A stretch of DNA of 64,000 nucleotides. It comes from an uncultured Gemmatimonadales bacterium. Lineage in GTDB: Bacteria > Gemmatimonadota > Gemmatimonadetes > Palauibacterales > Palauibacteraceae. Shown here piece by piece: positions 1 to 64,000 of this stretch; positions within the stretch are counted from its first letter, which is position 1, and each line of letters starts with the position of its first letter. The stretch spans positions 20,908 through 84,907 of the forward strand of contig CAWANJ010000002.1 in NCBI GenBank assembly GCA_963783385.1, read 5' to 3'. The translations under genes and the position numbers were made by a program. The notes below the pieces were generated by a model that made no database searches, was not told the origin of the DNA, and saw only the letters and a program-made list of their open reading frames with translations.

Positions 1-293
1 CCCGCGGCCTGCCCGGCGGCCCGCTCGAGATCGGCGGCCTCCGGGTCCCAGTGGCCGATGGGTTCCAGGGAGACCCGCGCGCCCGCCTCCCGTCCGAGCG
101 CCCCGGCGTCCACCACGCCCTCGGGACCCACCAGCACCCACTCGGCCGAGCCGGAAAGGGCGGCGGAGCGCACGGCCTTCTCGGTGATCTCGGGCCCGAT
201 GCCCCGTGGATCACCGAGCGTGATGGCCACCCGGAACGATCCGGAGGCGCCGTCCCGGCCGGAGCGCTCCTCGGCGTGGTCGCGTCCCGTCAC
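1..293 (-). CDS. pdxA: 4-hydroxythreonine-4-phosphate dehydrogenase PdxA, N-terminal ~97 codons (gene continues beyond window start)
   Basis: Minus-strand translation from GTG at 293 reads VTGRDHAEERSGRDGASGSFRVAITLGDPRGIGPEITEKAVRSAALSG..., matching the conserved PdxA N-terminus (IAITxGDPAGIGPEI). It starts 21 nt downstream of the surA-like stop, in the classical surA-pdxA order. Confidence 0.6.
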   Translation of the reverse strand, partial: MTGRDHAEERSGRDGASGSFRVAITLGDPRGIGPEITEKAVRSAALSGSAEWVLVGPEGVVDAGALGREAGARVSLEPIGHWDPEAADLERAAGQAA

Positions 294-314
294 CGCCCGT
301 CCCCCGGCCCGCTT

Positions 315-1745
315 CTAGAGGTAGATCTTGACGTACATACGCCGCCGGAGCTGCGCCACGTACTCCTGGAACTGCTTGGTGCGGACCAGGTTCTCTCGGA
401 TCTGGTCCTTGACGTCCTCGAACCGATACGGCCCGGCCGGCTTGAAGTCCGTGATCTTGAGCACCACGAACTCGGAGAGGTCGAAGGCGCCGGTGACCGG
501 GAAGGGGCCGATCGCCTGGCCGGACTCGGGCTGGCCGATCGCCTTGGCGTACGCGTCTCCGAACCGGCTGGAAACGTCCGTGAGCGCGATGTCCTCGAAG
601 TGCGTCTCCTGGTCCCGGATGCCGTACTCCCGGCCCAGGCGGGTCGGGTCGGCTCCGGACCGCAGGCTGTCCGCCAGCGCGTCGGCCCGTTCCCGCGCCT
701 TGCGCACGTCCGAGCTGTCGATGTCCGGACGGATGAGGATCTGGCTGATCTCACGCTCACCGCCCCGGATGTTCTGGACCTTGATGATGTGGAAGCCGAA
801 GCGCGTCCCGATCGGGCCGACCACGCGTCCGGGCGGTGCGGCCCATGCCACGTCCGCGAACGCGGGCACCACGTCGGACCGACGGATCCAGCCCATGTCG
901 CCGCCCTGGCTCCGCGTGCCCGGGTCGTTCGAGAAGCGGTGGGCGGCGACGGAGAAGTCGGTCCCGGAACGGATCTCGTCCAGCGCCTTGCGCGCCACGG
1001 CGATGGCGCTGTCGGCCGCCGCCGAGTCCGGGCGGGGCACGATCGTGATGCGCTCGAACGAGATCGAGGCCGGTCGCCGGGCCGAGGCCGAGTTCGCGTC
1101 GAAGTAGGCGCGCACGTCCGAGTCGCTGACGGCCGCCGGAGGCAGCCCCTGGTCGCTGATCAGCTGCTGTCGGAAGCGGGAGAGCAGGAGCTCCTGGCGG
1201 GCCTGCTGCTGTAGCATCTGCCGGTACTGGAACATGTTCTGGCCGGTGCGCTCGACCGCCTGGCGGAAGGCCTCGTCGGACTGGAAACCGGACCGGATTC
1301 GGTCGAACTGGCTCTGCACGGCCTGCTGCACCTGGTCGTCGCCGATGGTCACGCCCTCCTGCTCGGCGCGCTGTACGAGCAGCATCCTGTCGATCATGTC
1401 CTGGAGCGTCGACCGGACCAGGGAGTCCCTGGCCACCGGGTCCTGCGGGATCTTCTCGCCCTGCTGGCGCAGGCGGTAGATCTGCTCCTGGAGCTCGGAC
1501 AGGAGGATGGCCGAGTCCCCGGCGACGGCCACCACGCGGTCGACGACCTGGACCGAGTCGCCGCCCGTGGCGTTGCCGAGCTCCGGCTCCGGTCCGGCCG
1601 GTCTCGGCGCGGGCCTCTGGGCCGCGGTATCCGCGGGAGGTACGGTGTCCGCGGGAGGAACCGTGTCGGGCTGCTGCGCGGCGGCGCGCGCCGCCCCGCC
1701 CCCGGCGAAGACGAGCCCGAGGCCGAGGACGAGGGCCACGAGCAT
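315..1745 (-). CDS. surA: SurA-like periplasmic chaperone / parvulin-type peptidyl-prolyl cis-trans isomerase
   Basis: ORF 315..2141. The likely start is the internal ATG at 1745, giving the signal peptide MLVALVLGLGLVFAGGGAARAAAQQ. A parvulin PPIase domain (GWIRRSDVVPAFADVAW...GFHIIKV) sits between SurA-type N and C chaperone segments. The upstream extension of the ORF is Arg/Pro-rich and noncoding-looking. Confidence 0.8.
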   Translation of the reverse strand: MLVALVLGLGLVFAGGGAARAAAQQPDTVPPADTVPPADTAAQRPAPRPAGPEPELGNATGGDSVQVVDRVVAVAGDSAILLSELQEQIYRLRQQGEKIPQDPVARDSLVRSTLQDMIDRMLLVQRAEQEGVTIGDDQVQQAVQSQFDRIRSGFQSDEAFRQAVERTGQNMFQYRQMLQQQARQELLLSRFRQQLISDQGLPPAAVSDSDVRAYFDANSASARRPASISFERITIVPRPDSAAADSAIAVARKALDEIRSGTDFSVAAHRFSNDPGTRSQGGDMGWIRRSDVVPAFADVAWAAPPGRVVGPIGTRFGFHIIKVQNIRGGEREISQILIRPDIDSSDVRKARERADALADSLRSGADPTRLGREYGIRDQETHFEDIALTDVSSRFGDAYAKAIGQPESGQAIGPFPVTGAFDLSEFVVLKITDFKPAGPYRFEDVKDQIRENLVRTKQFQEYVAQLRRRMYVKIYL

Positions 1746-1935
1746 GTGGCCCCGATGGCGCGGTCGGAGCGCGGGGCTGCGCGGCGCTGGCCGGTCCGCG
1801 GGGTCGGTGGCGCCTTGGGTCATGCTGGCACGGCTCCCGGGTTGCTGGAGTGTGGGTCGAACCGGGCTCGGGGTCCGCCTTCGACCGGCTCGGACACAGC
1901 GGGATACCCGGCGCGCCCCGGCCCGGTCCCCGCCC

Positions 1936-4900
1936 TCATCGAGCGGCCGGCGCCGGCTCCGTACCGGCCTCCTCGGTGCGCGCCAGCACGGCCAGGGCGT
2001 CGACCAGGGTGGGCAGGATGGGCTCCACGCCGGCGTTCTCGAGCACCAAGGATAGCGGCTGCGTGCGGCGCACTTCAACGGCGAGCTGGCGATCCAGGAA
2101 CGCGTCCCGGAGGAGGGCCATGCGCGGCACGGCTTCCGCACGGAAGTTGATACGCGCGGAGCGGTCCGAGACGCGGATCCACTCCGCCTCCAGGGTCTGT
2201 CCCAGCGCCCGGAGCTCGACCGATGCCAGGAGGCGGTCGGCGGGATCCGGGAGCGGCCCGAAGCGGTCGCGGAGCTCGTCCCGCAGCTCGGCGACCTCCT
2301 CGCGACTCCCGATACGCGAGATCCGCCGATACAGGTGCATCTTCTGCTCGGCGTTCAGGATGTAGTCGTCCGGCAGATACGCCTCGCCCGCCACCGAGAC
2401 CTGCGGGGGCTCGGCGGCTGCCGCTCCGTCCTCGCCCTTGAGGCGCGCCACCGTGCGCTCCAGCATCCGGCGGTAGGTCTCGAAGCCGACCGCCCGGGCG
2501 AAGCCCGACTGTTCGGCGCCGAGGAGGTTCCCGGCGCCGCGCAGCTCGAGGTCCTTGAGGGCGATGAGGTGGCCGGCTCCCAGCTCGGTGTGGTGCTCCA
2601 GGATGCGAAGTCGGCGCTCCGCTTCGGGCGTGACGTCGTCCGGGACGAGGAGGTAGCAGTAGGCCCGGTGGTGGGAGCGGCCCACCCGCCCGCGAAGCTG
2701 GTAGAGCTGGGCCAGGCCGAAGCGGTCGGCCCGGTGGACGATCATGGTGTTGGCCGTCGGGACATCGAGCCCGTTCTCGATGATGGAGGTGCACACGAGC
2801 ACGTCGATGTCGCCGTCGACGAGCCCCGCCATGGTGATCTCGAGCTCCTCCCCGTTCATCTGGCCGTGCGCGACGGCCGTGCGGGCGTCGGGCAGGAGTC
2901 TCCGCACACGCTGGCGGATGGCCTCGATCGTCTGGACACGGTCGTGCACGAAGAACACCTGGCCGCCGCGGTCCAGCTCGCGGCGCATGGCGTCCTGGAG
3001 GACGGCGTCGCTCCAGCGCAGCACGTGCGTGATGATCGGCATGCGGTCGCGCGGGGCCGTCTCGATGATGGACATGTCCCGCAGCCCCCCGAGGGCGAGC
3101 TGCATGGTGCGGGGGATGGGGGTGGCGGTGAGCGTGAGCACGCCGACCGAGCGCTTGAGGGCCTTGAGGCGCTCCTTCTGCCTCACGCCGAAACGCTGCT
3201 CTTCGTCCACGATGACCAGGCCGAGGTCGTGGAAGGTCACGTCGCCGGACAGCAGCCGGTGCGTCCCGATCACGACGTCCACGACGCCGGAGGCGAGGCC
3301 GTCGAGGACCCCCTCCTGCTCGGCCCGGGTCTGGAACCGGGAGAGCTGCTCGAGCCGGATCGGGAAACCCGCCAGCCGCTGACCGAACGTCTGGAAATGC
3401 TGCTCTACCAGCACGGTGGTCGGGGCGAGGATGGCCACCTGCTTGCTATCCTGGACGGCCTTGAAGGCCGCCCGCATGGCCACCTCGGTCTTTCCGTAGC
3501 CCACGTCGCCGCAGATGAGGCGGTCCATGGGTCGCGGCTCCTCCATGTCGCGCCGAACGTCCTCCCAGGCGGCCAGCTGGTCGGGGGTCTCCTCGAACAG
3601 GAAGGCCGACTCCATCTCCCGCTGCCAGCGCGTCTCGCCCGCGAACGCGTGGCCCTCGGCGATCTGACGGTGGGCGTAGAGCTCGAGCAGCTCGGCCGCC
3701 TGCTCCTGGATCGAGTCGACCGTGCGCTCCTTGAGCTTCTTCCAGCGCTTGCCGCCCAGCTTGTGGACGGCGGGCGGATCGGCCGGCTGCCCGTCCTCCC
3801 CGGGCGCGCTCCAGCGTTCGATGAGGTCCAGGCGGTAGTGGGGGACCCGCAGGAGCTCACCGTCCGCGTATTCGATCTTCAGGGTCTCGATGGCCTCGCC
3901 GCCGACCTCGACGCGCTCGAGTCCCCGGTAGCGGCCAATGCCGTGATCGAGGTGGACCACGTAGTCCCCCGGCCGCAGGGATGCCACCGACTCGAGCGTG
4001 GCGGCGCCCTGGAAGCGGCCCGTGCGCCGCGGGCGTCGCGATCGGCGGAAGATCTCGTGGTCGGTGAGCACCACCAGGGGACGGGGCCCCGGGATGCGGA
4101 GTCCGCCCGTGAGGGAGCCGAGCGTCAGGGTGGCGGCTCCGCCGAGGTCGGGACCGCCGCGTTCCTCCAGGATCTCCCCGAGCCGCTCGAGCTGGCCCTC
4201 GTTGTCGCACAGGATCACGACCGCGTCGCCCCGGTCGCGGGCCGCCCGGATGGCGAGGGCCAGGCGTCCCATGTCCCGGTCCACCGCCGGAGGTGGCTCG
4301 AGGCGGAGGTCCAGCCACGCCGGATCCGCCCCGGACGCGGCGGCCTGGATTCGGGGCAGGGCGGCGAGGCGCCGCTCGCCCTCCTCGGGGGGCACTACCA
4401 GCGCCTCGGGAGCGAGCCCCCCGGCGCCGGCGGGCCGGGCCGCCGCGGTCTCGCTCCACATCTCGGCCCTGCGCTCCCGGCCGCGCGGGGCATCCATCTC
4501 GACGAGCAGGGATCCCTGCGGCAGCAGCTCGACCAGGGACCGGCGGCGTCCGGCCGCCTCGCGGGCCGGGCCGCCGCCTTTCCGGTCGGCACCGGCGGCC
4601 CGCCGGGGGGTCGAGGTGCGCAGGTCGACCGGGAGGACCTCCACGGCCTCGAGGACCCGTGACGTGCGCTGGGTCAGCGGGTCGAAACGGCGTACGGAGG
4701 CGATCCGGTCCCCCCACAGCTCCAGCCGCACGGGGCCGTCCGTGCTGAGCGGGTAGAGGTCGACGATCCCACCCCGGATCGCGTACTCGCCCAGCTCGGC
4801 CACCGTGTGCACCCGCTCGAAGCCCATGCGCTCGAGGCGCTCCCCCAGCCCGTCGAGCCCCCAGGTGTCACCGGCCGCCAGTCGGAGCTCGAGGGGGCCG

Positions 4901-5253
4901 GCGCCGGGCAGCTCTGTCCGCTCGACCAGCGCGCGGGCCGTGGTGACCAGCAGGCGGGCCTTACCGGCCAGGAGGGAGGCCAGGGCCTCGACCCGTTGAC
5001 CCGTGATCTCCACGTGCGGGTCGACGTCCTCGTAGGGAAGGGCCTCGCGCTGGGGGAAGTAGTCGACCGGGCGGGCGGGGGCGAGCGTCTCGAGATCGGC
5101 GACCAGCTGTTCGGCTTCCGCCGGCGTGTCGGCCACCAGGACCACCGGATCGGGTCCGAGGTCCGTCAGGCAAGCGGTGAGCGCCGCCGGCGCGGCGCCG
5201 GGGAGGGGACCCACGAGCAGCCGCTCGCCCGGCCGGGGCAGACGATTCGCCAT
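1936..5253 (-). CDS. mfd: transcription-repair coupling factor Mfd
   Basis: 1171-aa ORF 1936..5451. It carries superfamily-2 helicase motifs (GDVGYGKTEVAMRAAF, DEEQRFGV, TATPIPRT, LYQLRGRVGRS) and TRCF-specific domains, with a UvrB-interaction region near the N-terminus. The probable start is the internal ATG at 5253 (MANRL...), because the upstream part is Gly/Arg-rich. Confidence 0.9.
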   Translation of the reverse strand: MANRLPRPGERLLVGPLPGAAPAALTACLTDLGPDPVVLVADTPAEAEQLVADLETLAPARPVDYFPQREALPYEDVDPHVEITGQRVEALASLLAGKARLLVTTARALVERTELPGAGPLELRLAAGDTWGLDGLGERLERMGFERVHTVAELGEYAIRGGIVDLYPLSTDGPVRLELWGDRIASVRRFDPLTQRTSRVLEAVEVLPVDLRTSTPRRAAGADRKGGGPAREAAGRRRSLVELLPQGSLLVEMDAPRGRERRAEMWSETAAARPAGAGGLAPEALVVPPEEGERRLAALPRIQAAASGADPAWLDLRLEPPPAVDRDMGRLALAIRAARDRGDAVVILCDNEGQLERLGEILEERGGPDLGGAATLTLGSLTGGLRIPGPRPLVVLTDHEIFRRSRRPRRTGRFQGAATLESVASLRPGDYVVHLDHGIGRYRGLERVEVGGEAIETLKIEYADGELLRVPHYRLDLIERWSAPGEDGQPADPPAVHKLGGKRWKKLKERTVDSIQEQAAELLELYAHRQIAEGHAFAGETRWQREMESAFLFEETPDQLAAWEDVRRDMEEPRPMDRLICGDVGYGKTEVAMRAAFKAVQDSKQVAILAPTTVLVEQHFQTFGQRLAGFPIRLEQLSRFQTRAEQEGVLDGLASGVVDVVIGTHRLLSGDVTFHDLGLVIVDEEQRFGVRQKERLKALKRSVGVLTLTATPIPRTMQLALGGLRDMSIIETAPRDRMPIITHVLRWSDAVLQDAMRRELDRGGQVFFVHDRVQTIEAIRQRVRRLLPDARTAVAHGQMNGEELEITMAGLVDGDIDVLVCTSIIENGLDVPTANTMIVHRADRFGLAQLYQLRGRVGRSHHRAYCYLLVPDDVTPEAERRLRILEHHTELGAGHLIALKDLELRGAGNLLGAEQSGFARAVGFETYRRMLERTVARLKGEDGAAAAEPPQVSVAGEAYLPDDYILNAEQKMHLYRRISRIGSREEVAELRDELRDRFGPLPDPADRLLASVELRALGQTLEAEWIRVSDRSARINFRAEAVPRMALLRDAFLDRQLAVEVRRTQPLSLVLENAGVEPILPTLVDALAVLARTEEAGTEPAPAAR

Positions 5254-5527
5254 GCCCCGCTGGTCGAGGAGCTGGCGGAAGCTTTCGAGTATCAAGGACT
5301 CCGTGCGTGCCGCGTCGCGCTGAAAGGCCCGATCGGCCGCCGATCGAACCTCTCCTCGGCGGCCGCCGCCCGCCCCACCCTGGACGGGCACCGAAGGAGT
5401 ACCGCCGCCGTGCGGCTGGGTTCCGGCGCCGCGCGAGGGCGGCGGGCACATGCTCCGAAGGCTCGGGTATGGAAGCGACCGACCGCCACGACACGGGGAC
5501 GATCACGTCGAGGGAAGAGAGCGGAGC

Positions 5528-7054
5528 ATGCGCGGAGTCCGACCGAAGGCCCCGGCGGGATGCCGGCCGCATCTGCTCCTGGCCGCGACCCTCCTGGGCT
5601 CCCTGGCCGGGTCTCCCGGCCCGGTGGGCGCACAGGAAGCGGCGCCCGTGCCGGCGGCCTCCGCCGCCGGCCGGATCACCGCCGCGAACCTGCGCACCCG
5701 GGTGAGGCTGCTGGCGGACGACTCGATGCGCGGACGGGACACGCCGAGCCCACAGCTCACCGAGGCGGCCCGGTACGTGGCCGACCAGTTCCGGTCGTTC
5801 GGCCTGCGGCCGGGCCTCGGTGACAGCTACATGCAGTTCTACCCCGTGACCGTCATCGAGCCGGGGCCTTCCGGCGCTCAGAGGCTCCTCGTGGACGGCC
5901 CCGAAGGCGAGCACGCCCTGCGCTCCGGACGGGACTTCGTGGCCGCCCCCACGGGCACGGGCCTCACGGGGTCGGGCCCGCTCCGACGCTTCGATCCGGA
6001 CTCGTCGGCCGCGGAGGCTTCCGGAGCAATGCTGCTGGTCGACGCGCGTCCCTCCGACATGCCGGGAGTGTTCGCCTCGATCCGCCGCGTGCTGCGCGAG
6101 GGTGATGCGACTGGCGCCATCATCGTGGTGGATGCGCCGGATTCCTACTTCGAGGGCCTGCAGCGCTTCTTCGGTTCCCGCCGCGTGTCGATCGGCGAGC
6201 CCGATCTGCCGGGCAAGCCCGTGGCCCTGGTCGCGGCCTCGGCGCTGCCGGTCGCGATACGGGATCCGCTGTCCGCGGGGGAGACGTTGCCGTATGGCTG
6301 GACGGCTCGCCTGGAGACGACCGGGCACGTGCGTGCCGACAGCGCCATGAACGTCATCGGATGGCTGCCCGGGTCGGATCCCGAGCTGCAGGGCCAGTAC
6401 GTCCTGTTCACGGCCCACATGGATCACGTGGGCGTGGGCCGTCCGGTGGACGGGGATTCCATCTACAACGGGGCGGACGACGATGCCTCGGGGACGGCGA
6501 CCGTGCTCGAGCTGGCCAGCGCGTTCGCATCGGCGCCGAAGCACCCTCGCCGCTCCCTCGTGTTCATGACCGTGAGCGGGGAGGAGAAGGGCCTGCTGGG
6601 ATCGACGTGGTACACCGGCCATCCCGTGTTCCCGCTCGAGCGGACCGTGGCGGACGTGAACATCGACATGATCGGCCGCAACTGGAAGGACACGGTGGTG
6701 GCGATCGGCAAGGAGGCGTCCACGCTGGGCGACGTGGTCGACCGGGTGGTGGCCCGCCATCCCGAGCTCGACATGACCGTCATCGCCGACCCGTGGCCCG
6801 AGCAGCACTTCTTTACGCGCTCGGATCACTACAACTTCGCTCGCAAGGGAATTCCGATCCTGTTCTTCTCGAGCGGCCTCCATCGAGACTATCACCGCCC
6901 CTCCGACGAGGCCGACCGGATCGAGTACGGGAAGATGGCTCGAATCGCGCGCCTGCTGTACTTCATGGGGGGGCGGATCGCCGACGCGGACCGGGTCCCC
7001 CGGTGGGACCCGGACGCGTATCGCCGGGTGGTGGGAGGGTCGGGATCGCCGTAG
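5528..7054 (+). CDS. M28-family zinc aminopeptidase with PA domain (secreted)
   Basis: ORF 5450..7054. The signal peptide MRGVRPKAPAGCRPHLLLAATLLGSLAGSPGPVGAQEA starts at ATG 5528. M28 metal-binding motifs are present: HMDHVGVG, NGADDDASGTA, MTVSGEEKGLLGS, DVNIDMIG, SDHYNF. Confidence 0.8.
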   Translation: MRGVRPKAPAGCRPHLLLAATLLGSLAGSPGPVGAQEAAPVPAASAAGRITAANLRTRVRLLADDSMRGRDTPSPQLTEAARYVADQFRSFGLRPGLGDSYMQFYPVTVIEPGPSGAQRLLVDGPEGEHALRSGRDFVAAPTGTGLTGSGPLRRFDPDSSAAEASGAMLLVDARPSDMPGVFASIRRVLREGDATGAIIVVDAPDSYFEGLQRFFGSRRVSIGEPDLPGKPVALVAASALPVAIRDPLSAGETLPYGWTARLETTGHVRADSAMNVIGWLPGSDPELQGQYVLFTAHMDHVGVGRPVDGDSIYNGADDDASGTATVLELASAFASAPKHPRRSLVFMTVSGEEKGLLGSTWYTGHPVFPLERTVADVNIDMIGRNWKDTVVAIGKEASTLGDVVDRVVARHPELDMTVIADPWPEQHFFTRSDHYNFARKGIPILFFSSGLHRDYHRPSDEADRIEYGKMARIARLLYFMGGRIADADRVPRWDPDAYRRVVGGSGSP

Positions 7055-7152
7055 CTTGAAGGTCCCCCCTTTGACCGGTCCCCAAGGCGCGTCTCGCCCG
7101 GCGCGGGAATTCCGGGCGGCCGCCTTCACGTGCGCCCCATGGATCGAGGACG

Positions 7153-8598
7153 ATGGCTAAGTCGAAGACCAGGAAATCGAAGAAGACCACTCCGGAGAGC
7201 GCCAAGAAGAACGGAGACCGTTCCGGCTCGGTCTCCACCGCGCCCGTGCTCGTGATCGACGACGAGAAGGCCATCGTCGAGGCCCTCCAGGCGGTGCTGA
7301 GCGCCGAAGGCTATCAGGTCGAGACGGCGCACGACGGCGAGGAGGCCTGGGCGAAGCTCGAACAGCGTCCGTACGGACTCGTGATCGTGGACCTCAAGCT
7401 CCCCAACGTGGACGGACTCGAGATCGTGCGCCGCATCCGTGAAGGCGGACTCGGATCGGAGATCATCATCATCACCGGCGAGGCGTCGGTGGACTCGGCC
7501 GTGGAGGCGATGCGGAGGGGAGCCTACGACTACCTCACCAAGCCGCTGGAGACGGACCGCCTCAAGGCGCTGGTTCCCAAGGCGCTCGAGAAGTACGACG
7601 TGCGGGAGCAGAAGGCGGCCCTCGAGCGAAAGGTGGCGAACCTCACCCGCTACGCCGAGCTCATCGGGCAGTCCGAGGAGATGAAGGAGGTCTACAAGAC
7701 TATCGAGGCGGTGGCTCCCACGGACGCCAGCGTTCTCGTGTACGGGGAGTCGGGGACGGGCAAGGAGCTCGTGGCCCGGGCGCTCCACACCAAGTCGGCT
7801 CGCGCCGAGGGACGCTTCGTAGCGGTGAACTGCGCGGCCTTCCCCAAGGACATCCTCGAGAACGAGCTCTTCGGCCACGAGAAGGGTGCGTTCACGGGCA
7901 GCCTCAAGGAGAAGGCGGGCTGCTTCGAGCTGGCGGATGGCGGCACCCTCTTCCTGGACGAGGTCGCCGAGATGGGACCCGACACGCAGGTCAAGCTGCT
8001 CCGCGCGATCGAGACCCAGCAGTTCCGGCGCCTGGGAGGTCGCGACGAGATCGAGGTCGACATTCGGGTCCTGGCCGCCACCAACCGCGACGTGCACGAG
8101 GCGCTCCGGGAGGGGGACTTCCGCGAGGACCTCTACTACCGACTCTCGGTGGTCGAGATCGCCCTCCCGCCGCTGCGGGACCGGGGCGGGGACATCGAGC
8201 TCCTGGCGCACGAGTTCCTCAAGGAGTTCGGCGAGGAGCACGGCAAGCAGGTCGACGGCTTCTCCGAGGACGCGATCCGGTTTTTCCGTGCGTACGAGTG
8301 GCCCGGGAACGTCCGCGAGCTGAAGAACGCGGTCGAGCGGGCCGTGATCATGACCGGAGAGGGGGAGATCACCCTGACCGCGCTGCGGCCGCGGTCGGCG
8401 GATCGCAGGGGTTCGACCGAGGTCAGGATCCCCATCGGCGCCAGCCTCGAGAAGGCGGAGTCGCAGCTCATCCTCGAGACCTTCGCGTCCACGGGGGGGG
8501 ACCGGGCCAGGACGGCCGCCATCCTGGGGCTGGACGAGGAGGTGCTGGGTGACCGACTCGTGGAGCTGTTGGGCCCCAAGGAGGAGGCGGTCGGCTAG
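7153..8598 (+). CDS. sigma-54-dependent Fis-family response regulator (NtrC-type)
   Basis: N-terminal receiver domain (VLVIDDE...LVIVDLKLP). Central AAA+ sigma-54 interaction domain with Walker A GESGTGKE, the GAFTGS motif and RVLAATNRD. C-terminal Fis-type HTH (RARTAAILGL). Confidence 0.85.
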   Translation: MAKSKTRKSKKTTPESAKKNGDRSGSVSTAPVLVIDDEKAIVEALQAVLSAEGYQVETAHDGEEAWAKLEQRPYGLVIVDLKLPNVDGLEIVRRIREGGLGSEIIIITGEASVDSAVEAMRRGAYDYLTKPLETDRLKALVPKALEKYDVREQKAALERKVANLTRYAELIGQSEEMKEVYKTIEAVAPTDASVLVYGESGTGKELVARALHTKSARAEGRFVAVNCAAFPKDILENELFGHEKGAFTGSLKEKAGCFELADGGTLFLDEVAEMGPDTQVKLLRAIETQQFRRLGGRDEIEVDIRVLAATNRDVHEALREGDFREDLYYRLSVVEIALPPLRDRGGDIELLAHEFLKEFGEEHGKQVDGFSEDAIRFFRAYEWPGNVRELKNAVERAVIMTGEGEITLTALRPRSADRRGSTEVRIPIGASLEKAESQLILETFASTGGDRARTAAILGLDEEVLGDRLVELLGPKEEAVG

Positions 8599-8605
8599 AA
8601 GACGG

Positions 8606-8621
8606 GGGCACATGCCTTGCA
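8606..8621 (+). promoter_or_regulatory. candidate sigma-54 (-24/-12) promoter GGGCAC-N5-TTGCA
   Basis: The sequence gggcacatgccttgca has GG and GC separated by exactly 10 nt, matching the consensus TGGCAC-N5-TTGCW. It lies between the sigma-54 activator gene (stop 8598) and the YtxH-like gene (start 8679). Confidence 0.55.
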
Positions 8622-8678
8622 CGCAGCGAAGAGTGCATCTCCCTCATCCTTCCAGACGAGACCACAGCAGGTGACGCC

Positions 8679-9164
8679 ATGTCCGACGAGAGAGAAGTCC
8701 CGATCGTGGTGGTGAAGAAGGGCTCGGGCTTCGGAGCCTTCCTGCTCGGAGCGCTGTGCGGCGCGGCCGGGGGCCTGTTGTTCGCTCCGCGCTCCGGCAA
8801 GGAGACCCAGCGGGAGCTCCGGGAGGGAGCCTTGCGGCTCCGCTCCGACGCCGAAGACAAGCTCGAAGGCCTGCGCGACGATCTCGTGGAGGTCTACGAG
8901 CGGGCTCGCGAGGACGTCTCCGAGCGCGTCGACGTGGCCCGCGAGGAGATCCGGCACCGGCGGCGCCAGGCCGAGGAGGCCGTGCGGGCCGGGCGCAGCG
9001 GGGCCCACGGGGCCCGCGGAGACCTCGAGCGACGCGTGGTCGAGTCGAAGCGCGCCTACCGGGAGAGCATGAAGCGGCAGGGCCCCGGGGCGAGCGAAGA
9101 CGGCCACGAGGAGAACAGCGCCGCCGGGGACACGGAAGCCGCAGCCACCGAGAGCGAGGGCTGA
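8679..9164 (+). CDS. YtxH-like general stress protein (DUF948-like)
   Basis: N-terminal amphipathic/TM segment GFGAFLLGALCGAAGGLLFAPRSGKETQRELREG typical of YtxH proteins, followed by a coiled-coil charged region. An RBS precedes the start. Confidence 0.6.
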   Translation: MSDEREVPIVVVKKGSGFGAFLLGALCGAAGGLLFAPRSGKETQRELREGALRLRSDAEDKLEGLRDDLVEVYERAREDVSERVDVAREEIRHRRRQAEEAVRAGRSGAHGARGDLERRVVESKRAYRESMKRQGPGASEDGHEENSAAGDTEAAATESEG

Positions 9165-9205
9165 GCTCCACCGGCGTCACGCTCGCGGACTGAGCCTCCG
9201 CCACG

Positions 9206-10078
9206 GTGGACCGGCTCGGCGACGTCCGCGAGTTCGTCGGCTACGTGTACGAGAAGGCCGGGGAGGACAACATCTTTTTCCTGGCCTCGGGGATGACGTT
9301 CAGCCTGCTCCTGGCCGCGCTCCCGTTCCTGCTCCTCCTCCTCTCGGTGGCGGGGCTCGTGCTGGCGCCCCAGTTCGAGGCGCCCCAGGGCGTGGTGCTC
9401 CGCAGGCTGTGGGAGCTCCTCCCGGTCGGCAGTGCCTCGGTGCAGCGCTATCTGGACGGGCAGCTCCAGGACATCCTCTCCAGCGCGGGCTCGGTCGGAC
9501 TGGTGAGCGCCGTGTTGTTCGTGTGGTTCTCCACACGCCTGTTCGGCGCGGTTCGCACGGTCCTGGCCGAGGTGTTCGATCTCGGCGAGCCTCCCGGCGT
9601 GATCCGCGGCAAGTGGCTGGACGTGCAGCTCGTCCTGGTGAGCACGGCCCTCCTCACGCTGAACGTGTCCATCACCACGGTCCTCAGCGGCCTGGGAGAG
9701 CAGCTGCTCGAGCGCGTCGGGCTCCAGGCCGGCCCCACAACCCGGCTGGCGGCGTTCGCCACCGCCTTCCTGTTCATCTACGTGATGTTCCTCGTCATCT
9801 TCAAGTCCGTGTCACTGAACAGGATACGGTGGCGCACGGCGGCGATTGCCGCCCTGTTCGCCTCCGTGTCGTTCGAGCTGCTCAAGGTCGGCTTCGGCTG
9901 GTATGTCTCCAACTTCGCCGACTATTCCTCGATCTTCTTCGCCTTCTCCGTGCTGGTGGTCGTGGTCATGGCGACCTACTACGGGTCCATTCTGTTCATC
10001 CTGGGCGGCGAGGTGGCACAGGTCTACGAGCTTCGCCGCACTCTGCGGGAGCAGCGGCAGATCTTCCACCGGTCCTGA
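9206..10078 (+). CDS. YihY/BrkB-family inner membrane protein
   Basis: The N-terminus EFVGYVYEKAGEDNIFFLASGMTFSLLLAALPFLLLLLSV is characteristic of the YihY/virulence factor BrkB family. Multiple TM helices follow. Confidence 0.8.
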   Translation: MDRLGDVREFVGYVYEKAGEDNIFFLASGMTFSLLLAALPFLLLLLSVAGLVLAPQFEAPQGVVLRRLWELLPVGSASVQRYLDGQLQDILSSAGSVGLVSAVLFVWFSTRLFGAVRTVLAEVFDLGEPPGVIRGKWLDVQLVLVSTALLTLNVSITTVLSGLGEQLLERVGLQAGPTTRLAAFATAFLFIYVMFLVIFKSVSLNRIRWRTAAIAALFASVSFELLKVGFGWYVSNFADYSSIFFAFSVLVVVVMATYYGSILFILGGEVAQVYELRRTLREQRQIFHRS

Positions 10079-10184
10079 GCCCGAGCGGGCTCGGGCCCGG
10101 CTTCCACGTGGCGACCGCACGCCCCGCCGCGTACATTTCACGGTCCTTGTCCCGTCCAACCGCCGATCGACCTCCGGAGGTCTC

Positions 10185-10655
10185 GTGACCGAATCGGAAG
10201 ACGGCCGGCGTGTCGTCCTGCGCAACCGAAAGGCCCGCCACGAGTATGACGTCCTCGACACGTACGAGGCGGGACTCGTGCTCGTGGGGTCCGAGGTGAA
10301 GTCCTTGCGCGAAGGCAAGGCGAGCTTCACCGACGCGTTCGCGCGGGTGGAGGGGGGCGAGGCATGGCTCTACAACCTGCACATCACCCCCTACGAGTCA
10401 TCGACGCTGGACGCCCCCGATCCCAAGCGCACGCGGAAGCTGCTGCTGCACCGACACGAGATCGAGCGCCTGGCGATCTCCACGCAGCAGAAGGGGCTCA
10501 CGCTGGTGCCGCTGGAGCTGTACTTCCGGCGAGGTCACGCGAAGGTCACCCTGGCCCTGGCCAGGGGGAAGAAACTGCATGACCGACGAGAGACGCTGAA
10601 GCGTGAGGCGATGCGCAGGGAAGCGGAGCGAGCCATGGAGCGGCACGGTGGGTGA
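10185..10655 (+). CDS. smpB: SsrA-binding protein SmpB
   Basis: GTG start at 10185, 5 nt after a ggagg RBS. The sequence VLRNRKARHEYDVLDTYEAGLVLVGSEVKSLREGKASFTDAFARVEGGEAWLYNLHITPYE...LLLHRHEIERL...GLTLVPLELYF is a clear SmpB. The portion of ORF 9846..10655 upstream of the GTG is not coding-like. Confidence 0.9.
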   Translation: MTESEDGRRVVLRNRKARHEYDVLDTYEAGLVLVGSEVKSLREGKASFTDAFARVEGGEAWLYNLHITPYESSTLDAPDPKRTRKLLLHRHEIERLAISTQQKGLTLVPLELYFRRGHAKVTLALARGKKLHDRRETLKREAMRREAERAMERHGG

Positions 10656-10716
10656 TCGAGACGGGGATCGGAGGGAACGGGGCGACGCCCGGAGGAGGCG
10701 CCGCGGACGGAGGACC

Positions 10717-11883
10717 GTGGCGGGCGCCGCGGTGCTGGTGGTGACGGCGGCGCTGGCCGTGGCGCCACTCCGTGCCCAGCCGCATCGGGCGTCGGACGGC
10801 CCGTCCGGTCCGGCGGCGACGACGGTCGGTCCGCGAGGCTATCCGGTGGTGGCGGCGAGCGAGCTTCCCGGCGAGGTTTTCACGGGCGTGTCGGTGCGGG
10901 GCGACCGCCTCACCGCCACGGTCGGCGGACGGCCGCTCGAGCTCCGGGCCGGAAGCCCGTTCTACCGCGAGGGCGACCGGGTCCGCCAGCTGGTCAACCC
11001 GCCCTACCACGCGCGGGGCAGCTTCTGGATCCCCGCCGAGCTCCTGGACGATCTGCGGGCGTCGAAGGTGGCCGAAGACGGGTCGGACTCCGCCGTCCGC
11101 TCCGTCGCGGCGGGCGGCTCGGATCGCCAGGCGCCCGCGCCGCGGGCAGTCCATCCCGGTCCCTTCCGCATCGTGATCGATGCGGGCCACGGCGGGAAGG
11201 ACCCCGGTGCCAGGGGCCCCCGGGGGACGAGGGAGAAGAACGTCGCCCTCGCCGTGGCCAGGCGGCTCAAGGCCAGGCTCGACAGGGACCCGAACATCGA
11301 CGCCAGCCTCACGCGCTCGAAGGACGTCTTCATCCCGCTCGCCGGCCGTCCCAAGATCGCGGTGGAGCGCCACGCGGACCTGTTCCTGTCCATCCACTGC
11401 AATTCGGAGCGTGGCGACCGGGCCAGGGGCTTCGAGACCTACTTCCTGTCGCCCTCCCGCACCGAGGAGTCCCGCCGGGTGGCCATCCGCGAGAACAGCG
11501 CCATCCAGTACGAGGACCCGAAGGAGCGGCCGGACCTCGACGACATCAACTACATTCTGGTCGCCAACCGGCAGAACCTGAACGTGCGCGAGTCGAGCTT
11601 CTTCGCGGGGGAAATCCAGAACGCCATGCGCCACGACGTGAGCACTCCCGACCGCGGGGTGAAGCAGGCCGGCCTCTACGTGCTCATGGGCGCCAGCGGC
11701 AGCATGCCGGCCGTGCTGGCCGAGATCGGGTTCATCTCGAATCCAGTCGGGGAGCGCTTCCTGAGGAGCTCGAGCGGCCAGGACGAGATCGCCTCGGCGC
11801 TGGCCCAGGCGGTGAAGGAGTACGCGAGCGACTACACGCAGCGGCTCGCGGCGACGGGCACCGCGCACACGGGCGGCCGTTGA
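10717..11883 (+). CDS. N-acetylmuramoyl-L-alanine amidase (AmiC-like, Amidase_3 domain)
   Basis: Amidase_3 catalytic region IVIDAGHGGKDPGARGPRGTREKNVALAVARRLKARL...FLSIHCNS...GLYVLMGASGSMPAVLAEIGFISN. A signal peptide (VAGAAVLVVTAALAVAPLRAQ) lies upstream. The start is taken as the in-frame GTG at 10717 after a ggagg RBS. The ORF could instead begin at 10603, overlapping smpB. Confidence 0.8.
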   Translation: MAGAAVLVVTAALAVAPLRAQPHRASDGPSGPAATTVGPRGYPVVAASELPGEVFTGVSVRGDRLTATVGGRPLELRAGSPFYREGDRVRQLVNPPYHARGSFWIPAELLDDLRASKVAEDGSDSAVRSVAAGGSDRQAPAPRAVHPGPFRIVIDAGHGGKDPGARGPRGTREKNVALAVARRLKARLDRDPNIDASLTRSKDVFIPLAGRPKIAVERHADLFLSIHCNSERGDRARGFETYFLSPSRTEESRRVAIRENSAIQYEDPKERPDLDDINYILVANRQNLNVRESSFFAGEIQNAMRHDVSTPDRGVKQAGLYVLMGASGSMPAVLAEIGFISNPVGERFLRSSSGQDEIASALAQAVKEYASDYTQRLAATGTAHTGGR

Positions 11884-12665
11884 CGACCGCCCCACCCATT
11901 CGCCACCGGGCGCCGGTCGTCTCCAACCGGCGCGTGGCAGCCGACACCTGGTGGCTGGAGCTCGACAGTCCCGGCATCGCGGCCGCCAGCCGGGCCGGCC
12001 AGTTCGTGATGATCGGCTACGGGATCGAAAACACCACCCCCCCCTTCCTGCCCAGACCGTTCAGCGTCGGATGGCGTGCCGCGGACGGGCGGGTGGGCAT
12101 CCTCCTGCGTGCGTTCGGAGAGGGGACGACCCGCATGGCGAGGCTGCGTCCGGGGGAGGACGTCCTCCTCCTCGGTCCGCTGGGCCGCCCCTTCGAGCTC
12201 GGGAGGGATCGTCCGATCGTGTGCGTGGCCGGTGGCGTGGGGCTGGCTCCCTTCCTCTTCCTGGCGGACGAAGCCAGGACCGCGGGCCGCGAGGTCAGGC
12301 TCCTGTACGGCGAGCGGACCGGCGACAGGGTGTTCGACCCGGAGCTCCTCGCCAGCCTGGCCGGCGGGCCCGCCGAAGTGTGGACGGAGGACGGCGCCGT
12401 CGGTCGGCGCGGCCTCGTCCTCGAGGGGATCGACTGGAGCGCCGATCCGGTCCTCCTCGGCTGCGGGCCCTCTCTCATGCTCCGAGCCCTGGCGGAGTCT
12501 GCCGCGGAGCGGGGTGTCGCGCTGCAGGTCTCGGTCGAGGAGCACATGGGCTGTGGCGTCGGGACCTGCCAGGGCTGCGTGGTGCCCCGGGCGGACGGGG
12601 GGTGGGCCAGGGCGTGCACCGACGGCCCCGTGTTCGAGGCCTCGGAACTCGCGTGGTCCCCGTGA
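11880..12665 (+). CDS. pyrK: dihydroorotate dehydrogenase electron transfer subunit PyrK
   Basis: FAD/NAD-binding ferredoxin-reductase-like domain plus a C-terminal 2Fe-2S cluster motif (MGCGVGTCQGCVV). The start overlaps the amidase stop (ATGA). Confidence 0.85.
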   Translation: MTTAPPIRHRAPVVSNRRVAADTWWLELDSPGIAAASRAGQFVMIGYGIENTTPPFLPRPFSVGWRAADGRVGILLRAFGEGTTRMARLRPGEDVLLLGPLGRPFELGRDRPIVCVAGGVGLAPFLFLADEARTAGREVRLLYGERTGDRVFDPELLASLAGGPAEVWTEDGAVGRRGLVLEGIDWSADPVLLGCGPSLMLRALAESAAERGVALQVSVEEHMGCGVGTCQGCVVPRADGGWARACTDGPVFEASELAWSP

Positions 12666-13666
12666 GCGCGGTCGGCGCAGGGGGCGGGAGCGCGCGCTCC
12701 CGCTCGGACGCCCCGGCGCGGTGCCTGGCACAGACCCTGTTCGGGGTGGAGTTCCAGAGTCCCGTGCTCCTGGCCTCGGGGACGTGCGGGTACGGCCGGG
12801 AGTACGACGATCTCATCCCGCTCGACCGGATTGGCGGACTGGTCACCAAGGCGGTCAGCGTGGAGCCACGCGCCGGCAATCCGCCGCACCGGATCGCGGA
12901 GACCCCGGCGGGGATGATCAACGCGATCGGGCTCCACAACGTGGGGCTGGACCGGTTCATCTCCGAGAAGCTGCCGTGGCTGCGCGACAACCTTGAGCGG
13001 GCCCGGGTGTTCGTGAACGTGGTCGGTCGCACGGTCGAGGACTATGCCGAGGTCGTCTCCCGCCTGGACGGCGAGGAAGGCTTCCTGGGCTACGAGATCA
13101 ACGTCTCCTGTCCCAACGTCAAGGGCGGAACCATGTTCGGCACGGACGAGGCCGCCCTCGCCGAGCTGGTGGGCCGCCTGCGGACGTGCACCGAGCGCCC
13201 CATCATCGTCAAGCTCACCCCGAACGTCCCGGACATCGGCGTGTTCGCGCGGCTGTGCGAGGAGGCGGGGGCCGACGGGCTGAGCGCCATCAACACCTTC
13301 CCCGGCATGCTCATCGATGTCGACCGCCGCCGTCCCGTGATCGGGAACGTCTCGGGCGGAGTGAGCGGTCCGGCGATTCTCCCGATGGGGGTCTACCTGA
13401 CGTGGCGGGCCTCGCGTGCGAGCTCGCTGCCGATCATGGGCATCGGCGGGATCCGGTCGGCCCGGGACGCCCTCCAGTACATCCTGGCCGGGGCCAGCCT
13501 GGTGCAGATCGGTACGGCCCTGTTCGTGGACCCCTCCTGCGCCGAGGGCGTCCACCATGGGTTGGAGGGCTACCTGGAGCGCCACGCCATCGCGAGCGTG
13601 GCGGAGCTCGTGGGGGCCCTCGAGCTGCCGGCGCCGCCGCCCCCCGACGACGGGGCGAGCGGATGA
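12662..13666 (+). CDS. pyrD: dihydroorotate dehydrogenase catalytic subunit (class 1B) PyrD
   Basis: GTG start overlapping the pyrK stop (GTGA). Conserved sequence LFGVEFQSPVLLASGTCGYGREYD...KAVSVEPRAGNPPHRIAETPAGMINAIGLHNVG...NVSCPNVKGG...GLSAINTFPG...GGVSGPAI. Confidence 0.9.
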   Translation: MSAVGAGGGSARSRSDAPARCLAQTLFGVEFQSPVLLASGTCGYGREYDDLIPLDRIGGLVTKAVSVEPRAGNPPHRIAETPAGMINAIGLHNVGLDRFISEKLPWLRDNLERARVFVNVVGRTVEDYAEVVSRLDGEEGFLGYEINVSCPNVKGGTMFGTDEAALAELVGRLRTCTERPIIVKLTPNVPDIGVFARLCEEAGADGLSAINTFPGMLIDVDRRRPVIGNVSGGVSGPAILPMGVYLTWRASRASSLPIMGIGGIRSARDALQYILAGASLVQIGTALFVDPSCAEGVHHGLEGYLERHAIASVAELVGALELPAPPPPDDGASG

Positions 13667-14400
13667 GCGGAGGAGAGGAGGGGGCCGTCACGGCGCCGGA
13701 GGTGATCGTGGCGCTCGACTTCCCGACCGCCGACGCGGCGCTCGCCATGGCCGGCCGCCTGCCGGAGGGCACGTGGGTCAAGGTCGGGCTCGAGCTGTTC
13801 ACGGCGGCGGGTCCCGCCGTGGTCGAACGGCTCGCGGAGCGGGGGCACCCGGTGTTCCTCGACCTGAAGGTGCACGACATCCCCAACACGGCCGCCGGGG
13901 CCGTCCGGTCCGCTGCACGCCTGGGCGCGCGGCTCCTCACGGTGCACGCCTCGGGCGGTCGGGCCATGCTGGAGGCGGCGGCCGGGGCGGCCGCGACCGC
14001 CGGCCCGGACGCGGGTGGCCGTTTGCGCCTCCTCGCCGTCACCGTGCTGACGTCGCTGGACGACACGTCGCTGGCCGAGGTGATGGGCCGCGGCGCGGGG
14101 ACCGAGGAAGCGGTGGGACGGCTCGCCGCCCTTGCCAGTGGCTCGGGGGTCGACGGAGCGGTCGCCTCCGTGGCCGAGTGCCGTGCGGTGAAGGCCGTGT
14201 GCGGGGCGGACTTCCTGGTGGCCACTCCCGGCATCCGGCTGGCCGGCGGCGACGCCCACGACCAGAAGCGAGTCGCCACACCCGGGGAGGCCCGCGCCGC
14301 CGGGGCCGACTACCTGGTGGTGGGCCGCGCGATCACGGCGACCGATGACCCCGGCGCGGCCCTGCTGCGCGTCAGGGAGGAGGCGGGTGTGGCGGAGTAG
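13663..14400 (+). CDS. pyrF: orotidine 5-prime-phosphate decarboxylase PyrF
   Basis: ATG overlapping the pyrD stop (ATGA). Motifs VIVALDFPTADAALAMAGRL...VKVGLELF...VFLDLKVHDIPNTAA...LLTVHASGG are typical of OMP decarboxylase. Confidence 0.85.
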   Translation: MSGGEEGAVTAPEVIVALDFPTADAALAMAGRLPEGTWVKVGLELFTAAGPAVVERLAERGHPVFLDLKVHDIPNTAAGAVRSAARLGARLLTVHASGGRAMLEAAAGAAATAGPDAGGRLRLLAVTVLTSLDDTSLAEVMGRGAGTEEAVGRLAALASGSGVDGAVASVAECRAVKAVCGADFLVATPGIRLAGGDAHDQKRVATPGEARAAGADYLVVGRAITATDDPGAALLRVREEAGVAE

Positions 14401-14791
14401 GGCGCCCGCCGGGTTCGATCCGGGTCCGGCTCCTCCTCCGCCACCTCCGCACGGCCATCACGTACAACGCCGCGTTCCCCACGACCACCGCCACGCCCAG
14501 CCCGAGGTGGATGTGCTCCCAGCTGGCGGGGTAGAGCACGCCCCGGATGTAGTGGTCCAGGAAGCCGCCCGCGTATCCCGCCTGGCCGGCGGCACGGCGT
14601 AGACGCTGTTCGAGGGGCGTGAGCGGGCACACCCAGCCCACCAGCTCGATGGCGGCGCCGTACAGGGCGCAGGGCACGTGCGCCCACGCCACGCGGGGCC
14701 ACCGCAGCACCAGGAAGCCTCCCGTCGCCACGAACAGGACGAAGGCGGCGTGCGAGAGCAATACGAGGTCGGCCAGGATCCGGGGGACCAT
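14372..14791 (-). CDS. DUF2784-family small membrane protein
   Basis: From the internal ATG at 14791 the sequence is MVPRILADLVLLSHAAFVLFVATGGFLVLRWP...VCPLTPLEQRLR...GYAGGFLDHYIRGVLYP, matching DUF2784. It is convergent with pyrF, and the 3-prime ends overlap by 29 nt. Confidence 0.55.
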   Translation of the reverse strand: MVPRILADLVLLSHAAFVLFVATGGFLVLRWPRVAWAHVPCALYGAAIELVGWVCPLTPLEQRLRRAAGQAGYAGGFLDHYIRGVLYPASWEHIHLGLGVAVVVGNAALYVMAVRRWRRRSRTRIEPGGRPTPPHPPPP

Positions 14792-14837
14792 CGTCGTCAA
14801 TCTTGCCCCGCTCCCCCGTGACGGCCAGCATGGGGCC

Positions 14838-15836
14838 GTGCAGGCGATACGGATCACGCGGCCGGGCGGGCCCGAGGTGCTCCGCCTGGAGGAGGTGCCC
14901 GACCCCGAGCCGGGGCCCGATGACGTCCTCGTGGACGTGCGGGCGGCGGCCCTCAATCGCGCCGACCTGCTCCAGCGCCAGGGACACTATCCGGCGCCGC
15001 CCGGGGCGCCCGCGGACATCCCGGGCCTGGAGATGGCCGGGGTCGTGGCCGCGGTGGGCGGGCGCGTGCGCGGCGTGTCGCCCGGCGACCGGGTCATGGC
15101 CCTCCTGGGTGGAGGCGGCTATGCCGAGCGCGCCGTCGTGCCGGCCGGCATGGTCCTGCCGATACCCCCCGGTCTCTCCTTCGTCGAGGCCGCCGCGCTT
15201 CCCGAGGTGTTCTACACGGCCTACGACGCGCTCTTCCGCCAGGCCGGTCTGGCGATCGGCGAGAGCGTACTCGTCCACGCGGCCGGCGGTGGCGTGGGCA
15301 CCGCCGCCCTGCAGCTGGCCCGGGCCGGTGGGGCGACGCGGATCTTCGGGACCGCCTCGTCCGCCAAGCTCGCCGGGATCGAGCGCGAAGGGCTTCCGCT
15401 GGACGTCCCGATCGACTACAGGGCGGCTTCCTTCGAGGAGGTCGTGCGGGAGCGGACGGAGGGCCGGGGCGTCGACGTGATCCTGGACATGGTGGGCGGC
15501 GACTACCTGGCCGCCGACCTGCGCAGCCTGGCCGAGCTCGGGCGCGTGGTCCTGGTGGGCCTCCTGCGCGGCAGGAGCGCCGAGGCGGACCTGGGCTTGA
15601 TCCTTCGCCGGCGGCTCCGGGTGCTGGGGACGGTGCTGAGGGCCCGCTCCACGGCGGAGAAGCTCACGCTCACGTCCGAGGTCCGGGACCGCCTCCTGCC
15701 GCTGTTCGAGCGGGGGATGCTCCGGCCGGTGGTGGACCGCACCTACCCTCTCGACGAAGCGGACAGGGCGCATCGCGCCATGGATGCCAACCAGAACCTG
15801 GGGAAGATCGTGCTGGAAGTGCAGAGCCGGGCGTGA
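14838..15836 (+). CDS. NADPH:quinone oxidoreductase / zinc-independent MDR-family oxidoreductase
   Basis: From GTG 14838 the sequence is VQAIRITRPGGPEVLRLEEVPDPEPGPDDVLVDVRAAALNRADLLQRQGHYP...AGVVAAVG...VLVHAAGGGVGTAALQLARAGG, the classic quinone oxidoreductase layout. The upstream part of ORF 14619.. is not coding-like. Confidence 0.8.
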   Translation: MQAIRITRPGGPEVLRLEEVPDPEPGPDDVLVDVRAAALNRADLLQRQGHYPAPPGAPADIPGLEMAGVVAAVGGRVRGVSPGDRVMALLGGGGYAERAVVPAGMVLPIPPGLSFVEAAALPEVFYTAYDALFRQAGLAIGESVLVHAAGGGVGTAALQLARAGGATRIFGTASSAKLAGIEREGLPLDVPIDYRAASFEEVVRERTEGRGVDVILDMVGGDYLAADLRSLAELGRVVLVGLLRGRSAEADLGLILRRRLRVLGTVLRARSTAEKLTLTSEVRDRLLPLFERGMLRPVVDRTYPLDEADRAHRAMDANQNLGKIVLEVQSRA

Positions 15837-15860
15837 CCCGTGGCGAGGTGGGTCACGCCC
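15834..15860. terminator. GC-rich hairpin between convergent genes (cgtgaccc-N10-gggtcacg)
   Basis: Perfect 8-bp inverted repeat overlapping the oxidoreductase stop and facing the convergent acyl-CoA dehydrogenase gene. There is no U-tract, which is common in high-GC genomes. Confidence 0.4.
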
Positions 15861-15896
15861 GGCTCCGGAGGGCGCCTGGCACCGCGGCGTAGCGCC

Positions 15897-17831
15897 TCAA
15901 CTCTCGGCGTGCACGGCCTGCTCGCGGGTATCCGACTCGGCCTCGAACTGCGGCTCCAGCGCCTCGGCCTCCTCGCCGAGCCCGACGATGCCCTCCTCCC
16001 ACCAGGCGTAGCGACCCTCCAGGACCCCCTGGGCGACCCGGTACTTCTGGACATCGTCGTTGTCGCCTATGGCCCGGAACAGGGCGTCCACGCGCCGGCG
16101 CGAGTTCCGGCAAAACATGTCGGCCAGCTCGCGGGCCTCGCGCGCGTGCGGGTGCCCGGTGCGCGTCATCATCTGGGCGCGGGCCACGGTAGCCGCCTGC
16201 GCGAACAGCTCGACCCCGATGTCGACCGCCCGGAACAGGATCCCCTGGCGGTACTGCAGCTTGGCCCCGTAGCGCATCATCTTGTGGAACAGCGTGCGGG
16301 CCAGCTTGCGGGACTTGCGGTCGCAGTACCGCAGGTGCGTGGCCAGCTCGCCGAACTGGCCGTAGGCGGGCCACCGACCCCACCCGAGCCACCGCGTCGG
16401 ATACCAGGCCGCGTAGAAGCCCACCACCTTCGGGAGCTGCGCGAGCTTGCCCCCGAGCCCGAGGTCGCCCTCGACCAGCTCTCCGGCCACCTTGAGGTGC
16501 TTGTCCACGGCCTCGCGGGCGATGAACAGGCGGAGGATCTCGCTCGACCCCTCGAAGATCCGGTTGATGCGGAAGTCCCGAAGCATGCGCTCGACCGGGA
16601 TGCCGGGCTCGCCGCGCGAGCGCAGCGAGTCGGCGGTCTCGTAGCCCCGGCCGCCGCGGATCTGGACCGTGTCGTCCAGCAGCTTCCAGCCCATCTCCGT
16701 GTTGAACAGCTTGCTCGCCGCGGCCTCCAGCCGGATGTCGAACGACTTCCGGTCGGTCATGATGCCGGTGATCTCGGCCACCGCCTGCATGGCGAAGCCT
16801 TCGACCGCGATGTCGGCCAGCATGTGCGCCACGGCCTCGTGCTTGCCGATGGGCTGTCCCCACTGGACGCGCTCCGCGCACCACTTCCGGCAGATCTCGA
16901 GGGCGGCCTGGATCGTGCCGATCGCGGCGGCCGGGATGGTGAGGCGTCCCGTGTTGAGGGTGACCAGCGCCAGCTTGAGGCCGCGACCCTCCTTCCACAG
17001 GAGGTTCTCCTTGGGGACGCGCACGTCCTTGAAGAAGATGACGCCGTTCTCGATCGCCTTGAGTCCCATGAAGTCGAGGCGCTGGCTCACCTCGACGCCC
17101 GGCCAGTCCGCCTCGACGATGAAGGCCGAGATCTTGCCGCTCTCGGGGTGGCGGGCCATGACGACGAACAGGTCGGCCACCGTCCCGTTGGTCGTCCACA
17201 GCTTCTCGCCGTTGAGGATGAAGGCTTCACCGTCCTCGGTGCGCACGGCACTGGTCGCGAGGCCGGCTGGGTCGGAGCCCACCTGGGGCTCGGTGAGGGC
17301 GAAGGCCGAGATGGCTCCCCTGGCCAGGCGGGGCAGGTACTTCCGCTTCTGCTCTTCCGTGCCGAAGATCTTGAGAGGCTGCGGCACGCCGATGGACTGG
17401 TGGGCCGACAGGAGGGCGACGAGGCTGCCGTCCTGGCTGCCGACCACCGACATGATGGCCCCGTATTCGCTCTGGTTGAAGCCCAGCCCGCCGTACTCCG
17501 TCGGGATCTTGAGCCCGAACGCGCCCATCTCCCGCAGCCGGTCCACTACGCGCTGCGGGATCTTGCCCTCCCGGTCGATGCGGTCGGAGTCGACCTCCTC
17601 GCGCAGGAAGGTCCGCATGCGGTCCATGTAGTCGCGGGCGCGCTCCCCGATGAAGGCATCGGGCTCGGGGTACGGGTCGATGAGATCGAAGCGGAAGTCG
17701 CCCAGGTAGACGTCGCGCATGAAGGTGGCGCCCTCCCACCGCGACTCCCGGGCGCTCTCGGCGACGCGCCGGGCCTCCTTCTCGCTCACGGGGCCGGAGG
17801 TCCCGGCGCTCTGCGTAGGATTGGTAGACAT
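15897..17831 (-). CDS. acyl-CoA dehydrogenase, VLCAD/ACAD9-like long form with C-terminal extension
   Basis: 644 aa. The ACAD N-terminal, middle and C-terminal domains carry catalytic-region motifs ([29 protein letters not shown]). An additional ~180-aa C-terminal helical domain follows, as in very-long-chain ACADs. Confidence 0.85.
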
Positions 17832-17871
17832 TGCTCGCTCTCGACCTGAGGAGGGTCAGCGGCAGGGTCGC

Positions 17872-17898
17872 GGTCCGTTCCGCGGCGCGGAGCGGACC
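17872..17898. terminator. near-perfect 12-bp stem hairpin downstream of the Na/Ca exchanger gene
   Basis: ggtccgttccgc-ggc-gcggagcggacc with one G-U type mismatch. It lies 94 nt past the minus-strand stop at 17992. Confidence 0.35.
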
Positions 17899-17991
17899 CG
17901 GCGGCCCCCGCATGGCGTTCGAACGTGACAACCCGATGAATATACCGCGAGCGAGTCGGCTTCCAAACCCGTCTCCCTCTCTCCCCTCCCC

Positions 17992-19068
17992 TCAGCCTCG
18001 CCCGTCTCCCCGGCGCAGCGACCGGAAGGTGACCGTGGCGAGCGTCACGGCCGTGAGCGGGATCACGTACACCAGCATCGCCCTGCGGAACGCGGGCAGT
18101 GAGTCGTGGCTCCCGGCGGAGAGGAAGAGGTAGAGGATGTAGGCCACGTAGTAGGCCAGGAAGAGCGCGCCCTCCCAGCGCGCTATGCGGCCTCCAGTGA
18201 AGAAGATGGGCAGGCACGCGAACGCCACGGCGAGCGCCACCGGGAAGTCGAAGTGCAGCGCGTGGGCCGGCACCACCAGTCCTCCGGGCGACAGGGCGGC
18301 GGCCGCCCCGAGCACGATGAGCAGGTTGAAGACGCTGCTCCCGATGACGTTGCCGGTGGCCAGGTCGCGGGCCCCCCGCAGCCCCGCCACCATGGTGGTC
18401 GCCACTTCGGGCAGCGAGGTCCCGGTCGCGACCACCGTGAGGCCGATGAGCGTGTCTCCCACTCCCATCCAGCGAGCCAGGGCCACGGCGCCGGCGACGA
18501 GCCACCCCGCGCCGACCACGAGCATCCCGAGCCCGAGGAGGACCCGCGCCACGTCCACGGGCCATCGGTGCGCCGGCGGAGCCGGGCCGGGCTGGTCGGG
18601 ATCCGGGCTTCCGGTTCCCCGGCGGCCGGAGAGGATCTGGCCGGCCGTGTAAGCGCAGCCACCGCCGAGCAGGAGGAGCCCGTCCGGGCGGCCCAGCCGC
18701 CCGTCGAGGGCCAGAACGTAGGTGAGCGCCGTCACGGCGATCATGATCGGAACGTCGACGCGTACCAGCTGGCGTGAGACGACGAGGGGGGCGAGCACCG
18801 AGGCCAGTCCCAGGATGAGCAGGATGTTGAAGATATTGCTGCCGAGCGCGTTGCCCAGCGCGAGGCCCGGCCGTCCCGCCAGGCTGGCCCTGATGCTCAC
18901 GGCCAGTTCGGGAGCGCTGGTCCCGTAGGCCACCACCGTGAGTCCGATCACCAGGGGGGCGATCCCCAGCCGCTCGGAGAGGTGGGAGGCCCCGCGCACC
19001 AGCAGCTCGGCGCCGATGACGAGGGCCGCGAGGCCGCCGATGGCGGCGAGCACGGCCGCGAGGCTCAC
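17992..19068 (-). CDS. CaCA-family sodium/calcium exchanger membrane protein (YrbG-like)
   Basis: Two internally repeated alpha-repeat regions (GTSAPELAVSI... and GTSLPEVATTMVAGLRG...) and about 10 TM helices. Confidence 0.8.
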   Translation of the reverse strand: MSLAAVLAAIGGLAALVIGAELLVRGASHLSERLGIAPLVIGLTVVAYGTSAPELAVSIRASLAGRPGLALGNALGSNIFNILLILGLASVLAPLVVSRQLVRVDVPIMIAVTALTYVLALDGRLGRPDGLLLLGGGCAYTAGQILSGRRGTGSPDPDQPGPAPPAHRWPVDVARVLLGLGMLVVGAGWLVAGAVALARWMGVGDTLIGLTVVATGTSLPEVATTMVAGLRGARDLATGNVIGSSVFNLLIVLGAAAALSPGGLVVPAHALHFDFPVALAVAFACLPIFFTGGRIARWEGALFLAYYVAYILYLFLSAGSHDSLPAFRRAMLVYVIPLTAVTLATVTFRSLRRGDGRG

Positions 19069-19180
19069 CGGCTATCGCGCTCCGCGATCTCGAGCCGCAG
19101 GGCACCGGCCGGAACGAGCTCGTGGTGCGACAACGTGCGTCCGCATACCCCGCGGGCCTGGGGTTCGCGCGCCTTCCGGC

Positions 19181-20338
19181 TCATCGTGTCCTCCCGAACA
19201 TCTCCGCACGCGTGACGCGGCCGTCGGGACCCACGAGCCAGCCCGCGTCCGGGCCGGCGAAGTCGGCGCTCCAGTAGGGAAGCGTGTCGAGGACGGTCCA
19301 CCGGTGTCCTCCGTCCGTCGAGTATCCCGCCCCGCCCGGACCGACGGCCACCAGCGTGGGAGTGGGGGCCCCGGGGACCCATGTCACGCCGTACACGGGC
19401 CCGGGAATGCCCGGGCTGCCTCCCGCCTCCCAGGTCTCGCCGCCATCCTCGGTGAGGGCGACCCGAACGGAGCTCGCGGCGCCGGGGGGCAACGAGTCCT
19501 CGTCCGCGGCGCTTCCCGTCCCGGGATGAGCCAGGTCGCCTCCGACGACCACGCCGTTCAGCGTGTCGCGGAAGGCCACGGCCATCACGCCCGCCTGGTC
19601 CCCGCTGACCACCGGCGTCGGGCTCCAGGCCCACGAGCGGCCGCCATCCCTCGTCCTGAGGACGCGCGATACGTAGGACGCGCCCGTTCCGATCCACGCC
19701 CGCTGGCCGGGACCGACGGCGACGCACTCCCCGCTGGCCGCGAAGCCTCCCTCCCCGCCACGGGCGCGCGGGACGCGCTCCGCCGGGAGCGGCGTCCAGT
19801 GCTCACCCCCGTCACCGGTGGTCAACACCACGAAGCGGTCCCGCACGGCGTCACTGAACGCCAGGCCCTGTCGGGCGTTCCAGAAGTCGAAGCAATCGTA
19901 GAACCCGGCGGAGTCGGGGTTGGTGAACTGGAGCGACCAGCTCCGGCCGCCGTCCGTCGTGCGGTAGATCCGGGAACGGTCGCCGGCTCCCGCGCTGAGG
20001 AGGAAGGCGGTGTCCGGGCCCGAGGCCCACACGTCCCGGAACTCGAGGCTGTCGGCCCCGGCGACCGTGCCCACGCGCCAGTGCGCTCCTCCGTCCACGG
20101 TCCGCGCCCAGGTGGCGTCGTGACCCGCCACCCACACGACGGAGTCGTTCACGGCGTGGACCGCCTGGAGGAGAGCCGTCGTGCGAGTCGGTTGGGCGGC
20201 GAGCATGGGGTGGAGTCGCAGGGCGGGTTCGGATCGACCTTCGCAGGCGCCCGCGAGCAGCGCCGCCGCGAGCACCGCGATCCCGGCGGGTCTCAGTCGA
20301 AGCGCACGAACTCCAGATCCTCCTCCAGCACCGGCCAT
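19181..20338 (-). CDS. BNR/Ycf48-like beta-propeller lipoprotein
   Basis: Repeated SxDGGxTW-type motifs (TVDGGAHWR, TTDGGRSWS, TGDGGEHWT, TRDGGRSWA, TEDGGETWE, STDGGHRWT). The signal/lipobox is ...AVLAAALLAGAC. The start is uncertain: ORF 19181..20425, and the ATG at 20338 was chosen. Confidence 0.65.
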   Translation of the reverse strand: MAGAGGGSGVRALRLRPAGIAVLAAALLAGACEGRSEPALRLHPMLAAQPTRTTALLQAVHAVNDSVVWVAGHDATWARTVDGGAHWRVGTVAGADSLEFRDVWASGPDTAFLLSAGAGDRSRIYRTTDGGRSWSLQFTNPDSAGFYDCFDFWNARQGLAFSDAVRDRFVVLTTGDGGEHWTPLPAERVPRARGGEGGFAASGECVAVGPGQRAWIGTGASYVSRVLRTRDGGRSWAWSPTPVVSGDQAGVMAVAFRDTLNGVVVGGDLAHPGTGSAADEDSLPPGAASSVRVALTEDGGETWEAGGSPGIPGPVYGVTWVPGAPTPTLVAVGPGGAGYSTDGGHRWTVLDTLPYWSADFAGPDAGWLVGPDGRVTRAEMFGRTR

Positions 20339-20559
20339 CCTCCATCCTCCACGTTGACCGTGACTCGCACCGCGTCCTCCCCCTCGACCTCCATGCGCGC
20401 GTATCGGGTGGTGACGAACCGACAATGCAGCTCGCCCGAGCCCGCTTCCTCCTGCTCGACCACGTGCGCGTCGGCGCGGCGCACCAGCTCGTCCCAGGCC
20501 AGGGCCCGCAGGGAGAAGAGCCGCGCTCGCGCCAGCTCCAGGGCTCGATCTCGATCCAC
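20293..20559 (-). CDS. hypothetical small acidic protein (88 aa)
   Basis: ORF with about 83% GC3 (coding-like): MDRDRALELARARLFSLRALAWDELVRRADAHVVEQEEAGSGELHCRFVTTRYARMEVEGEDAVRVTVNVEDGGWPVLEEDLEFVRFD. Its 3-prime end overlaps the start region of the downstream BNR lipoprotein gene. Confidence 0.4.
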   Translation of the reverse strand: MDRDRALELARARLFSLRALAWDELVRRADAHVVEQEEAGSGELHCRFVTTRYARMEVEGEDAVRVTVNVEDGGWPVLEEDLEFVRFD

Positions 20560-20571
20560 GAGCCGGGTCGC

Positions 20572-20862
20572 TCAGCCCGGGTCGTCCGCTTCGCCCGGGC
20601 GCGACTCCACCATCCCCACTTCCACGAGGAGACGGCGGGCACGGCGAAGGTCCTCGGGACGAACCATGACGCGGGCGGGATTGGGGGAGAGCGTGATGCC
20701 GGCGTAGGCGCCCCCCGCGTCATCCACGGCGATGGCGGCCGGAATGCCGCCGTCACGGAGGTAGCCTCCCGCCAGCTCGGCCTCGTAGCGCTGGCCGTAG
20801 GTGGCCACGACCGCCGCGCAACCCCGCATGTCGCACCCTCCTCCAGGGACGAAGTACACCAT
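20572..20862 (-). CDS. DUF2007-like putative signal-transducing small protein
   Basis: From ATG 20862 the sequence is MVYFVPGGGCDMRGCAAVVATYGQRYEAELAGGYLRDGGIPAAIAVDD..., which resembles the DUF2007 fold. It runs divergent from the 21003.. gene. Confidence 0.5.
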   Translation of the reverse strand: MVYFVPGGGCDMRGCAAVVATYGQRYEAELAGGYLRDGGIPAAIAVDDAGGAYAGITLSPNPARVMVRPEDLRRARRLLVEVGMVESRPGEADDPG

Positions 20863-21002
20863 CAAGTTGCCCTGCCGAGCGGGAACGGGCAACGCTCGAC
20901 GTGTTCGCGACGCCGCCGCACGGCTCCCTTGCCAATCCGCCGCCCGAGGCCGAACGTCAAGATACGAGAGCCCGGCGCATCCACGCCCCGCCCCGGGAGG
21001 TC

Positions 21003-22275
21003 ATGACGCCACCGAGTCCCGACGGGGAACCCGACCAGGACGCACGCGAGGGAGCCGAGCGGGCGCCCTCGCGCCTGCCAGCGCCCGTCGCGCGCTGTCT
21101 GGTGGATCTGGCCGTCGCCCTCAATCGCTTCTCGATGTATCCCCAGGGCCACCCGGCTCTGGCACCGGCGGCGGACGAGGTCCTCGATGCGCTCAGGGTC
21201 CTCCTGCGCGAGCAGGGGTCCATCTCGGTCGAGGGCCGCCGCGAGCGCGTGGTCGTGGGCGAGGCGACCAGCGACCCGGGCACGCCCCACCTGCGGGCGC
21301 TCGCCGCCAGGCTCCACGACCACCACCTGGCCCGCCTGACCTTCCTGGCCGGTCTCGAGGGTGACGAGCTCGCTTCGTTCCTGCGCGCGATGTCCACGGA
21401 GCCGTCGCGGGGCGGGGAGCCGCTCGGCCTGCGATCGGAAGGGGTCCGTTCCTGGCCGCACATCCGCATGGAACCGCAGCGCTACGATCCCCTCCGCCTG
21501 GACGAGGAGGGACGCGACCGGCTCGATGTGGATCCCTCCGGCGGCGCCGCCGGACCGGATCCGACGTCCGCGGCTCGGGCCGGCGTGGCGTCGCCGGGGG
21601 AGGCCCCGCCCGGCGCCGTCACCGCTGCTCCCCTCGGATCGCGCATCGGGGCGGGCGACCTGATGGCCGACGCCCCCGAGGACGTGGCCCGTCGGCTCGA
21701 AGAAGACCTCGGCGCGGAGGATGCGGACCGGATCGTGGCGTTCCAGATCATGCGCCTCGCCGAGCGTCTCTCGGAGGCGCGCGGACAGCAGGCGGAGCTC
21801 CTGCGCCGGCGCATGTCGCGCATGATCCTCCGCCTCCAGCCGGAGACGCTCGCCTACCTCCTCGAGTTCGGCGACGAGGGCCGTCGCGATGAAGACCTCC
21901 TGTTCAGCGCCGCCGGGTCCCTGAGCGTCGAAGCGGCGCTGCGGCTCGTGCGGGCTGCGGCGGCGAGGCACGACGAGGGGATCGAGGCCTGGCTCCTCCG
22001 GGTGGTCAACAAGCTGGCCATGTACGCCGGTCCCCGGGAGCGCCGAGCCGACGGACCCGGCGGGTCCGGGGCGGCCGCGGCGTCGCCGGAGTCCGCCGAG
22101 CGGGTGCACGACCTGGTCGACCGCATCGTGGATGATTGGAAGCTGGAGGATCCGCGCCCGACCCTGTACCGGAGCACGCTCCGCCGCATGGCCCGAACGG
22201 GCCCCTCGGAGGGTCGTCGCCCCACGGCGCAGCTGAGGATCGAGCCCGAGCGCTTCGTTCAGATGGGACTCGAGA
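21003..22275 (+). CDS. regulatory protein N-terminal part, paralogous to the N-domain of the adjacent HD-GYP protein; the frame continues without a stop, and the probable real continuation is the 22276..23232 frame
   Basis: Residues about 10 to 150 (VARCLVDLAVALNRFSMYPQGHPALAPAADEVLDALRVLL...FLAGLEGDELASFLRAMS) align with the N-terminus of the 23229.. gene (LTAVGQALSALRLYAEGHPARAEAVDRVRRTLQAVL...VAPGVTEDELARFLSEA). Third-position GC stays high until about 22255. After that this frame becomes Arg/Gly/Pro junk, although no stop occurs until 24395. Confidence 0.6.
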
Positions 22276-23232
22276 ATGGACGAGCCCGCCCGCGACGTCG
22301 ACGGAGCCGTGGTGACGCTGCTCGAGGAGCGTCGGGTCCCGGAGCTGATCGAGATGGCCGAGGCCGTCCCGGAGCCGAACCGGGCCGCCGAAGCCCTGTG
22401 GAATCGGCTGGCCGTGCCCGAGACGGTCGAGGGCCTGCTCCACGAGCCCAACCCGGACTTCGAGCTCCTGCGCCGCGTCGTCGAGCGCGCGGGCGCCGCG
22501 GTCGCCGGCCCGCTCCTCGACGCCCTGTCGGACTCCAATGCCGGATCGCGGGCCTACTGGCACAACGTGTTCGGCCTCCTGCTGCAGATCGGAGAGCCGG
22601 TGGCCGATCTCGTGCCCGAGCGCCTCGAGGACGAGCACTGGTTCGTCCGCCGGAATCTACTGGCACTCCTGTACGAGCTTCCCCGCCGCCCCGAGGGCTT
22701 CACGGCGCTGCCCTACCTGGAGGAGTCCGAGCCGCGGGTGCGCGCCGAGGCGCTGCGCCTGGCCCTCGAGGAGCCGGCCGGGAGGGAGCCGGCCCTGGCC
22801 GCCGGGCTCCTGGACGACAACGAACGTGTGGTGGGCCTGGCGCTGTCGGCCGCCACCGAGGAGCTCCCCGGGTCCCTGGAGCCGCTGGTGATCCGCCGCG
22901 CCTCGGACGGGTCGCTGGCCCCGGCCCTGCGCAGCCGGGCGGTTCGCATCCTGGCCGAGCGACCGTCGCGGTCGGCCCTCCGCGCGCTGGTGGACATCGT
23001 CTGGGCCCGCCGCTGGCTCTTCTGGCGACGCCTGGCCGAGCCGTCCGGGCCCGTCCTCGCCGCGCTGGAGGCGCTGAGCCGGCGGTGGGCAGACGCCGCG
23101 GAGGCCCGTCCGGCCCTGGAGGCGGCTCGCTCCAGCGACGACGAGCGCGTTCGGGAGGCCGTGGCGGCCTCGCCGGCCCGTGGCCACGGCGACGGCAACG
23201 GACGCCGACCGCGAGGGGAGGGCGACGGGTGA
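22276..23232 (+). CDS. HEAT/PBS-lyase-like repeat protein, likely the C-terminal part of the 21003.. gene after a frame change
   Basis: About 90% GC3 over 318 codons. Helical repeats of the LLxDxxxxVRxxAxxAL type (LLDALSDSNAGSRAYWHNV..., WFVRRNLLALLYEL, EPRVRAEALRLALEE, LLDDNERVVGLALSAATEE). The frame opens after a TGA at 22234. The stop TGA overlaps the GTG start of the HD-GYP gene. Confidence 0.6.
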   Translation: MDEPARDVDGAVVTLLEERRVPELIEMAEAVPEPNRAAEALWNRLAVPETVEGLLHEPNPDFELLRRVVERAGAAVAGPLLDALSDSNAGSRAYWHNVFGLLLQIGEPVADLVPERLEDEHWFVRRNLLALLYELPRRPEGFTALPYLEESEPRVRAEALRLALEEPAGREPALAAGLLDDNERVVGLALSAATEELPGSLEPLVIRRASDGSLAPALRSRAVRILAERPSRSALRALVDIVWARRWLFWRRLAEPSGPVLAALEALSRRWADAAEARPALEAARSSDDERVREAVAASPARGHGDGNGRRPRGEGDG

Positions 23233-24395
23233 ACGAGACTCCGGCCATCGAGTTTCTAACCGCCGTGGGCCAGGCTCTGTCCGCACTGCGTCTCTATGCG
23301 GAGGGGCACCCCGCGCGGGCCGAGGCGGTGGACCGCGTGCGCCGCACGCTGCAGGCGGTCTTGAACGAGGGAGCCGGACAGACGGCACGCTTCACCTTCC
23401 TCGGCGACGACGTGGTGGTGGGCGACCGGCGCCTGCGTGGGCTCGGGGGCTGGTCCTGGGGCCGGCAGCTCGCCGCGACCGGCATCGAGCGCCTGGAGGT
23501 GGCGCCGGGCGTCACCGAGGACGAGCTGGCGCGGTTCCTGTCCGAGGCCGTCCGGCGGCTGGACGCGGCCGGCCGCCGGGGCGCCCCGGGCGGTGGCCGC
23601 GAGGCCGGGTCGCGTATCGCGGACCCGCGAGAGCCCGGGATGAGCCTGGAGCACCTGCGGTTCGGGTGGGTGGCTGAGGCTGGCGAGACGGAGTGGAACG
23701 GCGAGCTGGACGGGACGCTCCGGGAGATCGGCGGGTTGTTCGAGGGTGCCAGGGACGAGGGCTCGGTCGAGGCGACGGTGGCGGCCGCCGTGGTGGAGGC
23801 CGTGGGCGCGGCGGTCCAGCAGAGCCGCAATCTCCTGCGGCTCCTCGTTCCGCTCAGGGACATCGACCAGTACAGCACCATCCACTCGATGAACGTGTCC
23901 GTGCTCTCCATCGGGCTGGCGGAACGGGTCGGCTACGGCCGGAAGGACGTGCGCTCGGTCGGCAAGGCCGCGCTCCTGCACGACGTGGGCAAGAGCCTCG
24001 TACCGGACGAGATCCTCAAGAAGCCGGGCACGCTCACCCCCGAGGAGTGGACCATCGTGAAGCGCCATCCCGTCAATGGCGCCCGAATCCTGTTCCGCTC
24101 GCGTGATGGCCTCGGCGTGGCGGCCGTGGTGGCGTACGAGCACCACATGACCTGGGATGGAGGCGGCTATCCCGACCGTCGCTTCGCCCGGCCGGTCCAC
24201 CCGGCCACACAGCTGGTGCAGGTGTGCAATGTGTACGATGCCCTGCGCACCGAGCGCCCCTTCCGGGGTCCGTGGAGCGAGGATCGCATCGTGGCGCACC
24301 TGCGGGCCGGGGCGGGAGAGGCGTTCAGCCCCGAGATGGTCGAGCTGTTCCTGGGCATGCTGGAGGCCTTCCAGGAGGACGCGCCGAAGGATTGA
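23229..24395 (+). CDS. HD-GYP domain cyclic-di-GMP phosphodiesterase with N-terminal sensor-like domain
   Basis: The GTG start overlaps the upstream stop (GTGA). The C-terminal HD-GYP domain reads IHSMNVSVLSIGLAERVG...ALLHDVGKSLVPDEILKKPGTLTPEEWTIVKRHPVNGARIL...AYEHHMTWDGGGYPD. Confidence 0.85.
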   Translation: MNETPAIEFLTAVGQALSALRLYAEGHPARAEAVDRVRRTLQAVLNEGAGQTARFTFLGDDVVVGDRRLRGLGGWSWGRQLAATGIERLEVAPGVTEDELARFLSEAVRRLDAAGRRGAPGGGREAGSRIADPREPGMSLEHLRFGWVAEAGETEWNGELDGTLREIGGLFEGARDEGSVEATVAAAVVEAVGAAVQQSRNLLRLLVPLRDIDQYSTIHSMNVSVLSIGLAERVGYGRKDVRSVGKAALLHDVGKSLVPDEILKKPGTLTPEEWTIVKRHPVNGARILFRSRDGLGVAAVVAYEHHMTWDGGGYPDRRFARPVHPATQLVQVCNVYDALRTERPFRGPWSEDRIVAHLRAGAGEAFSPEMVELFLGMLEAFQEDAPKD

Positions 24396-24626
24396 GCCGG
24401 ACCCTCCTCCACGGCACCCCGTGGGCGGAGTCCTATGCGGGAATCGGCAAACTCCCGACAGACACCGAATTTCGTGCGCCTTATTCTGCGGCACGTCCCG
24501 CGATGGCGCACCTCGCGGCCCTCCTGTCCCACCACCGGCACGAGCGTCTCGGCGAACGCGAAGGTGTGGCTCGCCGGCCTGTCGATCGCCGCGGGCGGCT
24601 CGCGGCAGGTCCCCAATCCGGACGGC

Positions 24627-24653
24627 GGACGGGCTCCACACGGGAGCCCGTCC
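24627..24653. terminator. perfect 11-bp stem hairpin (ggacgggctcc-acac-ggagcccgtcc) between the convergent HD-GYP and M20 peptidase genes
   Basis: Perfect inverted repeat in the 286-bp convergent intergenic region. It is a bidirectional terminator candidate. Confidence 0.5.
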
Positions 24654-24681
24654 CGGGGGCCCGGGAGACGGGCTGGCTGTC

Positions 24682-25830
24682 TCAGCGGCAGTACGCCTCG
24701 GCGGTGTGGGCCAGGATGTCGGCGAGCCGGTGGACGGACTCCAGCTCGACCCACTCCTCCGCCGCGTGCGCTCCGGCGCCGGCCGGCCCCAGGATCACGG
24801 TGTCGATGCCGGCGGCCGCCAGCAGCGCGGCATCCATCCAGTAGCTCTCCCCCACATCCCCGGACGGACCTCCCAGCCGGGCCGCCATCTCACGGCGCAG
24901 GGTGCCGGCGAGTTCCGATCGGGGATCGGCTTCGAAGGCCACTCGCCACAGCAGCGGTTCGACGGTGGCGTCGAACTCGGGATCCTCGGCCCGGATCGAG
25001 TCCACGAGTCCGCGGATCTCCGCCAGGACGGCCTCGGGCGTCTCGCCCGGCAGGGTCCGTCGCTCGATCTCCAGCCGGCAGCGAGCCGCGTAGGTGCTGG
25101 GACCCGTCCCGCCCTGGAGCCTGGCCGCGTGCAGGGAGGGAGGGCCCAGCAGGGGATGGCCGGAACGGGAGCGGAGCTCGCGCTCCAGGCCCTCGAGCCG
25201 GCCCAGGATCCGGCCCATGCGGAGGTTGGAGTCCACCCCCTCGTCGAAGCGGCTGCCGTGCGCCGCGCGTCCCCGGGTCTCGACCGCGATCCAGGCGAAG
25301 CCCTTGTGCGCCACGCACAGGCGCAGGTCCGTCGGCTCGGTGACCACGGCTCCGTCCGGGCGGACGGCGGACAGGAGCTCGTGCATTCCGAAGCTCTCGT
25401 GCTCTTCGTCCGCCACGAAGCCGAGGTGCAGGTCTCCGGATAGGTCGGAGGAAGCCTCGACGAGCGAGCGGGCGGCGGCCAGGCAGGCCGCCAGACCGCT
25501 CTTCATGTCGTAGGCCCCGCGGCCGTAGAGTCGTCCCTCACGGATCGCGGCGCCGAACGGGTCCTCCATGCCCTCCACCCCGACCGTGTCCAGGTGCGCG
25601 TACAGCAGGAGGGAGCGTCCCCCGCCTCGGCCTCTCAGGGTGCCCAGCACGCTCGGCCGACCGGGGCGCTTCTGGAGGAGAGTCACCTCGAGGTCGAGGG
25701 CCTGCAGGCACCTGGCCACGCGACGCGCCAGCTCCGCCTCCCCCGGTCCCCCGAACGCGGGATTGATCGAGTCGATGGCCACGAGGTCCCGGAGGACTCG
25801 CAGGGTCCAGGACCGGTCGACCGGGCTCAT
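24682..25830 (-). CDS. M20-family metallopeptidase (ArgE/DapE-like deacylase)
   Basis: Motifs LLLYAHLDTVGV, GRGAYDMKSGLAACLAA, LGFVADEEHESFG and a dimerization-domain insert. Confidence 0.8.
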   Translation of the reverse strand: MSPVDRSWTLRVLRDLVAIDSINPAFGGPGEAELARRVARCLQALDLEVTLLQKRPGRPSVLGTLRGRGGGRSLLLYAHLDTVGVEGMEDPFGAAIREGRLYGRGAYDMKSGLAACLAAARSLVEASSDLSGDLHLGFVADEEHESFGMHELLSAVRPDGAVVTEPTDLRLCVAHKGFAWIAVETRGRAAHGSRFDEGVDSNLRMGRILGRLEGLERELRSRSGHPLLGPPSLHAARLQGGTGPSTYAARCRLEIERRTLPGETPEAVLAEIRGLVDSIRAEDPEFDATVEPLLWRVAFEADPRSELAGTLRREMAARLGGPSGDVGESYWMDAALLAAAGIDTVILGPAGAGAHAAEEWVELESVHRLADILAHTAEAYCR

Positions 25831-25946
25831 GCTCCACGTCGCGGGTGACGGGCCGCGCCTCGCAGGAGGTCATACGTACGTATCATATCCTGGACCCTCT
25901 GCTATCTAGAGGGTTACGGCATGTGTCGACGACCGTATGCCGCCGC

Positions 25947-26306
25947 TCAGATCGTGGCCAGCGCGCGCTTGCCGTCCTCGCTGAGCAGCACCCAGAACGT
26001 GTACACGGCCAGCGCTGTGCCGAGCGGGACGTGGAGGATCTCGAAGGCGGCCACGATCAGGAGGACGACCCGTGCCCAGGGCTTCCCCCGGAGGAGGCCG
26101 AAGCCCCCCACGATCCCGGGAAGCGACACGACGACCAGGTAGCCGGCGCCAATGGTGGCCACGGCCGAGGTGATGGCCATGGCGCGCAGGTCTCCCGACA
26201 GGAGGCCGCCCCCCAGGATGGTGACGAACAGGAACAGGGCCGCCAGGAGGCCGAAGGCCCCGAGTACGATCTGCAGCACGGCCACGGCGGTGATGTGGTT
26301 CTTCAT
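25947..26306 (-). CDS. hypothetical small membrane protein (3 to 4 TM helices)
   Basis: MKNHITAVAVLQIVLGAFGLLAALFLFVTILGGGLLSG...VVSLPGIVGGFGLLRGKPWARVVLLIVAAFEILHVPLGTALAVYTFWVLL. An RBS ggagg sits 7 nt upstream. Confidence 0.5.
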   Translation of the reverse strand: MKNHITAVAVLQIVLGAFGLLAALFLFVTILGGGLLSGDLRAMAITSAVATIGAGYLVVVSLPGIVGGFGLLRGKPWARVVLLIVAAFEILHVPLGTALAVYTFWVLLSEDGKRALATI

Positions 26307-26320
26307 GGCTCCTCCAGGCT

Positions 26321-26458
26321 TCAGGTGCCTTCCTTCCTGAGACGCTCCAGCTCGGAGCGGATGCGGCGGTCATCGGGCCGCAGGGAGGCAGCCTGCTCCA
26401 GGGCGGCGATGGCCGCCGATCGGTCGCCCCCGGCCTCCGGGATTCGCTTCGCGTCCAC
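26321..26458 (-). CDS. possible small ORF (about 45 aa, GTG start) ending 15 nt upstream of the membrane-protein gene
   Basis: GC3 is about 87%. The sequence VDAKRIPEAGGDRSAAIAALEQAASLRPDDRRIRSELERLRKEGT is TPR-like and helical. No ATG start is present. It could be a remnant or a leader peptide. Confidence 0.3.
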   Translation of the reverse strand: MDAKRIPEAGGDRSAAIAALEQAASLRPDDRRIRSELERLRKEGT

Positions 26459-26684
26459 GAGCCGGTCGGCCAGCGCTCCTGGTTCAGGTAGTCGACCCTA
26501 CGCAGCATGAAGCGGGCTTTGCGCTTGGTCGCCCTGTCGTCGGACTTGAAGTTCCACTCCGAGAATGGCTGACCTTCCTTGCCGACGTGGAAGAACTGGC
26601 AGCGCACACGGAAAGCGTCCGGCCGGTTCGGCGGCGACGGCGAGTTCGGACCATGGAGGACCGGGGCGCGGACCCGCCCCGGTC

Positions 26685-27308
26685 CTATCCGGGGCCGCCC
26701 AGCCCGCCCAGACCGCTGTCCGCCGCCTCGAACGTCCCGCGGGTTCGGACGTCCCGACTGCCCGCGGCGCCCGGCACTCGCCAGGTCACGTCGAAGCGTC
26801 CGCAGATCGCCCCGCCGTCGACCTCGTCCAGGCTGAGGGTGCCCTGACGCGGGACGAAGTCGCGTCCGTTCAGGGCGTCCGCGTCGAACATGTACAGCTC
26901 GCCGGTGACCGTCGAACGCTTCGCCGCGCCCGCCGCGGCCCCGCTCCCGGACCCCCCGGCCGACACGGTGAAGTCGCCGGCCGCCGGGAGTGCGCCCAGT
27001 CCGTCGATGGAGAAGCGCATCTCCCACCGTCCGGTCTGGGGTTCGGTGAGCGTCAGGCGCAGGGCCTTCGCCCCGCCCGGCTGGTCCACGAGCGCGAAGA
27101 ACGCCTCTCCGGCCAGTCCCGCCGTCAGGCTGCCCGTCGCCTCTCCCGAGACCCGGCCGCTGGTCGCCGCCGCTTCGCCGCACGTGGGCGGCCGTCCCCG
27201 CGCCTCCCCGGACGCCGACGGCGGGAGCGAGCCGGCCCGTGGCAGCGGTCCCAGGGCCGCGGTGCCGAGCACCAGGATCGAGGCAAAGCTCCGCGCGACT
27301 GGCTTCAT
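26685..27308 (-). CDS. hypothetical secreted protein
   Basis: Signal peptide MKPVARSFASILVLGTAALGPLP followed by a Gly/Ala/Ser-rich beta-rich sequence. It has coding-like GC3, and I recognise no family. Confidence 0.45.
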   Translation of the reverse strand: MKPVARSFASILVLGTAALGPLPRAGSLPPSASGEARGRPPTCGEAAATSGRVSGEATGSLTAGLAGEAFFALVDQPGGAKALRLTLTEPQTGRWEMRFSIDGLGALPAAGDFTVSAGGSGSGAAAGAAKRSTVTGELYMFDADALNGRDFVPRQGTLSLDEVDGGAICGRFDVTWRVPGAAGSRDVRTRGTFEAADSGLGGLGGPG

Positions 27309-27593
27309 GGACGATGGCGACGGGGTCATGGGTGGACTGCAGGGTTCACTCTAGACTCCGAAAGCTCGCCGTCCCGGGGTCGCCCGTCAAAGGGCCGCTC
27401 CGAACTCGGTCGTGAATCAGAGCGTGTGGCCTGAATCCACGGTGATGACGTCGAAGAACCCCTGGATCCACAGGTTGTGGCTGGCGTGCAGGAACATCCC
27501 GGTCCACACGCTCCCCCAGCGCAGCCGCAGCCAGGCCATGGGAAAGGATATGCCGACCCGACCTCGCCGGGCTCGCCGGGGTAGAGGAGCGAG

Positions 27594-28280
27594 ATGAACA
27601 GTCCGCACCTGTACCGGTCGGCCGGCCGGGGAGGCTCCTCTCCCACCGTGGCCGAGGAAGTGGCGGCGTGGCTGACGCACGGCGCGGGCTTCGTGGCCAG
27701 CGTGGTGGCCGGCGGTGTGCTCGTGTGGGCCGCCGCGAGCCACGCGGGCGGCCTCCGGCCCGCGGGCATCGCCGCCGTGGCGGTGTACGCGGTCAGCCTC
27801 AGCCTCCTGTACGCGGCATCGACGGCCTACCACGCCACGCGTCACCCGCGCTGGAAGCCGCTCCTTCGGCTGGCCGATCACTGCGCCATCTTCCTCCTCA
27901 TCGCGGGGACGTACACCCCCGTGGCGGTGCTCGGCCTCGGCTTCGAACGCTCGCGCTGGCTGCTCGCCCTGGTGTGGGGCATGGCGGTCGTCGGGATCCT
28001 GGTCAAGCTGCGCTGGATGGGCCGCTTTCCGATTCTGACGCCCCTCTTCTACCTGGCCATGGGCTGGACCGGCGTGTTCGCGCTGCGGCCCTTGCTGGCG
28101 ACGGTCGGGACCGGGGTGGTGGAGTGGCTGGTGGCGGGCGGTGTGGTCTACACGCTGGGCGTGGCGTTCTACGCCTGGAAGAGACTGCCCTTCAACCACA
28201 CCGTGTGGCACCTGTTCGTCCTGGGCGGGAGCGTGTGCCACTTCGTGGCTATCGCGCTGGTGGTGGGCGCGCGCGGCTGA
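27594..28280 (+). CDS. hemolysin III / PAQR-family channel protein (YqfA-like)
   Basis: 7-TM protein with the conserved AYHATRHPRWKPLLRLADHCAIFLLIAGTYTP and HLFVLGGSVCHFVAIAL motifs. An RBS gaggag precedes it. Confidence 0.85.
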   Translation: MNSPHLYRSAGRGGSSPTVAEEVAAWLTHGAGFVASVVAGGVLVWAAASHAGGLRPAGIAAVAVYAVSLSLLYAASTAYHATRHPRWKPLLRLADHCAIFLLIAGTYTPVAVLGLGFERSRWLLALVWGMAVVGILVKLRWMGRFPILTPLFYLAMGWTGVFALRPLLATVGTGVVEWLVAGGVVYTLGVAFYAWKRLPFNHTVWHLFVLGGSVCHFVAIALVVGARG

Positions 28281-28370
28281 CGCGGCGGCCGCGAGGTACG
28301 GGCGGCCGGACGAAGGGAGCCACGGGGAGCCGGTCGTGCCCCGAGCCCGGGAGAACGGCGAGCGCGCTCC

Positions 28371-29294
28371 TCAGTATCGGGCCAGGTCTTCCCCTATGAC
28401 GATCCGTCCACTGAAGCCCGCCGCCCGGATGATCCCCTCCGACTCGACCTTCACGCGCGCCCGATAGATCACGTGGGTGAGGATGAGGAGCTTCGGCTGC
28501 GCCTTCGCGACCAGGCGGCCCAGCTCCCGATCGGAGGTGTGGAAGGCTTTCATGTAACGGGGCCAGTCGCTTCCGCCAGGTCGCTCCTCCGGGGCGAGTC
28601 TCGAGGCCGCGTACACCTCGTGGACCAGGACGTCGACCCCGGTGGCCTCCCGCTCCACTTCCGGGCTGGGACGGGTGTCCCCAGAGATCACCACCGAGCG
28701 GTCCGGCGTATCGATCCGGTAGCCCAGGGCCACCTTCCAGCTTCCGTGCTCGACCCGGAAGGCGGTGACCCGGACACCGCCACTGTCGTACACGACCCCG
28801 CCGCGCGTCTCGTGCACGTCCACCTTCCAGCCGCCCGGAGCCTCGTGCTCCAGTCCCTCCGTCCGGATCCGGATGTCCTCCGCGTAGGCCTCCGCCAGGT
28901 GGTCGGTCATGGCCTGCAGCCCCGGGGGGCCGTAGGCCTGGAGAGCGTGGCGGCGGCCCATGACCCAGGACGTGAAGATGAGGTCCGGGTAACCGAGCGT
29001 GTGGTCCGTGTGGAGGTGGGTGATGAACAGCGCCGTCGGACCAGCGATCGGGAGGTGGGCGGCCGCCATCTGGCGCTCCACGCCCGGACCGGCGTCGAAC
29101 AGGAAGGTACGGTCTCCGACGACGACCGCGGTGGCCGGTCCCTGGTGATGGGGATCCGGGCGGGGGAATCCCGTCCCGAGCAGGACGACCAGGGTGCTGT
29201 CGGGGGTCGGGCCGCCGTCGACGGACGGGGCGGCCGCGGGGGACGCCGCCAAAGTGGCCAGGTACACGATCAGCAGCACGGCGAGCGATCCCAT
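28371..29294 (-). CDS. secreted MBL-fold metallo-hydrolase
   Basis: From ATG 29294 (RBS ggagg): signal peptide MGSLAVLLIVYLATLAASPAAA, then the HxHxDH motif (FITHLHTDHTLGY) and downstream metal ligands (VHE, VEHG). Confidence 0.8.
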   Translation of the reverse strand: MGSLAVLLIVYLATLAASPAAAPSVDGGPTPDSTLVVLLGTGFPRPDPHHQGPATAVVVGDRTFLFDAGPGVERQMAAAHLPIAGPTALFITHLHTDHTLGYPDLIFTSWVMGRRHALQAYGPPGLQAMTDHLAEAYAEDIRIRTEGLEHEAPGGWKVDVHETRGGVVYDSGGVRVTAFRVEHGSWKVALGYRIDTPDRSVVISGDTRPSPEVEREATGVDVLVHEVYAASRLAPEERPGGSDWPRYMKAFHTSDRELGRLVAKAQPKLLILTHVIYRARVKVESEGIIRAAGFSGRIVIGEDLARY

Positions 29295-29466
29295 GGCAGC
29301 ACCTCCGCGGACCTGGGCGGGTTCACGTTCTGTCCCGACGGGATGCGAGCTTAGCCCGCCCGTCCCCGCCGCGCACGGGGCCGGTTGTGGTGGGGCACGA
29401 CGCGGCCTTAGATGGAGCGCGGACCGCGACCCTGACGCTCCGACGATCCCCGATCCGGAGGCGCCC

Positions 29467-31557
29467 GTGATCAGCGACCGACCCCGGCTCCCTCGCACGC
29501 TGTGCTTGCCGGCACTCCTCGCCGGGACGCTGCTCGGGCTGCACGCGGCGCCCGCCCTGGCCCAGTCCCGCCCGGCGCCGGTGGCCGATCCGGCGGCCAC
29601 GCTGCGGGGAGGGCGGCCGCTCCCGGGCCCACTGTACGAGACGGCGGCGTTCACGCGTGCCGTCGAGGCCGGCACGAGGACGCGGACCGGCCGACCCGGC
29701 CAAGCCTACTGGGTGCAGCACGCCCGTTACCGCATCGAGGCGCGGATCGACACGGCGTCCGGCCGCGTGGAGGGGCGGGAGGCCGTGCGCTACCTGAACC
29801 GCTCGCCGGACACGCTCCGACGGGTGGCGGTCTACCTGCGCCAGAACGTCTTCGCCCCCGGCAGCCCCCGACTCGGCGCCGCCCCCGTCACGGGCGGCGT
29901 GCGCCTGGAGCGGGTGGCCGCCGCCGGCCGCGACCTCGAGGCGGAGCCACCCCGGAACCCCGCCGTGCCGATCACCGAGGCGCCTCCCGGACCCCCGGAG
30001 ACCGGCCGCTACGCGGTCGACGGGACGGTGATGTGGATCGCGCTCTCCGACCCCCTGTCGCCGGGCGACAGCCTCGACCTCTCCTTCGCGTGGTCCTACG
30101 CGCCCGCGCCCGCGCCCTCCGACGGCCGCGAGGGCCGGGATGGGGGCGTGTGGTTCATGGGCTACTGGTATCCCCAGGTGGCCGTGTACGACGACGTCGA
30201 CGGATGGGTGACCGACCCCTACCTGGACGGGGCCGAGTTCTACATGGACCCGGCCGACTACGACGTGCGCCTCACGGTGCCGAGGGGCTGGGTGGTGGGC
30301 GCCACCGGCACGCTCCGGAACCCGGACGACGTGCTGTCGGCGCGGTCCAGGGCGCGGCTGGCCGAGGCCAGGAGCGGTGGGGCGGTGGTGCACGTGGTGG
30401 CCGCCGACGAGCGAGGATCCGACGCCGTCTTCGCGCCCGGCTCCGCAGACCTCACGTGGCACTTCACGGCCGCCGACGTGCGGGACTTCGCCTGGGGAGC
30501 GAGCCGGGACTACGTCTGGGACGCGACCCGTGCGCTGGTCGGAGGCAGCGCGCCGCCCGACACGGTCGTCATCCAGAGCTTCTACCGGCCGACCGCCGCG
30601 GCCGCCGCCTGGGCGGCGGGCGGCGCCCGCTTCACCCGGGACGCCGTGGAGAGGCTGTCGGACTACCTGTGGCCCTATCCGTGGCCCGTGATGACCTCGA
30701 TGGAGGGCGTGCTCGACTCGGGTGGCATGGAGTACCCGATGATGACGCTCATGCAGCCGTGGGCGGACACGCTGTCGCTGGCCGGCGACCTCATGCACGA
30801 GACCGGGCACATGTGGTTCCCGATGCAGGTGGGCTCCAACGAGACCCGCCATCCGTGGATGGACGAGGGCCTCACCCAGTTCGACGTGGCGCAGGGGATG
30901 CGCGCGGTCTACGGGGAGCCGCGCCAGGGAGGCCGGCCCAACGACTCGGAGCCCGGGCAGCGGAAGCTCTACCTGGAGGCGGCGCGCGCGGGGCACGAGG
31001 CGCCCCTCATGCGCCACGGCGACCGCTTCCCCCAGGACCTCTACTTCGTGATGTACTACGACAAGACGGCCCAGGTGCTGGCCACGCTCCGCTCCATCCT
31101 CGGCGAGCCGACCTTCCAGCGGGCCCTCCGGGAGTACGGGCGGCGGTGGATCGACCGGCACCCCGAGCCGGTCGACTTCTTCAACACCTTCTCGGACGTC
31201 GCGGGCGGCGACCTGTCGTGGTTCTGGCGCAGCTGGTTCTACGAGCCCTGGTCCCTGGACCAGGCCCTCGGGCCCGTTCGGATCGACGGCGACTCGGTCG
31301 TCATCACGGTCGAGGACCTGGGACTGGCCCCCATGCCGATCCGACTGGCGGTCACCCGGGCGGATGGAAGCGTCCAGCGCCTGGAGCTCCCGGCGAGCGT
31401 GTGGCTGGATGGCTCGCGTCGCCACCTGGTCCGGGTCGCGGCCCGGCCCGAGGTCGTCCGCATCCAGATCGACCCGGAGGGCGCCTTCCCGGACCTCGAC
31501 CGGTCCAACCAGGTGTGGGAGCGGGCCTCTCAGCCCAGCAGCCGCCACCAGAGGTAG
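29467..31557 (+). CDS. M1-family zinc aminopeptidase (gluzincin, HEXXH-X18-E), secreted
   Basis: GTG 29467 after a ggagg RBS. Signal peptide VISDRPRLPRTLCLPALLAGTLLGLHAAPALAQS. The zinc site is LMHETGHMWFPMQVGSNETRHPWMDEGLTQF. The ORF upstream of 29467 overlaps the opposite-strand MBL gene and is not coding-like. Confidence 0.75.
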   Translation: MISDRPRLPRTLCLPALLAGTLLGLHAAPALAQSRPAPVADPAATLRGGRPLPGPLYETAAFTRAVEAGTRTRTGRPGQAYWVQHARYRIEARIDTASGRVEGREAVRYLNRSPDTLRRVAVYLRQNVFAPGSPRLGAAPVTGGVRLERVAAAGRDLEAEPPRNPAVPITEAPPGPPETGRYAVDGTVMWIALSDPLSPGDSLDLSFAWSYAPAPAPSDGREGRDGGVWFMGYWYPQVAVYDDVDGWVTDPYLDGAEFYMDPADYDVRLTVPRGWVVGATGTLRNPDDVLSARSRARLAEARSGGAVVHVVAADERGSDAVFAPGSADLTWHFTAADVRDFAWGASRDYVWDATRALVGGSAPPDTVVIQSFYRPTAAAAAWAAGGARFTRDAVERLSDYLWPYPWPVMTSMEGVLDSGGMEYPMMTLMQPWADTLSLAGDLMHETGHMWFPMQVGSNETRHPWMDEGLTQFDVAQGMRAVYGEPRQGGRPNDSEPGQRKLYLEAARAGHEAPLMRHGDRFPQDLYFVMYYDKTAQVLATLRSILGEPTFQRALREYGRRWIDRHPEPVDFFNTFSDVAGGDLSWFWRSWFYEPWSLDQALGPVRIDGDSVVITVEDLGLAPMPIRLAVTRADGSVQRLELPASVWLDGSRRHLVRVAARPEVVRIQIDPEGAFPDLDRSNQVWERASQPSSRHQR

Positions 31558-32855
31558 ACGAGGCCGAAGCCGCCGAGCACCACGAGCCCCACCCACGAGA
31601 GCGCGATCATGCGCCGCCCGGGGCGATGCTCGGCGGGGAACCCGGGGGAGGTCACGGCCCGCAGGTTGAGGTAGCCGAGCACGGGCGCGGTCAGGAAGGA
31701 GACAATGGTCGCGAAATCGACCATGCCGGTGAGCGAGCGGGCCAGGCCCGCCAGGACGACGAGCACCAGAGAGCCGATCCCGATCATGGCGCCCCAGTAG
31801 ACGCGTCCCGCCTCACCGATCTCCCCGGCGGACGCCCGGCGCCCCAGCAGCACCCGCGCCGTCTCCGCGAGGGCCCGCGGAAAGCCGTCCACCACGGCCA
31901 GCGACGTCGACAGCATCGTGGTCAGGATCGCGGCCAGCACGAACGGGCGCGACCACGCGCCCAGGGTCCGGCCGTACAGGTCCAGGAGCTGGAGGGAGAA
32001 CGCGGGCCCGGCGGAGCCGAACGTCTCGCCGCTGCCGTGCATGACGGCCGCACCCAGGGTGAGGAACGCGAAGGCCAGGATCCCCGTCCCCGCGTAGCCG
32101 ACCAGGAAGTCGGCTCGCGCCGCGGCCACGGACGTGCGCGCCCGGTCCGCTGCATCCTTGGCCAGAGTCCACAGGGAGGACCACACGGCCACGTCGATGG
32201 CCGAGGGCATCCACCCCACCAGCGCGAGCACGAAGGCGAAGCTCACGGCCCCGCCGGCCGCCGCCCCGTTGTCTCCCACGCTCGGCCACGACGTCAGGGT
32301 GGCGAGGTCCGCCCGGGGGAAGGCGACCGCCGCCGCCAGGAGCGTCGAGAGCGCCAGGGTCACGAGGAGGACCTTCATGGTGCGGTCCAGGAGGCGGTAG
32401 CGACCCGCATACAGGAGGAGCCCGCACGCCAGGTACACGACCCCGCCCGCCACCACCGGGGAGGCGTGCGCGCCCACCACCGACAGGAGGAGGAAGCCGG
32501 TGAGGAGCACGATCGCGGCGTCCACGATGAACGCCGTGGCCAGCGTGAGCCCGAGGTAGAGCCACACCGCCCACCCGCCAATGTGACGATAGCCTGCCAC
32601 CAGGCTCTCACCCGTGGCGGCGGCGTAGCGCGGCCCGTACTCGAAGAACGGGTACTTGAGGACCAGGGCCGCGAGGATGACGCCGGCCAGGGCGAAGCCG
32701 GCGTCGGCCCCGGCGCGGGTGGACTGCACCAGGTGCGAGACGCCGATGGCGGTCCCGGCCCAGATGAGGCCGGGACCGAGGGCCCGCCGTAGCTCGCGCC
32801 AGGAGAGGCGCTTCCCGCGGGCGGCGGTTTCCGCGTCCGCGGCCGGACGCGCCAC
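31530..32855 (-). CDS. Nramp-family divalent metal cation transporter (MntH-like)
   Basis: Conserved GPGLIWAGTAIGVSHLVQSTRAGADAGFAL...VLKYPFFEYGPRYAAATGESL and 11 to 12 TM helices. The GTG start at 32855 (MARPAADAE...) lies 12 nt below the upstream gene stop. The 5-prime 370 nt of ORF 31530..33224 is not coding-like. Confidence 0.75.
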   Translation of the reverse strand: MARPAADAETAARGKRLSWRELRRALGPGLIWAGTAIGVSHLVQSTRAGADAGFALAGVILAALVLKYPFFEYGPRYAAATGESLVAGYRHIGGWAVWLYLGLTLATAFIVDAAIVLLTGFLLLSVVGAHASPVVAGGVVYLACGLLLYAGRYRLLDRTMKVLLVTLALSTLLAAAVAFPRADLATLTSWPSVGDNGAAAGGAVSFAFVLALVGWMPSAIDVAVWSSLWTLAKDAADRARTSVAAARADFLVGYAGTGILAFAFLTLGAAVMHGSGETFGSAGPAFSLQLLDLYGRTLGAWSRPFVLAAILTTMLSTSLAVVDGFPRALAETARVLLGRRASAGEIGEAGRVYWGAMIGIGSLVLVVLAGLARSLTGMVDFATIVSFLTAPVLGYLNLRAVTSPGFPAEHRPGRRMIALSWVGLVVLGGFGLVYLWWRLLG

Positions 32856-32866
32856 GTCCGGGTCGA

Positions 32867-33958
32867 TCAGGGCTCGAGCACGAGGACGGCGAATGACCCC
32901 GGTACGGGCCGCGGGCGCGGGTGCGGACGATCGGCCGTGGGCGCCGGCGCCGGCCCGAACTCCATGCTGACCGTGTAGAGACGGTGCGTGCGCTCGTCCA
33001 ACCCCATGGTACGCGCGCCACGCTCCGTCGGGACGTTGGCCACCACCGAGAAGTGCTCCGGATCCTCCTCCCGGACGACGGTGATCGTGCCTGCCCCCGC
33101 CGACGCGAAGGCGAGTCCCGTACCCGGGTCGAAACGGGTGGCGTCCACTCCGTCCCCGACCGGCAGCGTGGCGACGACCTTCCCGGTCCGGGCATCCACG
33201 ACCGCCATCATGGCGTTGCCGCACCCCACGAACAGGCGGGCGTGGGCCCGGTCGATGGCCAGGCCCGTCGGCTCCTCGCAGGGCGCCAGCGGCCAGCTCG
33301 CCTCGACCTCCAGGCTCTGCGGGTCGATCTCGACGATCTGGCTGCTGTCCTCGACGTTGGCGTACAGGTGCCCGGCATGGTCAGAGACCGCGAATTCGAG
33401 CGTGCCGCCGACGGGGATCGTACCGACCACCGAGTCGCCAGCCGCGTCGATCGCGGTGACGTTGCCGCGCGAATGATTGAAGGTGAACACCCGCCGCGTA
33501 TATGGATCGTAGAGGATCGCGTCCGGGTTGCGGCCGGTGGCCTGGATCGTGGCGATCGGCTTCAGGGTCTCGAGGTCGACCACGGTCACCGTGGAATCAC
33601 GCCCGTTGCTCGTGTAGCCGCGCCCGAGCTCGTCGGCGAGGGCGATCCCGTGGACGCCGGGCGTGCCGGGGACTTCCCCCGTGATGGAATCGGAGGCCAG
33701 GTCGAGGACCTGGACGTGCGTTCCGTGCGAGATGAACAGGCGGCCGCGGGCCGTGTCCACGGTGAGGTAGTCCCAGAAGCCGTCGGGTCCTCCGACCGGG
33801 ATGCGCTTCACCACGTGGTATTGGGGCCCGGCGGCCTGTGCGCGGACCGGCCCCGGATGGATGGCCGACAGGGCCATCAGGAGGAGCCCGGAAAGCAGGG
33901 GGGTAGCGCGCCAGATCGGAGCGCGAGGGGTGAGGGAGGCCACGCTGTCCATGTCCAT
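32867..33958 (-). CDS. YVTN-family beta-propeller repeat protein (secreted)
   Basis: Signal peptide MDMDSVASLTPRAPIWRATPLLSGLLLMALSAIHPGPVRAQAA. About 40-residue repeats (HGIALADELGRGYTSNGRDSTVTVVDLETLK, TGRNPDAILYDPYTRRVFTFNHSRGNVTAID, EPTGLAIDRAHARLFVGC). Confidence 0.7.
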   Translation of the reverse strand: MDMDSVASLTPRAPIWRATPLLSGLLLMALSAIHPGPVRAQAAGPQYHVVKRIPVGGPDGFWDYLTVDTARGRLFISHGTHVQVLDLASDSITGEVPGTPGVHGIALADELGRGYTSNGRDSTVTVVDLETLKPIATIQATGRNPDAILYDPYTRRVFTFNHSRGNVTAIDAAGDSVVGTIPVGGTLEFAVSDHAGHLYANVEDSSQIVEIDPQSLEVEASWPLAPCEEPTGLAIDRAHARLFVGCGNAMMAVVDARTGKVVATLPVGDGVDATRFDPGTGLAFASAGAGTITVVREEDPEHFSVVANVPTERGARTMGLDERTHRLYTVSMEFGPAPAPTADRPHPRPRPVPGSFAVLVLEP

Positions 33959-34063
33959 CGGATGTCTCCGGATCACGGGTGGCGGCCGATGCCGGCCGCG
34001 GCGGCTCATACGATGGGAAAGAGTGGGAGCGCTCCGCCAGCGGAGAGCCGTCGTGCCCGCGGA

Positions 34064-34465
34064 TCAGGCGGAGTCGTCGCTCGACGCGGCCGTGCCGTCG
34101 GAGGCGCGGATCGGGACCTCCTCCACCAGCCCGACGTAGTTTCCCTCCGGATCCGCGAGCCACGCGAACCTGCCCTCGCCCTCCGGAAGGGCGGTGGCCG
34201 GCACCACGACCCGCCCACCCAGCGACTCCGCCCGCTCGCAGGCGGCCTCGAGGTCGTCGACTTCGACGTACAGCATCACGTACCGCCCGGGCTCGTGTCC
34301 CAGGGCCGTGATGTGTCCGTCAATGCCGCGTCCGGCGCAGGTCGTCATCCGAACGGAAGACGAACCGTAGGGGCGGCTCTTCCAGCCGAACAGGAGGCCG
34401 TAGAAGGTCTCGGCTCGCTCGCGGTCCTCGCAGCCGATCTCGAAGTGCACGACGGGACTCCCCAT
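34064..34465 (-). CDS. VOC-family (glyoxalase/bleomycin-resistance-like) protein
   Basis: From ATG 34465 (133 aa) the sequence is MGSPVVHFEIGCEDRERAETFYGLLFGWK...RYVMLYVEVDDLEAACERAESLGGRVVVP. The rest of ORF 34064..35674 is not coding-like. Confidence 0.7.
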   Translation of the reverse strand: MGSPVVHFEIGCEDRERAETFYGLLFGWKSRPYGSSSVRMTTCAGRGIDGHITALGHEPGRYVMLYVEVDDLEAACERAESLGGRVVVPATALPEGEGRFAWLADPEGNYVGLVEEVPIRASDGTAASSDDSA

Positions 34466-34653
34466 GCCGGCCTCCGGCCTCGCGTGATCCAGCGTTCGTC
34501 CGCTCGCGGCCCGTGGGCCGGGAGCGAGCTCGGGGTGGCGGCGGGCCCGCCGCGCGGGGCGGGGGCCGGGTAACTCCGCCAATGTAGCGCGGCGGGCGCC
34601 GCGTTCGCACGACCTGAATGCCGCGTCCTCCGCGGGGACCGGCGGTCCCCGCC

Positions 34654-36039
34654 TCAGTGGACCCGGCGCGCCCGGTCCGGGGAGCCGAGGGTGCGGAGCA
34701 CCCGGACCCAGGCAATGGCCTTGGTGGTCGGGTCGCGCTCGAACCACAGCCGTCGCTCGGTGCCGGAGACGAAGAAGGAGTCGGGCGCCGACGGCCGGAA
34801 CTCCAGCGTAGTCCCGCCCGGCGTCTTCAGGTGCAGGGCGCCGTCCGAGGCCGTGAGGCGAAGCGTGTCCCCCTCCGGGAAGCGGTACAGGCCGGCGCAG
34901 GCCGCGATCTCGGCCGGAGGCAGCCGGACGGAGCTCGGCTCCGGCGGCCGCAGGGCGGGGTCGTACAGCCACGCCACCTGGTGGGCGATGTGGGGCGTGG
35001 CCGCGCCGGCGAGGTTGGTGAGCACCGCCACCGTCACCGAGTCGTCCACGTAGCGGACGATGTGGGTGCTGAACCCCTGCCAGCCGCCGGCGTGCTCTAC
35101 GACCCAGTGGCCGGGCGTCCCGTGCACCTCCCAGCCGAACCCGTAGCTGGTGGTCGTGCCGTCGGCGAGGCGCACGGGGGTCCACATCTCCCGCTTCTCG
35201 TCCGATGTGAGAAACGCGTCCCCCGACAGCGCCGCGTCCCAGCGCGCCAGGTCCAGGACCGTGAAGTAGAGGGCCCCGTCGGCGGTGTGCTCCCAGGTGG
35301 GCGACACCCACGCCTGGTTGGCAAGCTGGCCGTCGTCGAGGACGTAGCCGGAGGCCCGGTTCGGGATGATGTCGGGGAGCCCGATCATGCGGGCCGTCTT
35401 CATGCCCAGCGGCGCGAACACCCGGTCGTGCAGGAAGCGGTTCCAGTGGGCGCCGGTCACCCGGTCGATGATGATGCCGAGGAGGACGTAGCCCGTGTTG
35501 CTGTAGCTCCACGTGGTGTCCGGCCGGAAGATGAGCGGCAGCCGCGCGAACAGGCGCGCGAGCTCCGCGTCCGTGTAGTCGCGCCGCAGGTCCACGATCG
35601 GGGGATCGGCGTTCTCGTAGTCCTGGATCCCGGACGTGTGGGTGAGGAGGTTCCGGATCGTGATCCCCTTCCACGCCTCGGCCCCCTCGGGCAGGTACTT
35701 CGTGATCGGGTCGTCCAGCGCCAGCTTCCCGTCACGAGCCAGGAGGAGGACCATGGCCGAGGTGAACTGCTTCCCGACCGAGCCGGACTGGAAGATCGTG
35801 TTGGGCTTCACCGGGACGTCCAGCTCCACGTCCGCGAGGCCGTAACCCTTCGCCTTCACGATCCGCCCCGCCCGGTAGATCCCGAGGGCGAGGCCCGGGA
35901 TGTGGTGGGCGTGCATGTACGCTTCGACCCAGGCGTCGATCGTATCGGAGGCGACCGATGGGGGCGGGGTGGCGGAGAGCGGCGTGGCCAGGACCAGCAG
36001 GGCGAGCGCGGCCGGCACGTGCAGGCGCCTGTGCGCCAT
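34654..36039 (-). CDS. serine hydrolase of the class-C beta-lactamase / PBP4b family (secreted)
   Basis: From ATG 36039 the signal peptide is MAHRRLHVPAALALLVLATPLSA. The SxxK active site is FQSGSVGKQFTSAMVLLL and a YxN motif region is present (WSYSNTGYVLLG). Confidence 0.8.
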   Translation of the reverse strand: MAHRRLHVPAALALLVLATPLSATPPPSVASDTIDAWVEAYMHAHHIPGLALGIYRAGRIVKAKGYGLADVELDVPVKPNTIFQSGSVGKQFTSAMVLLLARDGKLALDDPITKYLPEGAEAWKGITIRNLLTHTSGIQDYENADPPIVDLRRDYTDAELARLFARLPLIFRPDTTWSYSNTGYVLLGIIIDRVTGAHWNRFLHDRVFAPLGMKTARMIGLPDIIPNRASGYVLDDGQLANQAWVSPTWEHTADGALYFTVLDLARWDAALSGDAFLTSDEKREMWTPVRLADGTTTSYGFGWEVHGTPGHWVVEHAGGWQGFSTHIVRYVDDSVTVAVLTNLAGAATPHIAHQVAWLYDPALRPPEPSSVRLPPAEIAACAGLYRFPEGDTLRLTASDGALHLKTPGGTTLEFRPSAPDSFFVSGTERRLWFERDPTTKAIAWVRVLRTLGSPDRARRVH

Positions 36040-36329
36040 GGGCTTCTCCCTTCGAACGTGAACGGTGCGTGGACGCGCCGGCATGTCCCGGCTCGCCGCT
36101 CCTGGCAATGTCGAGGGGAGAGCCGGATCTGCCAACCCCCGGTGCCGATGGGCGAAAGCCCGGCGGCGGCGTGGCCCGGCGGGCGCCGGCGGAGCGAACT
36201 CCATTGCCGGCCTCGTGCCGCCCGGCCATGTTGGGCTCCGACCCGGTGCGACCCAGACGCGGACGGCCCGGCGCCTCGCGCCCGCTCCGCCCGCCGCGGC
36301 TCCCGCAGCTCTCGAGACAGAGGCTCCGC

Positions 36330-38693
36330 ATGCGCCAGCGCACGCTCCCGCTCGCTCTCCTGGCCCTGACCGCCCTCCCGCTGGCGGCGCGTCCCGCCCG
36401 CGGCCAGGCGCCCGTCCCGTACGCGCCCGACTCGGTCACGGCCGCCCGGTATGCGCATGCCGAGCGCTTCCTGCGCGCGGCCACGGCGCCCCTCGTGCTC
36501 CACGCGGACGTCAGGCCCACCTGGCTGCCGGACGGACGCTTGTGGTACCGGGTGCGGACGGCACGCGGGTTCGAGTTCGTCGTCGTCGACCCCGCGCGTC
36601 AGAAGAAGAGCTCCGCCTTCGACCAGGAGAAGGTGGCCGCGGCGCTGTCGGCGGCGGCGGACACGACGTACGACGCCTGGCACCTCCCCTTCCGGTCCTT
36701 CGAGTACGCGCGCGGCGGCAAGGCCATCACCCTCGAGGCGGGCGGGAAGGTCTACACGTGCGACGTCGGCGGAGCGAAGTGCACGGCCGGGAACGCGGCG
36801 TCGGAAGGACCGGGCCGCGACGTGGTCGTCTCCCCCGACGGGAAGCTCGGGGCCTTCCTCAAGGACTGGAACCTGTGGGTGCGCGACCTGGCCACCGGGA
36901 AGGAGACGCAGCTCACCACCGACGGGGTGAAGGATTTCGGCTACGCCACCAACAACGCCGGCTGGATCCGCTCCGACCGGCCCGTGATCCTGTGGTCCCC
37001 GGACTCGAAGCGGATCGCAACCTTCCAGCAGGACCAGCGCGGCGTCGGCGAGATGTACCTGGTCCACACGAAGATCGGCCACCCGACGCTGGACGCGTGG
37101 AAGTACCCGCTGCCGGGCGACAGCGTGATCACCACCATCCAGCGCGTCGTGGTCGACCTGGACGCCGCGGGCGGCCCGAAGGTCGTGCGGCTCGACATGC
37201 CCCCCGACCAGCACCGCTCCGGCGTGTGCGACCACGTGGCGTGCGGGCGTGGGAACCCGGCCGGCGACTTCGCCGACGTGCAGTGGAGCCCGGACGGCTC
37301 GCGGCTGTTCTTCGTGTCGACCTCCCGCGACCACCGGCACGAGACCCTGCGCGAGGCGGACCTTGAGACGGGAAAGGTGCGGGACATCCTGTCCGAGAGC
37401 GCGAAGGACTTCCTCGAGACCGGCTACAACCAGACCGACTGGCGGGTGCTCCCCTCGAAGAACCAGGTCATCTGGTACTCGGAGCGGGACGACTACGGGC
37501 ACCTGTACCTGTACGACCTGAGCACGGGGAAGCTGGAGCACCGGATCACCACGGGGCCGTGGAACGTGCTCCAGGTGCGGCGGGTGGACCCGGCCAGCGG
37601 CACGATCTGGTTCACGGGCGCGGGGCGGGAGCCCGGCGACCCCTACTTCCAGCGCTTCTACAGCGTGCGCACGGACGGGAGCCACCTCACCCTCCTCACC
37701 CCCGACAGCGCCGACCACCAGGTCACGATGTCGCCCGACGGGCGCTGGTTCGTGGACCGGGCCTCGACCCCGCAGACGCCGCCCACGACCGTGCTCCGCG
37801 ACGCGCGGGGCCGGAAGGCGATGGAGCTCGAGCAGGCCGACATCTCGCGGCTGCTGGCCGCCGGGTGGAAGCCGCCGGCGTCGATCACCGTGAAGGCGAG
37901 GGACGGGAAGACGGAGCTGTACGGGCTCCTGTTCACGCCGACGGACCTCGACTCGACGAAGGCCTACCCGATCGTGAACCACATTTACCCGGGCCCCCAG
38001 ACCGGGAGCGTGGGGAGCCGCAGCTTCGAGGCCTCGCGCGGCGACGCGCAGGCGCTGGCCGAGCTCGGCTTCGTGGTGGTCGAGATCGACGCCCTCGGGA
38101 CCCCGATGCGCTCCCACTCCTTCCAGGCGGCCTGGTACGGCGACATGGGCGACAACGGGCTCCCCGACCAGGTGGCGGGGATGAAGGAGCTGGCGGCGCG
38201 CCACCCGTGGATCGACCTGTCGCGGGCCGGGATCTACGGGCACTCGGGCGGGGGCTTCGCCACGGCGGACGCCATGTTCCGCTTCCCCGACTTCTTCCGC
38301 GTCGGGATCGCCGAGGCGGGGAACCACGACAACCGCGAGTACGAGGACGACTGGGGCGAGAAGTGGCAGGGCCTGCTGACCACCGGCCCGGACGGGAAGA
38401 CGAGCTACGACAACCAGGCCAACGAGCTCGTGGCCAGGAATCTGAAGGGGAAGCTCCTCCTGGCCTACGGTACCACGGACGACAACGTGCCGCCCTACAA
38501 CACGCTGCTCGTCGTGGACTCGCTGATCGCGGCCAACAAGGACTTCGACCTGATCGCGCTCCCCAATCGCCGCCACGGCTTCGGGGCCGAGCCCTACATG
38601 GTCCGCCGCCGGTGGGACTACTTCGTCCGGAACCTGCTCGGCGCCGAGCCCCCGCACGAGTTCCGGATCGGGGAGGGCGGCGACGGGGAGTAG
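36330..38693 (+). CDS. S9-family serine peptidase (DPP-IV-like prolyl oligopeptidase family) with N-terminal beta-propeller
   Basis: From ATG 36330 the signal peptide is MRQRTLPLALLALTALPLAARPARGQA. The C-terminal alpha/beta hydrolase has the nucleophile elbow GIYGHSGGGFAT, plus an Asp (TTDDNVPP) and a His (PNRRHGF). Confidence 0.85.
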   Translation: MRQRTLPLALLALTALPLAARPARGQAPVPYAPDSVTAARYAHAERFLRAATAPLVLHADVRPTWLPDGRLWYRVRTARGFEFVVVDPARQKKSSAFDQEKVAAALSAAADTTYDAWHLPFRSFEYARGGKAITLEAGGKVYTCDVGGAKCTAGNAASEGPGRDVVVSPDGKLGAFLKDWNLWVRDLATGKETQLTTDGVKDFGYATNNAGWIRSDRPVILWSPDSKRIATFQQDQRGVGEMYLVHTKIGHPTLDAWKYPLPGDSVITTIQRVVVDLDAAGGPKVVRLDMPPDQHRSGVCDHVACGRGNPAGDFADVQWSPDGSRLFFVSTSRDHRHETLREADLETGKVRDILSESAKDFLETGYNQTDWRVLPSKNQVIWYSERDDYGHLYLYDLSTGKLEHRITTGPWNVLQVRRVDPASGTIWFTGAGREPGDPYFQRFYSVRTDGSHLTLLTPDSADHQVTMSPDGRWFVDRASTPQTPPTTVLRDARGRKAMELEQADISRLLAAGWKPPASITVKARDGKTELYGLLFTPTDLDSTKAYPIVNHIYPGPQTGSVGSRSFEASRGDAQALAELGFVVVEIDALGTPMRSHSFQAAWYGDMGDNGLPDQVAGMKELAARHPWIDLSRAGIYGHSGGGFATADAMFRFPDFFRVGIAEAGNHDNREYEDDWGEKWQGLLTTGPDGKTSYDNQANELVARNLKGKLLLAYGTTDDNVPPYNTLLVVDSLIAANKDFDLIALPNRRHGFGAEPYMVRRRWDYFVRNLLGAEPPHEFRIGEGGDGE

Positions 38694-38725
38694 GACCCGG
38701 TGTCCTGGCCCGCTCGGGTTATGGC
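38447..38725 (+). repeat. copy 1 of a duplicated segment (3-prime end of the S9 peptidase gene plus about 30 bp downstream); the partner is 45495..45772
   Basis: About 90% nucleotide identity to 45495..45772 in the same orientation (GGGAAGCTCCTCCTGGCCTACGGTACCACGGACGACAACGTGCCGCCCTACAAC...). Confidence 0.7.
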
Positions 38726-38810
38726 CCTCTCAGCCGGGAGGGGAGCCGGTGCCTATCTGCTGGGCGAAAAGACGTAGGTGTGCTTCCCATCGCTCAAATG
38801 GAACGCTCCA

Positions 38811-39326
38811 TCACTGACTCGGCCCTCCAGCCATCAACTCGTCGCCGGCAGCGTCGACGAGAACGAGCGTGGTGCCATCCCAATCGTATTGTCCTGTCGA
38901 GCTGACGGCTCGCTGCTGGACCGAGCCTGAGGGATCCTGGAACTGGTTCGTGACGCTCATGGAGAACGCGCCCGTTTGACACTTCGACAGTTGATACGTG
39001 CTGCCATCGGGCAGCGTCACGAGGCCGGATGTGTCGACATGAGCGCCGTTCGGGACGTGATGAACGCATGCCTTCGGCATCCATCCGTCCGGCGTAGCCA
39101 CGCTGTCCTGTGACACGGCCTGGTCGAGCACGAGGGAACCCGCGACGAGTGTCGCGGTGCTGCCGGACGAATCCGTTGTCGTGCAGCATGGCAAACGACG
39201 AGCACCGTCGGCCGTCGTCAGCTCATACCGACCTGAAATGTCCTGGCCAGCGGCTGCTGGATTCGTCACCCCGCAGGCGCTCATTGCGAGTACTGACGTA
39301 ACGACAGCTACGACGGTTGTCTTCAT
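38811..39326 (-). CDS. hypothetical lipoprotein carrying a conserved Cys-motif domain shared with the upstream lipoprotein
   Basis: Lipobox MKTTVVAVVTSVLAMSAC. The domain ...ACVHHVPNGAHVDTSGLVTLPDGSTYQLSKC is shared with the 39476..40738 product. It lies in the lower-GC island. Confidence 0.5.
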   Translation of the reverse strand: MKTTVVAVVTSVLAMSACGVTNPAAAGQDISGRYELTTADGARRLPCCTTTDSSGSTATLVAGSLVLDQAVSQDSVATPDGWMPKACVHHVPNGAHVDTSGLVTLPDGSTYQLSKCQTGAFSMSVTNQFQDPSGSVQQRAVSSTGQYDWDGTTLVLVDAAGDELMAGGPSQ

Positions 39327-39475
39327 AGTATATCCTCCCAGTTGGGATCCTCGCCCGCTGAAGCCACGAGCACTCCGTTTCGTTTCCCAGTCGCGCGAGA
39401 TCTAGCGTGTCTCAACTTCCCGGCCGCCGTCCGTGTTCATGCGTAAGCAGTCCTCCGACGAGTCACACAGCTCGG

Positions 39476-40738
39476 CTACTGGCTTGAGCCGCTTCCGGAG
39501 GGCGCGAGCGGGCAACCCGAGCCGATGCAGACTTTGACGTGGTGGCTGGCGGTCGCCGTGTCGGGCGGAGAAACCGCAGTAAGATCCAGTGTGAAGCTCG
39601 TATCGTTAGCGTACACATAGCGTCTGTACGTGCTATCCGAGCCCACGCTCGAGCACGTCCCTCCGTCCGGGCAGAAGTCCCATGCATATGAGTAGCTCCC
39701 CGACCCGCCGCTAGGATTGGCCGACCACGTGTAGTTGCCTGCGGAGCTGATATAGCCGGTACCATTGATCCCAACGCTGAACGAGGGAACGTTGTGGTAG
39801 AGGTTCACCGTCGTGGCGGTATGGGTCGCGCTGAAATCACAGGATGGCGAAAGACCCGATGTTACATGGTTGTACCAGGTCGGAGAAAGACCGGTACCAT
39901 TGAGATCCTTGGTCGCAACGCCTGTGTAGAAGACCCCATTCTGCGGAAACTGACTGCATTGCGTCAGGCTGTAGACCTCGACGCCCCCCCCGCTTGCCCA
40001 GGTGTAGTTGTCGTTATCGTCCGCGGTCCAATCGGAGCGCGATCCTGTGATGACATCCACGAGAACGATGGTCCATGTGCAGGTCCCGTTCACGCAAGAG
40101 CTGGCCTGGACGCTACCATGGATGGAGTCCCCGGTAGTCGCCATGATGGTATCGCCGTGGAGACAGTCCGAGCCCGAGTTGCAGCGCCAAGAGGCCCCGC
40201 TCCAGAAGGAGCCGCCGTAGTCTCCGTTATACCCGTATTGGAGAACCGGTTGGATGATGTAGGAGCTGTTCTCAAGGCCTGGGAAGGTGTAGTAGACTTC
40301 CTGGCCGGAGTATGAGCCGCTGGGCTTTGCCGGCACCTTCCAGTCTGCGGTCAGCGTACCGAACGTATCGGACGAGAGCGTCGCCGAGTCCCACTCAAGC
40401 CAGCCGTTGAGGGACGGAGAGGCCACTGAATGCGAAGACCCCGCCCATTGCGGTAGGTTCGGGTGCGCTGGATGTGTACACGCGGGAAGTTGGAACGTCG
40501 AACCATCCGAACGTGTGACGCGCCCGTGAAGCCCGACGTGCGCGCCATTGGGAATCTGATGCACGCACGAACGGTCATACAATCCGGCGGGCGTGGCGAC
40601 ATAAGCGCCCTGACTTTCCATGGCTCCAAGGGACGCCCTAAGCCCCTTCGGTCCGGTGGGGTTCTTCTGATCCGAGCAGGCAACGGCCCCAAGCATTACG
40701 GCGATAACCAGTAGAGCTATGGGAGTTCGACCCTTCAT
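39476..40738 (-). CDS. hypothetical Cys/Gly/Ser/Trp-rich secreted lipoprotein (about 420 aa)
   Basis: From ATG 40738 the lipobox is MKGRTPIALLVIAVMLGAVAC. The N-terminal domain SCVHQIPNGAHVGLHGRVTRSDGSTFQLPAC is paralogous to the 38811 gene product. The large C-terminal region is rich in C, G, S, T, N, W and Y, suggesting a beta-sandwich carbohydrate-binding-like fold. About 60% GC. Confidence 0.55.
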   Translation of the reverse strand: MKGRTPIALLVIAVMLGAVACSDQKNPTGPKGLRASLGAMESQGAYVATPAGLYDRSCVHQIPNGAHVGLHGRVTRSDGSTFQLPACTHPAHPNLPQWAGSSHSVASPSLNGWLEWDSATLSSDTFGTLTADWKVPAKPSGSYSGQEVYYTFPGLENSSYIIQPVLQYGYNGDYGGSFWSGASWRCNSGSDCLHGDTIMATTGDSIHGSVQASSCVNGTCTWTIVLVDVITGSRSDWTADDNDNYTWASGGGVEVYSLTQCSQFPQNGVFYTGVATKDLNGTGLSPTWYNHVTSGLSPSCDFSATHTATTVNLYHNVPSFSVGINGTGYISSAGNYTWSANPSGGSGSYSYAWDFCPDGGTCSSVGSDSTYRRYVYANDTSFTLDLTAVSPPDTATASHHVKVCIGSGCPLAPSGSGSSQ

Positions 40739-40937
40739 GCCTGACCTCCCTCCGTGTTGCAGTCGGTCGCGTGCTGTGCGGCGATGTCGCTGCTCGTACC
40801 TCCTCAGCTTGCCATCGGTCATGCCGTATGTGTAACGTTTGAATTGAAGATTTGTGACAAACCCCGGGATCTGGTGGCGTTCAGATTCGGCGAAACTGCG
40901 TTGCGCTGGACCCCGGGGCAGCGGGAGGCTGGCTGGT

Positions 40938-41462
40938 GTGAACTACCGTGCCGCGTTTGCCCGGTACTACGAACCGCTCGTCCGCTACGCCTACACGCTG
41001 ATCGGAGACTCCGACCGGGCTGAGGATCTGGCCCAAGAAGCCTTTGCCCGACTGCTCGAGCAGGACCTTCCAGAGGCCAGCGTCCAGAGCTGGCTTTTCC
41101 GCGTAATCCGAAATCTCGTCCGAGACGGGACTCGCTCGCGGCGGCGGCGGCAGCGGCTACTCGCCGAGGCACGGCCGTACCACCGCCAAATCGACCCTCC
41201 TGATGTGGTGCTCGAGCGGAACGAGACCATTGAAAGGGTAAGCCGGGCGCTCTCGAAACTGCCGGAACGCGACCGCACGATGCTCCTCCTCCGACACCGG
41301 GGCTTCAGCTACGCCGAGATCGCCCAGCGCACAGGAGTAGCGCGAAGCTCGGTGGGGACGCTTCTGGCCCGAGCACTGCGCCGGTTCGAACGTGCCTATC
41401 AGAAGGGGAACGAGGATCGACCCGGCGACGCGGCCTCAAAAGCCGGAGGGAGCGTGGCATGA
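40938..41462 (+). CDS. ECF-type RNA polymerase sigma-70 family factor
   Basis: Region 2 (YEPLVRYAYTLIGDSDRAEDLAQEAFARLL...WLFRVIRNLVRDG) and region 4 (LPERDRTMLLLRHRGFSYAEIAQRTGVARSSVGTLLARALRRF). The GTG at 40938 follows a ggagg RBS. An alternative start is the ATG at 40854. Confidence 0.8.
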   Translation: MNYRAAFARYYEPLVRYAYTLIGDSDRAEDLAQEAFARLLEQDLPEASVQSWLFRVIRNLVRDGTRSRRRRQRLLAEARPYHRQIDPPDVVLERNETIERVSRALSKLPERDRTMLLLRHRGFSYAEIAQRTGVARSSVGTLLARALRRFERAYQKGNEDRPGDAASKAGGSVA

Positions 41463-42271
41463 CACTCAGGCCGACCGAGAGTGGCCACGTCTGTGACGGA
41501 ACGCTCATGGCTTTCCTCGATGAAGAGCTCAAGGCAGCGCAACGGGCCGCCGTGGGCCGCCATGTGCACGCGTGCCGTGCATGCGGCGAGCGGCTGGCAC
41601 GGCTGCGGACCGCGTCTAACCAGCTGTCTGGGGCGCTCCCAGCCCTGCACGACGATCCGGTCCTGCCAGCAGACGCCGTCTCCTTATCCCTGACTCCTCG
41701 CGCATTGACCGGGCGGCAGGGCCGGACGGGCCAAGCGCCGCGGAGTCGACGACGGCCCGTCAGCCCGCGTCGTCGGTGGCGGGCCGGTGTGTGGGCAGCA
41801 GCGCTGGTCGTTCTCTCCGCCGGAGCCCTGGCAGCTTTCCCCGGCTCCCCGGTGCACACCTGGCTGTCCCGGAAGCTAGGCGACCTGGCGCGAGGACAGT
41901 CGGCCGCCGCGCGTGGCTCTCCAACGCCGCCGCCGCCCGTGGTCTCCATCCTTCCCTACGAGGGATCGGTCACCGTACGACTCACCGGCACCACGTCCGC
42001 AACCCACGTCCATGTGCGGCTCGTGGCAGGCACCGAAGCCCGCGTCGAAGCGCCGGGCGCCACTTTCCGAGCGGGCCCTGGATTTGTAGACGTTTCGGAA
42101 GGGAGTGAAAGCGAACATATCACAATCGACCTCCCGCGAAGCGTCCGGTCCGCCCGCGTGGAAATCGACGGAAGGCTGGCGGTGATCAAGGATGGGGAGC
42201 TCCTCCGGCGTGTGGGAGCAGCCACGGGAACAAGCGACAGCTCCGTTGAGCTCGGGGGAGGAGTGCCATGA
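41459..42271 (+). CDS. zinc-finger (ZAS-type HxxxCxxC) transmembrane anti-sigma factor
   Basis: The start overlaps the sigma factor stop (ATGA). N-terminal HVHACRACGERL motif, a single TM helix AGVWAAALVVLSAGALAAF, and a periplasmic C-terminal domain. Confidence 0.65.
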   Translation: MTLRPTESGHVCDGTLMAFLDEELKAAQRAAVGRHVHACRACGERLARLRTASNQLSGALPALHDDPVLPADAVSLSLTPRALTGRQGRTGQAPRSRRRPVSPRRRWRAGVWAAALVVLSAGALAAFPGSPVHTWLSRKLGDLARGQSAAARGSPTPPPPVVSILPYEGSVTVRLTGTTSATHVHVRLVAGTEARVEAPGATFRAGPGFVDVSEGSESEHITIDLPRSVRSARVEIDGRLAVIKDGELLRRVGAATGTSDSSVELGGGVP

Positions 42272-42816
42272 CGCGGCTCCTCCTCGCGGTGCTGATCGTA
42301 CCGCTTCCGGCACGTCCAGCGCTTGGTGCGTGGTTGGAGGCGTCGACTGCGATGCGTTCCGTCTATGGGGGTCAGGGGAGCCTATCGACGCCACCGGCCG
42401 GTTCAGCCCCGTCAGCAGCCCACGCCGATACAACCGCAGGCAGTATCGCCGGGCGCCTATCCGCCAACGGAAGTGGCCCCCCGCTGGCCTCGGCGACCGT
42501 CGAGGCCCAGGGCCCGGGCGGCTCCCGCGTGATCCATGCGAACGTGGACGGCGTCTACCGAATCTTGGGACTCAAGCCCGGAGTGTGGTGGCTAAGCGCG
42601 CGCGCCCTCGACTACGCCTCGACGAAGGTCGCGGTTACACTTCCCGCGGGCGGCCACGTGAAGCTCAACCTCGCTCTTGACCTCCAGCCCGTAACTCTGC
42701 CGAGCCTGAAGGTCGCAGCAAAGCGCCGATGTGTCGGCGGCACGCTCCGCATTCGGGAATGGGAACCCGCTCGAAGCAGCGCAGGCGGCAGACCTCCTGA
42801 GCCTCAGCCCGGCTAG
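42268..42816 (+). CDS. CarboxypepD_reg-like domain protein, probably the N-terminal part of a TonB-dependent-receptor-like outer membrane protein interrupted by a frameshift
   Basis: Signal peptide MTRLLLAVLIVPLPARPALGA. CarboxypepD_reg domain GSIAGRLSANGSGPPLASATVEAQGPGGSRVIHANVDGVYRILGLKPGVWWLSARALDYASTKVAVTL. The start overlaps the anti-sigma stop. Its 3-prime end overlaps the next ORF in another frame. Confidence 0.5.
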   Translation: MTRLLLAVLIVPLPARPALGAWLEASTAMRSVYGGQGSLSTPPAGSAPSAAHADTTAGSIAGRLSANGSGPPLASATVEAQGPGGSRVIHANVDGVYRILGLKPGVWWLSARALDYASTKVAVTLPAGGHVKLNLALDLQPVTLPSLKVAAKRRCVGGTLRIREWEPARSSAGGRPPEPQPG

Positions 42817-44566
42817 CGCCTCCGCGACGGTTGACCTCTCCACAGCGGCACGCGGCGTCTTAGCTGGGGCGCCGCAGACGAAGGCGAGCACCCTCTTCAT
42901 GCCGGCGGCAGCGCGGAATGGCGGACGAGTCCTGCTGGACGGGGCGCCGGTTGTGGCTCCCGTGGAGCTTGCCGGACTCCTGTCACCTTTCCCGGCCGGG
43001 GTCTGGGGCACGGTACAGCTCGATCGGGCCGGCGCGCCCGTTCGTTTCGAGGCAGGCGGCATGGGCCTCCTCCGCCTCGACACCCGGGAGCCGAGAGGCC
43101 ACGCGATCCGAGCGTCCGGCTCCCTGGGGCAGCTGCAATCAACCCTGCAGGCTGCGGGTCCTCTAGGAGAGGGCGACTTCCTCGTCGGTGCCCGGGCGCT
43201 GAGCGCGGCCGGTTCCGCTTTTCCAACCGGCTCGAGAGGCTCATTGCCCTACGGGTACGCGGACGTGCTGGCCCGCCTGGACCTTCCGGCTGGCCCGGGC
43301 AGGGTGTCTGCGACGGGCTACTGGAACCGCGAGTCGCTCAGCGGCCCCGGATCGGCCAGCGCTTCGCTCCTGGCGTGGGGAAACACTGCAGGGTCCGTCC
43401 GCTATGTGGTACCTATCGGCCGGGGCGGCATGCGACTGAACGCGGCAGCCGGACGATTCCGGATCGCCGTGCCAGGGGGTAACGCAGAAGCCAAACTTCG
43501 GGAACACTCATTCGATGCACGAGCCGAGGCGGAGGTCTTTGGCCGCGCGGGTCCGGTGGACGTGACCGGCGGCCTCGCGTGGGACGGGGTGCGGCTGTCG
43601 CGCACGGCCCTCGACTCCGCCGATGGCGCGCCGCCCGTTCCTGGGGCCAACCTGGCGGGCGGCGTCGTATCACCCTATCTGGAGGTCAACGTCGACCTGA
43701 CCCCGGCCCTCTCTCTGCGAACCGGTCTGCGGGCCGAGGCCGCCAGCTACGGCGCCCTCGGCTGGGACCCAAGGGCCACTCTGGAGTGGCGTGCGGGACC
43801 CCGGCTATCCGTGTACGCAGCCGCCGGGCGTTCGCACCAGCTCGTGGAGCGTGAAAGCGTCACGGGCTGTGATCCGGCCTCAGGGGTTTGCGGAGCGAGC
43901 AGCCTGTTCCTCGACGGAGCAAGCCATGTGGCTGCCGGCTTCAAAGCCCGGCCGTCGGTCCCGTTGACCCTCGGCCTCGATATGTACTTGGCAAACTACG
44001 GGGAGGCCGTCACCGCTCTGCGGGCCAGGTCAATCGGAGCTGAGATCCGCGGAACGTGGCGAGGGGACGGCTGGAGCACGTGGCTCGACTACTCGCTGGC
44101 CAGCACCCGGTCGTCTGAGCCACTCGGGATCGGCGGCGGCGCAGCACAGTTGGAGCAGCGACTCCTCGCTGGCTTCTCCGCCGAGATTCCCCCGGCCATC
44201 CACGTGGCGCTCCGGCTCCGGGTGAGCGCCGGCTTACCATACACTCCCCTTCCGATAGTGGGCTCGACATCTTCCGCAGGTGCGGGGTCCGGATATCCCT
44301 GGCCCGTAATAAGTCCCCCGGGCTCCGGCGGACAGCCGTCCGCACTCGCACTGCCGGGATCATGGGCGCGGCTAGACGGAACGGTCTCTCGAAGCTGGCA
44401 CGCCCGCGTCTTCGGCGCCGACGTGATGCTCACTCCCTACCTTGAGGTCCTGAACGCCGCCGGAACAAGAGACGCGCCGTTCTACTGGAGCCGCTCCGGC
44501 GCTGCGCAGCGATCAATTGGTGCCGTGCCGCTCCTGGCGGCTGTCGGCGTGCGCTGGGGACTCTAG
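42731..44566 (+). CDS. outer-membrane beta-barrel (TonB-dependent receptor-like) C-terminal part
   Basis: 611 aa rich in G, S, A and aromatics with alternating beta-strand patterns and a C-terminal ...AAVGVRWGL (terminal aromatic then L). The plug-like N-terminus (NPLEAAQAADLLSLSPASA) follows the CarboxypepD_reg ORF in a different frame. Together they span 766 codons, the size of one receptor gene. Confidence 0.5.
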   Translation: MSAARSAFGNGNPLEAAQAADLLSLSPASASATVDLSTAARGVLAGAPQTKASTLFMPAAARNGGRVLLDGAPVVAPVELAGLLSPFPAGVWGTVQLDRAGAPVRFEAGGMGLLRLDTREPRGHAIRASGSLGQLQSTLQAAGPLGEGDFLVGARALSAAGSAFPTGSRGSLPYGYADVLARLDLPAGPGRVSATGYWNRESLSGPGSASASLLAWGNTAGSVRYVVPIGRGGMRLNAAAGRFRIAVPGGNAEAKLREHSFDARAEAEVFGRAGPVDVTGGLAWDGVRLSRTALDSADGAPPVPGANLAGGVVSPYLEVNVDLTPALSLRTGLRAEAASYGALGWDPRATLEWRAGPRLSVYAAAGRSHQLVERESVTGCDPASGVCGASSLFLDGASHVAAGFKARPSVPLTLGLDMYLANYGEAVTALRARSIGAEIRGTWRGDGWSTWLDYSLASTRSSEPLGIGGGAAQLEQRLLAGFSAEIPPAIHVALRLRVSAGLPYTPLPIVGSTSSAGAGSGYPWPVISPPGSGGQPSALALPGSWARLDGTVSRSWHARVFGADVMLTPYLEVLNAAGTRDAPFYWSRSGAAQRSIGAVPLLAAVGVRWGL

Positions 44567-44632
44567 GACGGAACGGCCCGTCGTCGAATCTGTCGGCTCG
44601 AACCTCAGGAAGGCGGCTCTCCCAATGAGAGA

Positions 44633-44672
44633 GCTCCGAGCTTCCGTTCGGAGCTTCCCGGCTGTGAGCCGG
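44633..44672 (+). terminator. tandem GC hairpins downstream of the receptor-like gene
   Basis: The 7-bp stem gctccga-gcttccgt-tcggagc is immediately followed by ccggc-tgtga-gccgg, 67 nt past the stop at 44566. Confidence 0.35.
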
Positions 44673-44959
44673 CACGAACGACGGTCGGGTCCGGTGTACA
44701 GAACAGCCTTCGGTTGCGCCGGTGCTTGCTCTCACCGGACTCAATCGCAACTACATCTAATCCGAAGCGACAGATACGAGATTCTCGGTACTCGCGAAGG
44801 TGCCAATCGTCGATCCTCCTGAATTGTCACTACGGAGTGCAGTTTCCGGGCAGTATTGGCACGGGGGAACCTCATGCACCGCCTGCAACGCCGCAGTCCC
44901 AACTGAGAATGGAAGCCAACCTCACGACAGTACTGGGCCCGAGCGGCGCGGACTGGCAC

Positions 44960-45494
44960 CACGAGGGCCACGCTCATCAACGCCATGGCCAGAATCTGAA
45001 TGGCACGCTTCCCGATACCCTACTCACCAAGGTGTCGAGCTCACACTCTCGATCAAGTCCTGTGAAATCGGAAACGTGTCAACTCGGAGGCGGTCCGAGC
45101 CGTACGGCCCCGACGCATTGCGAACCGACACCGCCGGGCTCCGCCCCTCAGCCCCCCGGCACCACCAGCCCGATCCCCTTCGAGGCCATGGCCGCGTTGA
45201 AGGCCGGCACGGTCGTGCCCACGAGCCGCTCGAAGTCGGCCCGCGCCTTCTCCAGCCGCCCTTCGAGGAGGTGGAAGACCTCGATGTCCTGCGTGGTGGG
45301 TGCGAGGTCGGGGCTCCCGGCCACGTCGCCCGCGCCGTCGCCCACCTCGCCGGCCAGCCACACGAGCTTGAGGTAGAGCTTCATCTCGGCCGGATACGTC
45401 TTGACGTCCCCGGCGGCCAGGTAGCGCTGGAACAGGAGGTCCTCGACGGCGAGCGCGCTGTCGTCCACGGCCCGGGCGGCCTCCATGACCGACA
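44960..45494 (-). repeat. displaced duplicate (about 88 to 90% identity) of 47975..48527: the 3-prime end of the BNR/sortilin-like gene plus its downstream intergenic region and the start of the next gene
   Basis: Colinear nucleotide similarity, for example ...TCATCAACGCCATGGCCAGAATCTGAATGGCACGCTTC... against ...TCATCAACGCCATAGCCAGAATCCAAATGGCTCGCTTC... Similarity continues through CGACGCATTGCGA...GGCCTCCATGACCGAC and ends abruptly at 45494. Confidence 0.7.
45148..45486 (-). pseudogene. truncated copy of the C-terminal ~110 codons of the BNR/sortilin-like protein (compare 48176..48514)
   Basis: The translation MEAARAVDDSALAVEDLLFQRYLAAGDVKTYPAEMKLYLKLVWLAGEVGDGAGDVAGSPDLAPTTQDIEVFHLLEGRLEKARADFERLVGTTVPAFNAAMASKGIGLVVPGG is near-identical to the C-terminus of ORF 48176..48919. 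No N-terminal part is present. Confidence 0.7.
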
Positions 45495-45740
45495 GGGAAG
45501 CTGCTCCTGGCCTACGGGACCACGGACGACAACGTGCCGCCCTACAACACGCTGCTCGTCGTGGACTCGCTCATCGCGGCGGGCAAGGACTTCGACCTCA
45601 TCGCGCTGCCCAACCGGCGGCACGGCTTCGGGGCCGAGCCCTACATGGTCCGCCGGCGGTGGGACTACTTCGTCCGAAACCTCCTGGGCGCCGAGCCCCC
45701 GCACGAGTTCCGGATCGGGGAGGAACGCGGGGAGGAGTAG
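45495..45740 (+). pseudogene. truncated copy of the last ~80 codons of the S9 peptidase gene (compare 38447..38693)
   Basis: The translation ...LLLAYGTTDDNVPPYNTLLVVDSLIAAGKDFDLIALPNRRHGFGAEPYMVRRRWDYFVRNLLGAEPPHEFRIGEERGEE matches the end of the S9 peptidase at 36330..38693. It is joined directly to the BNR-gene fragment at 45494/45495. Confidence 0.7.
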
Positions 45741-45776
45741 GATAGGATGTTCTGGTCTGCACCCGCTACGGAGCGT

Positions 45777-46607
45777 CTAGCCTGGAGGAGCGCCCGTATA
45801 GGATTTCAGCCAGAGGACGATGGCACCGCAGCGCATCGACACCTCGGTGGTCAGCTCGGGCGGAAGCTGGTCGGGCGGGTAGATCTCGACGGCGGTCACG
45901 TCGTACTTGGGGTAATAATCGGCGGGGCGCCCGGTCACGGTCTGGGCGCGGTTCCTGAGCCAGTCGGCTCGCCGACCATTCACAAAGTACTGGGGCTCGC
46001 AGTACTTGCCCAGCGGCCGACGCATCTTCGTGCCGGGGCCGTAGACGTTGCGGGTGGCCAGCAGCGTGCCCAGCTCACCGTGATAGCGCTCAATGTCCCG
46101 CTCCGTGACGAGCTGCCCTCGGCCCGCCGCCACGCGTCGCTCGAACCTTTCCAGTGCGCCGGGCGTTCCGCGCACAGTGGCCCGGAGCTCCTCTTGAGGT
46201 ATCGGCTTGACGGGAACTTCAATGTCGGCCGTGAGGGTCTCTCCGGGGCGCAGGGTGGTCCCACGCTGCACCGGGGCCGACCCGAGGAAGTCGACCTCGA
46301 TCGTGATCCGTCCCGGCTTCACGTCGGCGAACCGGTAGCGCCCATCCTTGCCGGTGAACGCAGTCCGCTCTCGATCGACAAGCTCCACCCGTGCCCCCTC
46401 GACCGGCGAGTGGAAGTCCGCTCGCGTGATCGTGCCCTGGACGACGGCTCCCGTGTCGATCGCCGCCTTCCAGCCTCCGATCGCGGCTCTCCGCGGCGCA
46501 CGGACGGCGCGCAGCGCGGGAGCGCCCGTGAGGATTATGCTGGCTACGGCGGCGACCGAAGCTATTCCGAGCGACGGCGACCAACTGGGGTGCCTCGGGA
46601 GCCTCAA
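45777..46607 (-). CDS. secreted CarboxypepD_reg-like domain protein
   Basis: Signal peptide MRLPRHPSWSPSLGIASVAAVASIILTGAPALRA. Domain VQGTITRADFHSPVEGARVELVDRERTAFTGKDGRYRFADVKPGRITIEVDFLG. A ~150-aa C-terminal region follows. Confidence 0.6.
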   Translation of the reverse strand: MRLPRHPSWSPSLGIASVAAVASIILTGAPALRAVRAPRRAAIGGWKAAIDTGAVVQGTITRADFHSPVEGARVELVDRERTAFTGKDGRYRFADVKPGRITIEVDFLGSAPVQRGTTLRPGETLTADIEVPVKPIPQEELRATVRGTPGALERFERRVAAGRGQLVTERDIERYHGELGTLLATRNVYGPGTKMRRPLGKYCEPQYFVNGRRADWLRNRAQTVTGRPADYYPKYDVTAVEIYPPDQLPPELTTEVSMRCGAIVLWLKSYTGAPPG

Positions 46608-47811
46608 GACCCCGCACCTTCAGCCTGCCCTGTGCCTCGGCCCGGGCCCGCGTTCAGCTCCGGCGCCAGGACCTGCAATCGCGTGTCTCCGGCCGAGGTC
46701 TGCACCACGCTGAAGGCGAGGCTGGTGCCGCAAACGCTCCCCAGCACCGAGTCGACGCGGCGCCGGGCCAGCACCCTGGGTGGTCCGGCGCCAGCGATGT
46801 CCAGCACCTCGACGATCGTGTCGAACTGGCCTCGGAAGAAGCGTGGGGAAGTCGGCTTTGGGTCCGCAGTCGCCCAGTGAGCGTCCGGAATCAGCGCATA
46901 CACCCAAAGTCGGCCCTGGTTGTCCAGCGCGAGCGCGTTCATCATGGCGGGAGGCGGACCCAAAGTATAGAGATCGCTGAGCCGCTTCGGCGAGAGGTCC
47001 TGTGTCGTGGGAAACCAGTCAGCGCGTCGAATTAGGACCCGCGTGACTGCACGGTCGTCGGACCAATGATAGAGTGCGTAGCGCCATAGGCCCGCGGCCC
47101 AAAAACCGCCCTGCTGATCGGGTGCGAGAATCCATTGGTCCAGCGGTCGTAGCCGGGACGATGGCTCCCCAAACGACGCAGGGTGTCCCCGGACGGATCG
47201 AGGAGTTCAAAGAGGCGCGTGTCGCCCTCGCTCGCTCCCAGCGGACGGCTGTGGACGAGGATGGTATCGGGCCCGATCAAGGCCAGGTCACTCACGGGTC
47301 GACGAGTGCGGAACAGATGGGCCACCCGGCCCGCCAATGTCAGGGTGACCATCCGTGCGTTCGAGTTGTCGGCCACATATAGCGTGTCCCCGCGGCCGAC
47401 CAGCACCCTTAGGTGCGAGCCAAATTCACGCGGTCCTGCCCCCGGGCCTCCAATGTCTCGAGAGAAGCGCCCGTGACGACTGTAGACGGCAAGCTGACCG
47501 CCTCCTACTATGGCGCTAACGACGAAGCGGCCCGATCCAAGCCGTCCAACGGAGCAGGCGCGGAACGGTGCGTCCGCCATGATAGAGGCCGGATCCTCGG
47601 AGCTCCCAAGTTGCACGACCGAATCCAACGTGATCGACCCGGCCAGCCGCTGTGCTGTTTCGACCAAGGCAGGCCTGACGTCCGTGTGGAAACGGCTGTT
47701 GCCAGGCTGTGTGTCAGGTGGTGTCGAACGACCACATGCGGTGGATAGTAGACTGAGGCCAGTCCCAGCAAGACAGAGAGCCCTCGGTCCCCTACAAATG
47801 AATCCGAGCAT
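46604..47811 (-). CDS. six-bladed beta-propeller-type lipoprotein (paralogue of 56434..57621), reading frame interrupted around 46963 to 47032; possible pseudogene
   Basis: N-terminal part ORF 47032..47811 (lipobox MLGFICRGPRALCLAGTGLSLLSTAC). C-terminal part ORF 46604..46963 in another frame. Both parts align with the intact 56434 gene (GGPGAGPREF against GDGPGEF, and LWVYALIPDA against DVWARRLLPDT). The combined length of 402 codons matches the paralogue. Confidence 0.55.
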
Positions 47812-47974
47812 TCCGCGAAGGATGCGGGCGCCTAGTGGGTGGGGTCTAGCAGATGTCTGGGCCCCGGAACTTCCTCCGGCCCTCCCACTCGGCGGCATGT
47901 AGATGTGGATGGGCAACCGCACTCTCCCGGGACGGCCCACCACTCGCGTCGTGAATCCCACTGAAATTCTAGGG

Positions 47975-48527
47975 GCGAACCAACGCCCTGAGATACCTTC
48001 ATCAACGCCATAGCCAGAATCCAAATGGCTCGCTTCATGGCAGTCTTCTTACCGAAGGGTTGACCTCAACCCATCTTCATCAATTTCGACAAATTTGACA
48101 ATGTGTCAACACCGACCCGGTCCAAACCCACTCCACTCCGACGCATTGCGAGTCGATATCGTCGGGCGCCGCCCCTCAGGCCCCCGGCACCACCAGCCCG
48201 ATGCCCTTCGACTCCATGGCCGCGTTGAAAGCCGGAACGGTCGTGCCCACGAGGCGCTCGAAATCGGCCCGCGCCTTCTCGAGCCGCCCCTCGAGGAAGT
48301 GGAACACCTCCACGTCCTGCGTGGTGGGGGCGAGGTCGGGACTCCCGGCCACGTCGCCGGCGCCGTCGCCGACCTCGCCGGCCAGCCACACGAGCTTGAG
48401 GTAGAGCTTCATCTCGGCCGGGTAGGTCTTGACGTCCCCGGCGGCCAGGTAGCGCTGGAACAGGAGGTCCTCGACGGCGAGCGCGCTGTCGTCCACGGCC
48501 CGGGCGGCCTCCATGACCGACGCCGAG
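47975..48527 (-). repeat. copy 2 (in situ) of the duplicated segment whose displaced partner is 44960..45494
   Basis: See 44960..45494. Confidence 0.7.
48095..48109. promoter_or_regulatory. perfect palindrome TTGACA-atg-TGTCAA in the intergenic region upstream (minus-strand sense) of the beta-propeller lipoprotein locus
   Basis: 6-3-6 inverted repeat whose half-site equals the sigma-70 -35 consensus. It lies about 57 nt upstream of the conserved MKRAIWILAMALMKV start at 48038. A partial copy (cgtgtcaac) is kept in the displaced repeat at about 45066. Confidence 0.35.
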
Positions 48528-51394
48528 TCGGCCCGGCCCTGCAGACTCACCGGCAGGTCCTCGATCTGCTTCCGGACGACCTCGGTGCGGTTGATCATGC
48601 TCACCACCGCGTCAATGTCGTCGTACACGGCCTTCCACAGCTTCGTCTGCGCCCGGACGTCCGCGAGCGTGCCGGTCGTGTTCGGGTCCTTGAGGACCGT
48701 GAGCGGGGCGGCGAGCGTGTCGCCCCCGGCCGTCACCGTTACCGTGTACGTTCCCGGGTCCACCAGCGGACCCAGCTTCGGGAGGCTCGATCCCCCAGTG
48801 GTAGATCTCGCGCGTGTTCTTTCCGCGGAAGCGCTTCTCCTCCCAGACGTGGCGGGTGCGCGGCGGGCGTGGTGCGGAGCTTCACCTCGCGCGTGGGCGG
48901 CTAGCGGAGGTCCCACCACACGCGGTCGATCCCGGCCTCCCCGGGGCCGGTCAGGCGCCGCACGACCCGGCCCGAGTCATCGGCGATCGTGACCCGCACC
49001 GGCCCCGTCGCCTTCGACGCCGAGGAAGTAGTCGATGTCGGCCCCGTAGGGCGGGTTCCGGCCCCGCGAGCGGTCGTTGGGCACCCCGCGCGGCGTGCTC
49101 ACGGTGCGGAAGCGGTAGGCGTCGCGCGGCCGGAACAGGTGCGCGCTGCGAGGCGAGCACGGCCGGCGTGAGCTGCTCCAGGGGCGAGATGTCGTCCAGG
49201 ATGTAGAGGCCGCGCCCCTTGGTGGCGACCACCAGGTCGTGGAAGTGGCTCTGCACCGTGAGCCAGGTGACCGGCGCGGGCGGGAGCCCGCTCATGAGCC
49301 TGGTCCAGTGCGCGCCGTCGTCGGGCGACACGTACAGGGCGTCCTCGGTGCCGGCGTACAGGAGCCCGGCCCGCACCGGGTCCTCGCGCACCACGTGCAC
49401 GTAGCTCAGGGGCGAGGCCGGGATGCCGGCGCTCAGCTTCTTCCAGCTCTTCCCGTAGTCGTCGGTCTCGTAGATGTAGGGCCGGCGGTCGTCCACCTGG
49501 TGGAAGTCGACGGAGATGTACGCCTTGCCCCTTGCTGGTGCAGGGAGGGGTCGATGTTGCTGATCGTGCCCCACGGCGGCAGGTCCGGGATGTCGGGGGT
49601 CACGTTCGTCCAGTGCGCCCCGCCGTCCCGGGTCACGTGCACGAGCCCGTCGTTGCTCCCGGCCCAGATGACGCCCGCCTCGAGCGGCGACTCGGCGATC
49701 GCGAACAGGGTGCCGCCGTACTCGACCCCCAGGTTGTCGGGGGTGAGGCCGCCCGAGCTCCCCATGCGGCTCGTGTCGTCCAGGGTGAGGTCGGGGCTGA
49801 TCACCTTCCAGCTCCGCCCTCCGTTCGTGGTCTCGTGCACGACCTGGCTGCCCACGTACACGTGGCTCGGGTCCTCGGGCGAGAGAGCGATGGGCTGCGT
49901 CCAGTTCCACCGGTACTTGAGCACCCTGGCCGGCGAGTCCAGCGACTTGTCGGGCCACGGGCTCACGGACTGCCTGTGGCCGGTCTTCAGGTCGAAGCGC
50001 TCCACCTCGCCCGAGTAGCAGCCGCCCCACACCCAGCGGCCGCTCACCGTGTCGGGCCACGTGAAGCCCGACTCGCAGCCGGCCGTCGTGGTCCAGATGG
50101 CCGAGGAGATCCCGCCCCCGGTGAGGCTGTTGCTGGGCCCCCGCACGGAGCCGTCGTCCTGCATGTTGCTGTACACGAAGTAGGGGACCCGATTGTCCAC
50201 CGCCACGTGGTACATCTGCCCGATGGGGAGCACGATGGGGTTCCAGGAGCGGCCCCGGTCCACGCTGATCATGACGCCGCCGTCGTAGCCGATCATCATG
50301 CGGCGGGGGTCCTGCGGGTCGGCCCACATGTCGTGGTCGTCCCCGCCCCACGGAACCCGCTGGATCGTCTCGCCGCCGTCGTGGGTGACGTACATGTAGT
50401 TCGAGGGGAACCACACGGTGCCCGCGTCGTCGGGGGCGATCAGCATGCGCGTGTAGTAGTGGGGGCGCTCGTCGATGAGCCGGTTCCAGCTCACGATCCG
50501 CCAGCGGTGGCCGCCGTCGTCGGAGCGCCACAGGGAGCCCGCCCCGCCCGTCTCGATGAGCGCGTACACGCGGCTCGGGTCGCTGCGGGCCACGGCCACG
50601 TCGATCTTGCCGACGGGGGAGGGGGGCAGGCCGTCCTCCGCGCCCAGCCGGCTCCAGTGGTCGCCGCCGTCCCGGGTCACGAACACGCCGCTCCCGGGGC
50701 CGCCCGAGTCCTGCCCCCAGGTGTGGATCACGAACTGCCAGGTGCCGGCGAACAGGACGTCCGGGTCGTGGGGGTCGAGGGCGAGCCCCGAGCAGCCGGT
50801 GTGCTCGTCGACGAACAGGACCTTCTTCCAGGTGCGGCCGCCGTCCTCGGTGCGGTACACGCCGCGCTCGGGCTGCTCGCCGTAGCCCCGCCCCATGGCG
50901 CAGGCGTACACGCGGTCCGGGTCGCGCGGGTCGATCACGATGCGCCCGATGCGGCCGGTGGCCTCGAGCCCCATGTGGTGCCAGGTGCGGCCGCCGTCGG
51001 TCGACTTGTAGATCCCGTCGCCCAGGGAGACGTTGCTCCGGATGAAGGGCTCGCCCGTCCCCACCCACACGGTGCTCGGCCGGCCCGGGTCGACCGCGAT
51101 CGAGCCGATGGACTGGACGTCGGTCGAGTCGAAGATGGGCCGCCAGTGGGCGCCGGCATCGGTGGACTTCCACACGCCGCCCGAGGCGGCGCCCACGTAG
51201 TAGACGTTCGGGTTCCCGGGCTCGCCCACCACCGCGCTCACCCGGTTGCCGCCCGGCCCGATGAAGCGGTAGCGGAGCTGCTGCAGGTGGGAGGGATCGA
51301 GCTGCTGGGCGGCGGCCGGGGAGGGGCGGAGCAGCGCCGGCATGGCGAGAACGGCGGCCGCCGCGAGGAGAGCCGGCAGGCGCGCGCCCCTCAT
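48176..51394 (-). CDS. sortilin/Vps10-like BNR (Asp-box) repeat protein, about 1070 codons; the reading frame is interrupted at least twice, so it is a possible pseudogene or carries indel errors
   Basis: ATG 51394 with a GGGAGGG RBS. Signal peptide MRGARLPALLAAAAVLAMPALLRPSPAAAQQ. There are many SxDxGxTW motifs (STDAGAHWR, STDGGRTWH, TEDGGRTWK, TRDGGDHWS, SDDGGHRWR, THDGGETIQ, SVDRGRSWN, TTNGGRSWK, TRDGGAHWT). The body runs in frame H (ORF 49433..51835), switches to ORF 48951..51506 near 49550, and then to ORF 48176..48919. Confidence 0.6.
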
Positions 51395-53548
51395 CACTTC
51401 CCTCCCAGTCCGACCTGCCGCATGGCGAACGCCTGCTCCATGGCCTGGTCCTCGATCGAGACGTCGAACGGCCGCCCCCGGCCCGCGGCGTGTCCCTCGC
51501 GGGCACGGAGCCGGTAGATCACCGGGAGGCCCGAGGTGGTGGCGTGCTGGAGCTCCGCCGCGAAGCCGCGGCCCTGCCGCGGCGGGACCCGGGTGTCGTG
51601 GCCGCCCGAGAACACGAACACGGCCGGGTAGCGGGTGCCGTCGGTCACGTGCTCGTAGGGCGAGAACGCCTCCAGCCAGCGGAACTGGACCGGGTCGGCC
51701 GCGTCCCCGTACTCGTGGATGGCGGGCATGTTGTTGCGGTGCGTGAAGGTCACGAAGCGGTCCATGTCGAGGTCGGGGAAGCCGCACAGCACGGCCCGGA
51801 ACAGCTCCGGGCCCCTGCGTGACCGCCGCGCCCATGAGGAGCCCGCCGTTGCTCTCGCCGTGGATGGCCAGGGTGGAGGGCTTCCGTGTAGCCCCGGTCC
51901 TCCAGCCAGCGGGCCGCGGCCAGGAAGTCGTCGAACACGTGCTGCTTGTTCTTCAGCATGCCCCCCTCGTGCCACGCCTCCCCGAACTCGCTCCCACCCC
52001 GCAGGTTGGCCAGGGCCCAGATCCCGCCCCGCTCGGCCCACAGGGCCGCCTCGGCGCTGAAGTGCGGGGTGATGGCCACGTCGAAGCCGCCGTAGCCGGT
52101 GAGCATGGTGGGCACGGGCTTCCCGGCCGGGAGGTCCCGCCGGTGCACCAGGAACATCGGCACCCGCGTGCCGTCCTTCGACGCGGTACCACACCTGCTC
52201 GACCTCGATCCCCGCCGAGTCGAAGGGCACGCGCGAGGGCTCGTACACCGTGCGCTCGCCGGTCTTCGGGTCGAGGACGTAGGTGACGCCGGGGCTCGTG
52301 AACGAGCGCACGGACAGGAACGCCTTCCCGCCCGGGGCCGGCCGGATGCTGGCGCTGGACAGCGGCGGCAGCGGCACTTCGCCCTCCGGCGTCCCATCCA
52401 GTCCGAAGATCCGGATCCGGGCCGACACGTCGTGCAGGTAGGTGGCGTAGATCTTCTTCCCGATGAAGGCGTAGCCGGTGAGCACGTCGCCGGTCTGGGG
52501 CAGGATCTCCCTCCAGCCGTCCGGGCCGGGCCGGGAGGGATCGGCCACCACCAGCCGGTAGCGGGGCGCCAGCCAGTCGGTGAGGATCCACAGCTTGCCG
52601 TCGTGCGGCGCGGATCCGCGCGTGCATCGGGAGCCCGCCGGTCACCGACACGCGGTGGCTACCGTCGGCGTCCTCGATCCACGCCTCGTCCCGCAGCCAC
52701 CCCACCGCCTCGGTGACCAGGCGGCGGCCGTCCTCCAGGGTGCGGACGCCCACGAAGCGGTCCGGCCCGGCGTGCGGGTCGTAGACCACGGAGTCCCCGG
52801 CCGGGTCGGTGCCGAGGCGGTGCCGGTACAGCCGCGAGCCCGTCTCCCGGGAGCGCAGCACGTAGGTGATGGCGCGGCCGTCCGGCGCGAAGGAGGCCTC
52901 GTCGTACAGGGCGGGCGGGAAGCGGTCGGGGAGGTCCGTCCCCCGGCCCACGTCGCGCACCCGGAGGGCGGTCTCGTCCGCGCCCCCGTCACGGAGGTCG
53001 TAGAGCACCAGGCGCCCGTCGTGGGACACGTCCCGGAGCTCGACCCGCGTCCACCCGGTCGAGTCGATCGCCAGCGGGTCCACGACCTCCTCGTACTTCC
53101 CGTCCGGGTCGACCGGGACGATCGAGTCCGCCGGCGGGGCGGGGCGGCGGAAGATGCCGGCCACGGGATCGCCCGGCCGGCGAAGGCTGAAGTACTCCCA
53201 CTTCCCGGCGCGGCGCGGACTCCCGATCTGGGGCACGTCCTCCAGCCGCCGGAGCTCGGCCCGCAGCGAGTCGCGCAGCGGCGTCTCGCCGACCACCCGC
53301 TCGGCGTAGGCGCTCTCGGCCGCGATCCACGTCTTCACCTCCGGGGCGCTCCCGTCGGCCAGCCACAGGTAGGGGTCCGAGAATCGCTGGCCGTGCACCG
53401 TGAAGGTGGCCGTGTCGCGGCGGGTGGCGGGCGGCTGCGGGGCCGATCCCGCCGAGCCGGCGGGCCGGCAGCCCGCCGCGATGCAGGCGAGGGCCGTCGC
53501 GAGGAGGAGGGAGGGGAGGCCGGCGCGACGGCGGGATGCTCTCGGCAT
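51394..53548 (-). CDS. S9A prolyl oligopeptidase family lipoprotein, about 718 codons; the frame is interrupted at least three times, so it is a possible pseudogene or carries indel errors
   Basis: Start 53548, lipobox MPRASRRRAGLPSLLLATALACIAAGC. N-terminal propeller (HGQRFSDPYLWLADGSAPEVKTWIAAESAYAE...) in ORF 51953..53548. The catalytic domain is split between ORF 51750..52397 (LTGYGGFDVAITPHFSAEAALWAERGGIWALANLRGGSEFGEAWHEGG) and ORF 51394..52551 (PELFRAVLCGFPDLDMDRF...VFVFSGGHDTRVPP). The stop TGA overlaps the downstream BNR ATG (TGATG). Confidence 0.6.
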
Positions 53549-53556
53549 GGCGTTCC

Positions 53557-54987
53557 CTACTTCTTCAGGTCGAGGTGATAGAGCCGGATGGCGTTGTCAC
53601 GGAGGACCATGCGGGCCAGCTGCTCGGCGCGCGCGCGGTCGATCTCCCCCTCCCGCATCAGCCGCGTGAGCGCCAGCCCCAGGGCGCGGCGGGCGGTGTG
53701 CGAGGCCACCCAGGCGCCCTCCTCCCAGCCCTGGTCGGGGCCGCCCTGGAAGGAGTCGGTGCCGAACAGGACCTTGTCGGGGAAGCGCATCAGCCAGTGC
53801 TCGAGGACGCCGGCCAGCTCGTCCGGGGCCAGCATCTGGTCCATCATCGAGAAGTCCGCGTACACGTTGGGCTTGCTGATCATGGCCTCCGTCTCGCCCC
53901 ACGCGGGCCAGCCGCCGTGGAGCATGACGAAGTTCGTGTTCCGGAGGGTGGAGTCGTCGAACACCGGCTCCAGTCGCTCGGGCCGCGCCCCGGCCGCGTC
54001 GTAGTAGCCCCCGAACGTCTCGAGCACGTGCAGGTGCACGGCGAGCCCGAGCCGCCCCGCCTCGTGGGCGATGACCCGGAACAGGTAGTCCTCCAGCGTC
54101 TTGTACTCGGCGTGCGTGGGCGCCCCTCCGCCCACGTACTTCGCGTACACGCGGTGGGCCGCCGCCGGGTCCGGGGCCGCGAAGTCCAGGCTCCGCAGGT
54201 AGGCCGCCTCGAACTTGACCGCCACCGCCCCGGCCTTCTCCTGTCGCTCGAGCGTCGGCACGATGACGCGGACGATGTACTCGTCCAGGGAGCGGGGCGG
54301 GGCGCGGAAGCCCAGATCGTCCAGGTAGCGCCGCAGGAGGGCCGCCTCCCTGGGGTACAGGGAGCGCGTGTCCGGCGTGCGCGCCGCCTCTCGCCGCGTG
54401 TCGAGCGGGAAGAGGAGCGCGTCGTCGAACGGGACCCAGCGGAACCGGATCGCATCGAGCCCCGGACCCATGGCCACCCGGTTGGCGAACATCACCTGGA
54501 TCCCGGCCTGGTCCAGGGCCCAGTCCGGGAAGCCGTTCCCCAGCGCCCGGAGCGCGCTGTCCCGGGCCGCCTCCAGCGCCTTCCTCCCGGCGGCATCCGT
54601 ATCGGCGGCCGCGGGTCCGTACAGGGCCGCGGCCGCCCGGGACCACACCGGCGACGCCAGGGTCAGGCGCCACGGGAGGGGGAAGGGCGGGATTCCGTCC
54701 AAAGGAAGGGCGTCGAACTCGGTGTCGGGCGGGGCGCCGGGCGGGATGGGCCGCATCGGGTGCGCGTGGTTGTCGACCGCGCGGATCCCGGCGATGGTGC
54801 GGGCCAGGCCCGAGTCCACGGCCATGGCGCCGCGCCCCGGGCCGCCGCGCGACGCTCCGGCACGTGGGCTCGACTGCGCCGCGACCGGGCCGGCCGAGAG
54901 CAGGAGAGCCAGGGCGAGGACGGACGGGGCGGCGACCGGGGCGCGAGGCAGCGCGAACGGACCGGTCCAGGACGGGCTTCGACGCAT
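53557..54987 (-). CDS. secreted amidohydrolase-family (TIM-barrel metal-dependent hydrolase) protein
   Basis: Signal peptide MRRSPSWTGPFALPRAPVAAPSVLALALLLSAGPVAAQ. Motifs AVDNHAHP, AVHLHVLE, VMLHGGWP and GTDSF are consistent with the amidohydrolase_2 type metal ligands. The frame is intact over 476 codons. Confidence 0.75.
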   Translation of the reverse strand: MRRSPSWTGPFALPRAPVAAPSVLALALLLSAGPVAAQSSPRAGASRGGPGRGAMAVDSGLARTIAGIRAVDNHAHPMRPIPPGAPPDTEFDALPLDGIPPFPLPWRLTLASPVWSRAAAALYGPAAADTDAAGRKALEAARDSALRALGNGFPDWALDQAGIQVMFANRVAMGPGLDAIRFRWVPFDDALLFPLDTRREAARTPDTRSLYPREAALLRRYLDDLGFRAPPRSLDEYIVRVIVPTLERQEKAGAVAVKFEAAYLRSLDFAAPDPAAAHRVYAKYVGGGAPTHAEYKTLEDYLFRVIAHEAGRLGLAVHLHVLETFGGYYDAAGARPERLEPVFDDSTLRNTNFVMLHGGWPAWGETEAMISKPNVYADFSMMDQMLAPDELAGVLEHWLMRFPDKVLFGTDSFQGGPDQGWEEGAWVASHTARRALGLALTRLMREGEIDRARAEQLARMVLRDNAIRLYHLDLKK

Positions 54988-54997
54988 GGGGGCTTCC

Positions 54998-55828
54998 TCA
55001 GCTCATCAGGGTGTCGAGGTGGGCGGCGAGGCTGTCGGGCCCCATCCAGCTGGACTGACAGCCCATGCAGTAGCCCGCCACCTTCCCCTCCGGGTCGACC
55101 AGGACCATCTCCGGCACGCCGGTGACACGATAGCGCACGTCCACGCCGCCCTCGGCCATCACGATCGGGTAGGCGCGGCCGCCGTGCGCCCGCAGCCAGT
55201 CCGCGGCCCGATCGGGCGAGTCCTGGAAGAGGATCCCGAGGATCGAGAACTTCGTGCCCCGCGTGCGCCGCGCGAGGCGGAGGAGGGAGGGGTACTCCTC
55301 CTGGCAGGGCTCGCACCACGTCCCGAAGATCGAGACCAGGACCCAGCGGCCCCGGTAGTCGCGGAGCTGCACGCTGTCCGAGGTGAGCACCCGCCCGTCC
55401 GGCGCGAGCCGCGGCAGAGTGAAGTCCGGGGCCCGCGTGCCCGAGTCGGGGAAGGCCTTCTCGCGGTGGGGCTCCTCGATCGGACCGTGAGCGCACAGAT
55501 AGGTCACCACGCCCCGCTCCAGGGCGCTGTCGGCGCGCTGCTCGAACAGCGCCGCCAGGTGGCCGGCGCGGGCGAAGTCGTGCTCCCCTTCGGCCCGGTG
55601 GATGACCTGGAGCGCGAAGCCCCGGACCAGGGCCTTCTGGGCGGGCGTCGACGCCCGGGACCGAACGGCGTCACTCCCGCACGCGTATTCCAGCGAAACG
55701 CTGCCGTCGGGACTCTCGAGGCGGACCTTTCGGGCGCAGCCGGCCAGCAGGAGGGAGGCGACCAGGACCCCGGCGGCGAGCGCCGCCGGGATCGATCGCG
55801 GGTGGGCGGAGGGGAGCGCTCCGGTCAC
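54998..55828 (-). CDS. TlpA-like thiol:disulfide oxidoreductase lipoprotein (thioredoxin fold, WCEPC active site)
   Basis: Lipobox ...VLVASLLLAGC. The C-terminal thioredoxin-like domain has FTLPRL...GRWVLVSIFGTWCEPCQEEYPSL. An N-terminal ~120-aa extra domain is present. Confidence 0.75.
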   Translation of the reverse strand: MTGALPSAHPRSIPAALAAGVLVASLLLAGCARKVRLESPDGSVSLEYACGSDAVRSRASTPAQKALVRGFALQVIHRAEGEHDFARAGHLAALFEQRADSALERGVVTYLCAHGPIEEPHREKAFPDSGTRAPDFTLPRLAPDGRVLTSDSVQLRDYRGRWVLVSIFGTWCEPCQEEYPSLLRLARRTRGTKFSILGILFQDSPDRAADWLRAHGGRAYPIVMAEGGVDVRYRVTGVPEMVLVDPEGKVAGYCMGCQSSWMGPDSLAAHLDTLMS

Positions 55829-56031
55829 GGACCCCGCGAGCCCGCCCCGGCCTTGCGGAGGATGCGTCGTCCGATGACGACGCCGGCGAGGCCGACCACC
55901 ATGGCGGCGAGCGACATGAGGTCCATACCGCCGCCCCGCGTGAGGGCCATCACGAAGGAGACAAGCCCCACCAGGAAGACGATGATGCCGAGCACGATCG
56001 TGAACTTCGGGAGCGTCGAGGAGCTTGCCAT
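55825..56031 (-). CDS. small membrane protein (68 aa, 2 TM helices)
   Basis: MASSSTLPKFTIVLGIIVFLVGLVSFVMALTRGGGMDLMSLAAMVVGLAGVVIGRRILRK. Its stop overlaps the TlpA-like start (ATGA). The rest of ORF 55825..56433 is not coding-like. Confidence 0.5.
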   Translation of the reverse strand: MASSSTLPKFTIVLGIIVFLVGLVSFVMALTRGGGMDLMSLAAMVVGLAGVVIGRRILRKAGAGSRGP

Positions 56032-56433
56032 GGTCACTGCCTCCAGCGCGGGTGGAGTGCCGTGCGCGGCCGGCCGCAATCGAGGCCGCCGCGCGGGTTC
56101 ATTAGACGCGTACCGAGAGTCCGAACAGAGCCCCCGATCCCAGGACGAAGCCCAGGTCGTACCAGCGTCCCCGGTTCCGGGTCTCGTAAATGCCGACGGC
56201 CGGCCACACGAGGCTGACCAGGAACGCCAGTCCCATGAGGACGCCATGCCAAAGTCCGGCCCAGAATCCAGCCGGGTCCACCAGCGGGTTCTTCCATCGG
56301 GAGCCCGGATCCGGCGAGACCTATCGGGTTCGCCACGATTACACCTCCTCGGCGCGAGGACGACTCCCCTGAAGGTCGGGAATTCCCCGCGTCCAGCCAA
56401 GGGGCACCATCGGGCGCGTAGCCAGGGAGCCAA

Positions 56434-57621
56434 TCAGCGCTCCAGTCGGAAGCGCTCGACGCGCTCGACCCCATCGCGTCCCCTGGCGACTCCGAGCAGG
56501 TAGGCTTCGCCGATCTCCTCCACGTGCAGGCCGGCCGGCGTCTGGATCGACCCGAGCGGTCGGCCGCCCTCGAACACTACCCAGCGCCGGGGGCCGCTCG
56601 CCGTGTCCGGGAGGAGCCGCCGGGCCCACACGTCGCCCAGGCGATCGACGAGGACGCGGTCGAACAGGGGCTGCCGGCGCGGCCGGGACATCGCGGCGTA
56701 GACCCGTCGGAGCCGGGCCGCCTCACGCGCGTCCCCATCTCCGTCCGTCAGCTGTCGGACGGCGTTCGTGAACGCAGAGCGTGGAAGGTCCGGCAGGCCG
56801 CCCAGCACCCGGACGATCCGCAGGAGCCGCCCGTCGACCCTGTAGGTCCGAATCTCGGGAACGTGCGTGAGGACCACGTACACCAGGTCGCCCGCGACGA
56901 CCGCCGCCGGTTGCGCCGTGAAAGGCACGGGCGTGAACCCGAATCTGCGGCCCTCCTTCCAAAGATACAGGGAGGCGCCCGGCGCGACGGCTACGGTATC
57001 CAGGATGCCGGCTCGGGGATCGGCCGTCGCGAATACGACCGAATTCGCGATCTCGCCTTCCTGCGAGTCGGGCCCCGCGCTCGCCGTGCTGCTCTCCGTG
57101 ACGATGCGTCCGCCCGAGACGCGCCCCACGGGGCTTCCGATGAACGCGGTGAGGGGGATCGTTCGGACGAACCGACCCTGGCCGTTGAGCACGCTGAAGC
57201 GCCGGGCCTCGGGGTCGAACACTACGATCGTGTCCGCGGACGTGACCGCGAGGAGGGCGGGGAAGCGGAACTCGCCCGGCCCGTCCCCCTCTCCGCCCAC
57301 CGAACGCACGAGGCGGCCCGTGCCATCGTAGAAGCGGAGCTCGTGCGTGCCGCCGTTGACCACCAGGATACGGCCGTCGTCGAGCTGCGCCACGCCCGTG
57401 ACGGCGAACAGCAGGTCGGCGGAGTCGCCCTGCGCGGCGCCAATGACCAGGTTCGGCTGAGCGGAGACCTGCCAGCCGGACGGACGCTCGATGAGCGACC
57501 GGGGTGTCGCGACGATGCGGACGCCGTCGCTGTCCCGCTCGGTGACCGTCCCGGGGTGACGCTCGCCCCCGCAGGCCGCCGCGGCCAGCGCCAGGCCGAA
57601 GGCCACCGCGACCGCGACCAC
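56434..57621 (-). CDS. six-bladed beta-propeller-type lipoprotein (intact paralogue of the 46604..47811 locus)
   Basis: GTG start at 57621 gives the lipobox VAVAVAFGLALAAAAC. Repeats with GxGPGEF cores (VGGEGDGPGEFRFPALLAV). 396 codons. Confidence 0.6.
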   Translation of the reverse strand: MVAVAVAFGLALAAAACGGERHPGTVTERDSDGVRIVATPRSLIERPSGWQVSAQPNLVIGAAQGDSADLLFAVTGVAQLDDGRILVVNGGTHELRFYDGTGRLVRSVGGEGDGPGEFRFPALLAVTSADTIVVFDPEARRFSVLNGQGRFVRTIPLTAFIGSPVGRVSGGRIVTESSTASAGPDSQEGEIANSVVFATADPRAGILDTVAVAPGASLYLWKEGRRFGFTPVPFTAQPAAVVAGDLVYVVLTHVPEIRTYRVDGRLLRIVRVLGGLPDLPRSAFTNAVRQLTDGDGDAREAARLRRVYAAMSRPRRQPLFDRVLVDRLGDVWARRLLPDTASGPRRWVVFEGGRPLGSIQTPAGLHVEEIGEAYLLGVARGRDGVERVERFRLER

Positions 57622-57695
57622 GGACGCTCGTGCCGCCGCGGCGACGGGCCGCGACCCGCCCGGGGCGCCCGTGGAGGCGCGCCGGCGCCCGCGAC

Positions 57696-58013
57696 TCACG
57701 CCTCGGGCAGCGAGTCCCGGTCCTTCCAGCTCCACCACTTCAGGAGCTCGGGATCGTGCTCCTCGTGCGAGGCGAAGTAGACGGCGCAGCGGAAGGCGTA
57801 CAGGACGCAGCGGTCCACGCGACACCCGCACCGCTGGCAGTGGCGCTGGTAGAGCTCCTCCGGATCGGCCGTGCCGAGCTCGTCGAGGCCGCGGATGCCG
57901 AGCGCCACCAGGTCCCGGCCGAGGCTGGGACCAATGCCGGGAGCCGCCTGCAACTCCTCCAGGGCACGCTGGCGGTCGTCGAGCACCGTCTCCCCATTCG
58001 CTCGTCCGAGCAT
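57696..58013 (-). CDS. helix-hairpin-helix DNA-binding protein of the Cdd1 (pathogenicity-locus, PF11731-like) family
   Basis: From ATG 58013 the sequence is LEELQAAPGIGPSLGRDLVALGIRGLDELGTADPEELYQRHCQRCG followed by a Cys-rich tail. Confidence 0.55.
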   Translation of the reverse strand: MLGRANGETVLDDRQRALEELQAAPGIGPSLGRDLVALGIRGLDELGTADPEELYQRHCQRCGCRVDRCVLYAFRCAVYFASHEEHDPELLKWWSWKDRDSLPEA

Positions 58014-58042
58014 GCGCGTGGTCCTTTCGTGCTCGCGCCCCG

Positions 58043-58552
58043 TCAGGAGCCGGGCTGGTTGAAGTTGAACATGTCGACCATCACCTTCCAGTGGCCGTCT
58101 CGCTTCACCCACACGACCAGGTACTTCCCCTCGGCCTTGCGGGTCCCGCCGCCCTCTGCCGGTAGCTCGAGCGTTCCGTGACCGATGTCGTAGGCCATGT
58201 CGCCGGATGCGGAGACCCGGATCACGTTCGGTCCGAACGTCACGGAGGGCAGGCCCAGCATGGCGGCCCAGCCCTGTCGGATCGCGTCGTGGCCGACGGC
58301 GGCCGCCTCACCGGGACCCATCAGGCGCCCGTCTTCGGCGTACATGTCCACGATTCCGGCCGTGTCGTGGTCGGCGACCATCTGCACCCATCGCTGGTCC
58401 AGGCTCCGGATCGAGTCGGCGGCGGCGGCCAGCCCCGCGCTGTCGGGCAGGGCCATCGCGCCAGCCCCCGCCGTGCCCTGCCGCGGAGGCTGGCAGCCTC
58501 CCAGGGCGAGAAGCAGCACGGGCAGGGCGAGCAGTCCCCCGGGTCGTCGCAT
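58043..58552 (-). CDS. SnoaL-like/DUF4440 (NTF2-fold) lipoprotein
   Basis: Lipobox MRRPGGLLALPVLLLALGGC. Then WVQMVADHDTAGIVDMYAEDGRLMGP...GKYLVVWVKRDGHWKVMVDMFN, which is typical of the NTF2-like fold. Confidence 0.6.
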   Translation of the reverse strand: MRRPGGLLALPVLLLALGGCQPPRQGTAGAGAMALPDSAGLAAAADSIRSLDQRWVQMVADHDTAGIVDMYAEDGRLMGPGEAAAVGHDAIRQGWAAMLGLPSVTFGPNVIRVSASGDMAYDIGHGTLELPAEGGGTRKAEGKYLVVWVKRDGHWKVMVDMFNFNQPGS

Positions 58553-58667
58553 GTCGTCCTCCGGTTCGGTGTGACGGTCGATCGACATCGCGCGAGCCCG
58601 GTCCCGCGGCAGGACCGGGTGTCCCAATGTCGACTTACTCCCGCCGCCGCGCCATGCCCCCGGCTCT

Positions 58668-61600
58668 TCAGCCGCCCCCGCCCTGGCCGGCGCGGCGGGC
58701 CTTGTCGGGGAAGGGCGGGTGGGCGGGCGGCGTGACGTCTTCGGTCTTCAGGAGCTCCAGGACCTCGCGGACCGCGCGCTCGAGCTGCGGGTCGCGACCG
58801 GCCGCCCAGTCCTTCGCGTCGTAGTAGACGGGGATGTCGGGCGGCACGCCCTGGTTCTCGGCCACCCAGTGGTCGCCCGAGTAGACGGCGCTGCAGGGCG
58901 AGGTGATGTAGCCGCCGTCGACGAGCGGGTAGGGCACGCACGCCGCCACGAGGCCGCCCCAGGTGCGGGCGCCGATGAGCGGGCCGATGTGGTGCTGGCG
59001 GAACGCCCACGGGAAGTAGTCCCCGCCCGAGCCCGCTCGCTCGTTGATGAGGAGGACCTTGGGACCGAGCACGCCCGCCTCCGGCAGTCGGAAGTCCTTC
59101 CCGCCCGCGGCGTCGTTCGTGATGCCCCCGATGAGCTTCCTGCCCATCATGTCGACCATGTAGTCGTCCAGCAGGCCGCCGCCGTTGAAGCGCTCGTCGA
59201 TGACCGCGCCGTCCCTGTCCTGCTGGGCGAAGAAGTACCGGTTGAAGGAGACGAAGCCCGGACCGCCCGTGTTCGGAACCCACACGTAGGCCAGGCGGCC
59301 GTGCGACAGCGAGTCGACGGTGCGGCGGTTGTCCTCCACCCAGGTGCGCTGCCGGAGCGCGACCTCGCTCCGCAGGGGCACCACGGTCACCGTCCAGGAG
59401 CCCTCGTCCGAGGGCCGGCTGTTGAGCCGCAGGACCGTCTGCCGGTCCGCCGTGCCGTCCAGCCACTCGTACGGATTGTCCCTCGCCGTGAGCTCGCGGC
59501 CGTTCACGGCCAGGAGGTAGTCGCCCTGCGAGGCCAGGACGCCCGGTGCGGAGAGCGGAGCCTCGAGGTCCGGGTTCCAGCTCTGTGACGTGAGGATGCG
59601 AGTGATCCGCCAGCGGCCGTGCTCGGCCTCGAGGTCGGCGCCGAGGAGACCCGTGCGGACCGTGTCCACGGCCGGGTAGTCGCCGCCGCCGGTGAAGCTG
59701 TGGCCCACGCTGAGCTCGCCTCCGACCTGGTCCAGGATGTAGCGCAGGTCCTCGCGGCTCCTCACCCAGGGCACGAGGGGGGCGTAACGAGCGTGCACGG
59801 CGGGCCAGTCGGCGCCGTGCAGGTTGGGGGCGTAGAAGAAATCGCGCTCGATGCGCCACGCCTCCTGGAAGACCTGTCGCCACTCGGCCGCGGGCTTCAT
59901 GTACATGCGCGGCGCCACGTGGATGGCCCCCTCGCCCGGCTTGGGGGGCGCGGCCGTCCCCACAATGTGCCAGCCCTGGCCCTGCTGGAGGAGGATGTGA
60001 CCCCCGTCCTCGGAGAGCGCCATGCGGCGCACGCCGGTGGCGAAGCTCTCCTCCTTGCGCTTCTCCATGTCGAAGCGATGGAGCGTGAGCCCGGGCGCGT
60101 CCGCCACCCGCTCGGCCAGGAAGACCGTGCCGGCTTTGCCGGCCGCCAGCGCCTGGTAGCGGCGCACGGGGACGGGAAGAGCGACGATGCGGCGGGCGAT
60201 CCCGTCGGGGTCGATCCGCACCTGGACGGCGGAGTCGGCCTTCGCGCCGGCCTCGCCGCCCCTGGAACCGGCTCCGGTCTTCGCCCCACCCTTCGTGGCC
60301 GCGGCCCGCGCCGGACTTCTGCCGACCGTTCACGGCTTCCCCGCCCTCCTCGTCACTGCGCGGCGCGAAGGGGGTCGGGTCCCCCGAGCGGAGCACCGCC
60401 ACGTACGCCCCGTACGTGGGCCGCGCCTGCTGGTTGCTCAGGTTGGCCCACCCGCTCGCCAGGCCGAGGTCCGTGCTCGCGAGGAAGTAGAGCCACCGGC
60501 CACCCTTGTCCCAGGCGGGCGAGGCCGCGTCGGCCATGGCGTCGGTGAGCGCGGTGGCCTTCCCCGTCTCCAGCGACCACACCACGATGCGGTGGAAGTG
60601 GTTCGGGTACTCCTTCGCGTAGGCGAGCCACTTCGAGTCGGGGGACCAGGTGAGGTCGAGGCCGCCCCGGTTCATGGATCGTGCCGTCCGTGTCGGCGGT
60701 GACGAGCTTGCCGGACGCGACGTCGAGCACGTGGATGCGGGCGCGCTGGTCCACCCAGGCCATGTGCGTTCCGTCGGGCGACCAGGTGGCCGACCAGACG
60801 TACTTCGTCTCGTCTCCGAGCGAGATCTCGCGCGGCTTCTCGAGCCCCCTCTGGTCGCCGATCAGGAGGCGGTAGCCGTCCCCGGCGTCGGAGAACCACG
60901 CCACCCGCTCTCCGTCCGGGGACCACATGGGCGAGCGATCGGCGGCGCCGGGCGAGCGGGTGAGGTCGCGGACGTCGCCCTCTTCGGCCGGCACGGTGAA
61001 GACTGTCGCCTCGCGCCTCGAACAGGGCCCGCTTGCCGGTCGGCGAGAGAGAGGCGGAGGCGATCTCCCGGCTCACGTCCTCCCAGTGAGGCATGGCCCA
61101 CGGGAAGTCGCCGCGCACGGTGATGTCCAGCCGGTGGGCCTTCCCGGTGGACGGGTCCAGGAGCCAGATCCAGCCGTCCTCCTCGAAGGCGAGGGCGTCC
61201 TTCGCCCCGCCGCCCAGCGTCTTCACGTCCGCGTCCGTGAAGTGGGTGACCTGGTCGAGCGCCTTCGTGGACGGGTCGTACGACCACACGTTGGTCGTGT
61301 AGTCGCGGTCGGAGAGGAACCAGATCCGGTCCCCGAGCCACACGGGCCACGTGTCGGTGGTGCGGTCGTTGGGGAGCTTCGTCTCGTCGAGGGTCTTCCG
61401 GTCCAGGATCGTGAGCGGCGTGTTCTGGCCGCCGCGGTAGTTCCGGAACTCCGTGTCCCAGCGGTCCACGCGGTCGACCACCAGCCGCGTGCCGTCGGGA
61501 GAGAAGGAGCCGCGGAAGGCCATGGCCTCGGGGACCTCGCGTGGCGGGCCGCCCGCGGCGCGGCACCAGCCACAGGTGCGCGTAGGGCACGGGCGCCGAG

Positions 61601-62031
61601 CCGCGGTCCGAGGCGTACAGCACCTCCCGGCCGTCCGGCGTCCACCCGCGGGCGTACGAGGGCGACGGGTGCCAGGTCAGCCGCCGGGGCTCCCCGCCCT
61701 CGGAGGAGACGACCCACACCTGCGGGCTCCCCGTGCGATTCGAGGTGAACGCCACCCACTTCCCGTCGGGCGAGAAGTGGGGGTCGGTCTCGATCGCCGG
61801 GGTCGAGGTGAGGCGTCGCGCCTCGCCCCCGGTCCGGCCGACGACCCACAGGTCCCCGCCGTACTCGAACGCCACCTGCGTGGCGCTGACGGTGGGCTCG
61901 CGCAGGAGCCGCGTGCCGCCCGTGTCCGCCCCCGCCTGGGCGTCCAGGCGCGATGCGGGGGAGAGGAGGGCGGTCAGCGCGACGAAGCAGGCGGGGACGA
62001 CGCGAGCGTGACGCACGGCGGACTCGAACAT
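58668..62031 (-). CDS. tricorn protease homologue (N-terminal beta-propellers plus C-terminal S41 peptidase domain), about 1120 codons; the frame is interrupted at least four times, so it is a possible pseudogene or carries indel errors
   Basis: ATG 62031 with an AGGAG RBS. Signal peptide MFESAVRHARVVPACFVALTALLSPASRLDAQAG. Tricorn N-terminal repeats (VAFEYGGDLWVV...LTSTPAIETDPHFSPDGKWVAFTSNRTGSPQVWVV) in ORF 60862..62268. Further propeller segments in ORFs 60672..61523 and 60353..60994, each in a different frame. The C-terminal PDZ/S41 domain is in ORF 58668..60221. Confidence 0.6.
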
Positions 62032-62419
62032 GGAGGCTCCTGGTTTGCGGTCGGCGGGGTGCCGGCGGCCTCCAAGATCGTGGGCACGGGCCGGCGGCGC
62101 GAGCGCTTCCCACGGACCGGCAGCCGGGCCCCGATCCGGGAGCTCGGTCCCGGTCCTGGTTCGGCCCCCCGTTCCCACGCCTCCGAAGGCGGGGGCCGCC
62201 GTGAGCCTGGTGGCGTCTACCTGTACGCGCGGGAGGCGTTCGGTCCGCGCGAGCTGGGCCGCATCCACCCTCGCCCTCCTCGGGAGCTCGAGCCGTGCGA
62301 GCCTCGTGGCGGGGGGCGTGGCGCTCCTGGCCGGGGCGGGGCTGTACCTGTTCCGGAGGACGCCCGCCGCGGACCCGGCGGTCTCGCCCCCCTCCCAGGC
62401 TCGCCTCGCACGCCCCGAT

Positions 62420-62644
62420 TCAGCTTCCGCCGATCGAGTCGATGCGCGCGTTCCGCGCCCGGGCCGAGTCCTGGATCTCCAGCGCCTTGCGCACGCCGCT
62501 GGCGCCGGGAATCGGCGTCTCGCCCAGGACGCTGTCGCGCTGACGGGTGGTGAGGGTGTCGGTCGAGGTCTTCCTCGACGCTCGGCCCGAGCCGTCCGGG
62601 AAGGGCGCCTCGCGACCCTCGGGTCTCGTCCGGCCGCAGCGCAT
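62420..62644 (-). CDS. hypothetical small protein (74 aa)
   Basis: GC3 is about 93% over 74 codons, against about 70% in the overlapping frame. It starts immediately downstream of an AT-rich promoter-like segment. MRCGRTRPEGREAPFPDGSGRASRKTSTDTLTTRQRDSVLGETPIPGASGVRKALEIQDSARARNARIDSIGGS. I recognise no family. Confidence 0.4.
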   Translation of the reverse strand: MRCGRTRPEGREAPFPDGSGRASRKTSTDTLTTRQRDSVLGETPIPGASGVRKALEIQDSARARNARIDSIGGS

Positions 62645-62720
62645 CTCGAAAACGCATGAGTTGTCTGACTACATCTGACTTATATACAATGAGTTGTCTA
62701 CAGTCGTCTGACCTCGAATC
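62645..62720 (-). promoter_or_regulatory. AT-rich (about 40% GC) promoter-like island with two imperfect direct repeats
   Basis: Minus strand: ...GTCAGACGACTGTAGACAACTCATTGTATATAAGTCAGATGTAGTCAGACAACTCATGCG... The ~24-nt unit GTCAGAnGnnTGTAG(N0-4)ACAACTCAT occurs twice, flanking a TATATAAGT -10-like box. The second repeat carries the start-codon context. Confidence 0.45.
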
Positions 62721-62829
62721 GACCCGGCGGGCGGGTCGTCCCGCGGGGAGGCGTGCCCGCGCCCGCGCGCCTCCCGGGGCGGGGCCGGAGGTGTGCCCCG
62801 TGCTCGCCACGGTGGGGGGACGGTCGGAG

Positions 62830-63384
62830 TCAGCCGCCCCCGGAGCCTCCTCCGGCCGGGGGCGGGGCGCTCATGCCCCCGACGATGCGCCAGCTGCCGT
62901 CCGTCCGTAGCCAGGTGTGCGTGAGTCGGCTGTCGCCGCTCGACTCCGTGCCGTCGGCGGCACGGTAGATCGTGTGGACGGTGTAGAAGGTGACCGCCAC
63001 GTCGTCCAGGACCGTCACGGACAGCGGGTGCAGCTCGTAGTCGAAGGTGCCGGCCCGGATGAACGCGAACTGCTTTTCGACCATGCCGCGCAGGGCCACG
63101 CGGTCCACGGGGGATGCCGTCGCGTGCGGCCAGTCCGCCAGGTGCGGATCCCACAGCGCCATGAACCCCTCCACGTCGGCGGCCTTCCACAGCTTCCAGT
63201 AGGTCGTCTCCCGGTCCCACACCTGCCGCTGCTCGGGCGAGAGCTGCTGGGCGTGGACCGGGCCCGGGGTCCAGGCGAGGAGCAGCGCCGGCGCGGCGAC
63301 GGTGAGCGCCAGGGCCGCCGCCGTCGCCCGGCTCCGGATGGGCGATGGCGTCCCGGCTCGCCCGGCCGTCATGGGCGGAGCCAC
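62830..63384 (-). CDS. secreted SnoaL-like/DUF4440 (NTF2-fold) protein
   Basis: Signal peptide ...ATAAALALTVAAPALLLAWTPGPVHAQQ. Then WDRETTYWKLWKAADVEGFMALWDPHLADWP...HTWLRTDGSWRIVGGMS. Confidence 0.6.
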   Translation of the reverse strand: MAPPMTAGRAGTPSPIRSRATAAALALTVAAPALLLAWTPGPVHAQQLSPEQRQVWDRETTYWKLWKAADVEGFMALWDPHLADWPHATASPVDRVALRGMVEKQFAFIRAGTFDYELHPLSVTVLDDVAVTFYTVHTIYRAADGTESSGDSRLTHTWLRTDGSWRIVGGMSAPPPAGGGSGGG

Positions 63385-63421
63385 ATCATCGATACGGGCG
63401 GGTGCACCCCGTGGAGCGTGG

Positions 63422-63805
63422 TCACGGCGTCTCCTCCTCGGTCCAGGCTCGGGCTTCGATCTCCACGAGCATGCGGGGGTCGATGAGACGGCTCACCTCG
63501 ACCATGGTCGTGGCCGGGCGTCCGTCGCCGAAGAACTCCGCGTGCGCGCGGCCCACCGCCTCCCAGTCCTCGATCCTCGTGACATACATGCGAGTGCGCA
63601 CGACGTCGGCGGCGCTCCCGCCCAGGCGCTCGAGGGCGGCGACGATGTTGGTGAGAGCCTGGACGGCCTGACGGTACGCGTCTCCCTCGCCGACCAGCTC
63701 GCCCGCGCGGTCCAGCGCCGTGGTGCCGGACACCTCGATGAGGGGCCCGACCCGGACGGCCCGCGAGTAGCCCACGCGGGCCTCCCACTCGGTGCCCGTC
63801 CTCAC
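63422..63805 (-). CDS. RidA/YjgF-family protein (reactive intermediate/imine deaminase-like)
   Basis: From GTG 63805 (127 aa): VRTGTEWEARVGYSRAVRVGPLIEVSGTTA...GDAYRQAVQALTNIVAALERLGGSAADVVRTRMYVTRIEDWEAVGRAHAEFFGDGRPATTMVEV. This is the YjgF/chorismate-mutase-like fold. Confidence 0.7.
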   Translation of the reverse strand: MRTGTEWEARVGYSRAVRVGPLIEVSGTTALDRAGELVGEGDAYRQAVQALTNIVAALERLGGSAADVVRTRMYVTRIEDWEAVGRAHAEFFGDGRPATTMVEVSRLIDPRMLVEIEARAWTEEETP

Positions 63806-63858
63806 CCGCCGGCGGCTCACGCGGGCCGGCTCGACGGGAGCGCGACTCCTGCCTCCGA

Positions 63859-64000
63859 TCACCACGCGGCGATCACGGCGAACCCCGTCTCGTGCCGGCG
63901 AACTTCGGGGATCAGGCCCGCGTCCCGAAGCCAGGCCAGCTCGCTCTCGAGCGGAAAGTAGGTGTCCTCTCCCGCCCAGGCCTCCAGGTGGCCCTCCGCC
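63859..64000 (-). CDS. C-terminal end of an unidentified protein whose gene starts beyond the window end
   Basis: Minus-strand translation ...AEGHLEAWAGEDTYFPLESELAWLRDAGLIPEVRRHETGFAVIAAW-stop. The stop at 63859 is 2 nt before the RidA start. Confidence 0.4.
   Translation of the reverse strand, partial: AEGHLEAWAGEDTYFPLESELAWLRDAGLIPEVRRHETGFAVIAAW

Follow-up and report, generated by a model that had tools for sequence, protein, structure and literature searches.

Gene arrangement at the locus

The stretch of DNA that was analyzed, here called the window, is 64,000 nucleotides long. It contains an open reading frame of 1164 codons on the plus strand (20901..24395), in which two genes were found. 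The first gene encodes a large protein and is spread over two frames: the 5' part (21003..22274, codons 1-424, ending ...FVQMGLE) is read in the frame of the long ORF, frame A, and the 3' part (22276..23232, codons 425-742) is read in frame B, ending with the TGA at 23230..23232. The second gene (23229..24395) starts with GTG and encodes an HD-GYP phosphodiesterase of 388 aa. The true arrangement is two plus-strand genes with 4 nt in common (GTGA at 23229..23232), one for an N-terminal domain (N-domain), a helical region and HEAT-like repeats and the other for an N-domain and a complete HD-GYP domain. A Shine-Dalgarno motif, GAGGGGAGGG, was read from the sequence at 23213..23222 (plus strand), 7 nt upstream of the GTG. 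GGGAGG, a Shine-Dalgarno-like motif, was read at 20995..21000 (plus strand), 2 nt before the ATG of the large gene, and this short spacing makes it weak evidence.

Frame A is stop-free from 20694 to 24393. An initial annotation of this DNA had described one 3.5-kb ORF that is coding only at both ends, and GC at the three codon positions bore this out, with the coding signal in frame A, then B, then A. The GC1/2/3 values of frame A were 0.81/0.54/0.88 for 21003..22274 and 0.76/0.49/0.90 for 23229..24392, both coding-like. For 22275..23228 they were 0.92/0.84/0.52, which is not coding. The middle had been said to look coding in another frame (22276..23232), and frame B over 22276..23229 was indeed coding-like (0.84/0.52/0.92). 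A sliding GC profile placed the switch from A to B between 22200 and 22260 and the return to A near 23200. Two of the earlier figures were corrected: the shift, which had been located at 22240-22260, is at 22275, and GC3 of the false frame, which had been given as ~45%, was measured at ~52%.

A single extra base in the partner gene

The cause of the frame switch is a single extra A that splits a conserved 742-codon gene. The A (22275, plus strand; either A of the pair at 22275-22276) was identified by alignment to near-identical assemblies and is a 1-nt insertion compared to all close relatives. The local sequence at the insertion is GAGAATGG, and the wider context in the window is CTCGAGAATGGAC. 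The near-identical set consisted of three independent assemblies (Logan SRR8557214, JGI 3300031256 and Logan SRR9710701) with 99.5-99.8% identity to the window. These assemblies have GAGATGG at this site (CTCGAG-ATGGAC in L001, L002 and L003) and encode one 742-aa protein, P0001, which reads ...MGLEMDEP... over the junction. The translation of the 5' part is ~99% identical to P0001 residues 1-424, and that of the 3' part matches residues 425-742. The 742-aa protein of the assemblies without the A supported the proposal that the first segment is joined to the HEAT-like segment over a single-base shift.

A single fused ORF was also looked for in related genomes, where the homologues listed were single proteins of ~700 aa. 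Over two database searches, the homologues listed were ~530-870 aa (most 666-774), aligned along their length and were never ~1164 aa. The 14 closest relatives have lengths of 666-757 aa and align continuously over the junction. An exhaustive profile search yielded 1006 cluster representatives (E<=1e-30). Among the best 150 of these 1006, which were inspected, lengths ranged from 528 to 872 aa (most 660-760), none was ~1164 aa, and 139 matched as a single stretch covering nearly the whole profile.

The frame open from 20901 to 24395 could be taken to encode a genuine 1164-aa multidomain protein with an Arg/Gly-rich linker. However, its middle third has the non-coding GC values given above while the alternative frame is coding-like, no protein with such a length or linker is among the homologues listed, and in relatives the stop overlaps the HD-GYP start. 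This reading was rejected on codon-position GC and homologue lengths, and we give it virtually no chance of being correct. Another possible explanation is that there are three separate genes, namely an N-domain/helical gene ending near 22270, a HEAT gene starting from the ATG at 22276 that heads the frame-B ORF, and the HD-GYP gene. Frame A, however, has no stop anywhere near 22270, and the Met in question is internal in the continuous protein of all homologues (...MGLEMDE...). Three genes were rejected on these two observations and are very improbable. Both outcomes were looked for, and neither a gene ending near 22270 nor a conserved 1164-aa protein was found.

Programmed +1 ribosomal frameshifting at GAG-AAU would join both parts in vivo, and it is in keeping with this that the parts are intact and in phase once one base is skipped and that a frame-B stop, at 22234, lies a short way upstream. 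The base is nevertheless missing from the 99.5-99.8% identical assemblies, and the ORF is continuous in all relatives; therefore, there is no conserved frameshift site. CUC-GAG-A-AUG is also not slippery, as tRNA-Glu cannot re-pair on AGA, judging from +1 sites such as prfB. Programmed frameshifting was rejected due to the lack of conservation among relatives and the non-slippery site, and it is hardly credible here.

The 1164-codon ORF is, instead, a by-product of the indel and the 73% GC content. It appears because frame A after the insertion is stop-free by chance and because the next gene is read in this frame, too. The false reading frame in its middle (22275..23228, plus strand) has a translation that is 77% R+G+A+P, and no homologue has it. 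The open run of 318 codons that had been pointed out is real, but its length is unremarkable, since the stop rate of this relative frame (0.0037 per codon) leaves 318 codons open by chance with P ~0.3. We put the whole account, an indel-split partner gene within a conserved two-gene HD-GYP unit, at a probability of roughly 80%.

Origin of the insertion

The insertion is probably an assembly or sequencing error, which ranked as the likeliest origin, with a real mutation of the strain ranking second. At least two further genes of the window are split over frames, as seen from consecutive Pfam profile segments: a prolyl-oligopeptidase gene over three frames (51394..53548, minus strand) and a tricorn-like protease gene that is likewise frame-broken (~58668..62268, minus strand). 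It is these other frame-broken genes that make an assembly or sequencing indel the likeliest origin. Metagenome pattern scans and a protein look-up did not find reference DNA for the frameshifted genes near 52 kb.

Alternatively, the extra A could be a real mutation in the population. The partner gene would then be a pseudogene, or a 1130-aa chimera would be made, in which 318 Arg/Gly/Pro-rich residues stand between the N-domain plus helical region and the entire HD-GYP protein. Between the window and its closest relatives there are 34 substitutions in 14 kb, which favors this explanation; these are genuine SNPs and, therefore, the window represents a distinct strain or population. The alignment with L001 spans 14.2 kb, and the A at 22275 was its sole 1-nt indel. 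The absence of any other in the 14 kb compared gives no visible sign of a high local error rate and also speaks for a real mutation, as does the context of the insertion, A to AA, which is not a long homopolymer. However, several other genes of the same 64 kb are frame-broken, which points to the quality of the assembly; all other assemblies and species examined have the gene unbroken; and the frameshifted, chimeric product was not on record when looked up in the sequence collection. A real mutation is thus an unlikely origin, if a less remote one than the readings rejected above. With assembly or sequencing error as the preferred origin, the frame switch matters as a quality flag only: this assembly contains indels, which give rise to spurious long ORFs and chimeric gene predictions.

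Domains of the large protein

The large protein is cytoplasmic. Its N-domain is followed by a linker of low complexity, then by a helical middle of ~200 aa with no family assigned, and C-terminally by HEAT-like repeats. The repeats, of the D-x-x-V-R-x-x-A type, occupy the C-terminal ~300 residues. Frame B had been said to encode HEAT-like repeats. In the family, 10 of 14 members matched Pfam HEAT_2 (PF13646) at E<=0.01, the best with 7e-10. The window's own frame-B protein, in contrast, was sub-threshold (E 1e-4, 23 bits; cut-off 27.7 bits). The family profile also matched alphaRep designs in the PDB (E 3e-4). The large protein resembles bacterial HEAT-like proteins (HEAT_2/PBS-lyase type; alphaRep 3LTJ/3LTM) in its C-terminal repeats, but it differs from them in its enzyme-paralogous N-domain, its family-less helical middle and its fixed operon with an HD-GYP gene.

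The HD-GYP phosphodiesterase

The catalytic domain was placed at residues ~200-385 (23826..24383, plus strand) by alignment of homologues and residue alignment to 4mcw. Motif definitions and roles followed published work on HD-GYP domains (Galperin & Chou, bioRxiv 10.1101/2021.11.05.467447). The domain residues are H219, H251-D252, K255, KPG 265-267, H280, H305-H306, GYP 313-315 and R343-P-F-R346, and the protein conforms to the definition of the HD-GYP fold. Across 71 homologues there is no variation at the HD dyad and the other metal-binding His/Asp positions (H219, H251-D252, H280, H305-H306 and D337), which align with those of PmGH. The GYP motif, G313-Y314-P315 (HHMTWDGGGYP), is also invariant, and the c-di-GMP contact motif KPG is present as K265-P266-G267. 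The second contact motif, RxY[K/R], takes the form R343-P-F-R346, with Phe for Tyr; R343 is invariant and R346 is conserved in at least 90%.

The position of the third-metal Glu is held by Y215, which is invariant in the family (DQYSTIH vs DPETQNH in 4mcw). A trinuclear, PmGH-like subclass was ruled out because Y215, rather than Glu or Asp, stands at the E185 position. Since Y215 replaces the third-metal Glu, the enzyme was placed in the binuclear class, like PA4781. Its residues predict an active c-di-GMP phosphodiesterase of this class that would produce pGpG. The nearest known systems are the HD-GYP phosphodiesterases PmGH (4MCW), PA4781 (4R8Z), Bd1817 (3TM8) and DvhD (9RBZ) (ProSite PS51832, Pfam HD_5). 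The enzyme differs from PmGH in having an invariant Tyr in place of E185, and from known HD-GYPs in having a dedicated upstream partner gene and an N-domain that is none of REC, GAF, DUF3391, DUF3369 and PAS.

The shared N-terminal domain

The first copy of the N-domain (21072..21497, plus strand) covers residues 24-165 of the large protein and has an invariant Y46-P-x-x-H50-P loop between helix 1 and 2. The second copy (23229..23582, plus strand) covers residues 1 to ~118 of the HD-GYP protein and has an L-Y23-x-x-G-H27-P loop, in which Y23 and H27 are invariant in the 71 HD-GYP homologues. The paralogy of the two N-termini that had been noticed in the initial annotation was upheld by BLASTP (E 5e-6, 30% identity over 114 aa) and by profile-profile comparison with hhalign (97.7% probability, E 1.7e-12, 122 columns). 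As judged by these comparisons, the N-domains of both proteins are homologous (paralogous). Outside the N-domain, no homology between the two proteins was found.

A search with HMMs for a name for the shared domain gave no Pfam or NCBIfam match for either copy, and the PDB gave no match, so that neither family nor structure suggests what the domain binds. The initial annotation had called it a putative sensor domain, and sensing is indeed no more than a candidate role. Identity with the sensor domains GAF, PAS or REC was rejected since there was no profile match and Foldseek was not significant; the best Foldseek match was a GAF domain (PelD), with E 0.13 and TM 0.20. DUF3391 (PF11871) was also rejected, as there was no Pfam match at E<=0.1, the secondary-structure order is different and 3tm8 was not retrieved. 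The DUF3391 of the Bd1817 family has four beta-strands and then two long helices (Galperin & Chou, 10.1101/2021.11.05.467447), whereas the N-domain here, ~115 aa and alpha/beta, has two long helices first and then beta-beta-alpha-beta-alpha. It is a confidently defined, structurally unmatched domain.

Conservation of the gene pair

Relatives of the large protein were found in 241 species genomes, nearly all of them Gemmatimonadota. In 69 of the 75 loci that a script could evaluate, the gene immediately downstream encodes an HD-GYP protein with this N-domain; inspection of the hits indicated the same for most of the rest. Of 70 loci, 56 show a stop/start overlap of exactly 4 nt and 66 an overlap of some length, in agreement with the earlier proposal that the GTGA overlap with the HD-GYP start marks a translationally coupled unit. 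Of the other neighbors, none recurs in more than 35 of 78 loci, and there is only lineage-level synteny with housekeeping genes. Eight loci have the tandem order big1-HD1-big2-HD2, in which the pair was duplicated as a unit; the tandem copies form two orthologous groups, and both partners co-diverge in each. Adjacency and co-divergence are also expected from shared ancestry within one phylum. An Rfam scan of the whole 64-kb window gave no matches.

The locus had been called an uncharacterized c-di-GMP unit, a description that fits the conserved pair, its homologous N-domains and the N-domain without a Pfam family. Literature searches gave nothing relevant on HD-GYP/HEAT pairing or on HD-GYP in Gemmatimonadetes.

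Proposed role of the pair

Most HD-GYP proteins have unrecognized N-terminal regions; one such region is defined here and is also carried by a translationally coupled HEAT partner. Translational coupling would provide both proteins in a fixed proportion. The two proteins may act as a cognate pair, with the large protein as a putative partner or scaffold of the phosphodiesterase. It is known that c-di-GMP phosphodiesterases can work in specific protein complexes, as RpfG does with GGDEF proteins and as trigger phosphodiesterases such as PdeR do. Unlike in those systems, the putative partner and the enzyme here carry paralogous copies of one domain and are translationally coupled.

The homologous N-domains could bind one another or respond to a common signal, and the HEAT arm could be a scaffold on which the phosphodiesterase is docked or regulated. 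We regard this mechanism of paired or same-signal N-domains plus a HEAT scaffold as tentative. A fuller version, which is more speculative still, would be an undescribed c-di-GMP module in which a new domain, an alpha-hairpin plus a small alpha/beta unit with an invariant YPxxHP loop, sits on both an HD-GYP enzyme and a dedicated HEAT scaffold. Its two copies might heterodimerize or recognize a common ligand or metal via the Tyr/His loop, the scaffold might gate or localize hydrolysis, and the module might be ancient, duplicated as a unit and near-universal in Gemmatimonadota, with outliers in other phyla, for example in Geomonas. The pair offers a testable hypothesis for the regulation or placement of an HD-GYP enzyme in a phylum that has received little study, and its conservation makes it a usable lead for c-di-GMP research.

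The Geomonas protein P0016 was not on record on look-up, and tblastn against plasmids gave no match, which was uninformative. A distant relative of 589 aa is, like the large gene here, overlapped by an HD_5 gene.

A single-base insertion interrupts a 742-codon gene

The G+C content of the window is about 73%, and ORF 20901..24395 (+) spans 1164 open codons. A window scan found no stop codons in its frame (frame A) between 20694 and 24393. Codon-position GC bore out the initial annotation's view that this ORF has coding-like ends, a non-coding-like middle and an alternative in another frame. Frame A had a coding pattern at 21003..22274 (+; 0.81/0.54/0.88) and values of 0.92/0.84/0.52 at 22275..23228 (+), where R makes up 24.5%, G 21.4%, A 16.4% and P 15.1% of its translation. 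At 23229..24392 (+), the values were 0.76/0.49/0.90. Over the middle part, the coding pattern was found in frame B (22276..23229, +; 0.84/0.52/0.92), the frame of the HEAT-like segment.

The frame-A and frame-B translations were concatenated and used as a query. Fourteen proteins matched, all 666-757 aa and each covering 92-100% of the query, and the family alignment was unbroken over the junction in 14/14 members. P0001, a 742-aa protein, was nearly identical to the concatenated translation and reads ...FVQMGLEMDEPARD... over the junction. Three independent assemblies (Logan SRR8557214, JGI 3300031256 and Logan SRR9710701) supplied DNA bearing P0001, and window 15003..29254 is 99.5-99.8% identical to it. 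The junction was the sole 1-nt indel in the 14.2 kb compared, with CTCGAGAATGGAC in the window vs CTCGAG-ATGGAC in these assemblies. Deletion of the A at 22275 in silico gave a gene of 424 + 318 = 742 codons (gene 1, 21003..23232, +). The proposed fusion of the first segment to the HEAT-like segment across a single-base shift was supported by P0001 and the continuous homologues, as was the single fused ORF expected in relatives. The frame switch exists, slightly downstream (22275) of where it had been placed. In the same comparison, a block of about 22 nt at 27529..27556, directly upstream of an HlyIII-family gene, was missing or rearranged in two of the near-identical assemblies (L001 and L002).

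An exhaustive profile search over 1.84 billion representatives yielded 1006 proteins with E<=1e-30. Among these 1006, the top 150 were 528-872 aa long, mostly 660-760 aa; 139 of the 150 had one single match stretch covering almost the whole profile, and none resembled a 1164-aa protein. A protein look-up gave no record of a 1130-aa product from ATG 21003. The homologue lengths, the codon-position GC and the intact 742-codon gene in near-identical assemblies rule out the 1164-aa ORF as a real protein. It is a by-product, since the insertion shifts reading into the -1 frame relative to the HEAT-coding part, a frame poor in stops (0.0037 per codon in this genome; P ~0.3 for 318 open codons). The HD-GYP gene is read in this same frame. 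Real genes are also overlain by long antisense and off-frame ORFs (up to 558 aa), e.g. 20862..22538 (-), and antisense "shadow" ORFs cluster across loci as conserved families. Such ORFs are artefacts of high GC, and an ORF-based reading could be misled by them.

Origin of the extra base

The whole window was scanned by GC3 frame plot for same-strand frame switches without a stop in the outgoing frame. The scan returned the 22275 site and six others, all within two minus-strand genes. Pfam matches spread the prolyl oligopeptidase gene (51394..53548, -) across three frames: consecutive profile segments (Peptidase_S9_N 1-262 and 306-412, then Peptidase_S9 1-62 and 85-210) lie in different ORFs (51953..53548, 51394..52551 and 51750..52397, -), which implies three or more indels within this gene. 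The tricorn-like protease gene (about 58668..62268, -) is likewise split over several frames, with PD40 repeats in ORFs 60353..60994 and 60862..62268 (-), Tricorn_C1, PDZ_Tricorn and Peptidase_S41 domains at 58668..60221 (-), and four stop-less switches between 60.2 and 61.8 kb.

With some seven frame breaks over 64 kb, the assembly is most simply read as indel-prone. The extra A at 22275 is probably an assembly or sequencing error (roughly 70%), and the rival explanation, that it is a real allele, is unlikely. Programmed frameshifting was ruled out, as no shift occurs in the 99.5-99.8% identical assemblies or in any other relative. GAG-A-AUG gives no re-pairing for a +1 slip. The frame switch is ordinary and most likely an artefact. 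Elsewhere in the window, about 9 kb (about 38700..48000) has only 60-70% G+C, compared with about 73% in the rest, and hardly any strong GC3 periodicity. This stretch may be an acquired island or a set of atypical genes; it is not an rRNA operon, since the whole window is without Rfam matches.

Products of the two genes

The repaired gene 1 protein consists of an N-terminal domain (N-domain, residues about 24-140), a low-complexity linker (about 165-225), a conserved helical region with no family match (about 230-430) and C-terminal HEAT-like repeats. HEAT_2 was below threshold for the window's own protein and matched 10/14 family members; the family profile matched alphaRep chains at E 3e-4. 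The family is uncharacterised, and its only database labels are hypothetical or HEAT repeat protein.

The GTG start codon of gene 2 (23229..24395, +; 388 aa) overlaps the gene 1 TGA as GTGA, as initially annotated, and a GGAGG motif is found 7 nt upstream of it. The gene 2 product carries a complete HD-GYP domain (Pfam HD_5, E 1e-18; PmGH, 4mcw, E 1e-29), and its AlphaFold2 model has a pLDDT of 86.7. The protein has the metal ligands as well as the GYP, KPG and RxF[R] motifs, all of them invariant or near-invariant across 71 homologues. In contrast to PmGH, which has E185, the family has an invariant Tyr at the equivalent position. This replacement marks the binuclear class, which generally ends at pGpG (Galperin & Chou, bioRxiv 10.1101/2021.11.05.467447). 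Judged by these residues, the protein is an HD-GYP family member of the binuclear class with an undescribed N-domain, and it is predicted to be enzymatically active.

The claimed paralogy of the two N-termini held by BLASTP (E 5e-6) and by profile-profile alignment (97.7% probability, E 1.7e-12, 122 columns) of N-domain profiles derived from related loci (83 and 79 sequences). With full-length profiles, homology was confined to this region, and the window holds only two copies. In the joint alignment, Tyr and His are invariant within a Y-x-x-x-H-P loop (YPxxHP in 83/83 large proteins; YxxxHP in 74/79 HD-GYP proteins). The domain was modelled with confidence (pLDDT 94.1, pTM 0.88); it starts with two long helices, which the conserved loop connects, and continues as beta-beta-alpha-beta-alpha. 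The HMM search suggested for naming the domain matched no family in Pfam or NCBIfam. DUF3391 was ruled out by fold order, being beta4 followed by two helices.

A conserved two-gene unit

With one genome per species sampled, 241 genomes carried a relative, almost all Gemmatimonadota. By script, 69 of the 75 loci that could be evaluated have a same-strand HD-GYP gene with the same N-domain directly downstream, and tblastn matches inspected by eye showed one in most of the remaining loci as well. The stop/start overlap is exactly 4 nt in 56/70 loci and present in 66/70; no other neighbour is kept in more than 35 of 78. This adjacency and overlap support the annotation of a single uncharacterised c-di-GMP unit. 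Eight Gemmatimonadota loci (L015, L019, L053, L061, L065, L068, L079 and L083; about 4.7-11.8 kb in each) contain tandem big1-HD1-big2-HD2 modules of large (big) and HD-GYP (HD) genes. By identity, the large proteins and the HD-GYP proteins divide into two orthologous groups that agree between the partners, so duplication was of the whole unit and the partners co-diverged.

The case for a cognate complex rests on translational coupling, strict adjacency, duplication of the unit and the paralogous domain that the two proteins share. In the model that we tentatively prefer from these sequence comparisons, the two N-domains would associate or, alternatively, would read the same signal via the Tyr/His loop. 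Under either alternative, the HEAT arm would be a docking surface controlling or positioning the phosphodiesterase. A literature search found no report of an HD-GYP/HEAT pairing. The module is a variant form of a known signalling enzyme system; the frameshift is of low interest, and the conserved pair and new domain are of moderate interest.

The architecture extends outside the phylum. In metagenomic locus L084 (3376..7418), the gene for a 589-aa protein distantly related to the large protein is overlapped by a gene for a 483-aa HD_5 protein with degenerate motifs (HDIGE, GFP), and a PilZ-domain gene is next. The YxxxHP motif is absent from both L084 N-domains. A 716-aa Geomonas oryzae protein annotated as a HEAT repeat protein has the N-domain with TYPQGH.

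Follow-up and report, generated by a model that had tools for sequence, protein, structure and literature searches.

Two unrelated foreign cassettes lie between a conserved S9-peptidase gene and a conserved sortilin/BNR-repeat gene, joined by a scar of duplicated gene ends. The first unit (38448-45493 of the 64,000-nt stretch analysed here, the window) consists of the S9 end, cassette A and a copy of the BNR end; the second (45495-48521) consists of a copy of the S9 end, cassette B and the BNR end. The head-to-tail copies of both flank 3' ends point to a tandem that unites two alternative forms of the locus, and we favour with moderate confidence a history in which DNA of another lineage was added by illegitimate joining, not swapped in. 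In other respects, the island is of the ordinary horizontally acquired kind, with an easily read history.

The two flanking genes of this soil Gemmatimonadota bacterium are convergent and bracket the foreign region. The native S9 (DPP-IV-type) peptidase gene on the left (35958-38693, + strand; Pfam DPPIV_N and Peptidase_S9) had a GC3 of 0.975 and 92.9% nucleotide identity with its counterpart in the related contig L001; the coordinates are those of its longest ORF, and the actual start is probably near 36.3 kb. The native sortilin/BNR-repeat gene on the right (48176-51394, - strand) had a GC3 of 0.96-0.99 per frame segment. Its frame is disrupted in the window by several 1-nt insertions; in L082 and L083 the orthologue is unbroken, encodes 1093 aa and matches Sortilin-Vps10.

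The GC content of 38726-44959 was 65.5%, 7 standard deviations under windows of the same size (mean 72.2%, sd 0.94 and minimum 69.3% in 415 other 6.2-kb windows). A preliminary description of this DNA had reported a fall to 58-62% over the whole segment. The dip is real, but values that low were confined to 38.7-40.9 kb (60.9%) and 44.5-45.0 kb (61.4% at 44.57-44.97 kb), and the ECF operon at 40938-44566 had 68.9% GC. GC3 gave a clearer signal than GC, being 0.70-0.82 in the island genes from 38.7 to 48.0 kb compared with 0.93-0.98 in native genes; low-GC3 runs covered 38716-45165 and 46786-48225, and the longest run elsewhere in the window was about 0.5 kb. Tetranucleotide distance was likewise distinct from the flanks, with z = 8-9.5 at 38.5-41.5 kb and z = 2.4-4 onward to 48.5 kb. 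Since both signals persisted to about 48.0 kb, the anomaly ends there and not at 44.96 kb as first described, and foreign cassette B continues to 47998. The earlier observation and its interpretation therefore held in part, with the limits misplaced and the size of the dip overstated. As the description had stated, the island lacks an integrase or transposase; its called genes leave no space for mobility genes, and neither terminal repeats nor a tRNA were found. The foreign composition and the lack of cassette A in the closest relatives support horizontal acquisition of the locus, as first proposed.

Low GC3 could alternatively be a native property of accessory genes, caused by weak expression or relaxed codon selection and not by transfer, but this is extremely improbable. 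Non-coding stretches of the locus were also GC-poor, cassette A is missing from relatives at 93% identity, and the sigma/anti-sigma/barrel trio of cassette A had a native-like GC3 of 0.83-0.95 in L094-L096 and of 0.71-0.76 here. What speaks for the native explanation is the large lipoprotein of cassette A, whose homologues in three other genomes had a GC3 of 0.68-0.80 next to neighbours at 0.85-0.97. Since GC3 of this family was low in every host examined, low GC is weak evidence of a recent arrival of the lipoproteins.

The scar follows the non-coding right end of cassette A (44567-44973, 61% GC), in which 44825-44973 is a diverged remnant of the region downstream of BNR in relatives (78.5% identity to L001 10269-10416). 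The displaced BNR end (44974-45493, - strand) was 87% identical in self-BLAST to the true BNR 3' end and its downstream region (47999-48521, - strand), which is continuous with the remaining gene and 93.3% identical to L001. It comprises the final 346 nt of BNR (45148-45493) and about 175 nt beyond. In the coding part, 16 of 20 differences were at third positions, the ORF and stop codon were kept and GC3 was 0.965; identity between the copies was 73% in the non-coding part. The displaced S9 end (45495-45742, + strand) holds the final 246 nt of S9, including the stop codon, with a GC3 of 0.976. It was 91.5% identical to the true S9 3' end (38448-38695, + strand), with the ORF and stop codon intact and 15 of 21 differences at third codon positions. 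When tested, the differences between copies were not randomly spread over codon positions and were mainly synonymous. The inner copies abut at 45493/45495 (self-BLAST), and sequence comparison revealed a single filler base (A, 45494) and no microhomology at this illegitimate head-to-tail junction. The 800-bp mosaic noted previously does hold displaced gene fragments, but these are ordered copies of the BNR and S9 ends rather than random debris.

An in-situ tandem duplication of 38448-48521, followed by drift and independent replacement or deletion of the interiors, is an unlikely origin of this structure. A homology-free head-to-tail junction is the classic signature of illegitimate tandem duplication, and the two BNR ends have protein states in common that are missing in L001. 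However, the displaced fragments are non-functional, and 70-80% of their differences were nevertheless at third positions and mostly synonymous, with frames, stops and a GC3 of about 0.97 intact; this bias fits divergence within working genes and not post-duplication drift. Repeats that still hold perfect runs of 53-96 nt would also be unlikely to persist through 6-9% divergence, and the two interiors had no mutual similarity in self-BLAST.

We regard it as very unlikely that the tandem is an assembly artefact in which strains carrying S9-A-BNR and S9-B-BNR were concatenated and no cell has both. The junction joins the interior of BNR to the interior of S9 with a filler base, and a graph bubble would need reads containing it. 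It was 100% identical in L084, a 9.5-kb contig of another assembly with a different cassette B haplotype (about 25 sites differing from the window, 14 with the L001 allele), although the junction-sharing assemblies may derive from related samples. The junction 24-mer was not found in JGI metagenomes. Independent k-mer contigs (L081 and L087) cover A and B as well, which also speaks for a real structure. An artefact would fit their break points within the repeats, which suggest a branching graph and strain heterogeneity. It would also fit the errors of the contig: three 1-nt insertions are missing from L081 and L084, at least 10 further insertions disrupt conserved genes at 48.8-52.6 kb, and others occur at 60-62 kb, many of these apparent frameshifts probably being consensus errors. 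A strain with S9-A-BNR only, which an artefact would involve, was found nowhere, so the status of A as an alternative allele is deduced solely from structure.

In the nearest relatives (L001, L082, L083 and L085; about 93% nucleotide identity), the order is S9-B-dsbA-like-BNR without cassette A. The synteny comparison called for in the preliminary description showed S9 and BNR 3.1 kb apart in L001, L082 and L085 and nearly adjoining in the more distant L028 and L068. No homologue of any cassette A protein was detected among 80 S9-linked loci, and the best non-self homologues of these proteins were 43-68% identical. Within this Gemmatimonadota lineage, the S9/BNR gap constitutes a variable accessory locus, with contents that are all foreign by codon usage.

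Cassette B (45743-47998, - strand, GC3 0.70-0.82) was 99.2% identical to L001 7354-9610. It encodes a 276-aa CarboxypepD_reg-domain protein (45777-46607, - strand; Pfam) and a 452-aa NHL-like propeller protein (46604-47961, - strand; weak NHL match), the gene for which is frameshifted near 47179 in the window and intact in L001. With this frameshift and the deletion of the dsbA-like neighbour, the cassette appears to be decaying in this strain. Cassette B was 99.1-99.5% identical across three flank types with S9 ends differing by about 7%, a pattern that suggests recent exchange. The high identity ended sharply, less than about 10 nt from the S9 stop codon, and such edges are not predicted by plain homologous recombination. 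They would suit discrete mobile cassettes inserted after the S9 stop codon by an external recombinase, with the scar as a by-product: B is near-identical in at least three flank backgrounds that differ from one another by about 7% until 7 nt before the S9 stop, and the change in identity on the BNR side was also near the BNR stop codon. This mechanism is nonetheless highly doubtful, as neither cassette is bounded by inverted or direct repeats, the two share no end motif and show no unusual hairpins, B was seen at one locus only, nothing similar was present in plasmid, phage and viral collections, and there is no recombinase nearby.

Integrase-free islands at core-gene hot spots (regions of genomic plasticity) are usually explained by exchange via homologous flanks. 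The present locus resembles them in its atypical composition, its absence in close relatives, its sharp limits at conserved flanking genes, its lack of mobility genes and its strain-dependent cargo. It differs in the abrupt end of cassette B near-identity close to a flanking stop codon and in holding both alternative cargoes at once, split by copies of the flank 3' ends, showing that an intermediate state is preserved here.

Besides two lipoprotein genes, cassette A (38696-44824) carries an operon whose products are a sigma factor of the ECF type, an anti-sigma factor of the ZAS type and a TonB-type barrel with a CarboxypepD_reg domain. The cassette had been described as a self-contained signalling cassette, but it is composed of two modules with different histories, the trio and the lipoprotein pair, each of which is also found elsewhere in the absence of the other. 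The order sigma, anti-sigma, barrel was kept in three unrelated neighbourhoods, and Gemmatimonadota-like genomes conserve it as an overlapping operon. Pfam matches to an ECF sigma factor, zf-HC2, CarboxypepD_reg and a TonB barrel confirmed the gene content described earlier from the letters. The sigma factor (174 aa; 40938-41462, + strand; GC3 0.73; gene model taken from L081) matched Pfam Sigma70_r2 and r4_2 and NCBIfam sigma70-ECF. A candidate ECF-type promoter motif 5' of its gene, TAACGTTT-N12-TGTGAC (40833-40858, + strand), has a single occurrence in the window, against a chance expectation of 0, and also precedes the homologous operon in L094, suggesting that it may function as a promoter.

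The anti-sigma factor gene (270 aa; 41459-42271, + strand) overlaps each neighbouring gene by 4 nt. The Pfam zf-HC2 match of its product was weak (18.6 bits; cut-off 22.2), and a C12/H35-x3-C39-x2-C42 motif was seen directly in the sequence; we take this to be a zinc-binding pattern, with positions resembling RsrA. As in the ZAS proteins RsrA, ChrR and RslA, the gene lies directly 3' of its ECF sigma gene. Unlike them, the protein has a membrane segment (one hydrophobic stretch near residues 107-127) and a periplasmic domain, rich in beta structure and about 140 aa long, that belongs to no known family. The sole non-self homologue found was 55% identical.

The barrel protein (765 aa; 42268-44566, + strand) has a Pfam CarboxypepD_reg domain followed by a TonB-dependent-transporter-like barrel, in keeping with the receptor-like beta-barrel protein described earlier. 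Its division into two ORFs in the window results from a 1-nt insertion near 42754 that is missing from two further assemblies of this DNA; L081 has it as one 765-aa gene, and in L084 it is likewise undivided, with a called length of 725 aa. The Pfam barrel match scored slightly under the cut-off, and the AF2 model matched PirA, YncD, BtuB and FepA at E of about 1e-9 to 1e-10. An N-terminal CarboxypepD_reg domain is also present in SusC-type proteins of the ECF/anti-sigma/SusC-like modules of Bacteroidota. Pfam detected no STN, FecR or Plug domain in the barrel/anti-sigma operon. In contrast to FecI-FecR-FecA, the anti-sigma factor is of ZAS type and not FecR type, and the barrel shows neither the STN signalling domain nor a Pfam-recognisable Plug. 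This sigma/anti-sigma/barrel context is absent from the main text of the ECF reclassification paper. The operon may serve autoregulated envelope signalling, with the lipoprotein pair separate and divergently transcribed. The ZAS-type membrane anti-sigma factor would hold the sigma factor until a signal frees it, and that signal would probably involve the co-transcribed outer-membrane barrel, which is tied to the anti-sigma factor by gene order only.

The small lipoprotein (38753-39326, - strand; GC3 0.70) has 190 aa in other assemblies and 171 aa in the window through a 1-nt insertion at 38816, absent in L081 and L084. It had no match in Pfam or NCBIfam. A 79-residue segment in common with the large lipoprotein (420 aa; 39476-40738, - strand; GC3 0.72) bore out the earlier view of the two as paralogues (43% identity, E = 2e-13). 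In the large lipoprotein, the N-terminus resembles a pro-domain and the core a glutamic peptidase (G1/eqolisin), and the C-terminal Ig/PKD-like domain matched Ig-like chains. With its AF2 model (pLDDT 86.6), the best Foldseek matches were scytalidoglutamic peptidase 2ifw (E = 9.5e-9, TMt 0.69) and neprosin, and the predicted fold is that of eqolisins (MEROPS G1, Pfam Peptidase_A4) and neprosin (G3). Q163 and E254 were invariant and are candidates for a catalytic dyad; the modelled structure suggests a glutamic-peptidase-like enzyme. Sequence identity to solved glutamic peptidases was 10-18%; unlike these, the protein is a bacterial lipoprotein with the extra C-terminal domain and a small paralogue that has the N-terminal segment only. 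The family comprises about 1000 representative clusters at E <= 1e-30 and is detected by no Pfam model, with weak Peptidase_A4 matches in 3 of 38 members.

The mostly synonymous differences between copies thus suggest that illegitimate recombination brought together two alleles of one variable locus, each from a different lineage. The displaced ends would have diverged under purifying selection within working genes of another lineage, and from this it follows that related-lineage DNA with the other allele was most likely added and not swapped. Two recombination routes can be envisaged: a circularised fragment from the S9 interior to the BNR interior may have integrated via a single homologous crossover, or a linear fragment may have entered by homologous recombination at one end and illegitimate joining at the other. 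Either unit could be the resident one, since the two S9 ends are equally far from L001 (18 mismatches each). Merodiploids formed in natural transformation likewise gain incoming DNA beside the resident copy, giving a tandem of two versions. Those of Johnston et al. 2013 (PMC3784515) were duplications of 100-900 kb that arose via alternative pairing of the repeated element IS861. By comparison, the present units span 7 kb and 3 kb and meet at a junction that lacks a repeat, and their versions come from lineages 6-9% apart; the bacterium is not known to be competent. Like merodiploids, the tandem is resolvable by homologous recombination: the longest perfect runs in its direct repeats are 53 nt and 96 nt, so recombination between these repeats could collapse it to either single allele.

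The segment at 38726-44959 had a GC content of 65.5% (window mean 71%), lower than that of all 415 other 6.2-kb windows (mean 72.2%, sd 0.94, minimum 69.3%) and about 7 sd down. The preliminary description of this DNA had given a GC content of 58-62% for the segment; such values were found at 38.7-40.9 kb (60.9%) and in the approximately 0.4 kb before 44.97 kb (61.4%), but not at 40938-44566 (68.9%). GC at third codon positions (GC3) was a far clearer signal than GC: it was 0.70-0.82 in every gene at 38.7-48.0 kb, compared with 0.93-0.98 in native genes. There was no high-GC3 frame along 38716-45165 and 46786-48225, and other such runs in the window were at most about 0.5 kb long. Measured against the remainder of the window, the tetranucleotide distance peaked at z = 9.5 (39-41 kb) and was then z = 2.4-4 up to 48.5 kb. 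Both signatures differed from those of the flanks, showing that the compositional anomaly described earlier is real; because the GC3 runs and the tetranucleotide distances extend further, it reaches about 3 kb beyond the right limit first drawn for it.

Two pairs of repeats were revealed by self-BLAST between the native S9 peptidase gene (S9) on the left and the convergent, native sortilin/BNR-repeat gene (BNR) on the right. The last 246 nt of S9 including the stop codon occurred twice (38448-38695 and 45495-45742, 91.5% identity), as did the last 346 nt of BNR together with about 175 nt downstream (44974-45493 and 47999-48521, 87%). Where the inner repeat copies meet (45493/45495), a single base stands between them and microhomology is absent. 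Because these copies abut, the locus reads as unit 1 (38448-45493: S9 end, cassette A at 38696-44824, BNR-end copy) followed by unit 2 (45495-48521: S9-end copy, cassette B at 45743-47998, BNR end). What had been called a mosaic of displaced fragments does consist of displaced fragments, but it resolves into ordered copies of the BNR end and the S9 end. The topology is that of a tandem duplication spanning 38448-48521, yet the two interiors are unrelated. Frames and stop codons of the displaced S9 and BNR fragments were intact, with a GC3 of 0.965-0.976, and their differences from the resident ends lay at third positions in 15/21 and 16/20 cases and were mostly synonymous. Selection cannot act on truncated fragments, so these differences would have arisen inside working genes of separate lineages, and we infer that the fragments were brought together after that divergence.

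The relatives of the S9 protein were overwhelmingly from Gemmatimonadota metagenome-assembled genomes. The nearest relative was L001, which was recovered as L083 too; its S9 and BNR genes were 93-94% identical in nucleotide sequence to those of the window. The S9 stop codon of L001 was followed by the 2.26 kb cassette B (L001 7354-9610), with genes for a CarboxypepD_reg protein of 276 aa and an unbroken protein of 452 aa, then by 0.8 kb with a thioredoxin/DsbA-like gene and by the convergent 1093-aa sortilin/BNR gene; the arrangement was the same in L082, L085 and L099. Cassette A was missing at the S9/BNR locus of L001, L082, L083 and L085 (flanks approximately 93% identical), and no homologue of any cassette A protein was found among 80 S9-linked loci. 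In two more distant genomes (L028 and L068), S9 and BNR were convergent and separated by almost no DNA. Gene order differs among relatives, and compared with the nearest of them the window has cassette A as an insertion. The horizontal acquisition proposed in the preliminary description was borne out by the foreign GC3, tetranucleotides and GC and by the absence of cassette A from close relatives.

The same DNA was present in other assemblies. A 6.5-kb contig (L081) from an independent k-mer assembly of run ERR11523667 was 99.9% identical to 38647-45161, and a 9.5-kb contig (L084) of another assembly (ERZ25039549) carried the junction with 100% identity in both fragments. Cassette B of L084 differed from that of the window at about 25 sites, 14 of which carried the L001 allele, indicating that L084 represents another haplotype, not one consensus sequence assembled twice. 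An assembly artefact as the source of the tandem is very improbable when the same junction recurs in a second assembly with a different B haplotype, and the collapse or mis-walk of a simple two-strain bubble cannot yield a junction that joins internal points of two genes. The junction 24-mer had no match in JGI metagenomes, and exact-protein look-ups retrieved no record of the 86-aa S9-fragment ORF or of the truncated BNR ORF. The repeats still contained perfectly matching runs of 53 nt and 96 nt, so that the tandem could collapse to either single allele; this possible collapse fits the k-mer contig breaks, which lie exactly at the repeats.

The simplest routes to such a tandem would have added a foreign allele beside the resident one without replacing it. 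In one route, a fragment from inside S9 to inside BNR would be circularised and then integrated by a single homologous crossover; in the other, one end of a linear fragment would recombine homologously in BNR and the other end would be joined illegitimately. Each S9 end differed from L001 at 18 positions and the two BNR ends were similarly distant, so either unit (1 or 2) may be the resident one. The nearest documented analogue is transformation merodiploids, which arose through the pairing of a repeated element; they were far larger than the units here (PMC3784515).

No integrase or transposase domain (Pfam) was present among the genes of the region, as the preliminary description had stated, and no recombinase was seen near cassette B. 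The search for inverted or direct terminal repeats of cassettes A and B and for shared end motifs gave only 7-10-mers at chance level. Direct repeats in the region were only the copies of the flanking gene ends, with no att-like pair, and the four boundary regions, when folded, showed no hairpin signal (z -0.3 to +0.6). Integration linked to a tRNA was rejected, the sole tRNA being at 22.4 kb, 16 kb off. Cassette A had no match in plasmid and phage collections, the lipoprotein family had none in viral contigs, the Rfam scan of 38-49 kb had none, and the scan for sigma-70 promoters and terminators revealed nothing beyond chance. The accessory region is real and horizontally acquired, and its extent and structure go beyond the preliminary description: two tandem cassettes occupy a variable site between convergent core genes, and the illegitimate junction can still be read. 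Gain of an island at a recombination hot spot is already a well-known type of event, and current views are not overturned.

Several genes in and near the tandem were broken by frame changes. Three single-base insertions of the window, at 38816, about 42754 and 44908, were missing from both L081 and the third assembly, L084. Without them, as in L081, the CarboxypepD_reg and TonB-barrel ORFs, which lie in different frames in the window, formed one 765-aa gene and the small lipoprotein had 190 aa. At least 10 single-base insertions relative to L001 were found at 48779-52606, where the BNR and prolyl-oligopeptidase genes were split into pieces with a GC3 of 0.96-0.99 and the Pfam pieces fell in three frames. 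Because the pieces keep a high GC3 and three insertions were disproved by L081 and L084, the frame breaks are probably consensus errors of the long-read assembly. For the broken BNR and prolyl-oligopeptidase genes, true pseudogenes were rejected as the main explanation, since all insertions were of 1 nt, GC3 was 0.96-0.99 and all three checkable insertions were missing elsewhere. A PD40-repeat gene at 60353-62268 was also spread over at least two reading frames, again probably through consensus errors.

Cassette A carried consecutive genes for an ECF sigma factor (174 aa), an anti-sigma factor (270 aa) and the barrel protein (765 aa), each overlapping the next by 4 nt. Pfam confirmed the S9/DPP-IV peptidase (end at 38693), the ECF sigma factor, a weak zf-HC2 anti-sigma factor and the CarboxypepD_reg and TonB-barrel ORFs, in agreement with the gene content first read for the cassette. 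The translated anti-sigma factor had the ZAS zinc motif H-x3-C-x2-C (H35, C39 and C42, plus C12), one membrane segment and a beta-rich outer domain; its zf-HC2 score was 18.6 bits, below the 22.2-bit cut-off. The barrel model (mean pLDDT 68) matched the TBDT-fold proteins PirA, YncD, BtuB and FepA in Foldseek (E 4e-10 to 1e-9), with a Pfam barrel score of 25.7-26.4 bits, just below the 27-bit cut-off. Plug had no match in the window barrel, whose model was of low confidence at residues 143-250; PF07715 is on record for some family members. Pfam detected only CarboxypepD_reg and barrel in this protein, with no STN at E <= 1, and no FecR-family domain in the anti-sigma factor at E <= 1. FecIRA, in contrast, has a FecR-family anti-sigma factor and an N-terminal STN domain on its receptor. 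With STN, Plug and FecR lacking a match and the barrel TBDT-like, the trio would work like a cell-surface signalling module but is not a FecIRA member.

The trio was kept in order in three unrelated neighbourhoods beside housekeeping genes of Gemmatimonadota-like genomes (L094 5576-9232, L095 5637-9313 and L096 5758-9286), each with a zf-HC2 anti-sigma factor and a barrel of about 750 aa. Its GC3 was native-like there (0.83-0.95), compared with 0.71-0.76 in the window. The closest relative of the barrel (68% identity) was also preceded by an anti-sigma gene. A candidate promoter motif, TAACGTTT-N12-TGTGAC, stood upstream of the sigma gene at 40833-40858; it occurred nowhere else in the window, and the L094 operon was preceded by it too. 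The lipoprotein genes had no such motif upstream, which leaves them without a link to the sigma regulon. A literature search on the sigma/ZAS/CarboxypepD_reg context retrieved no specific description, and this conserved three-gene module is worth annotating.

The two lipoprotein ORFs of cassette A had no family match and had 79 residues in common at 43% identity. The model of the large, 420-aa lipoprotein (39476-40738, minus strand; pLDDT 86.6) showed an eqolisin (G1) beta-sandwich, matching 2ifw, 2ifr and 1s2b at E ~ 1e-8 and TMt 0.68-0.69; the best match of the core was scytalidoglutamic peptidase (E = 9.5e-9, TMt 0.69), neprosin was matched too, and the C-terminal domain was Ig/PKD-like. 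Q163 and E254 (P0001 numbering) were invariant across 38 sequences, making them candidates, by motif resemblance, for the catalytic Gln/Glu dyad. Peptidase_A4 (Pfam) did not match the 420-aa protein and was weak in 3 of 38 relatives (best E = 5.7e-4). The relatives (P0001-P0218, approximately 410 aa) had the same predicted eqolisin-like core and Ig/PKD-like tail. The family comprised about 1000 representative clusters at E <= 1e-30, was detected by no Pfam or NCBIfam model, and usually stood beside a partner of about 165-190 aa with only the N-terminal segment in common, not beside the sigma module. In three other high-GC genomes, its homologues (L089 8001-9293, L091 8001-9485 and L092 8001-9224) had a GC3 of 0.68-0.80, compared with 0.85-0.97 in their neighbours; either the family has been transferred time and again or its codon usage is atypical by nature. 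Because its GC3 was low in all three other hosts examined, composition is weaker evidence for a recent arrival of the lipoprotein pair. Widespread glutamic-peptidase-like lipoproteins that escape Pfam are worth annotating.

Cassette B was found at the S9/BNR locus only. It was 99.1-99.5% identical among the window, the L001 group and a further locus (L097), whereas the adjacent S9 ends differed by about 7%. On the S9 side, the last mismatch was 7 nt before the stop codon and identity switched no more than about 10 nt from it. In the non-coding stretch that follows BNR, unit 2 and L001 were 95.5% identical; unit 1 was only 73% identical to either. Judged from these identities, cassette B seems to behave as a recently exchanged unit, and neither repeats nor a recombinase account for its sharp edges. 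The cassette B of L084 was a mosaic of window-type and L001-type variants. In the window, the DsbA-like gene was lost via an 806-bp deletion with no useful microhomology, and the 452-aa gene had a 1-nt deletion near 47179 that was present in L087 too. In L001, the thioredoxin/DsbA-like lipoprotein gene (9581-10219, minus strand; GC3 0.62) lay between cassette B and BNR. The 452-aa NHL-like protein had a weak paralogue (37% identity over 86 aa), encoded at 57172-57420 (minus strand), about 9 kb to the right of cassette B in DNA of native composition.

Three side observations are useful but modest: the glutamic-peptidase-like lipoproteins, the sigma/ZAS/CarboxypepD_reg-barrel trio and the near-identity of cassette B up to its sharp edges. 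It is improbable, on our assessment, that the S9/BNR locus is a cassette-exchange site and that the trio is also an undescribed form of outer-membrane-to-cytoplasm signalling common in Gemmatimonadota. If true, cassettes with edges at both flanking stop codons would move between lineages without flanks or a recombinase of their own, and the tandem scar would be a trapped intermediate of exchange. The tandem is a clean example, in a poorly studied phylum, of accessory-DNA turnover at a hot spot without mobile-element genes: two alleles of one locus stand side by side, and the scar indicates that the second allele was added by an illegitimate join and not swapped.

What the first reader, a model, noticed from the sequence alone, without database searches (positions are those of the whole stretch)
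38811..40738. Two adjacent lipoproteins share a novel Cys-motif N-terminal domain
Just after the lipobox, both products contain C-V-H-x-[IV]-P-N-G-A-H-V-x(5-8)-G-x-V-T-x-x-D-G-S-T-[FY]-Q-L-x-x-C. The larger protein adds about 330 residues rich in Cys, Gly, Ser, Thr, Asn, Trp and Tyr, a lectin or beta-sandwich-like composition. They form an apparent two-gene operon divergent from the ECF sigma factor gene, making them the most likely regulon targets. I could not assign either to a known family.
Basis: seen in the sequence. Interest (0 to 1): 0.55.

Follow-up and report, generated by a model that had tools for sequence, protein, structure and literature searches.

The report
Divergent glutamic peptidase lipoprotein with shared module
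The larger of the two neighbouring lipoproteins is an unannotated, very divergent relative of the acid "glutamic" peptidases, and the Cys motif it shares with its small neighbour is a real, widespread, still uncharacterised 45-residue module whose role (pro-domain, inhibitor or binding unit) is unproven.

Summary
The shared motif is real: BLASTP gives E 2e-13, and profile-profile comparison gives 99.4% probability over 60 columns. It is a disulfide-closed module of about 45 residues. It is not confined to this pair: 971 cluster representatives carry it, in at least three architectures.

Two details of the finding need correcting. In the small protein the module sits mid-protein (residues 74-120), not just after the lipobox. 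The small gene is also frameshifted in this window by an extra C at 38816; the intact product has 190 aa.

The large protein is not familyless. A confident AlphaFold model (pLDDT 86) best matches scytalidoglutamic peptidase (family G1, Foldseek E 1e-8), then neprosin. Gln163 and Glu254 are invariant. Gln163 aligns with the catalytic Gln53 of G1. Glu254 is only inferred to match Glu136. Two homologues hit Pfam Peptidase_A4 just below threshold.

Its layout is lipobox, module, disordered linker, acidic catalytic beta-sandwich, then a PKD/Ig-like domain. That resembles a zymogen, but the module is the most conserved region, so a disposable pro-domain is uncertain.

The ECF sigma link is not conserved: none of 16 other loci has a sigma gene nearby. 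The small protein's function is open.

This is a new variant of a known kind, of moderate interest.

The parts
39476..40738 (-). Gene B: 420-aa lipoprotein, a divergent G1-type glutamic-peptidase homologue
   Evidence: ORF. GGAGGGAGG lies 5 nt upstream of the ATG at 40738. An identical 420-aa protein is called in public assemblies (P0001). 95 homologues were found, all 'hypothetical'. AF2 pLDDT 85.9.
40676..40738 (-). B signal peptide and lipobox (MKGRTPIALLVIAVMLGAVA|C21)
   Evidence: Matches the PROSITE PS51257-type pattern. Cys21 is >=90% conserved in A1. 73/95 family members match the pattern; many of the rest are N-terminally truncated.
40469..40609 (-). B N-terminal Cys module (residues 44-90; Cys58 and Cys87 invariant)
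   Evidence: AF2 gives five short strands with pLDDT ~90. It is the most conserved region of the family, with pairwise identity 0.48.
40415..40468 (-). B variable linker (residues 91-108), a possible maturation site
   Evidence: pLDDT <50 for residues 98-108. Pairwise identity 0.17, length-variable. Pro108 is invariant.
39794..40414 (-). B catalytic-type beta-sandwich (residues 109-315); Gln163 codon 40250-40252, Glu254 codon 39977-39979
   Evidence: Foldseek: 2ifw/2ifr/1s2b at E 1e-8 to 3e-8, TM(target) 0.66; neprosin at E 5e-6. Gln163 and Glu254 are invariant in 41/41 sequences. The register IIQ163PV = ILQ53TG is recovered by hhalign and by a G1 HMM. pI 4.2.
39524..39781 (-). B C-terminal PKD/Ig-like domain (residues 320-405)
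   Evidence: The family profile hits phage Ig-like decoration proteins 5lxk and 8zvi at E 1e-3. Homologues hit Pfam PKD families. All-beta in the model.
38753..39326 (-). Gene A: small lipoprotein, 190 aa when intact; in this window a 1-nt insertion at 38816 truncates it to 171 aa (stop at 38811)
   Evidence: GGAGG lies 8 nt upstream of the ATG. Lipobox LAMSA|C18.
38967..39107 (-). A copy of the Cys module (residues 74-120; Cys87 and Cys116)
40854..41462 (+). Divergent ECF sigma factor gene (context; the start may be 40938)
   Evidence: Pfam Sigma70_r2, Sigma70_r4_2 and Sigma70_ECF. Called as 174 aa in L001.
41459..44566 (+). Co-directional anti-sigma gene (zf-HC2) and CarboxypepD_reg/TonB-dependent receptor gene (context; the receptor is split in the window by a 1-nt insertion at 42754)

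Best explanation
Gene B encodes a lipid-anchored, extracytoplasmic, disulfide-bonded enzyme. It belongs to a previously unannotated and very divergent branch of the glutamic (G1/eqolisin-type) peptidases. The family is found mainly in Gemmatimonadota, with some members in Acidobacteriota.

By analogy with Gln53/Glu136 of scytalidoglutamic peptidase, Gln163 and Glu254 on the concave sheet of the beta-sandwich would activate water and stabilise the tetrahedral intermediate. The acidic catalytic domain (pI ~4.6) fits an acid-favoured enzyme.

The N-terminal 45-residue disulfide-closed all-beta module is joined by a disordered, hypervariable linker. I infer that it is a pro-domain-like or regulatory unit, as in pro-neprosin (all-beta pro-domain, then a linker, then a beta-sandwich). 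The C-terminal PKD/Ig-like domain would be a spacer or binding domain.

Gene A encodes a separate small lipoprotein family that has taken up the same module in the middle of an unrelated beta-rich scaffold. Its function is open. It could modulate the peptidase, or it could bind whatever partner the module recognises.

Shown: the shared module, the fold, the invariant residues, the Gln register, the lipobox conservation and the taxonomic spread. Inferred: peptidase activity, the Glu254 equivalence, the pro-domain role, and any A-B interaction.
For: Fold and catalytic residues:
- AF2 pLDDT 85.9, pTM 0.75.
- The top Foldseek PDB hits are the three scytalidoglutamic peptidase entries (E 1e-8 to 3e-8, prob 1.00, TM 0.66), then five neprosin entries.
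- Gln163, Pro164, Val165 and Glu254 are invariant in 41/41 sequences.
- hhalign against a 34-sequence G1 alignment gives E 2e-3 to 5e-3. A home-built G1 HMM also matches (best member E 8e-5). Both align YIIQ163PV with AILQ53TG, TADWKVP with SATANVP and GDSIHGSVQAS with GDSIQMSVTAT.
- Pfam Peptidase_A4 scores 20.7 bits (cut-off 22.3) on homologue P0057 and 15.4 bits on P0037, over profile positions 8-130.
- The strand order matches G1: Gln on the 4th long strand, Glu on the 10th (inference).

Zymogen-like layout:
- Catalytic domain pI is 4.6. The module is more basic than the catalytic domain in 38/38 sequences.
- The linker is disordered and hypervariable.
- The neprosin precedent for an all-beta pro-domain plus linker is in PMC9343461.
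- The defining G1 features are taken from PMC3009609.

The module as a shared unit.
Against: - No member passes Pfam's gathering score, and profile-profile probabilities are low (2-15%). The homology call therefore rests mainly on predicted structure.
- hhalign does not align Glu254 with Glu136. That equivalence comes from topology and spacing only, because I could not inspect coordinates.
- Other proteins of this concanavalin-like fold are not peptidases: YncM, a U. maydis lectin-like protein and an ulvan lyase are also among the hits.
- The module is more conserved than the catalytic domain (0.48 vs 0.41). That is unusual for a discarded pro-peptide.
- The small family's module is acidic (pI 4.2-6.4), and A-B adjacency is not conserved. 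Both weaken the trans-inhibitor idea.
- No enzymology exists for any member.
Confidence: 0.6

Rival explanations
1. The module is a permanent functional part of both proteins, not a pro-domain or inhibitor. It would be a small disulfide-stabilised binding unit, for a cell-envelope component, a partner outer-membrane protein or a substrate class. It was recruited independently by the peptidase family, by the small lipoprotein family and by at least one further family. On this reading A and B are neighbours by recent local history only.
For: - The module is the most conserved region of the large family.
- It occurs in at least 3 architectures, and in tandem in P0265.
- Homology between A and B is limited to the module.
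- Adjacency of the two families was seen only in this organism.
- The small-family module has a different charge from the large-family module.
Against: - Its position directly upstream of a disordered linker and a peptidase domain is the classic zymogen layout.
- No ligand or partner can be named.
- There is no similarity to any known binding domain.
Confidence: 0.35
2. A is a dedicated pro-peptide-like inhibitor or chaperone of B. This would be analogous to free-standing pro-peptide-like inhibitors of subtilisins (MEROPS I9) and cathepsins (I29). It would use the shared module to occupy the peptidase cleft in trans.
For: - The two genes are adjacent on the same strand.
- The module is shared at 43% identity.
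- Weak, non-significant structural leads from the poor A model point to beta-barrel protease-inhibitor lipoproteins: U-Omp19 7mhw (prob 0.95, E 0.15) and marine protease inhibitor 6iy4 (prob 0.85, E 0.74).
Against: - The A model is low confidence (pLDDT 61), so those matches may be meaningless.
- Thirteen large-family loci screened by tblastn have no small-family gene within 6 kb, and the one informative small-family locus (L016) has no large-family gene directly upstream.
- A's module is acidic, like the catalytic domain it would have to bind.
- Arg76, typical of the large-family module, is Leu in the small family.
Confidence: 0.15
3. B is not a peptidase. It is a non-catalytic lectin or adhesin, or a glycan-active enzyme, of the concanavalin-like fold, anchored at the cell surface.
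For: - The fold is shared with lectin-like proteins and lyases that also appear in the hit list: 9h9s, 4hfs, 6d2c, 4qhw.
- The PKD/Ig-like C-terminal domain is common in glycan-binding surface proteins.
- Some homologues lie near SusD/TonB-dependent receptor or glycoside hydrolase genes.
Against: - The best and only high-TM matches are glutamic peptidases.
- The Gln falls in the G1 register within a conserved hydrophobic-hydrophobic-Gln motif, and both Gln and Glu are invariant.
- The sub-threshold Pfam hits are to Peptidase_A4, not to lectin or GH families.
Confidence: 0.15
4. The pair is the regulon output of the adjacent ECF sigma factor.
For: - The arrangement is divergent, with a 115-199 bp intergenic region.
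- One loose ECF-like TGAAC-N15-GGT match lies on the B strand at 40883..40860.
Against: - That pattern is expected by chance 0.14 times per 200 bp.
- The sigma has its own operon with an anti-sigma and a TonB-dependent receptor.
- No ECF sigma lies near the large-family gene in 16 other loci.
Confidence: 0.15

Closest known systems
MEROPS family G1 (eqolisins; Pfam PF01828 Peptidase_A4): scytalidoglutamic peptidase, aspergilloglutamic peptidase, bacterial pepG1
   Same: Same two-sheet beta-sandwich fold (best structural match). Conserved Gln in the same sequence register, and an invariant Glu on the topologically equivalent strand. Acidic catalytic domain with disulfides. An N-terminal extension precedes the mature domain. 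Secreted or extracytoplasmic.
   Different: About 18% identity or less. No member reaches the Pfam threshold. Several G1 signature motifs are replaced: GIDG by FPGL, (A/Y)WYEWYP by ASW-x-C, EDFE by EVY. B is lipoprotein-anchored rather than freely secreted. Its N-terminal extension is a highly conserved Cys-bridged module instead of a poorly conserved pro-peptide. It has an extra C-terminal PKD/Ig-like domain. It is found in Gemmatimonadota and Acidobacteriota.
Neprosin (glutamate-class prolyl endopeptidase; DUF4409 pro-domain plus DUF239 catalytic domain)
   Same: Second-best structural match. Same architecture: an all-beta pro-domain, a flexible linker, then a beta-sandwich catalytic domain. 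The N-terminal part is basic or neutral and the catalytic part is acidic, the basis of neprosin's pH switch.
   Different: Neprosin uses a Glu/Glu pair with an essential Gln, and its pro-domain has ~100 residues with a Lys plug in the linker. Here there is a Gln/Glu pair, a 45-residue module, no detectable sequence similarity, and no conserved basic residue in the linker.
Free-standing pro-peptide-like protease inhibitors (MEROPS I9, I29)
   Same: A small separate protein carries a copy of the segment that precedes the protease domain, and in this genome it is encoded next to the protease.
   Different: In A the shared segment is embedded in a larger unrelated scaffold. Adjacency is not conserved. 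No inhibition has been shown. No inhibitor of this kind is known to me for glutamic peptidases (own knowledge).

Membership tests
Glutamic peptidases, MEROPS G1 / Pfam PF01828 | Sequence match to the curated family model above its gathering score | tested here: not met
   B has no Pfam hit even at E<=10. The best homologue, P0057, scores 20.7 bits against a cut-off of 22.3; P0037 scores 15.4 bits. The A1 profile does not find SGP or AGP in PDB sequences at E<=10.
Glutamic peptidases, MEROPS G1 / Pfam PF01828 | Two seven-stranded-sheet beta-sandwich fold of SGP/AGP | tested here: met
   Foldseek of a pLDDT-86 model: 2ifw, 2ifr and 1s2b are ranks 1-3, E 1e-8 to 3e-8, prob 1.00, TM (target-normalised) 0.65-0.66.
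Glutamic peptidases, MEROPS G1 / Pfam PF01828 | Catalytic Gln (SGP Gln53 / precursor Q107) strictly conserved | tested here: met
   Gln163 is invariant in 41/41 sequences. It aligns to Gln53 in hhalign against 2- and 34-sequence G1 alignments and in G1-HMM alignments of several members. The definition is from PMC3009609.
Glutamic peptidases, MEROPS G1 / Pfam PF01828 | Catalytic Glu (SGP Glu136 / precursor E190) strictly conserved | tested here: inconclusive
   Glu254 is invariant (41/41). It lies on the 10th strand, 91 residues after the Gln (83 in SGP), with similar spacing to the following Cys/[FY]-Pro. However, hhalign places it 7-8 residues off, and I could not inspect coordinates to measure the Gln-Glu geometry.
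Glutamic peptidases, MEROPS G1 / Pfam PF01828 | Acid pH optimum and pepstatin-insensitive proteolytic activity | not testable with these tools
   Only indirect evidence: the catalytic domain has pI 4.6 +/- 0.7 across 38 members.
Neprosin-type glutamate peptidases (DUF239) | Glu/Glu catalytic pair and DUF4409 pro-domain | tested here: not met
   No Pfam hit to the neprosin domains. The residue in the G1-Gln position is Gln, not Glu. The structural match is weaker than to G1 (E 5e-6, TM 0.44-0.56).
Bacterial lipoproteins (PROSITE PS51257 lipobox) | n-region with K/R, hydrophobic h-region, then [LIVMFWSTAG]2-[LIVMFYSTAGCQ]-[AGS]-C within the first ~35 residues | tested here: met
   B: GAVAC21. 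A: AMSAC18. The pattern is present in 73/95 large-family and 16/19 small-family sequences. The pattern was written from my own knowledge of PS51257. Lipidation itself was not tested.
Pro-peptide-like protease inhibitors | Physical binding to and inhibition of the cognate protease | not testable with these tools
   No complex prediction tool was available. Conserved gene linkage, tested as a proxy, was not found.

The most novel reading that the evidence does not exclude
The 45-residue Cys-bridged module is a new kind of latency or inhibitory unit for glutamic peptidases. In cis it keeps the lipid-anchored enzyme inactive until an acid or envelope cue releases it. In the small lipoprotein family it acts in trans as the first dedicated proteinaceous inhibitor of glutamic peptidases. 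Together they would form a protease/inhibitor pair at the cell surface of Gemmatimonadota.
Probability: 0.12. Interest if true: 0.65.

Novelty: new variant of a known kind. Interest (0 to 1): 0.45.

Why it matters
- Glutamic peptidases are regarded as rare acid proteases, known mostly from fungi, with very few bacterial examples characterised (PMC3009609, PMC6154417).
- This family has 95 clusters at 90% identity. Several hundred 50%-identity representatives carry its N-terminal module. Pfam and NCBIfam do not detect it. It would add a lipoprotein-anchored branch in abundant but poorly studied soil phyla (Gemmatimonadota, Acidobacteriota).
- It offers a candidate for extracellular protein degradation in acidic soils.
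- It defines a new, highly conserved mini-domain suitable for a Pfam entry.
- If the module proves to be a latency or inhibitor element, it would be a new way of regulating this protease class.
- For annotation, it replaces 'hypothetical protein' with a testable function.

Tried and rejected
Searches that gave nothing:
- Pfam and NCBIfam on both proteins gave nothing significant. Weak DUF6799, Fn3 and zinc-finger hits on the module (E 0.02-0.07) were judged to be chance beta-hairpin resemblance.
- phmmer and profile searches of PDB sequences with B, the module (A6) and the small family (A9) gave only the Ig-like C-terminal domain for the B family profile. Antibody light chains, TRPM3 and AcrF6 appeared at non-significant E-values and were rejected.
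- Scanning the 64 kb window in six frames for further copies of the module or the catalytic domain found none.

Tools that failed or were unavailable:
- The search for related loci with the 41-sequence alignment failed because no stretch was conserved enough. A 10-sequence alignment worked.
- A local hhalign run of the small family against the large family failed on file format. It was redone with protein comparison.

Inconclusive or negative tests:
- The AF2 model of the small protein was poor (pLDDT 61) and had no significant fold match.
- hhalign in local and global modes did not recover the Glu254-Glu136 pairing.
- No conserved gene neighbourhood was found for either family.
- Sigma-70 promoter and intrinsic terminator scans of 38600-41000 found nothing.
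- A loose ECF promoter pattern gave one match of little weight.

Idea rejected:
- A is not a truncated duplicate of B that includes the first catalytic strand. The BLAST alignment runs on to GQYDWDGTTL/NGWLEWDSATL, but the profile-profile alignment stops at the module.
Full report
**1. What is in the sequence**

The window is very GC-rich (about 72%), with a dip to 64-67% between 38 and 48 kb. Two genes lie on the minus strand.

- B is 39476..40738 and encodes 420 aa. Its ATG is preceded by GGAGGGAGG.
- A starts at 39326, with GGAGG 8 nt upstream.
- B is divergent from an ECF sigma gene (40854..41462). That gene is followed, co-directionally and with overlapping stops and starts, by a zf-HC2 anti-sigma gene and a CarboxypepD_reg/TonB-dependent receptor gene.
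- A is convergent with a DPP-IV/S9 peptidase gene.

Both products begin with a K/R-containing n-region, a hydrophobic stretch and a lipobox: GAVA|C21 in B and AMSA|C18 in A. The same pattern is present in 73 of 95 large-family and 16 of 19 small-family sequences. Many of the exceptions are N-terminally truncated gene calls.

**2. The shared motif is real, but it is described slightly wrongly**

- BLASTP aligns A 76-154 with B 47-121 at 43% identity, E 2e-13.
- Profile-profile comparison of the two families gives 99.4% probability (E 4.8e-22). It is restricted to 60 columns, A 69-128 against B 40-99.
- The core is V-A-T-P-x-G-x4-C-V-H-x-[VI]-P-N-G-A-x-V-x5-G-x-V-T-x2-D-G-S-x-[FY]-Q-[IL]-P-x-C, with the two Cys invariant.
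- In B it begins at residue 44, after a variable spacer.
- In A it is in the middle of the protein (residues 74-120). It is preceded by a family-specific segment (G-x-Y-x-L-x3-D-G-x2-L-P-C-C...) and followed by about 70 further residues.

The 3' limit of the finding (38811) is an artefact. Relative to an independent Logan assembly of the same organism (L001, 99.9% identical over 6.5 kb), the window carries three single-base insertions.

- The one at 38816 shifts the frame of A. The intact product is 190 aa (P0096) and ends at 38753. The C-terminal 20 residues are still readable in the other frame.
- The one at 42754 splits the TonB-dependent receptor.
- The third is at 44908.

**3. The large protein is a divergent glutamic peptidase homologue**

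B has 95 homologues at 28-55% identity, all unnamed. Where named, their contigs come from Gemmatimonadota, with a few from Acidobacteriota and one labelled Deltaproteobacteria.

Neither Pfam nor NCBIfam matches B.

An AlphaFold2 model built on a 41-sequence alignment is confident (pLDDT 85.9, pTM 0.75). It shows:

- a small five-stranded module, residues 45-97, pLDDT about 90;
- a disordered linker, residues 98-108, pLDDT below 50;
- a large beta-sandwich, residues 109-315;
- a beta domain, residues 320-405.

The last domain is PKD/Ig-like (family profile against PDB; Pfam PKD hits in homologues).

Foldseek against the PDB ranks the three scytalidoglutamic peptidase entries first (E 1e-8 to 3e-8, prob 1.00, TM 0.66 on the target). 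Five neprosin entries follow (E 5e-6 to 2e-5), then YncM and a fungal lectin-like protein.

In the family alignment Gln163-Pro-Val, Trp179, Trp222, Glu254 and four Cys are invariant.

I recovered the true SGP and AGP sequences from the PDB and built a 34-sequence G1 alignment.

- hhalign gives weak scores (E 2e-3 to 5e-3, probability 2-15%) but a consistent register. YIIQ163PV pairs with AILQ53TG, TADWKVP with SATANVP, FPG with VGI(DG), and I-x-x-GDSIHGSVQAS with ITISEGDSIQMSVTAT.
- A G1 HMM built here aligns several family members in the same register.
- Pfam's own Peptidase_A4 model scores 20.7 bits on homologue P0057 (gathering score 22.3) and 15.4 bits on P0037, over profile positions 8-130.

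G1 peptidases are defined by a Gln/Glu dyad (Q107/E190 in SGP precursor numbering), an acid optimum and pepstatin insensitivity (PMC3009609).

- The Gln is therefore met.
- The Glu is probable but not proven. Glu254 is invariant. It sits on the topologically equivalent 10th strand, 91 residues after the Gln (83 in SGP), with the same spacing to the following Cys/[FY]-Pro as in AGP. hhalign nevertheless misplaces it, and I could not inspect coordinates.
- The catalytic domain is strongly acidic (pI 4.6 +/- 0.7), as expected for an acid peptidase.

**4. The module**

A 49-position profile of the module was searched against 1.84 billion cluster representatives. It finds 971 proteins at E<=1e-3 and 183 at E<=1e-10. 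Of the 120 new sequences among the best 150:

- most have the module followed by the catalytic domain;
- at least 13 belong to the small family (its N-region, or its C-region, or both, flanking the module);
- three have the module followed by an unrelated ~120-residue C-terminus;
- one has two tandem modules;
- one has an extra N-terminal domain.

The module has no match in Pfam or in PDB sequences.

Within the large family it is the most conserved region. Mean pairwise identity is 0.48, against 0.41 for the catalytic domain, 0.24 for the Ig-like domain and 0.17 for the linker.

It is near-neutral to basic (pI 7.6) and more basic than the catalytic domain in 38 of 38 sequences. The small-family module is acidic.

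**5. How it most likely works**

The layout is an all-beta N-terminal unit, a disordered hypervariable linker, and then an acidic beta-sandwich with a Gln/Glu pair. This is the layout of pro-neprosin. There an all-beta pro-domain and its linker occupy the cleft, and they are released by a pH switch (PMC9343461).

I therefore favour a membrane-anchored glutamic peptidase whose N-terminal module is a pro-domain-like or regulatory unit. The unusual conservation of the module counts against a simply discarded pro-peptide. It keeps open the rival view that the module is a permanent binding unit shared by several lipoprotein families.

For A, a trans-inhibitor role is attractive but weakly supported.

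- Adjacency with B is seen only in this organism.
- Thirteen large-family loci screened by tblastn with 6 kb flanks have no small-family gene.
- Three further large-family loci, annotated by Pfam only, show no ECF sigma.
- The one informative small-family locus (L016) has no same-strand gene directly upstream; L017 and L018 are uninformative.
- A's module has the wrong charge to bind an acidic catalytic domain.
- The A model is poor (pLDDT 61). Its only suggestive fold matches, to beta-barrel protease-inhibitor lipoproteins, are not significant.

**6. The sigma factor**

The divergent arrangement is confirmed, but the regulon inference is not supported.

- The sigma gene heads its own operon with an anti-sigma and a TonB-dependent receptor.
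- None of the 16 other large-family loci has an ECF sigma nearby. Their contexts vary and often include transposases or integrases.
- One loose ECF-like -35/-10 match on the B strand (40883..40860) has a chance expectation of 0.14 per 200 bp.
- No terminator or sigma-70 promoter was predicted around the pair. Co-transcription of B and A across the 149-nt gap remains open.

**7. Verdict**

The module is real and novel, and both products are very probably lipoproteins. 'No known family' and 'sigma regulon' do not hold.
- The large protein is best filed as a new, divergent variant of the G1-type glutamic peptidases, with a novel conserved N-terminal module.
- The small protein is a member of a separate, uncharacterised lipoprotein family that shares that module.
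- Interest is moderate. The family extends a rare protease class into abundant soil phyla and defines a new mini-domain, but the function rests on predicted structure and conserved residues only.

Noticed in passing
window 38816, 42754, 44908: There are three single-base insertions relative to an independent assembly of the same organism (L001, 99.9% identical). Two of them break ORFs: the small lipoprotein gene, and the CarboxypepD_reg/TonB-dependent receptor, which is 765 aa in L001 but split into 42268-42816 and 42731-44566 here. These are probably assembly indel errors rather than pseudogenes.
   Followed up: partly
window 38000-48000: GC content is 64-67%, against about 72% in the flanks. 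The stretch holds the lipoprotein pair, the ECF sigma/anti-sigma/receptor operon and several long ORFs (44714-51506) with no Pfam hit. It may be an acquired or otherwise atypical region.
   Followed up: partly
window 40854-44566 (+): This is an operon of an ECF sigma, a zf-HC2 anti-sigma and a TonB-dependent receptor with an N-terminal CarboxypepD_reg domain. It resembles a FecI/FecR/FecA-like arrangement, but with a zinc-finger anti-sigma rather than a FecR-type one.
   Followed up: no
window 34654-38693: A beta-lactamase-family (serine hydrolase) gene lies on the minus strand at 34654-36204. A DPP-IV/prolyl oligopeptidase S9 gene lies on the plus strand at 35958-38693, convergent with the small lipoprotein gene. 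The two long ORFs overlap as listed, so at least one start is upstream of the true one. Together with B this gives several peptidase-type genes in 6 kb.
   Followed up: no
P0340, P0288, P0302; P0265; P0320 (proteins): These are further architectures carrying the Cys module. P0340, P0288 and P0302 have a lipobox, the module and an unrelated ~120-aa C-terminus. P0265 has two tandem modules before the catalytic domain. P0320 has an extra ~170-aa N-terminal region before the module and catalytic domain.
   Followed up: partly
P0092, P0094, P0095 (large-family homologues): The most distant members carry a ~40-residue Ala/Pro-rich insertion inside the module, between the PNGA-like turn and the second Cys. 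The two Cys and the catalytic-domain invariants are retained.
   Followed up: no
P0024, P0041, P0048, P0063, P0084 (large-family homologues): In place of the PKD/Ig-like domain, these have C-terminal repeats ('...SGNTITLKD..GHTG.ITLSGA...') that give a Pfam TraI_2B hit (E 2.8e-7 in P0024). The C-terminal appendage is therefore exchangeable within the family.
   Followed up: no
L017, L020, L021 (loci of homologues): Both large- and small-family genes are often flanked by IS21, Mu-type or mutator transposases, or by a phage-type integrase. This suggests the genes are mobile.
   Followed up: no
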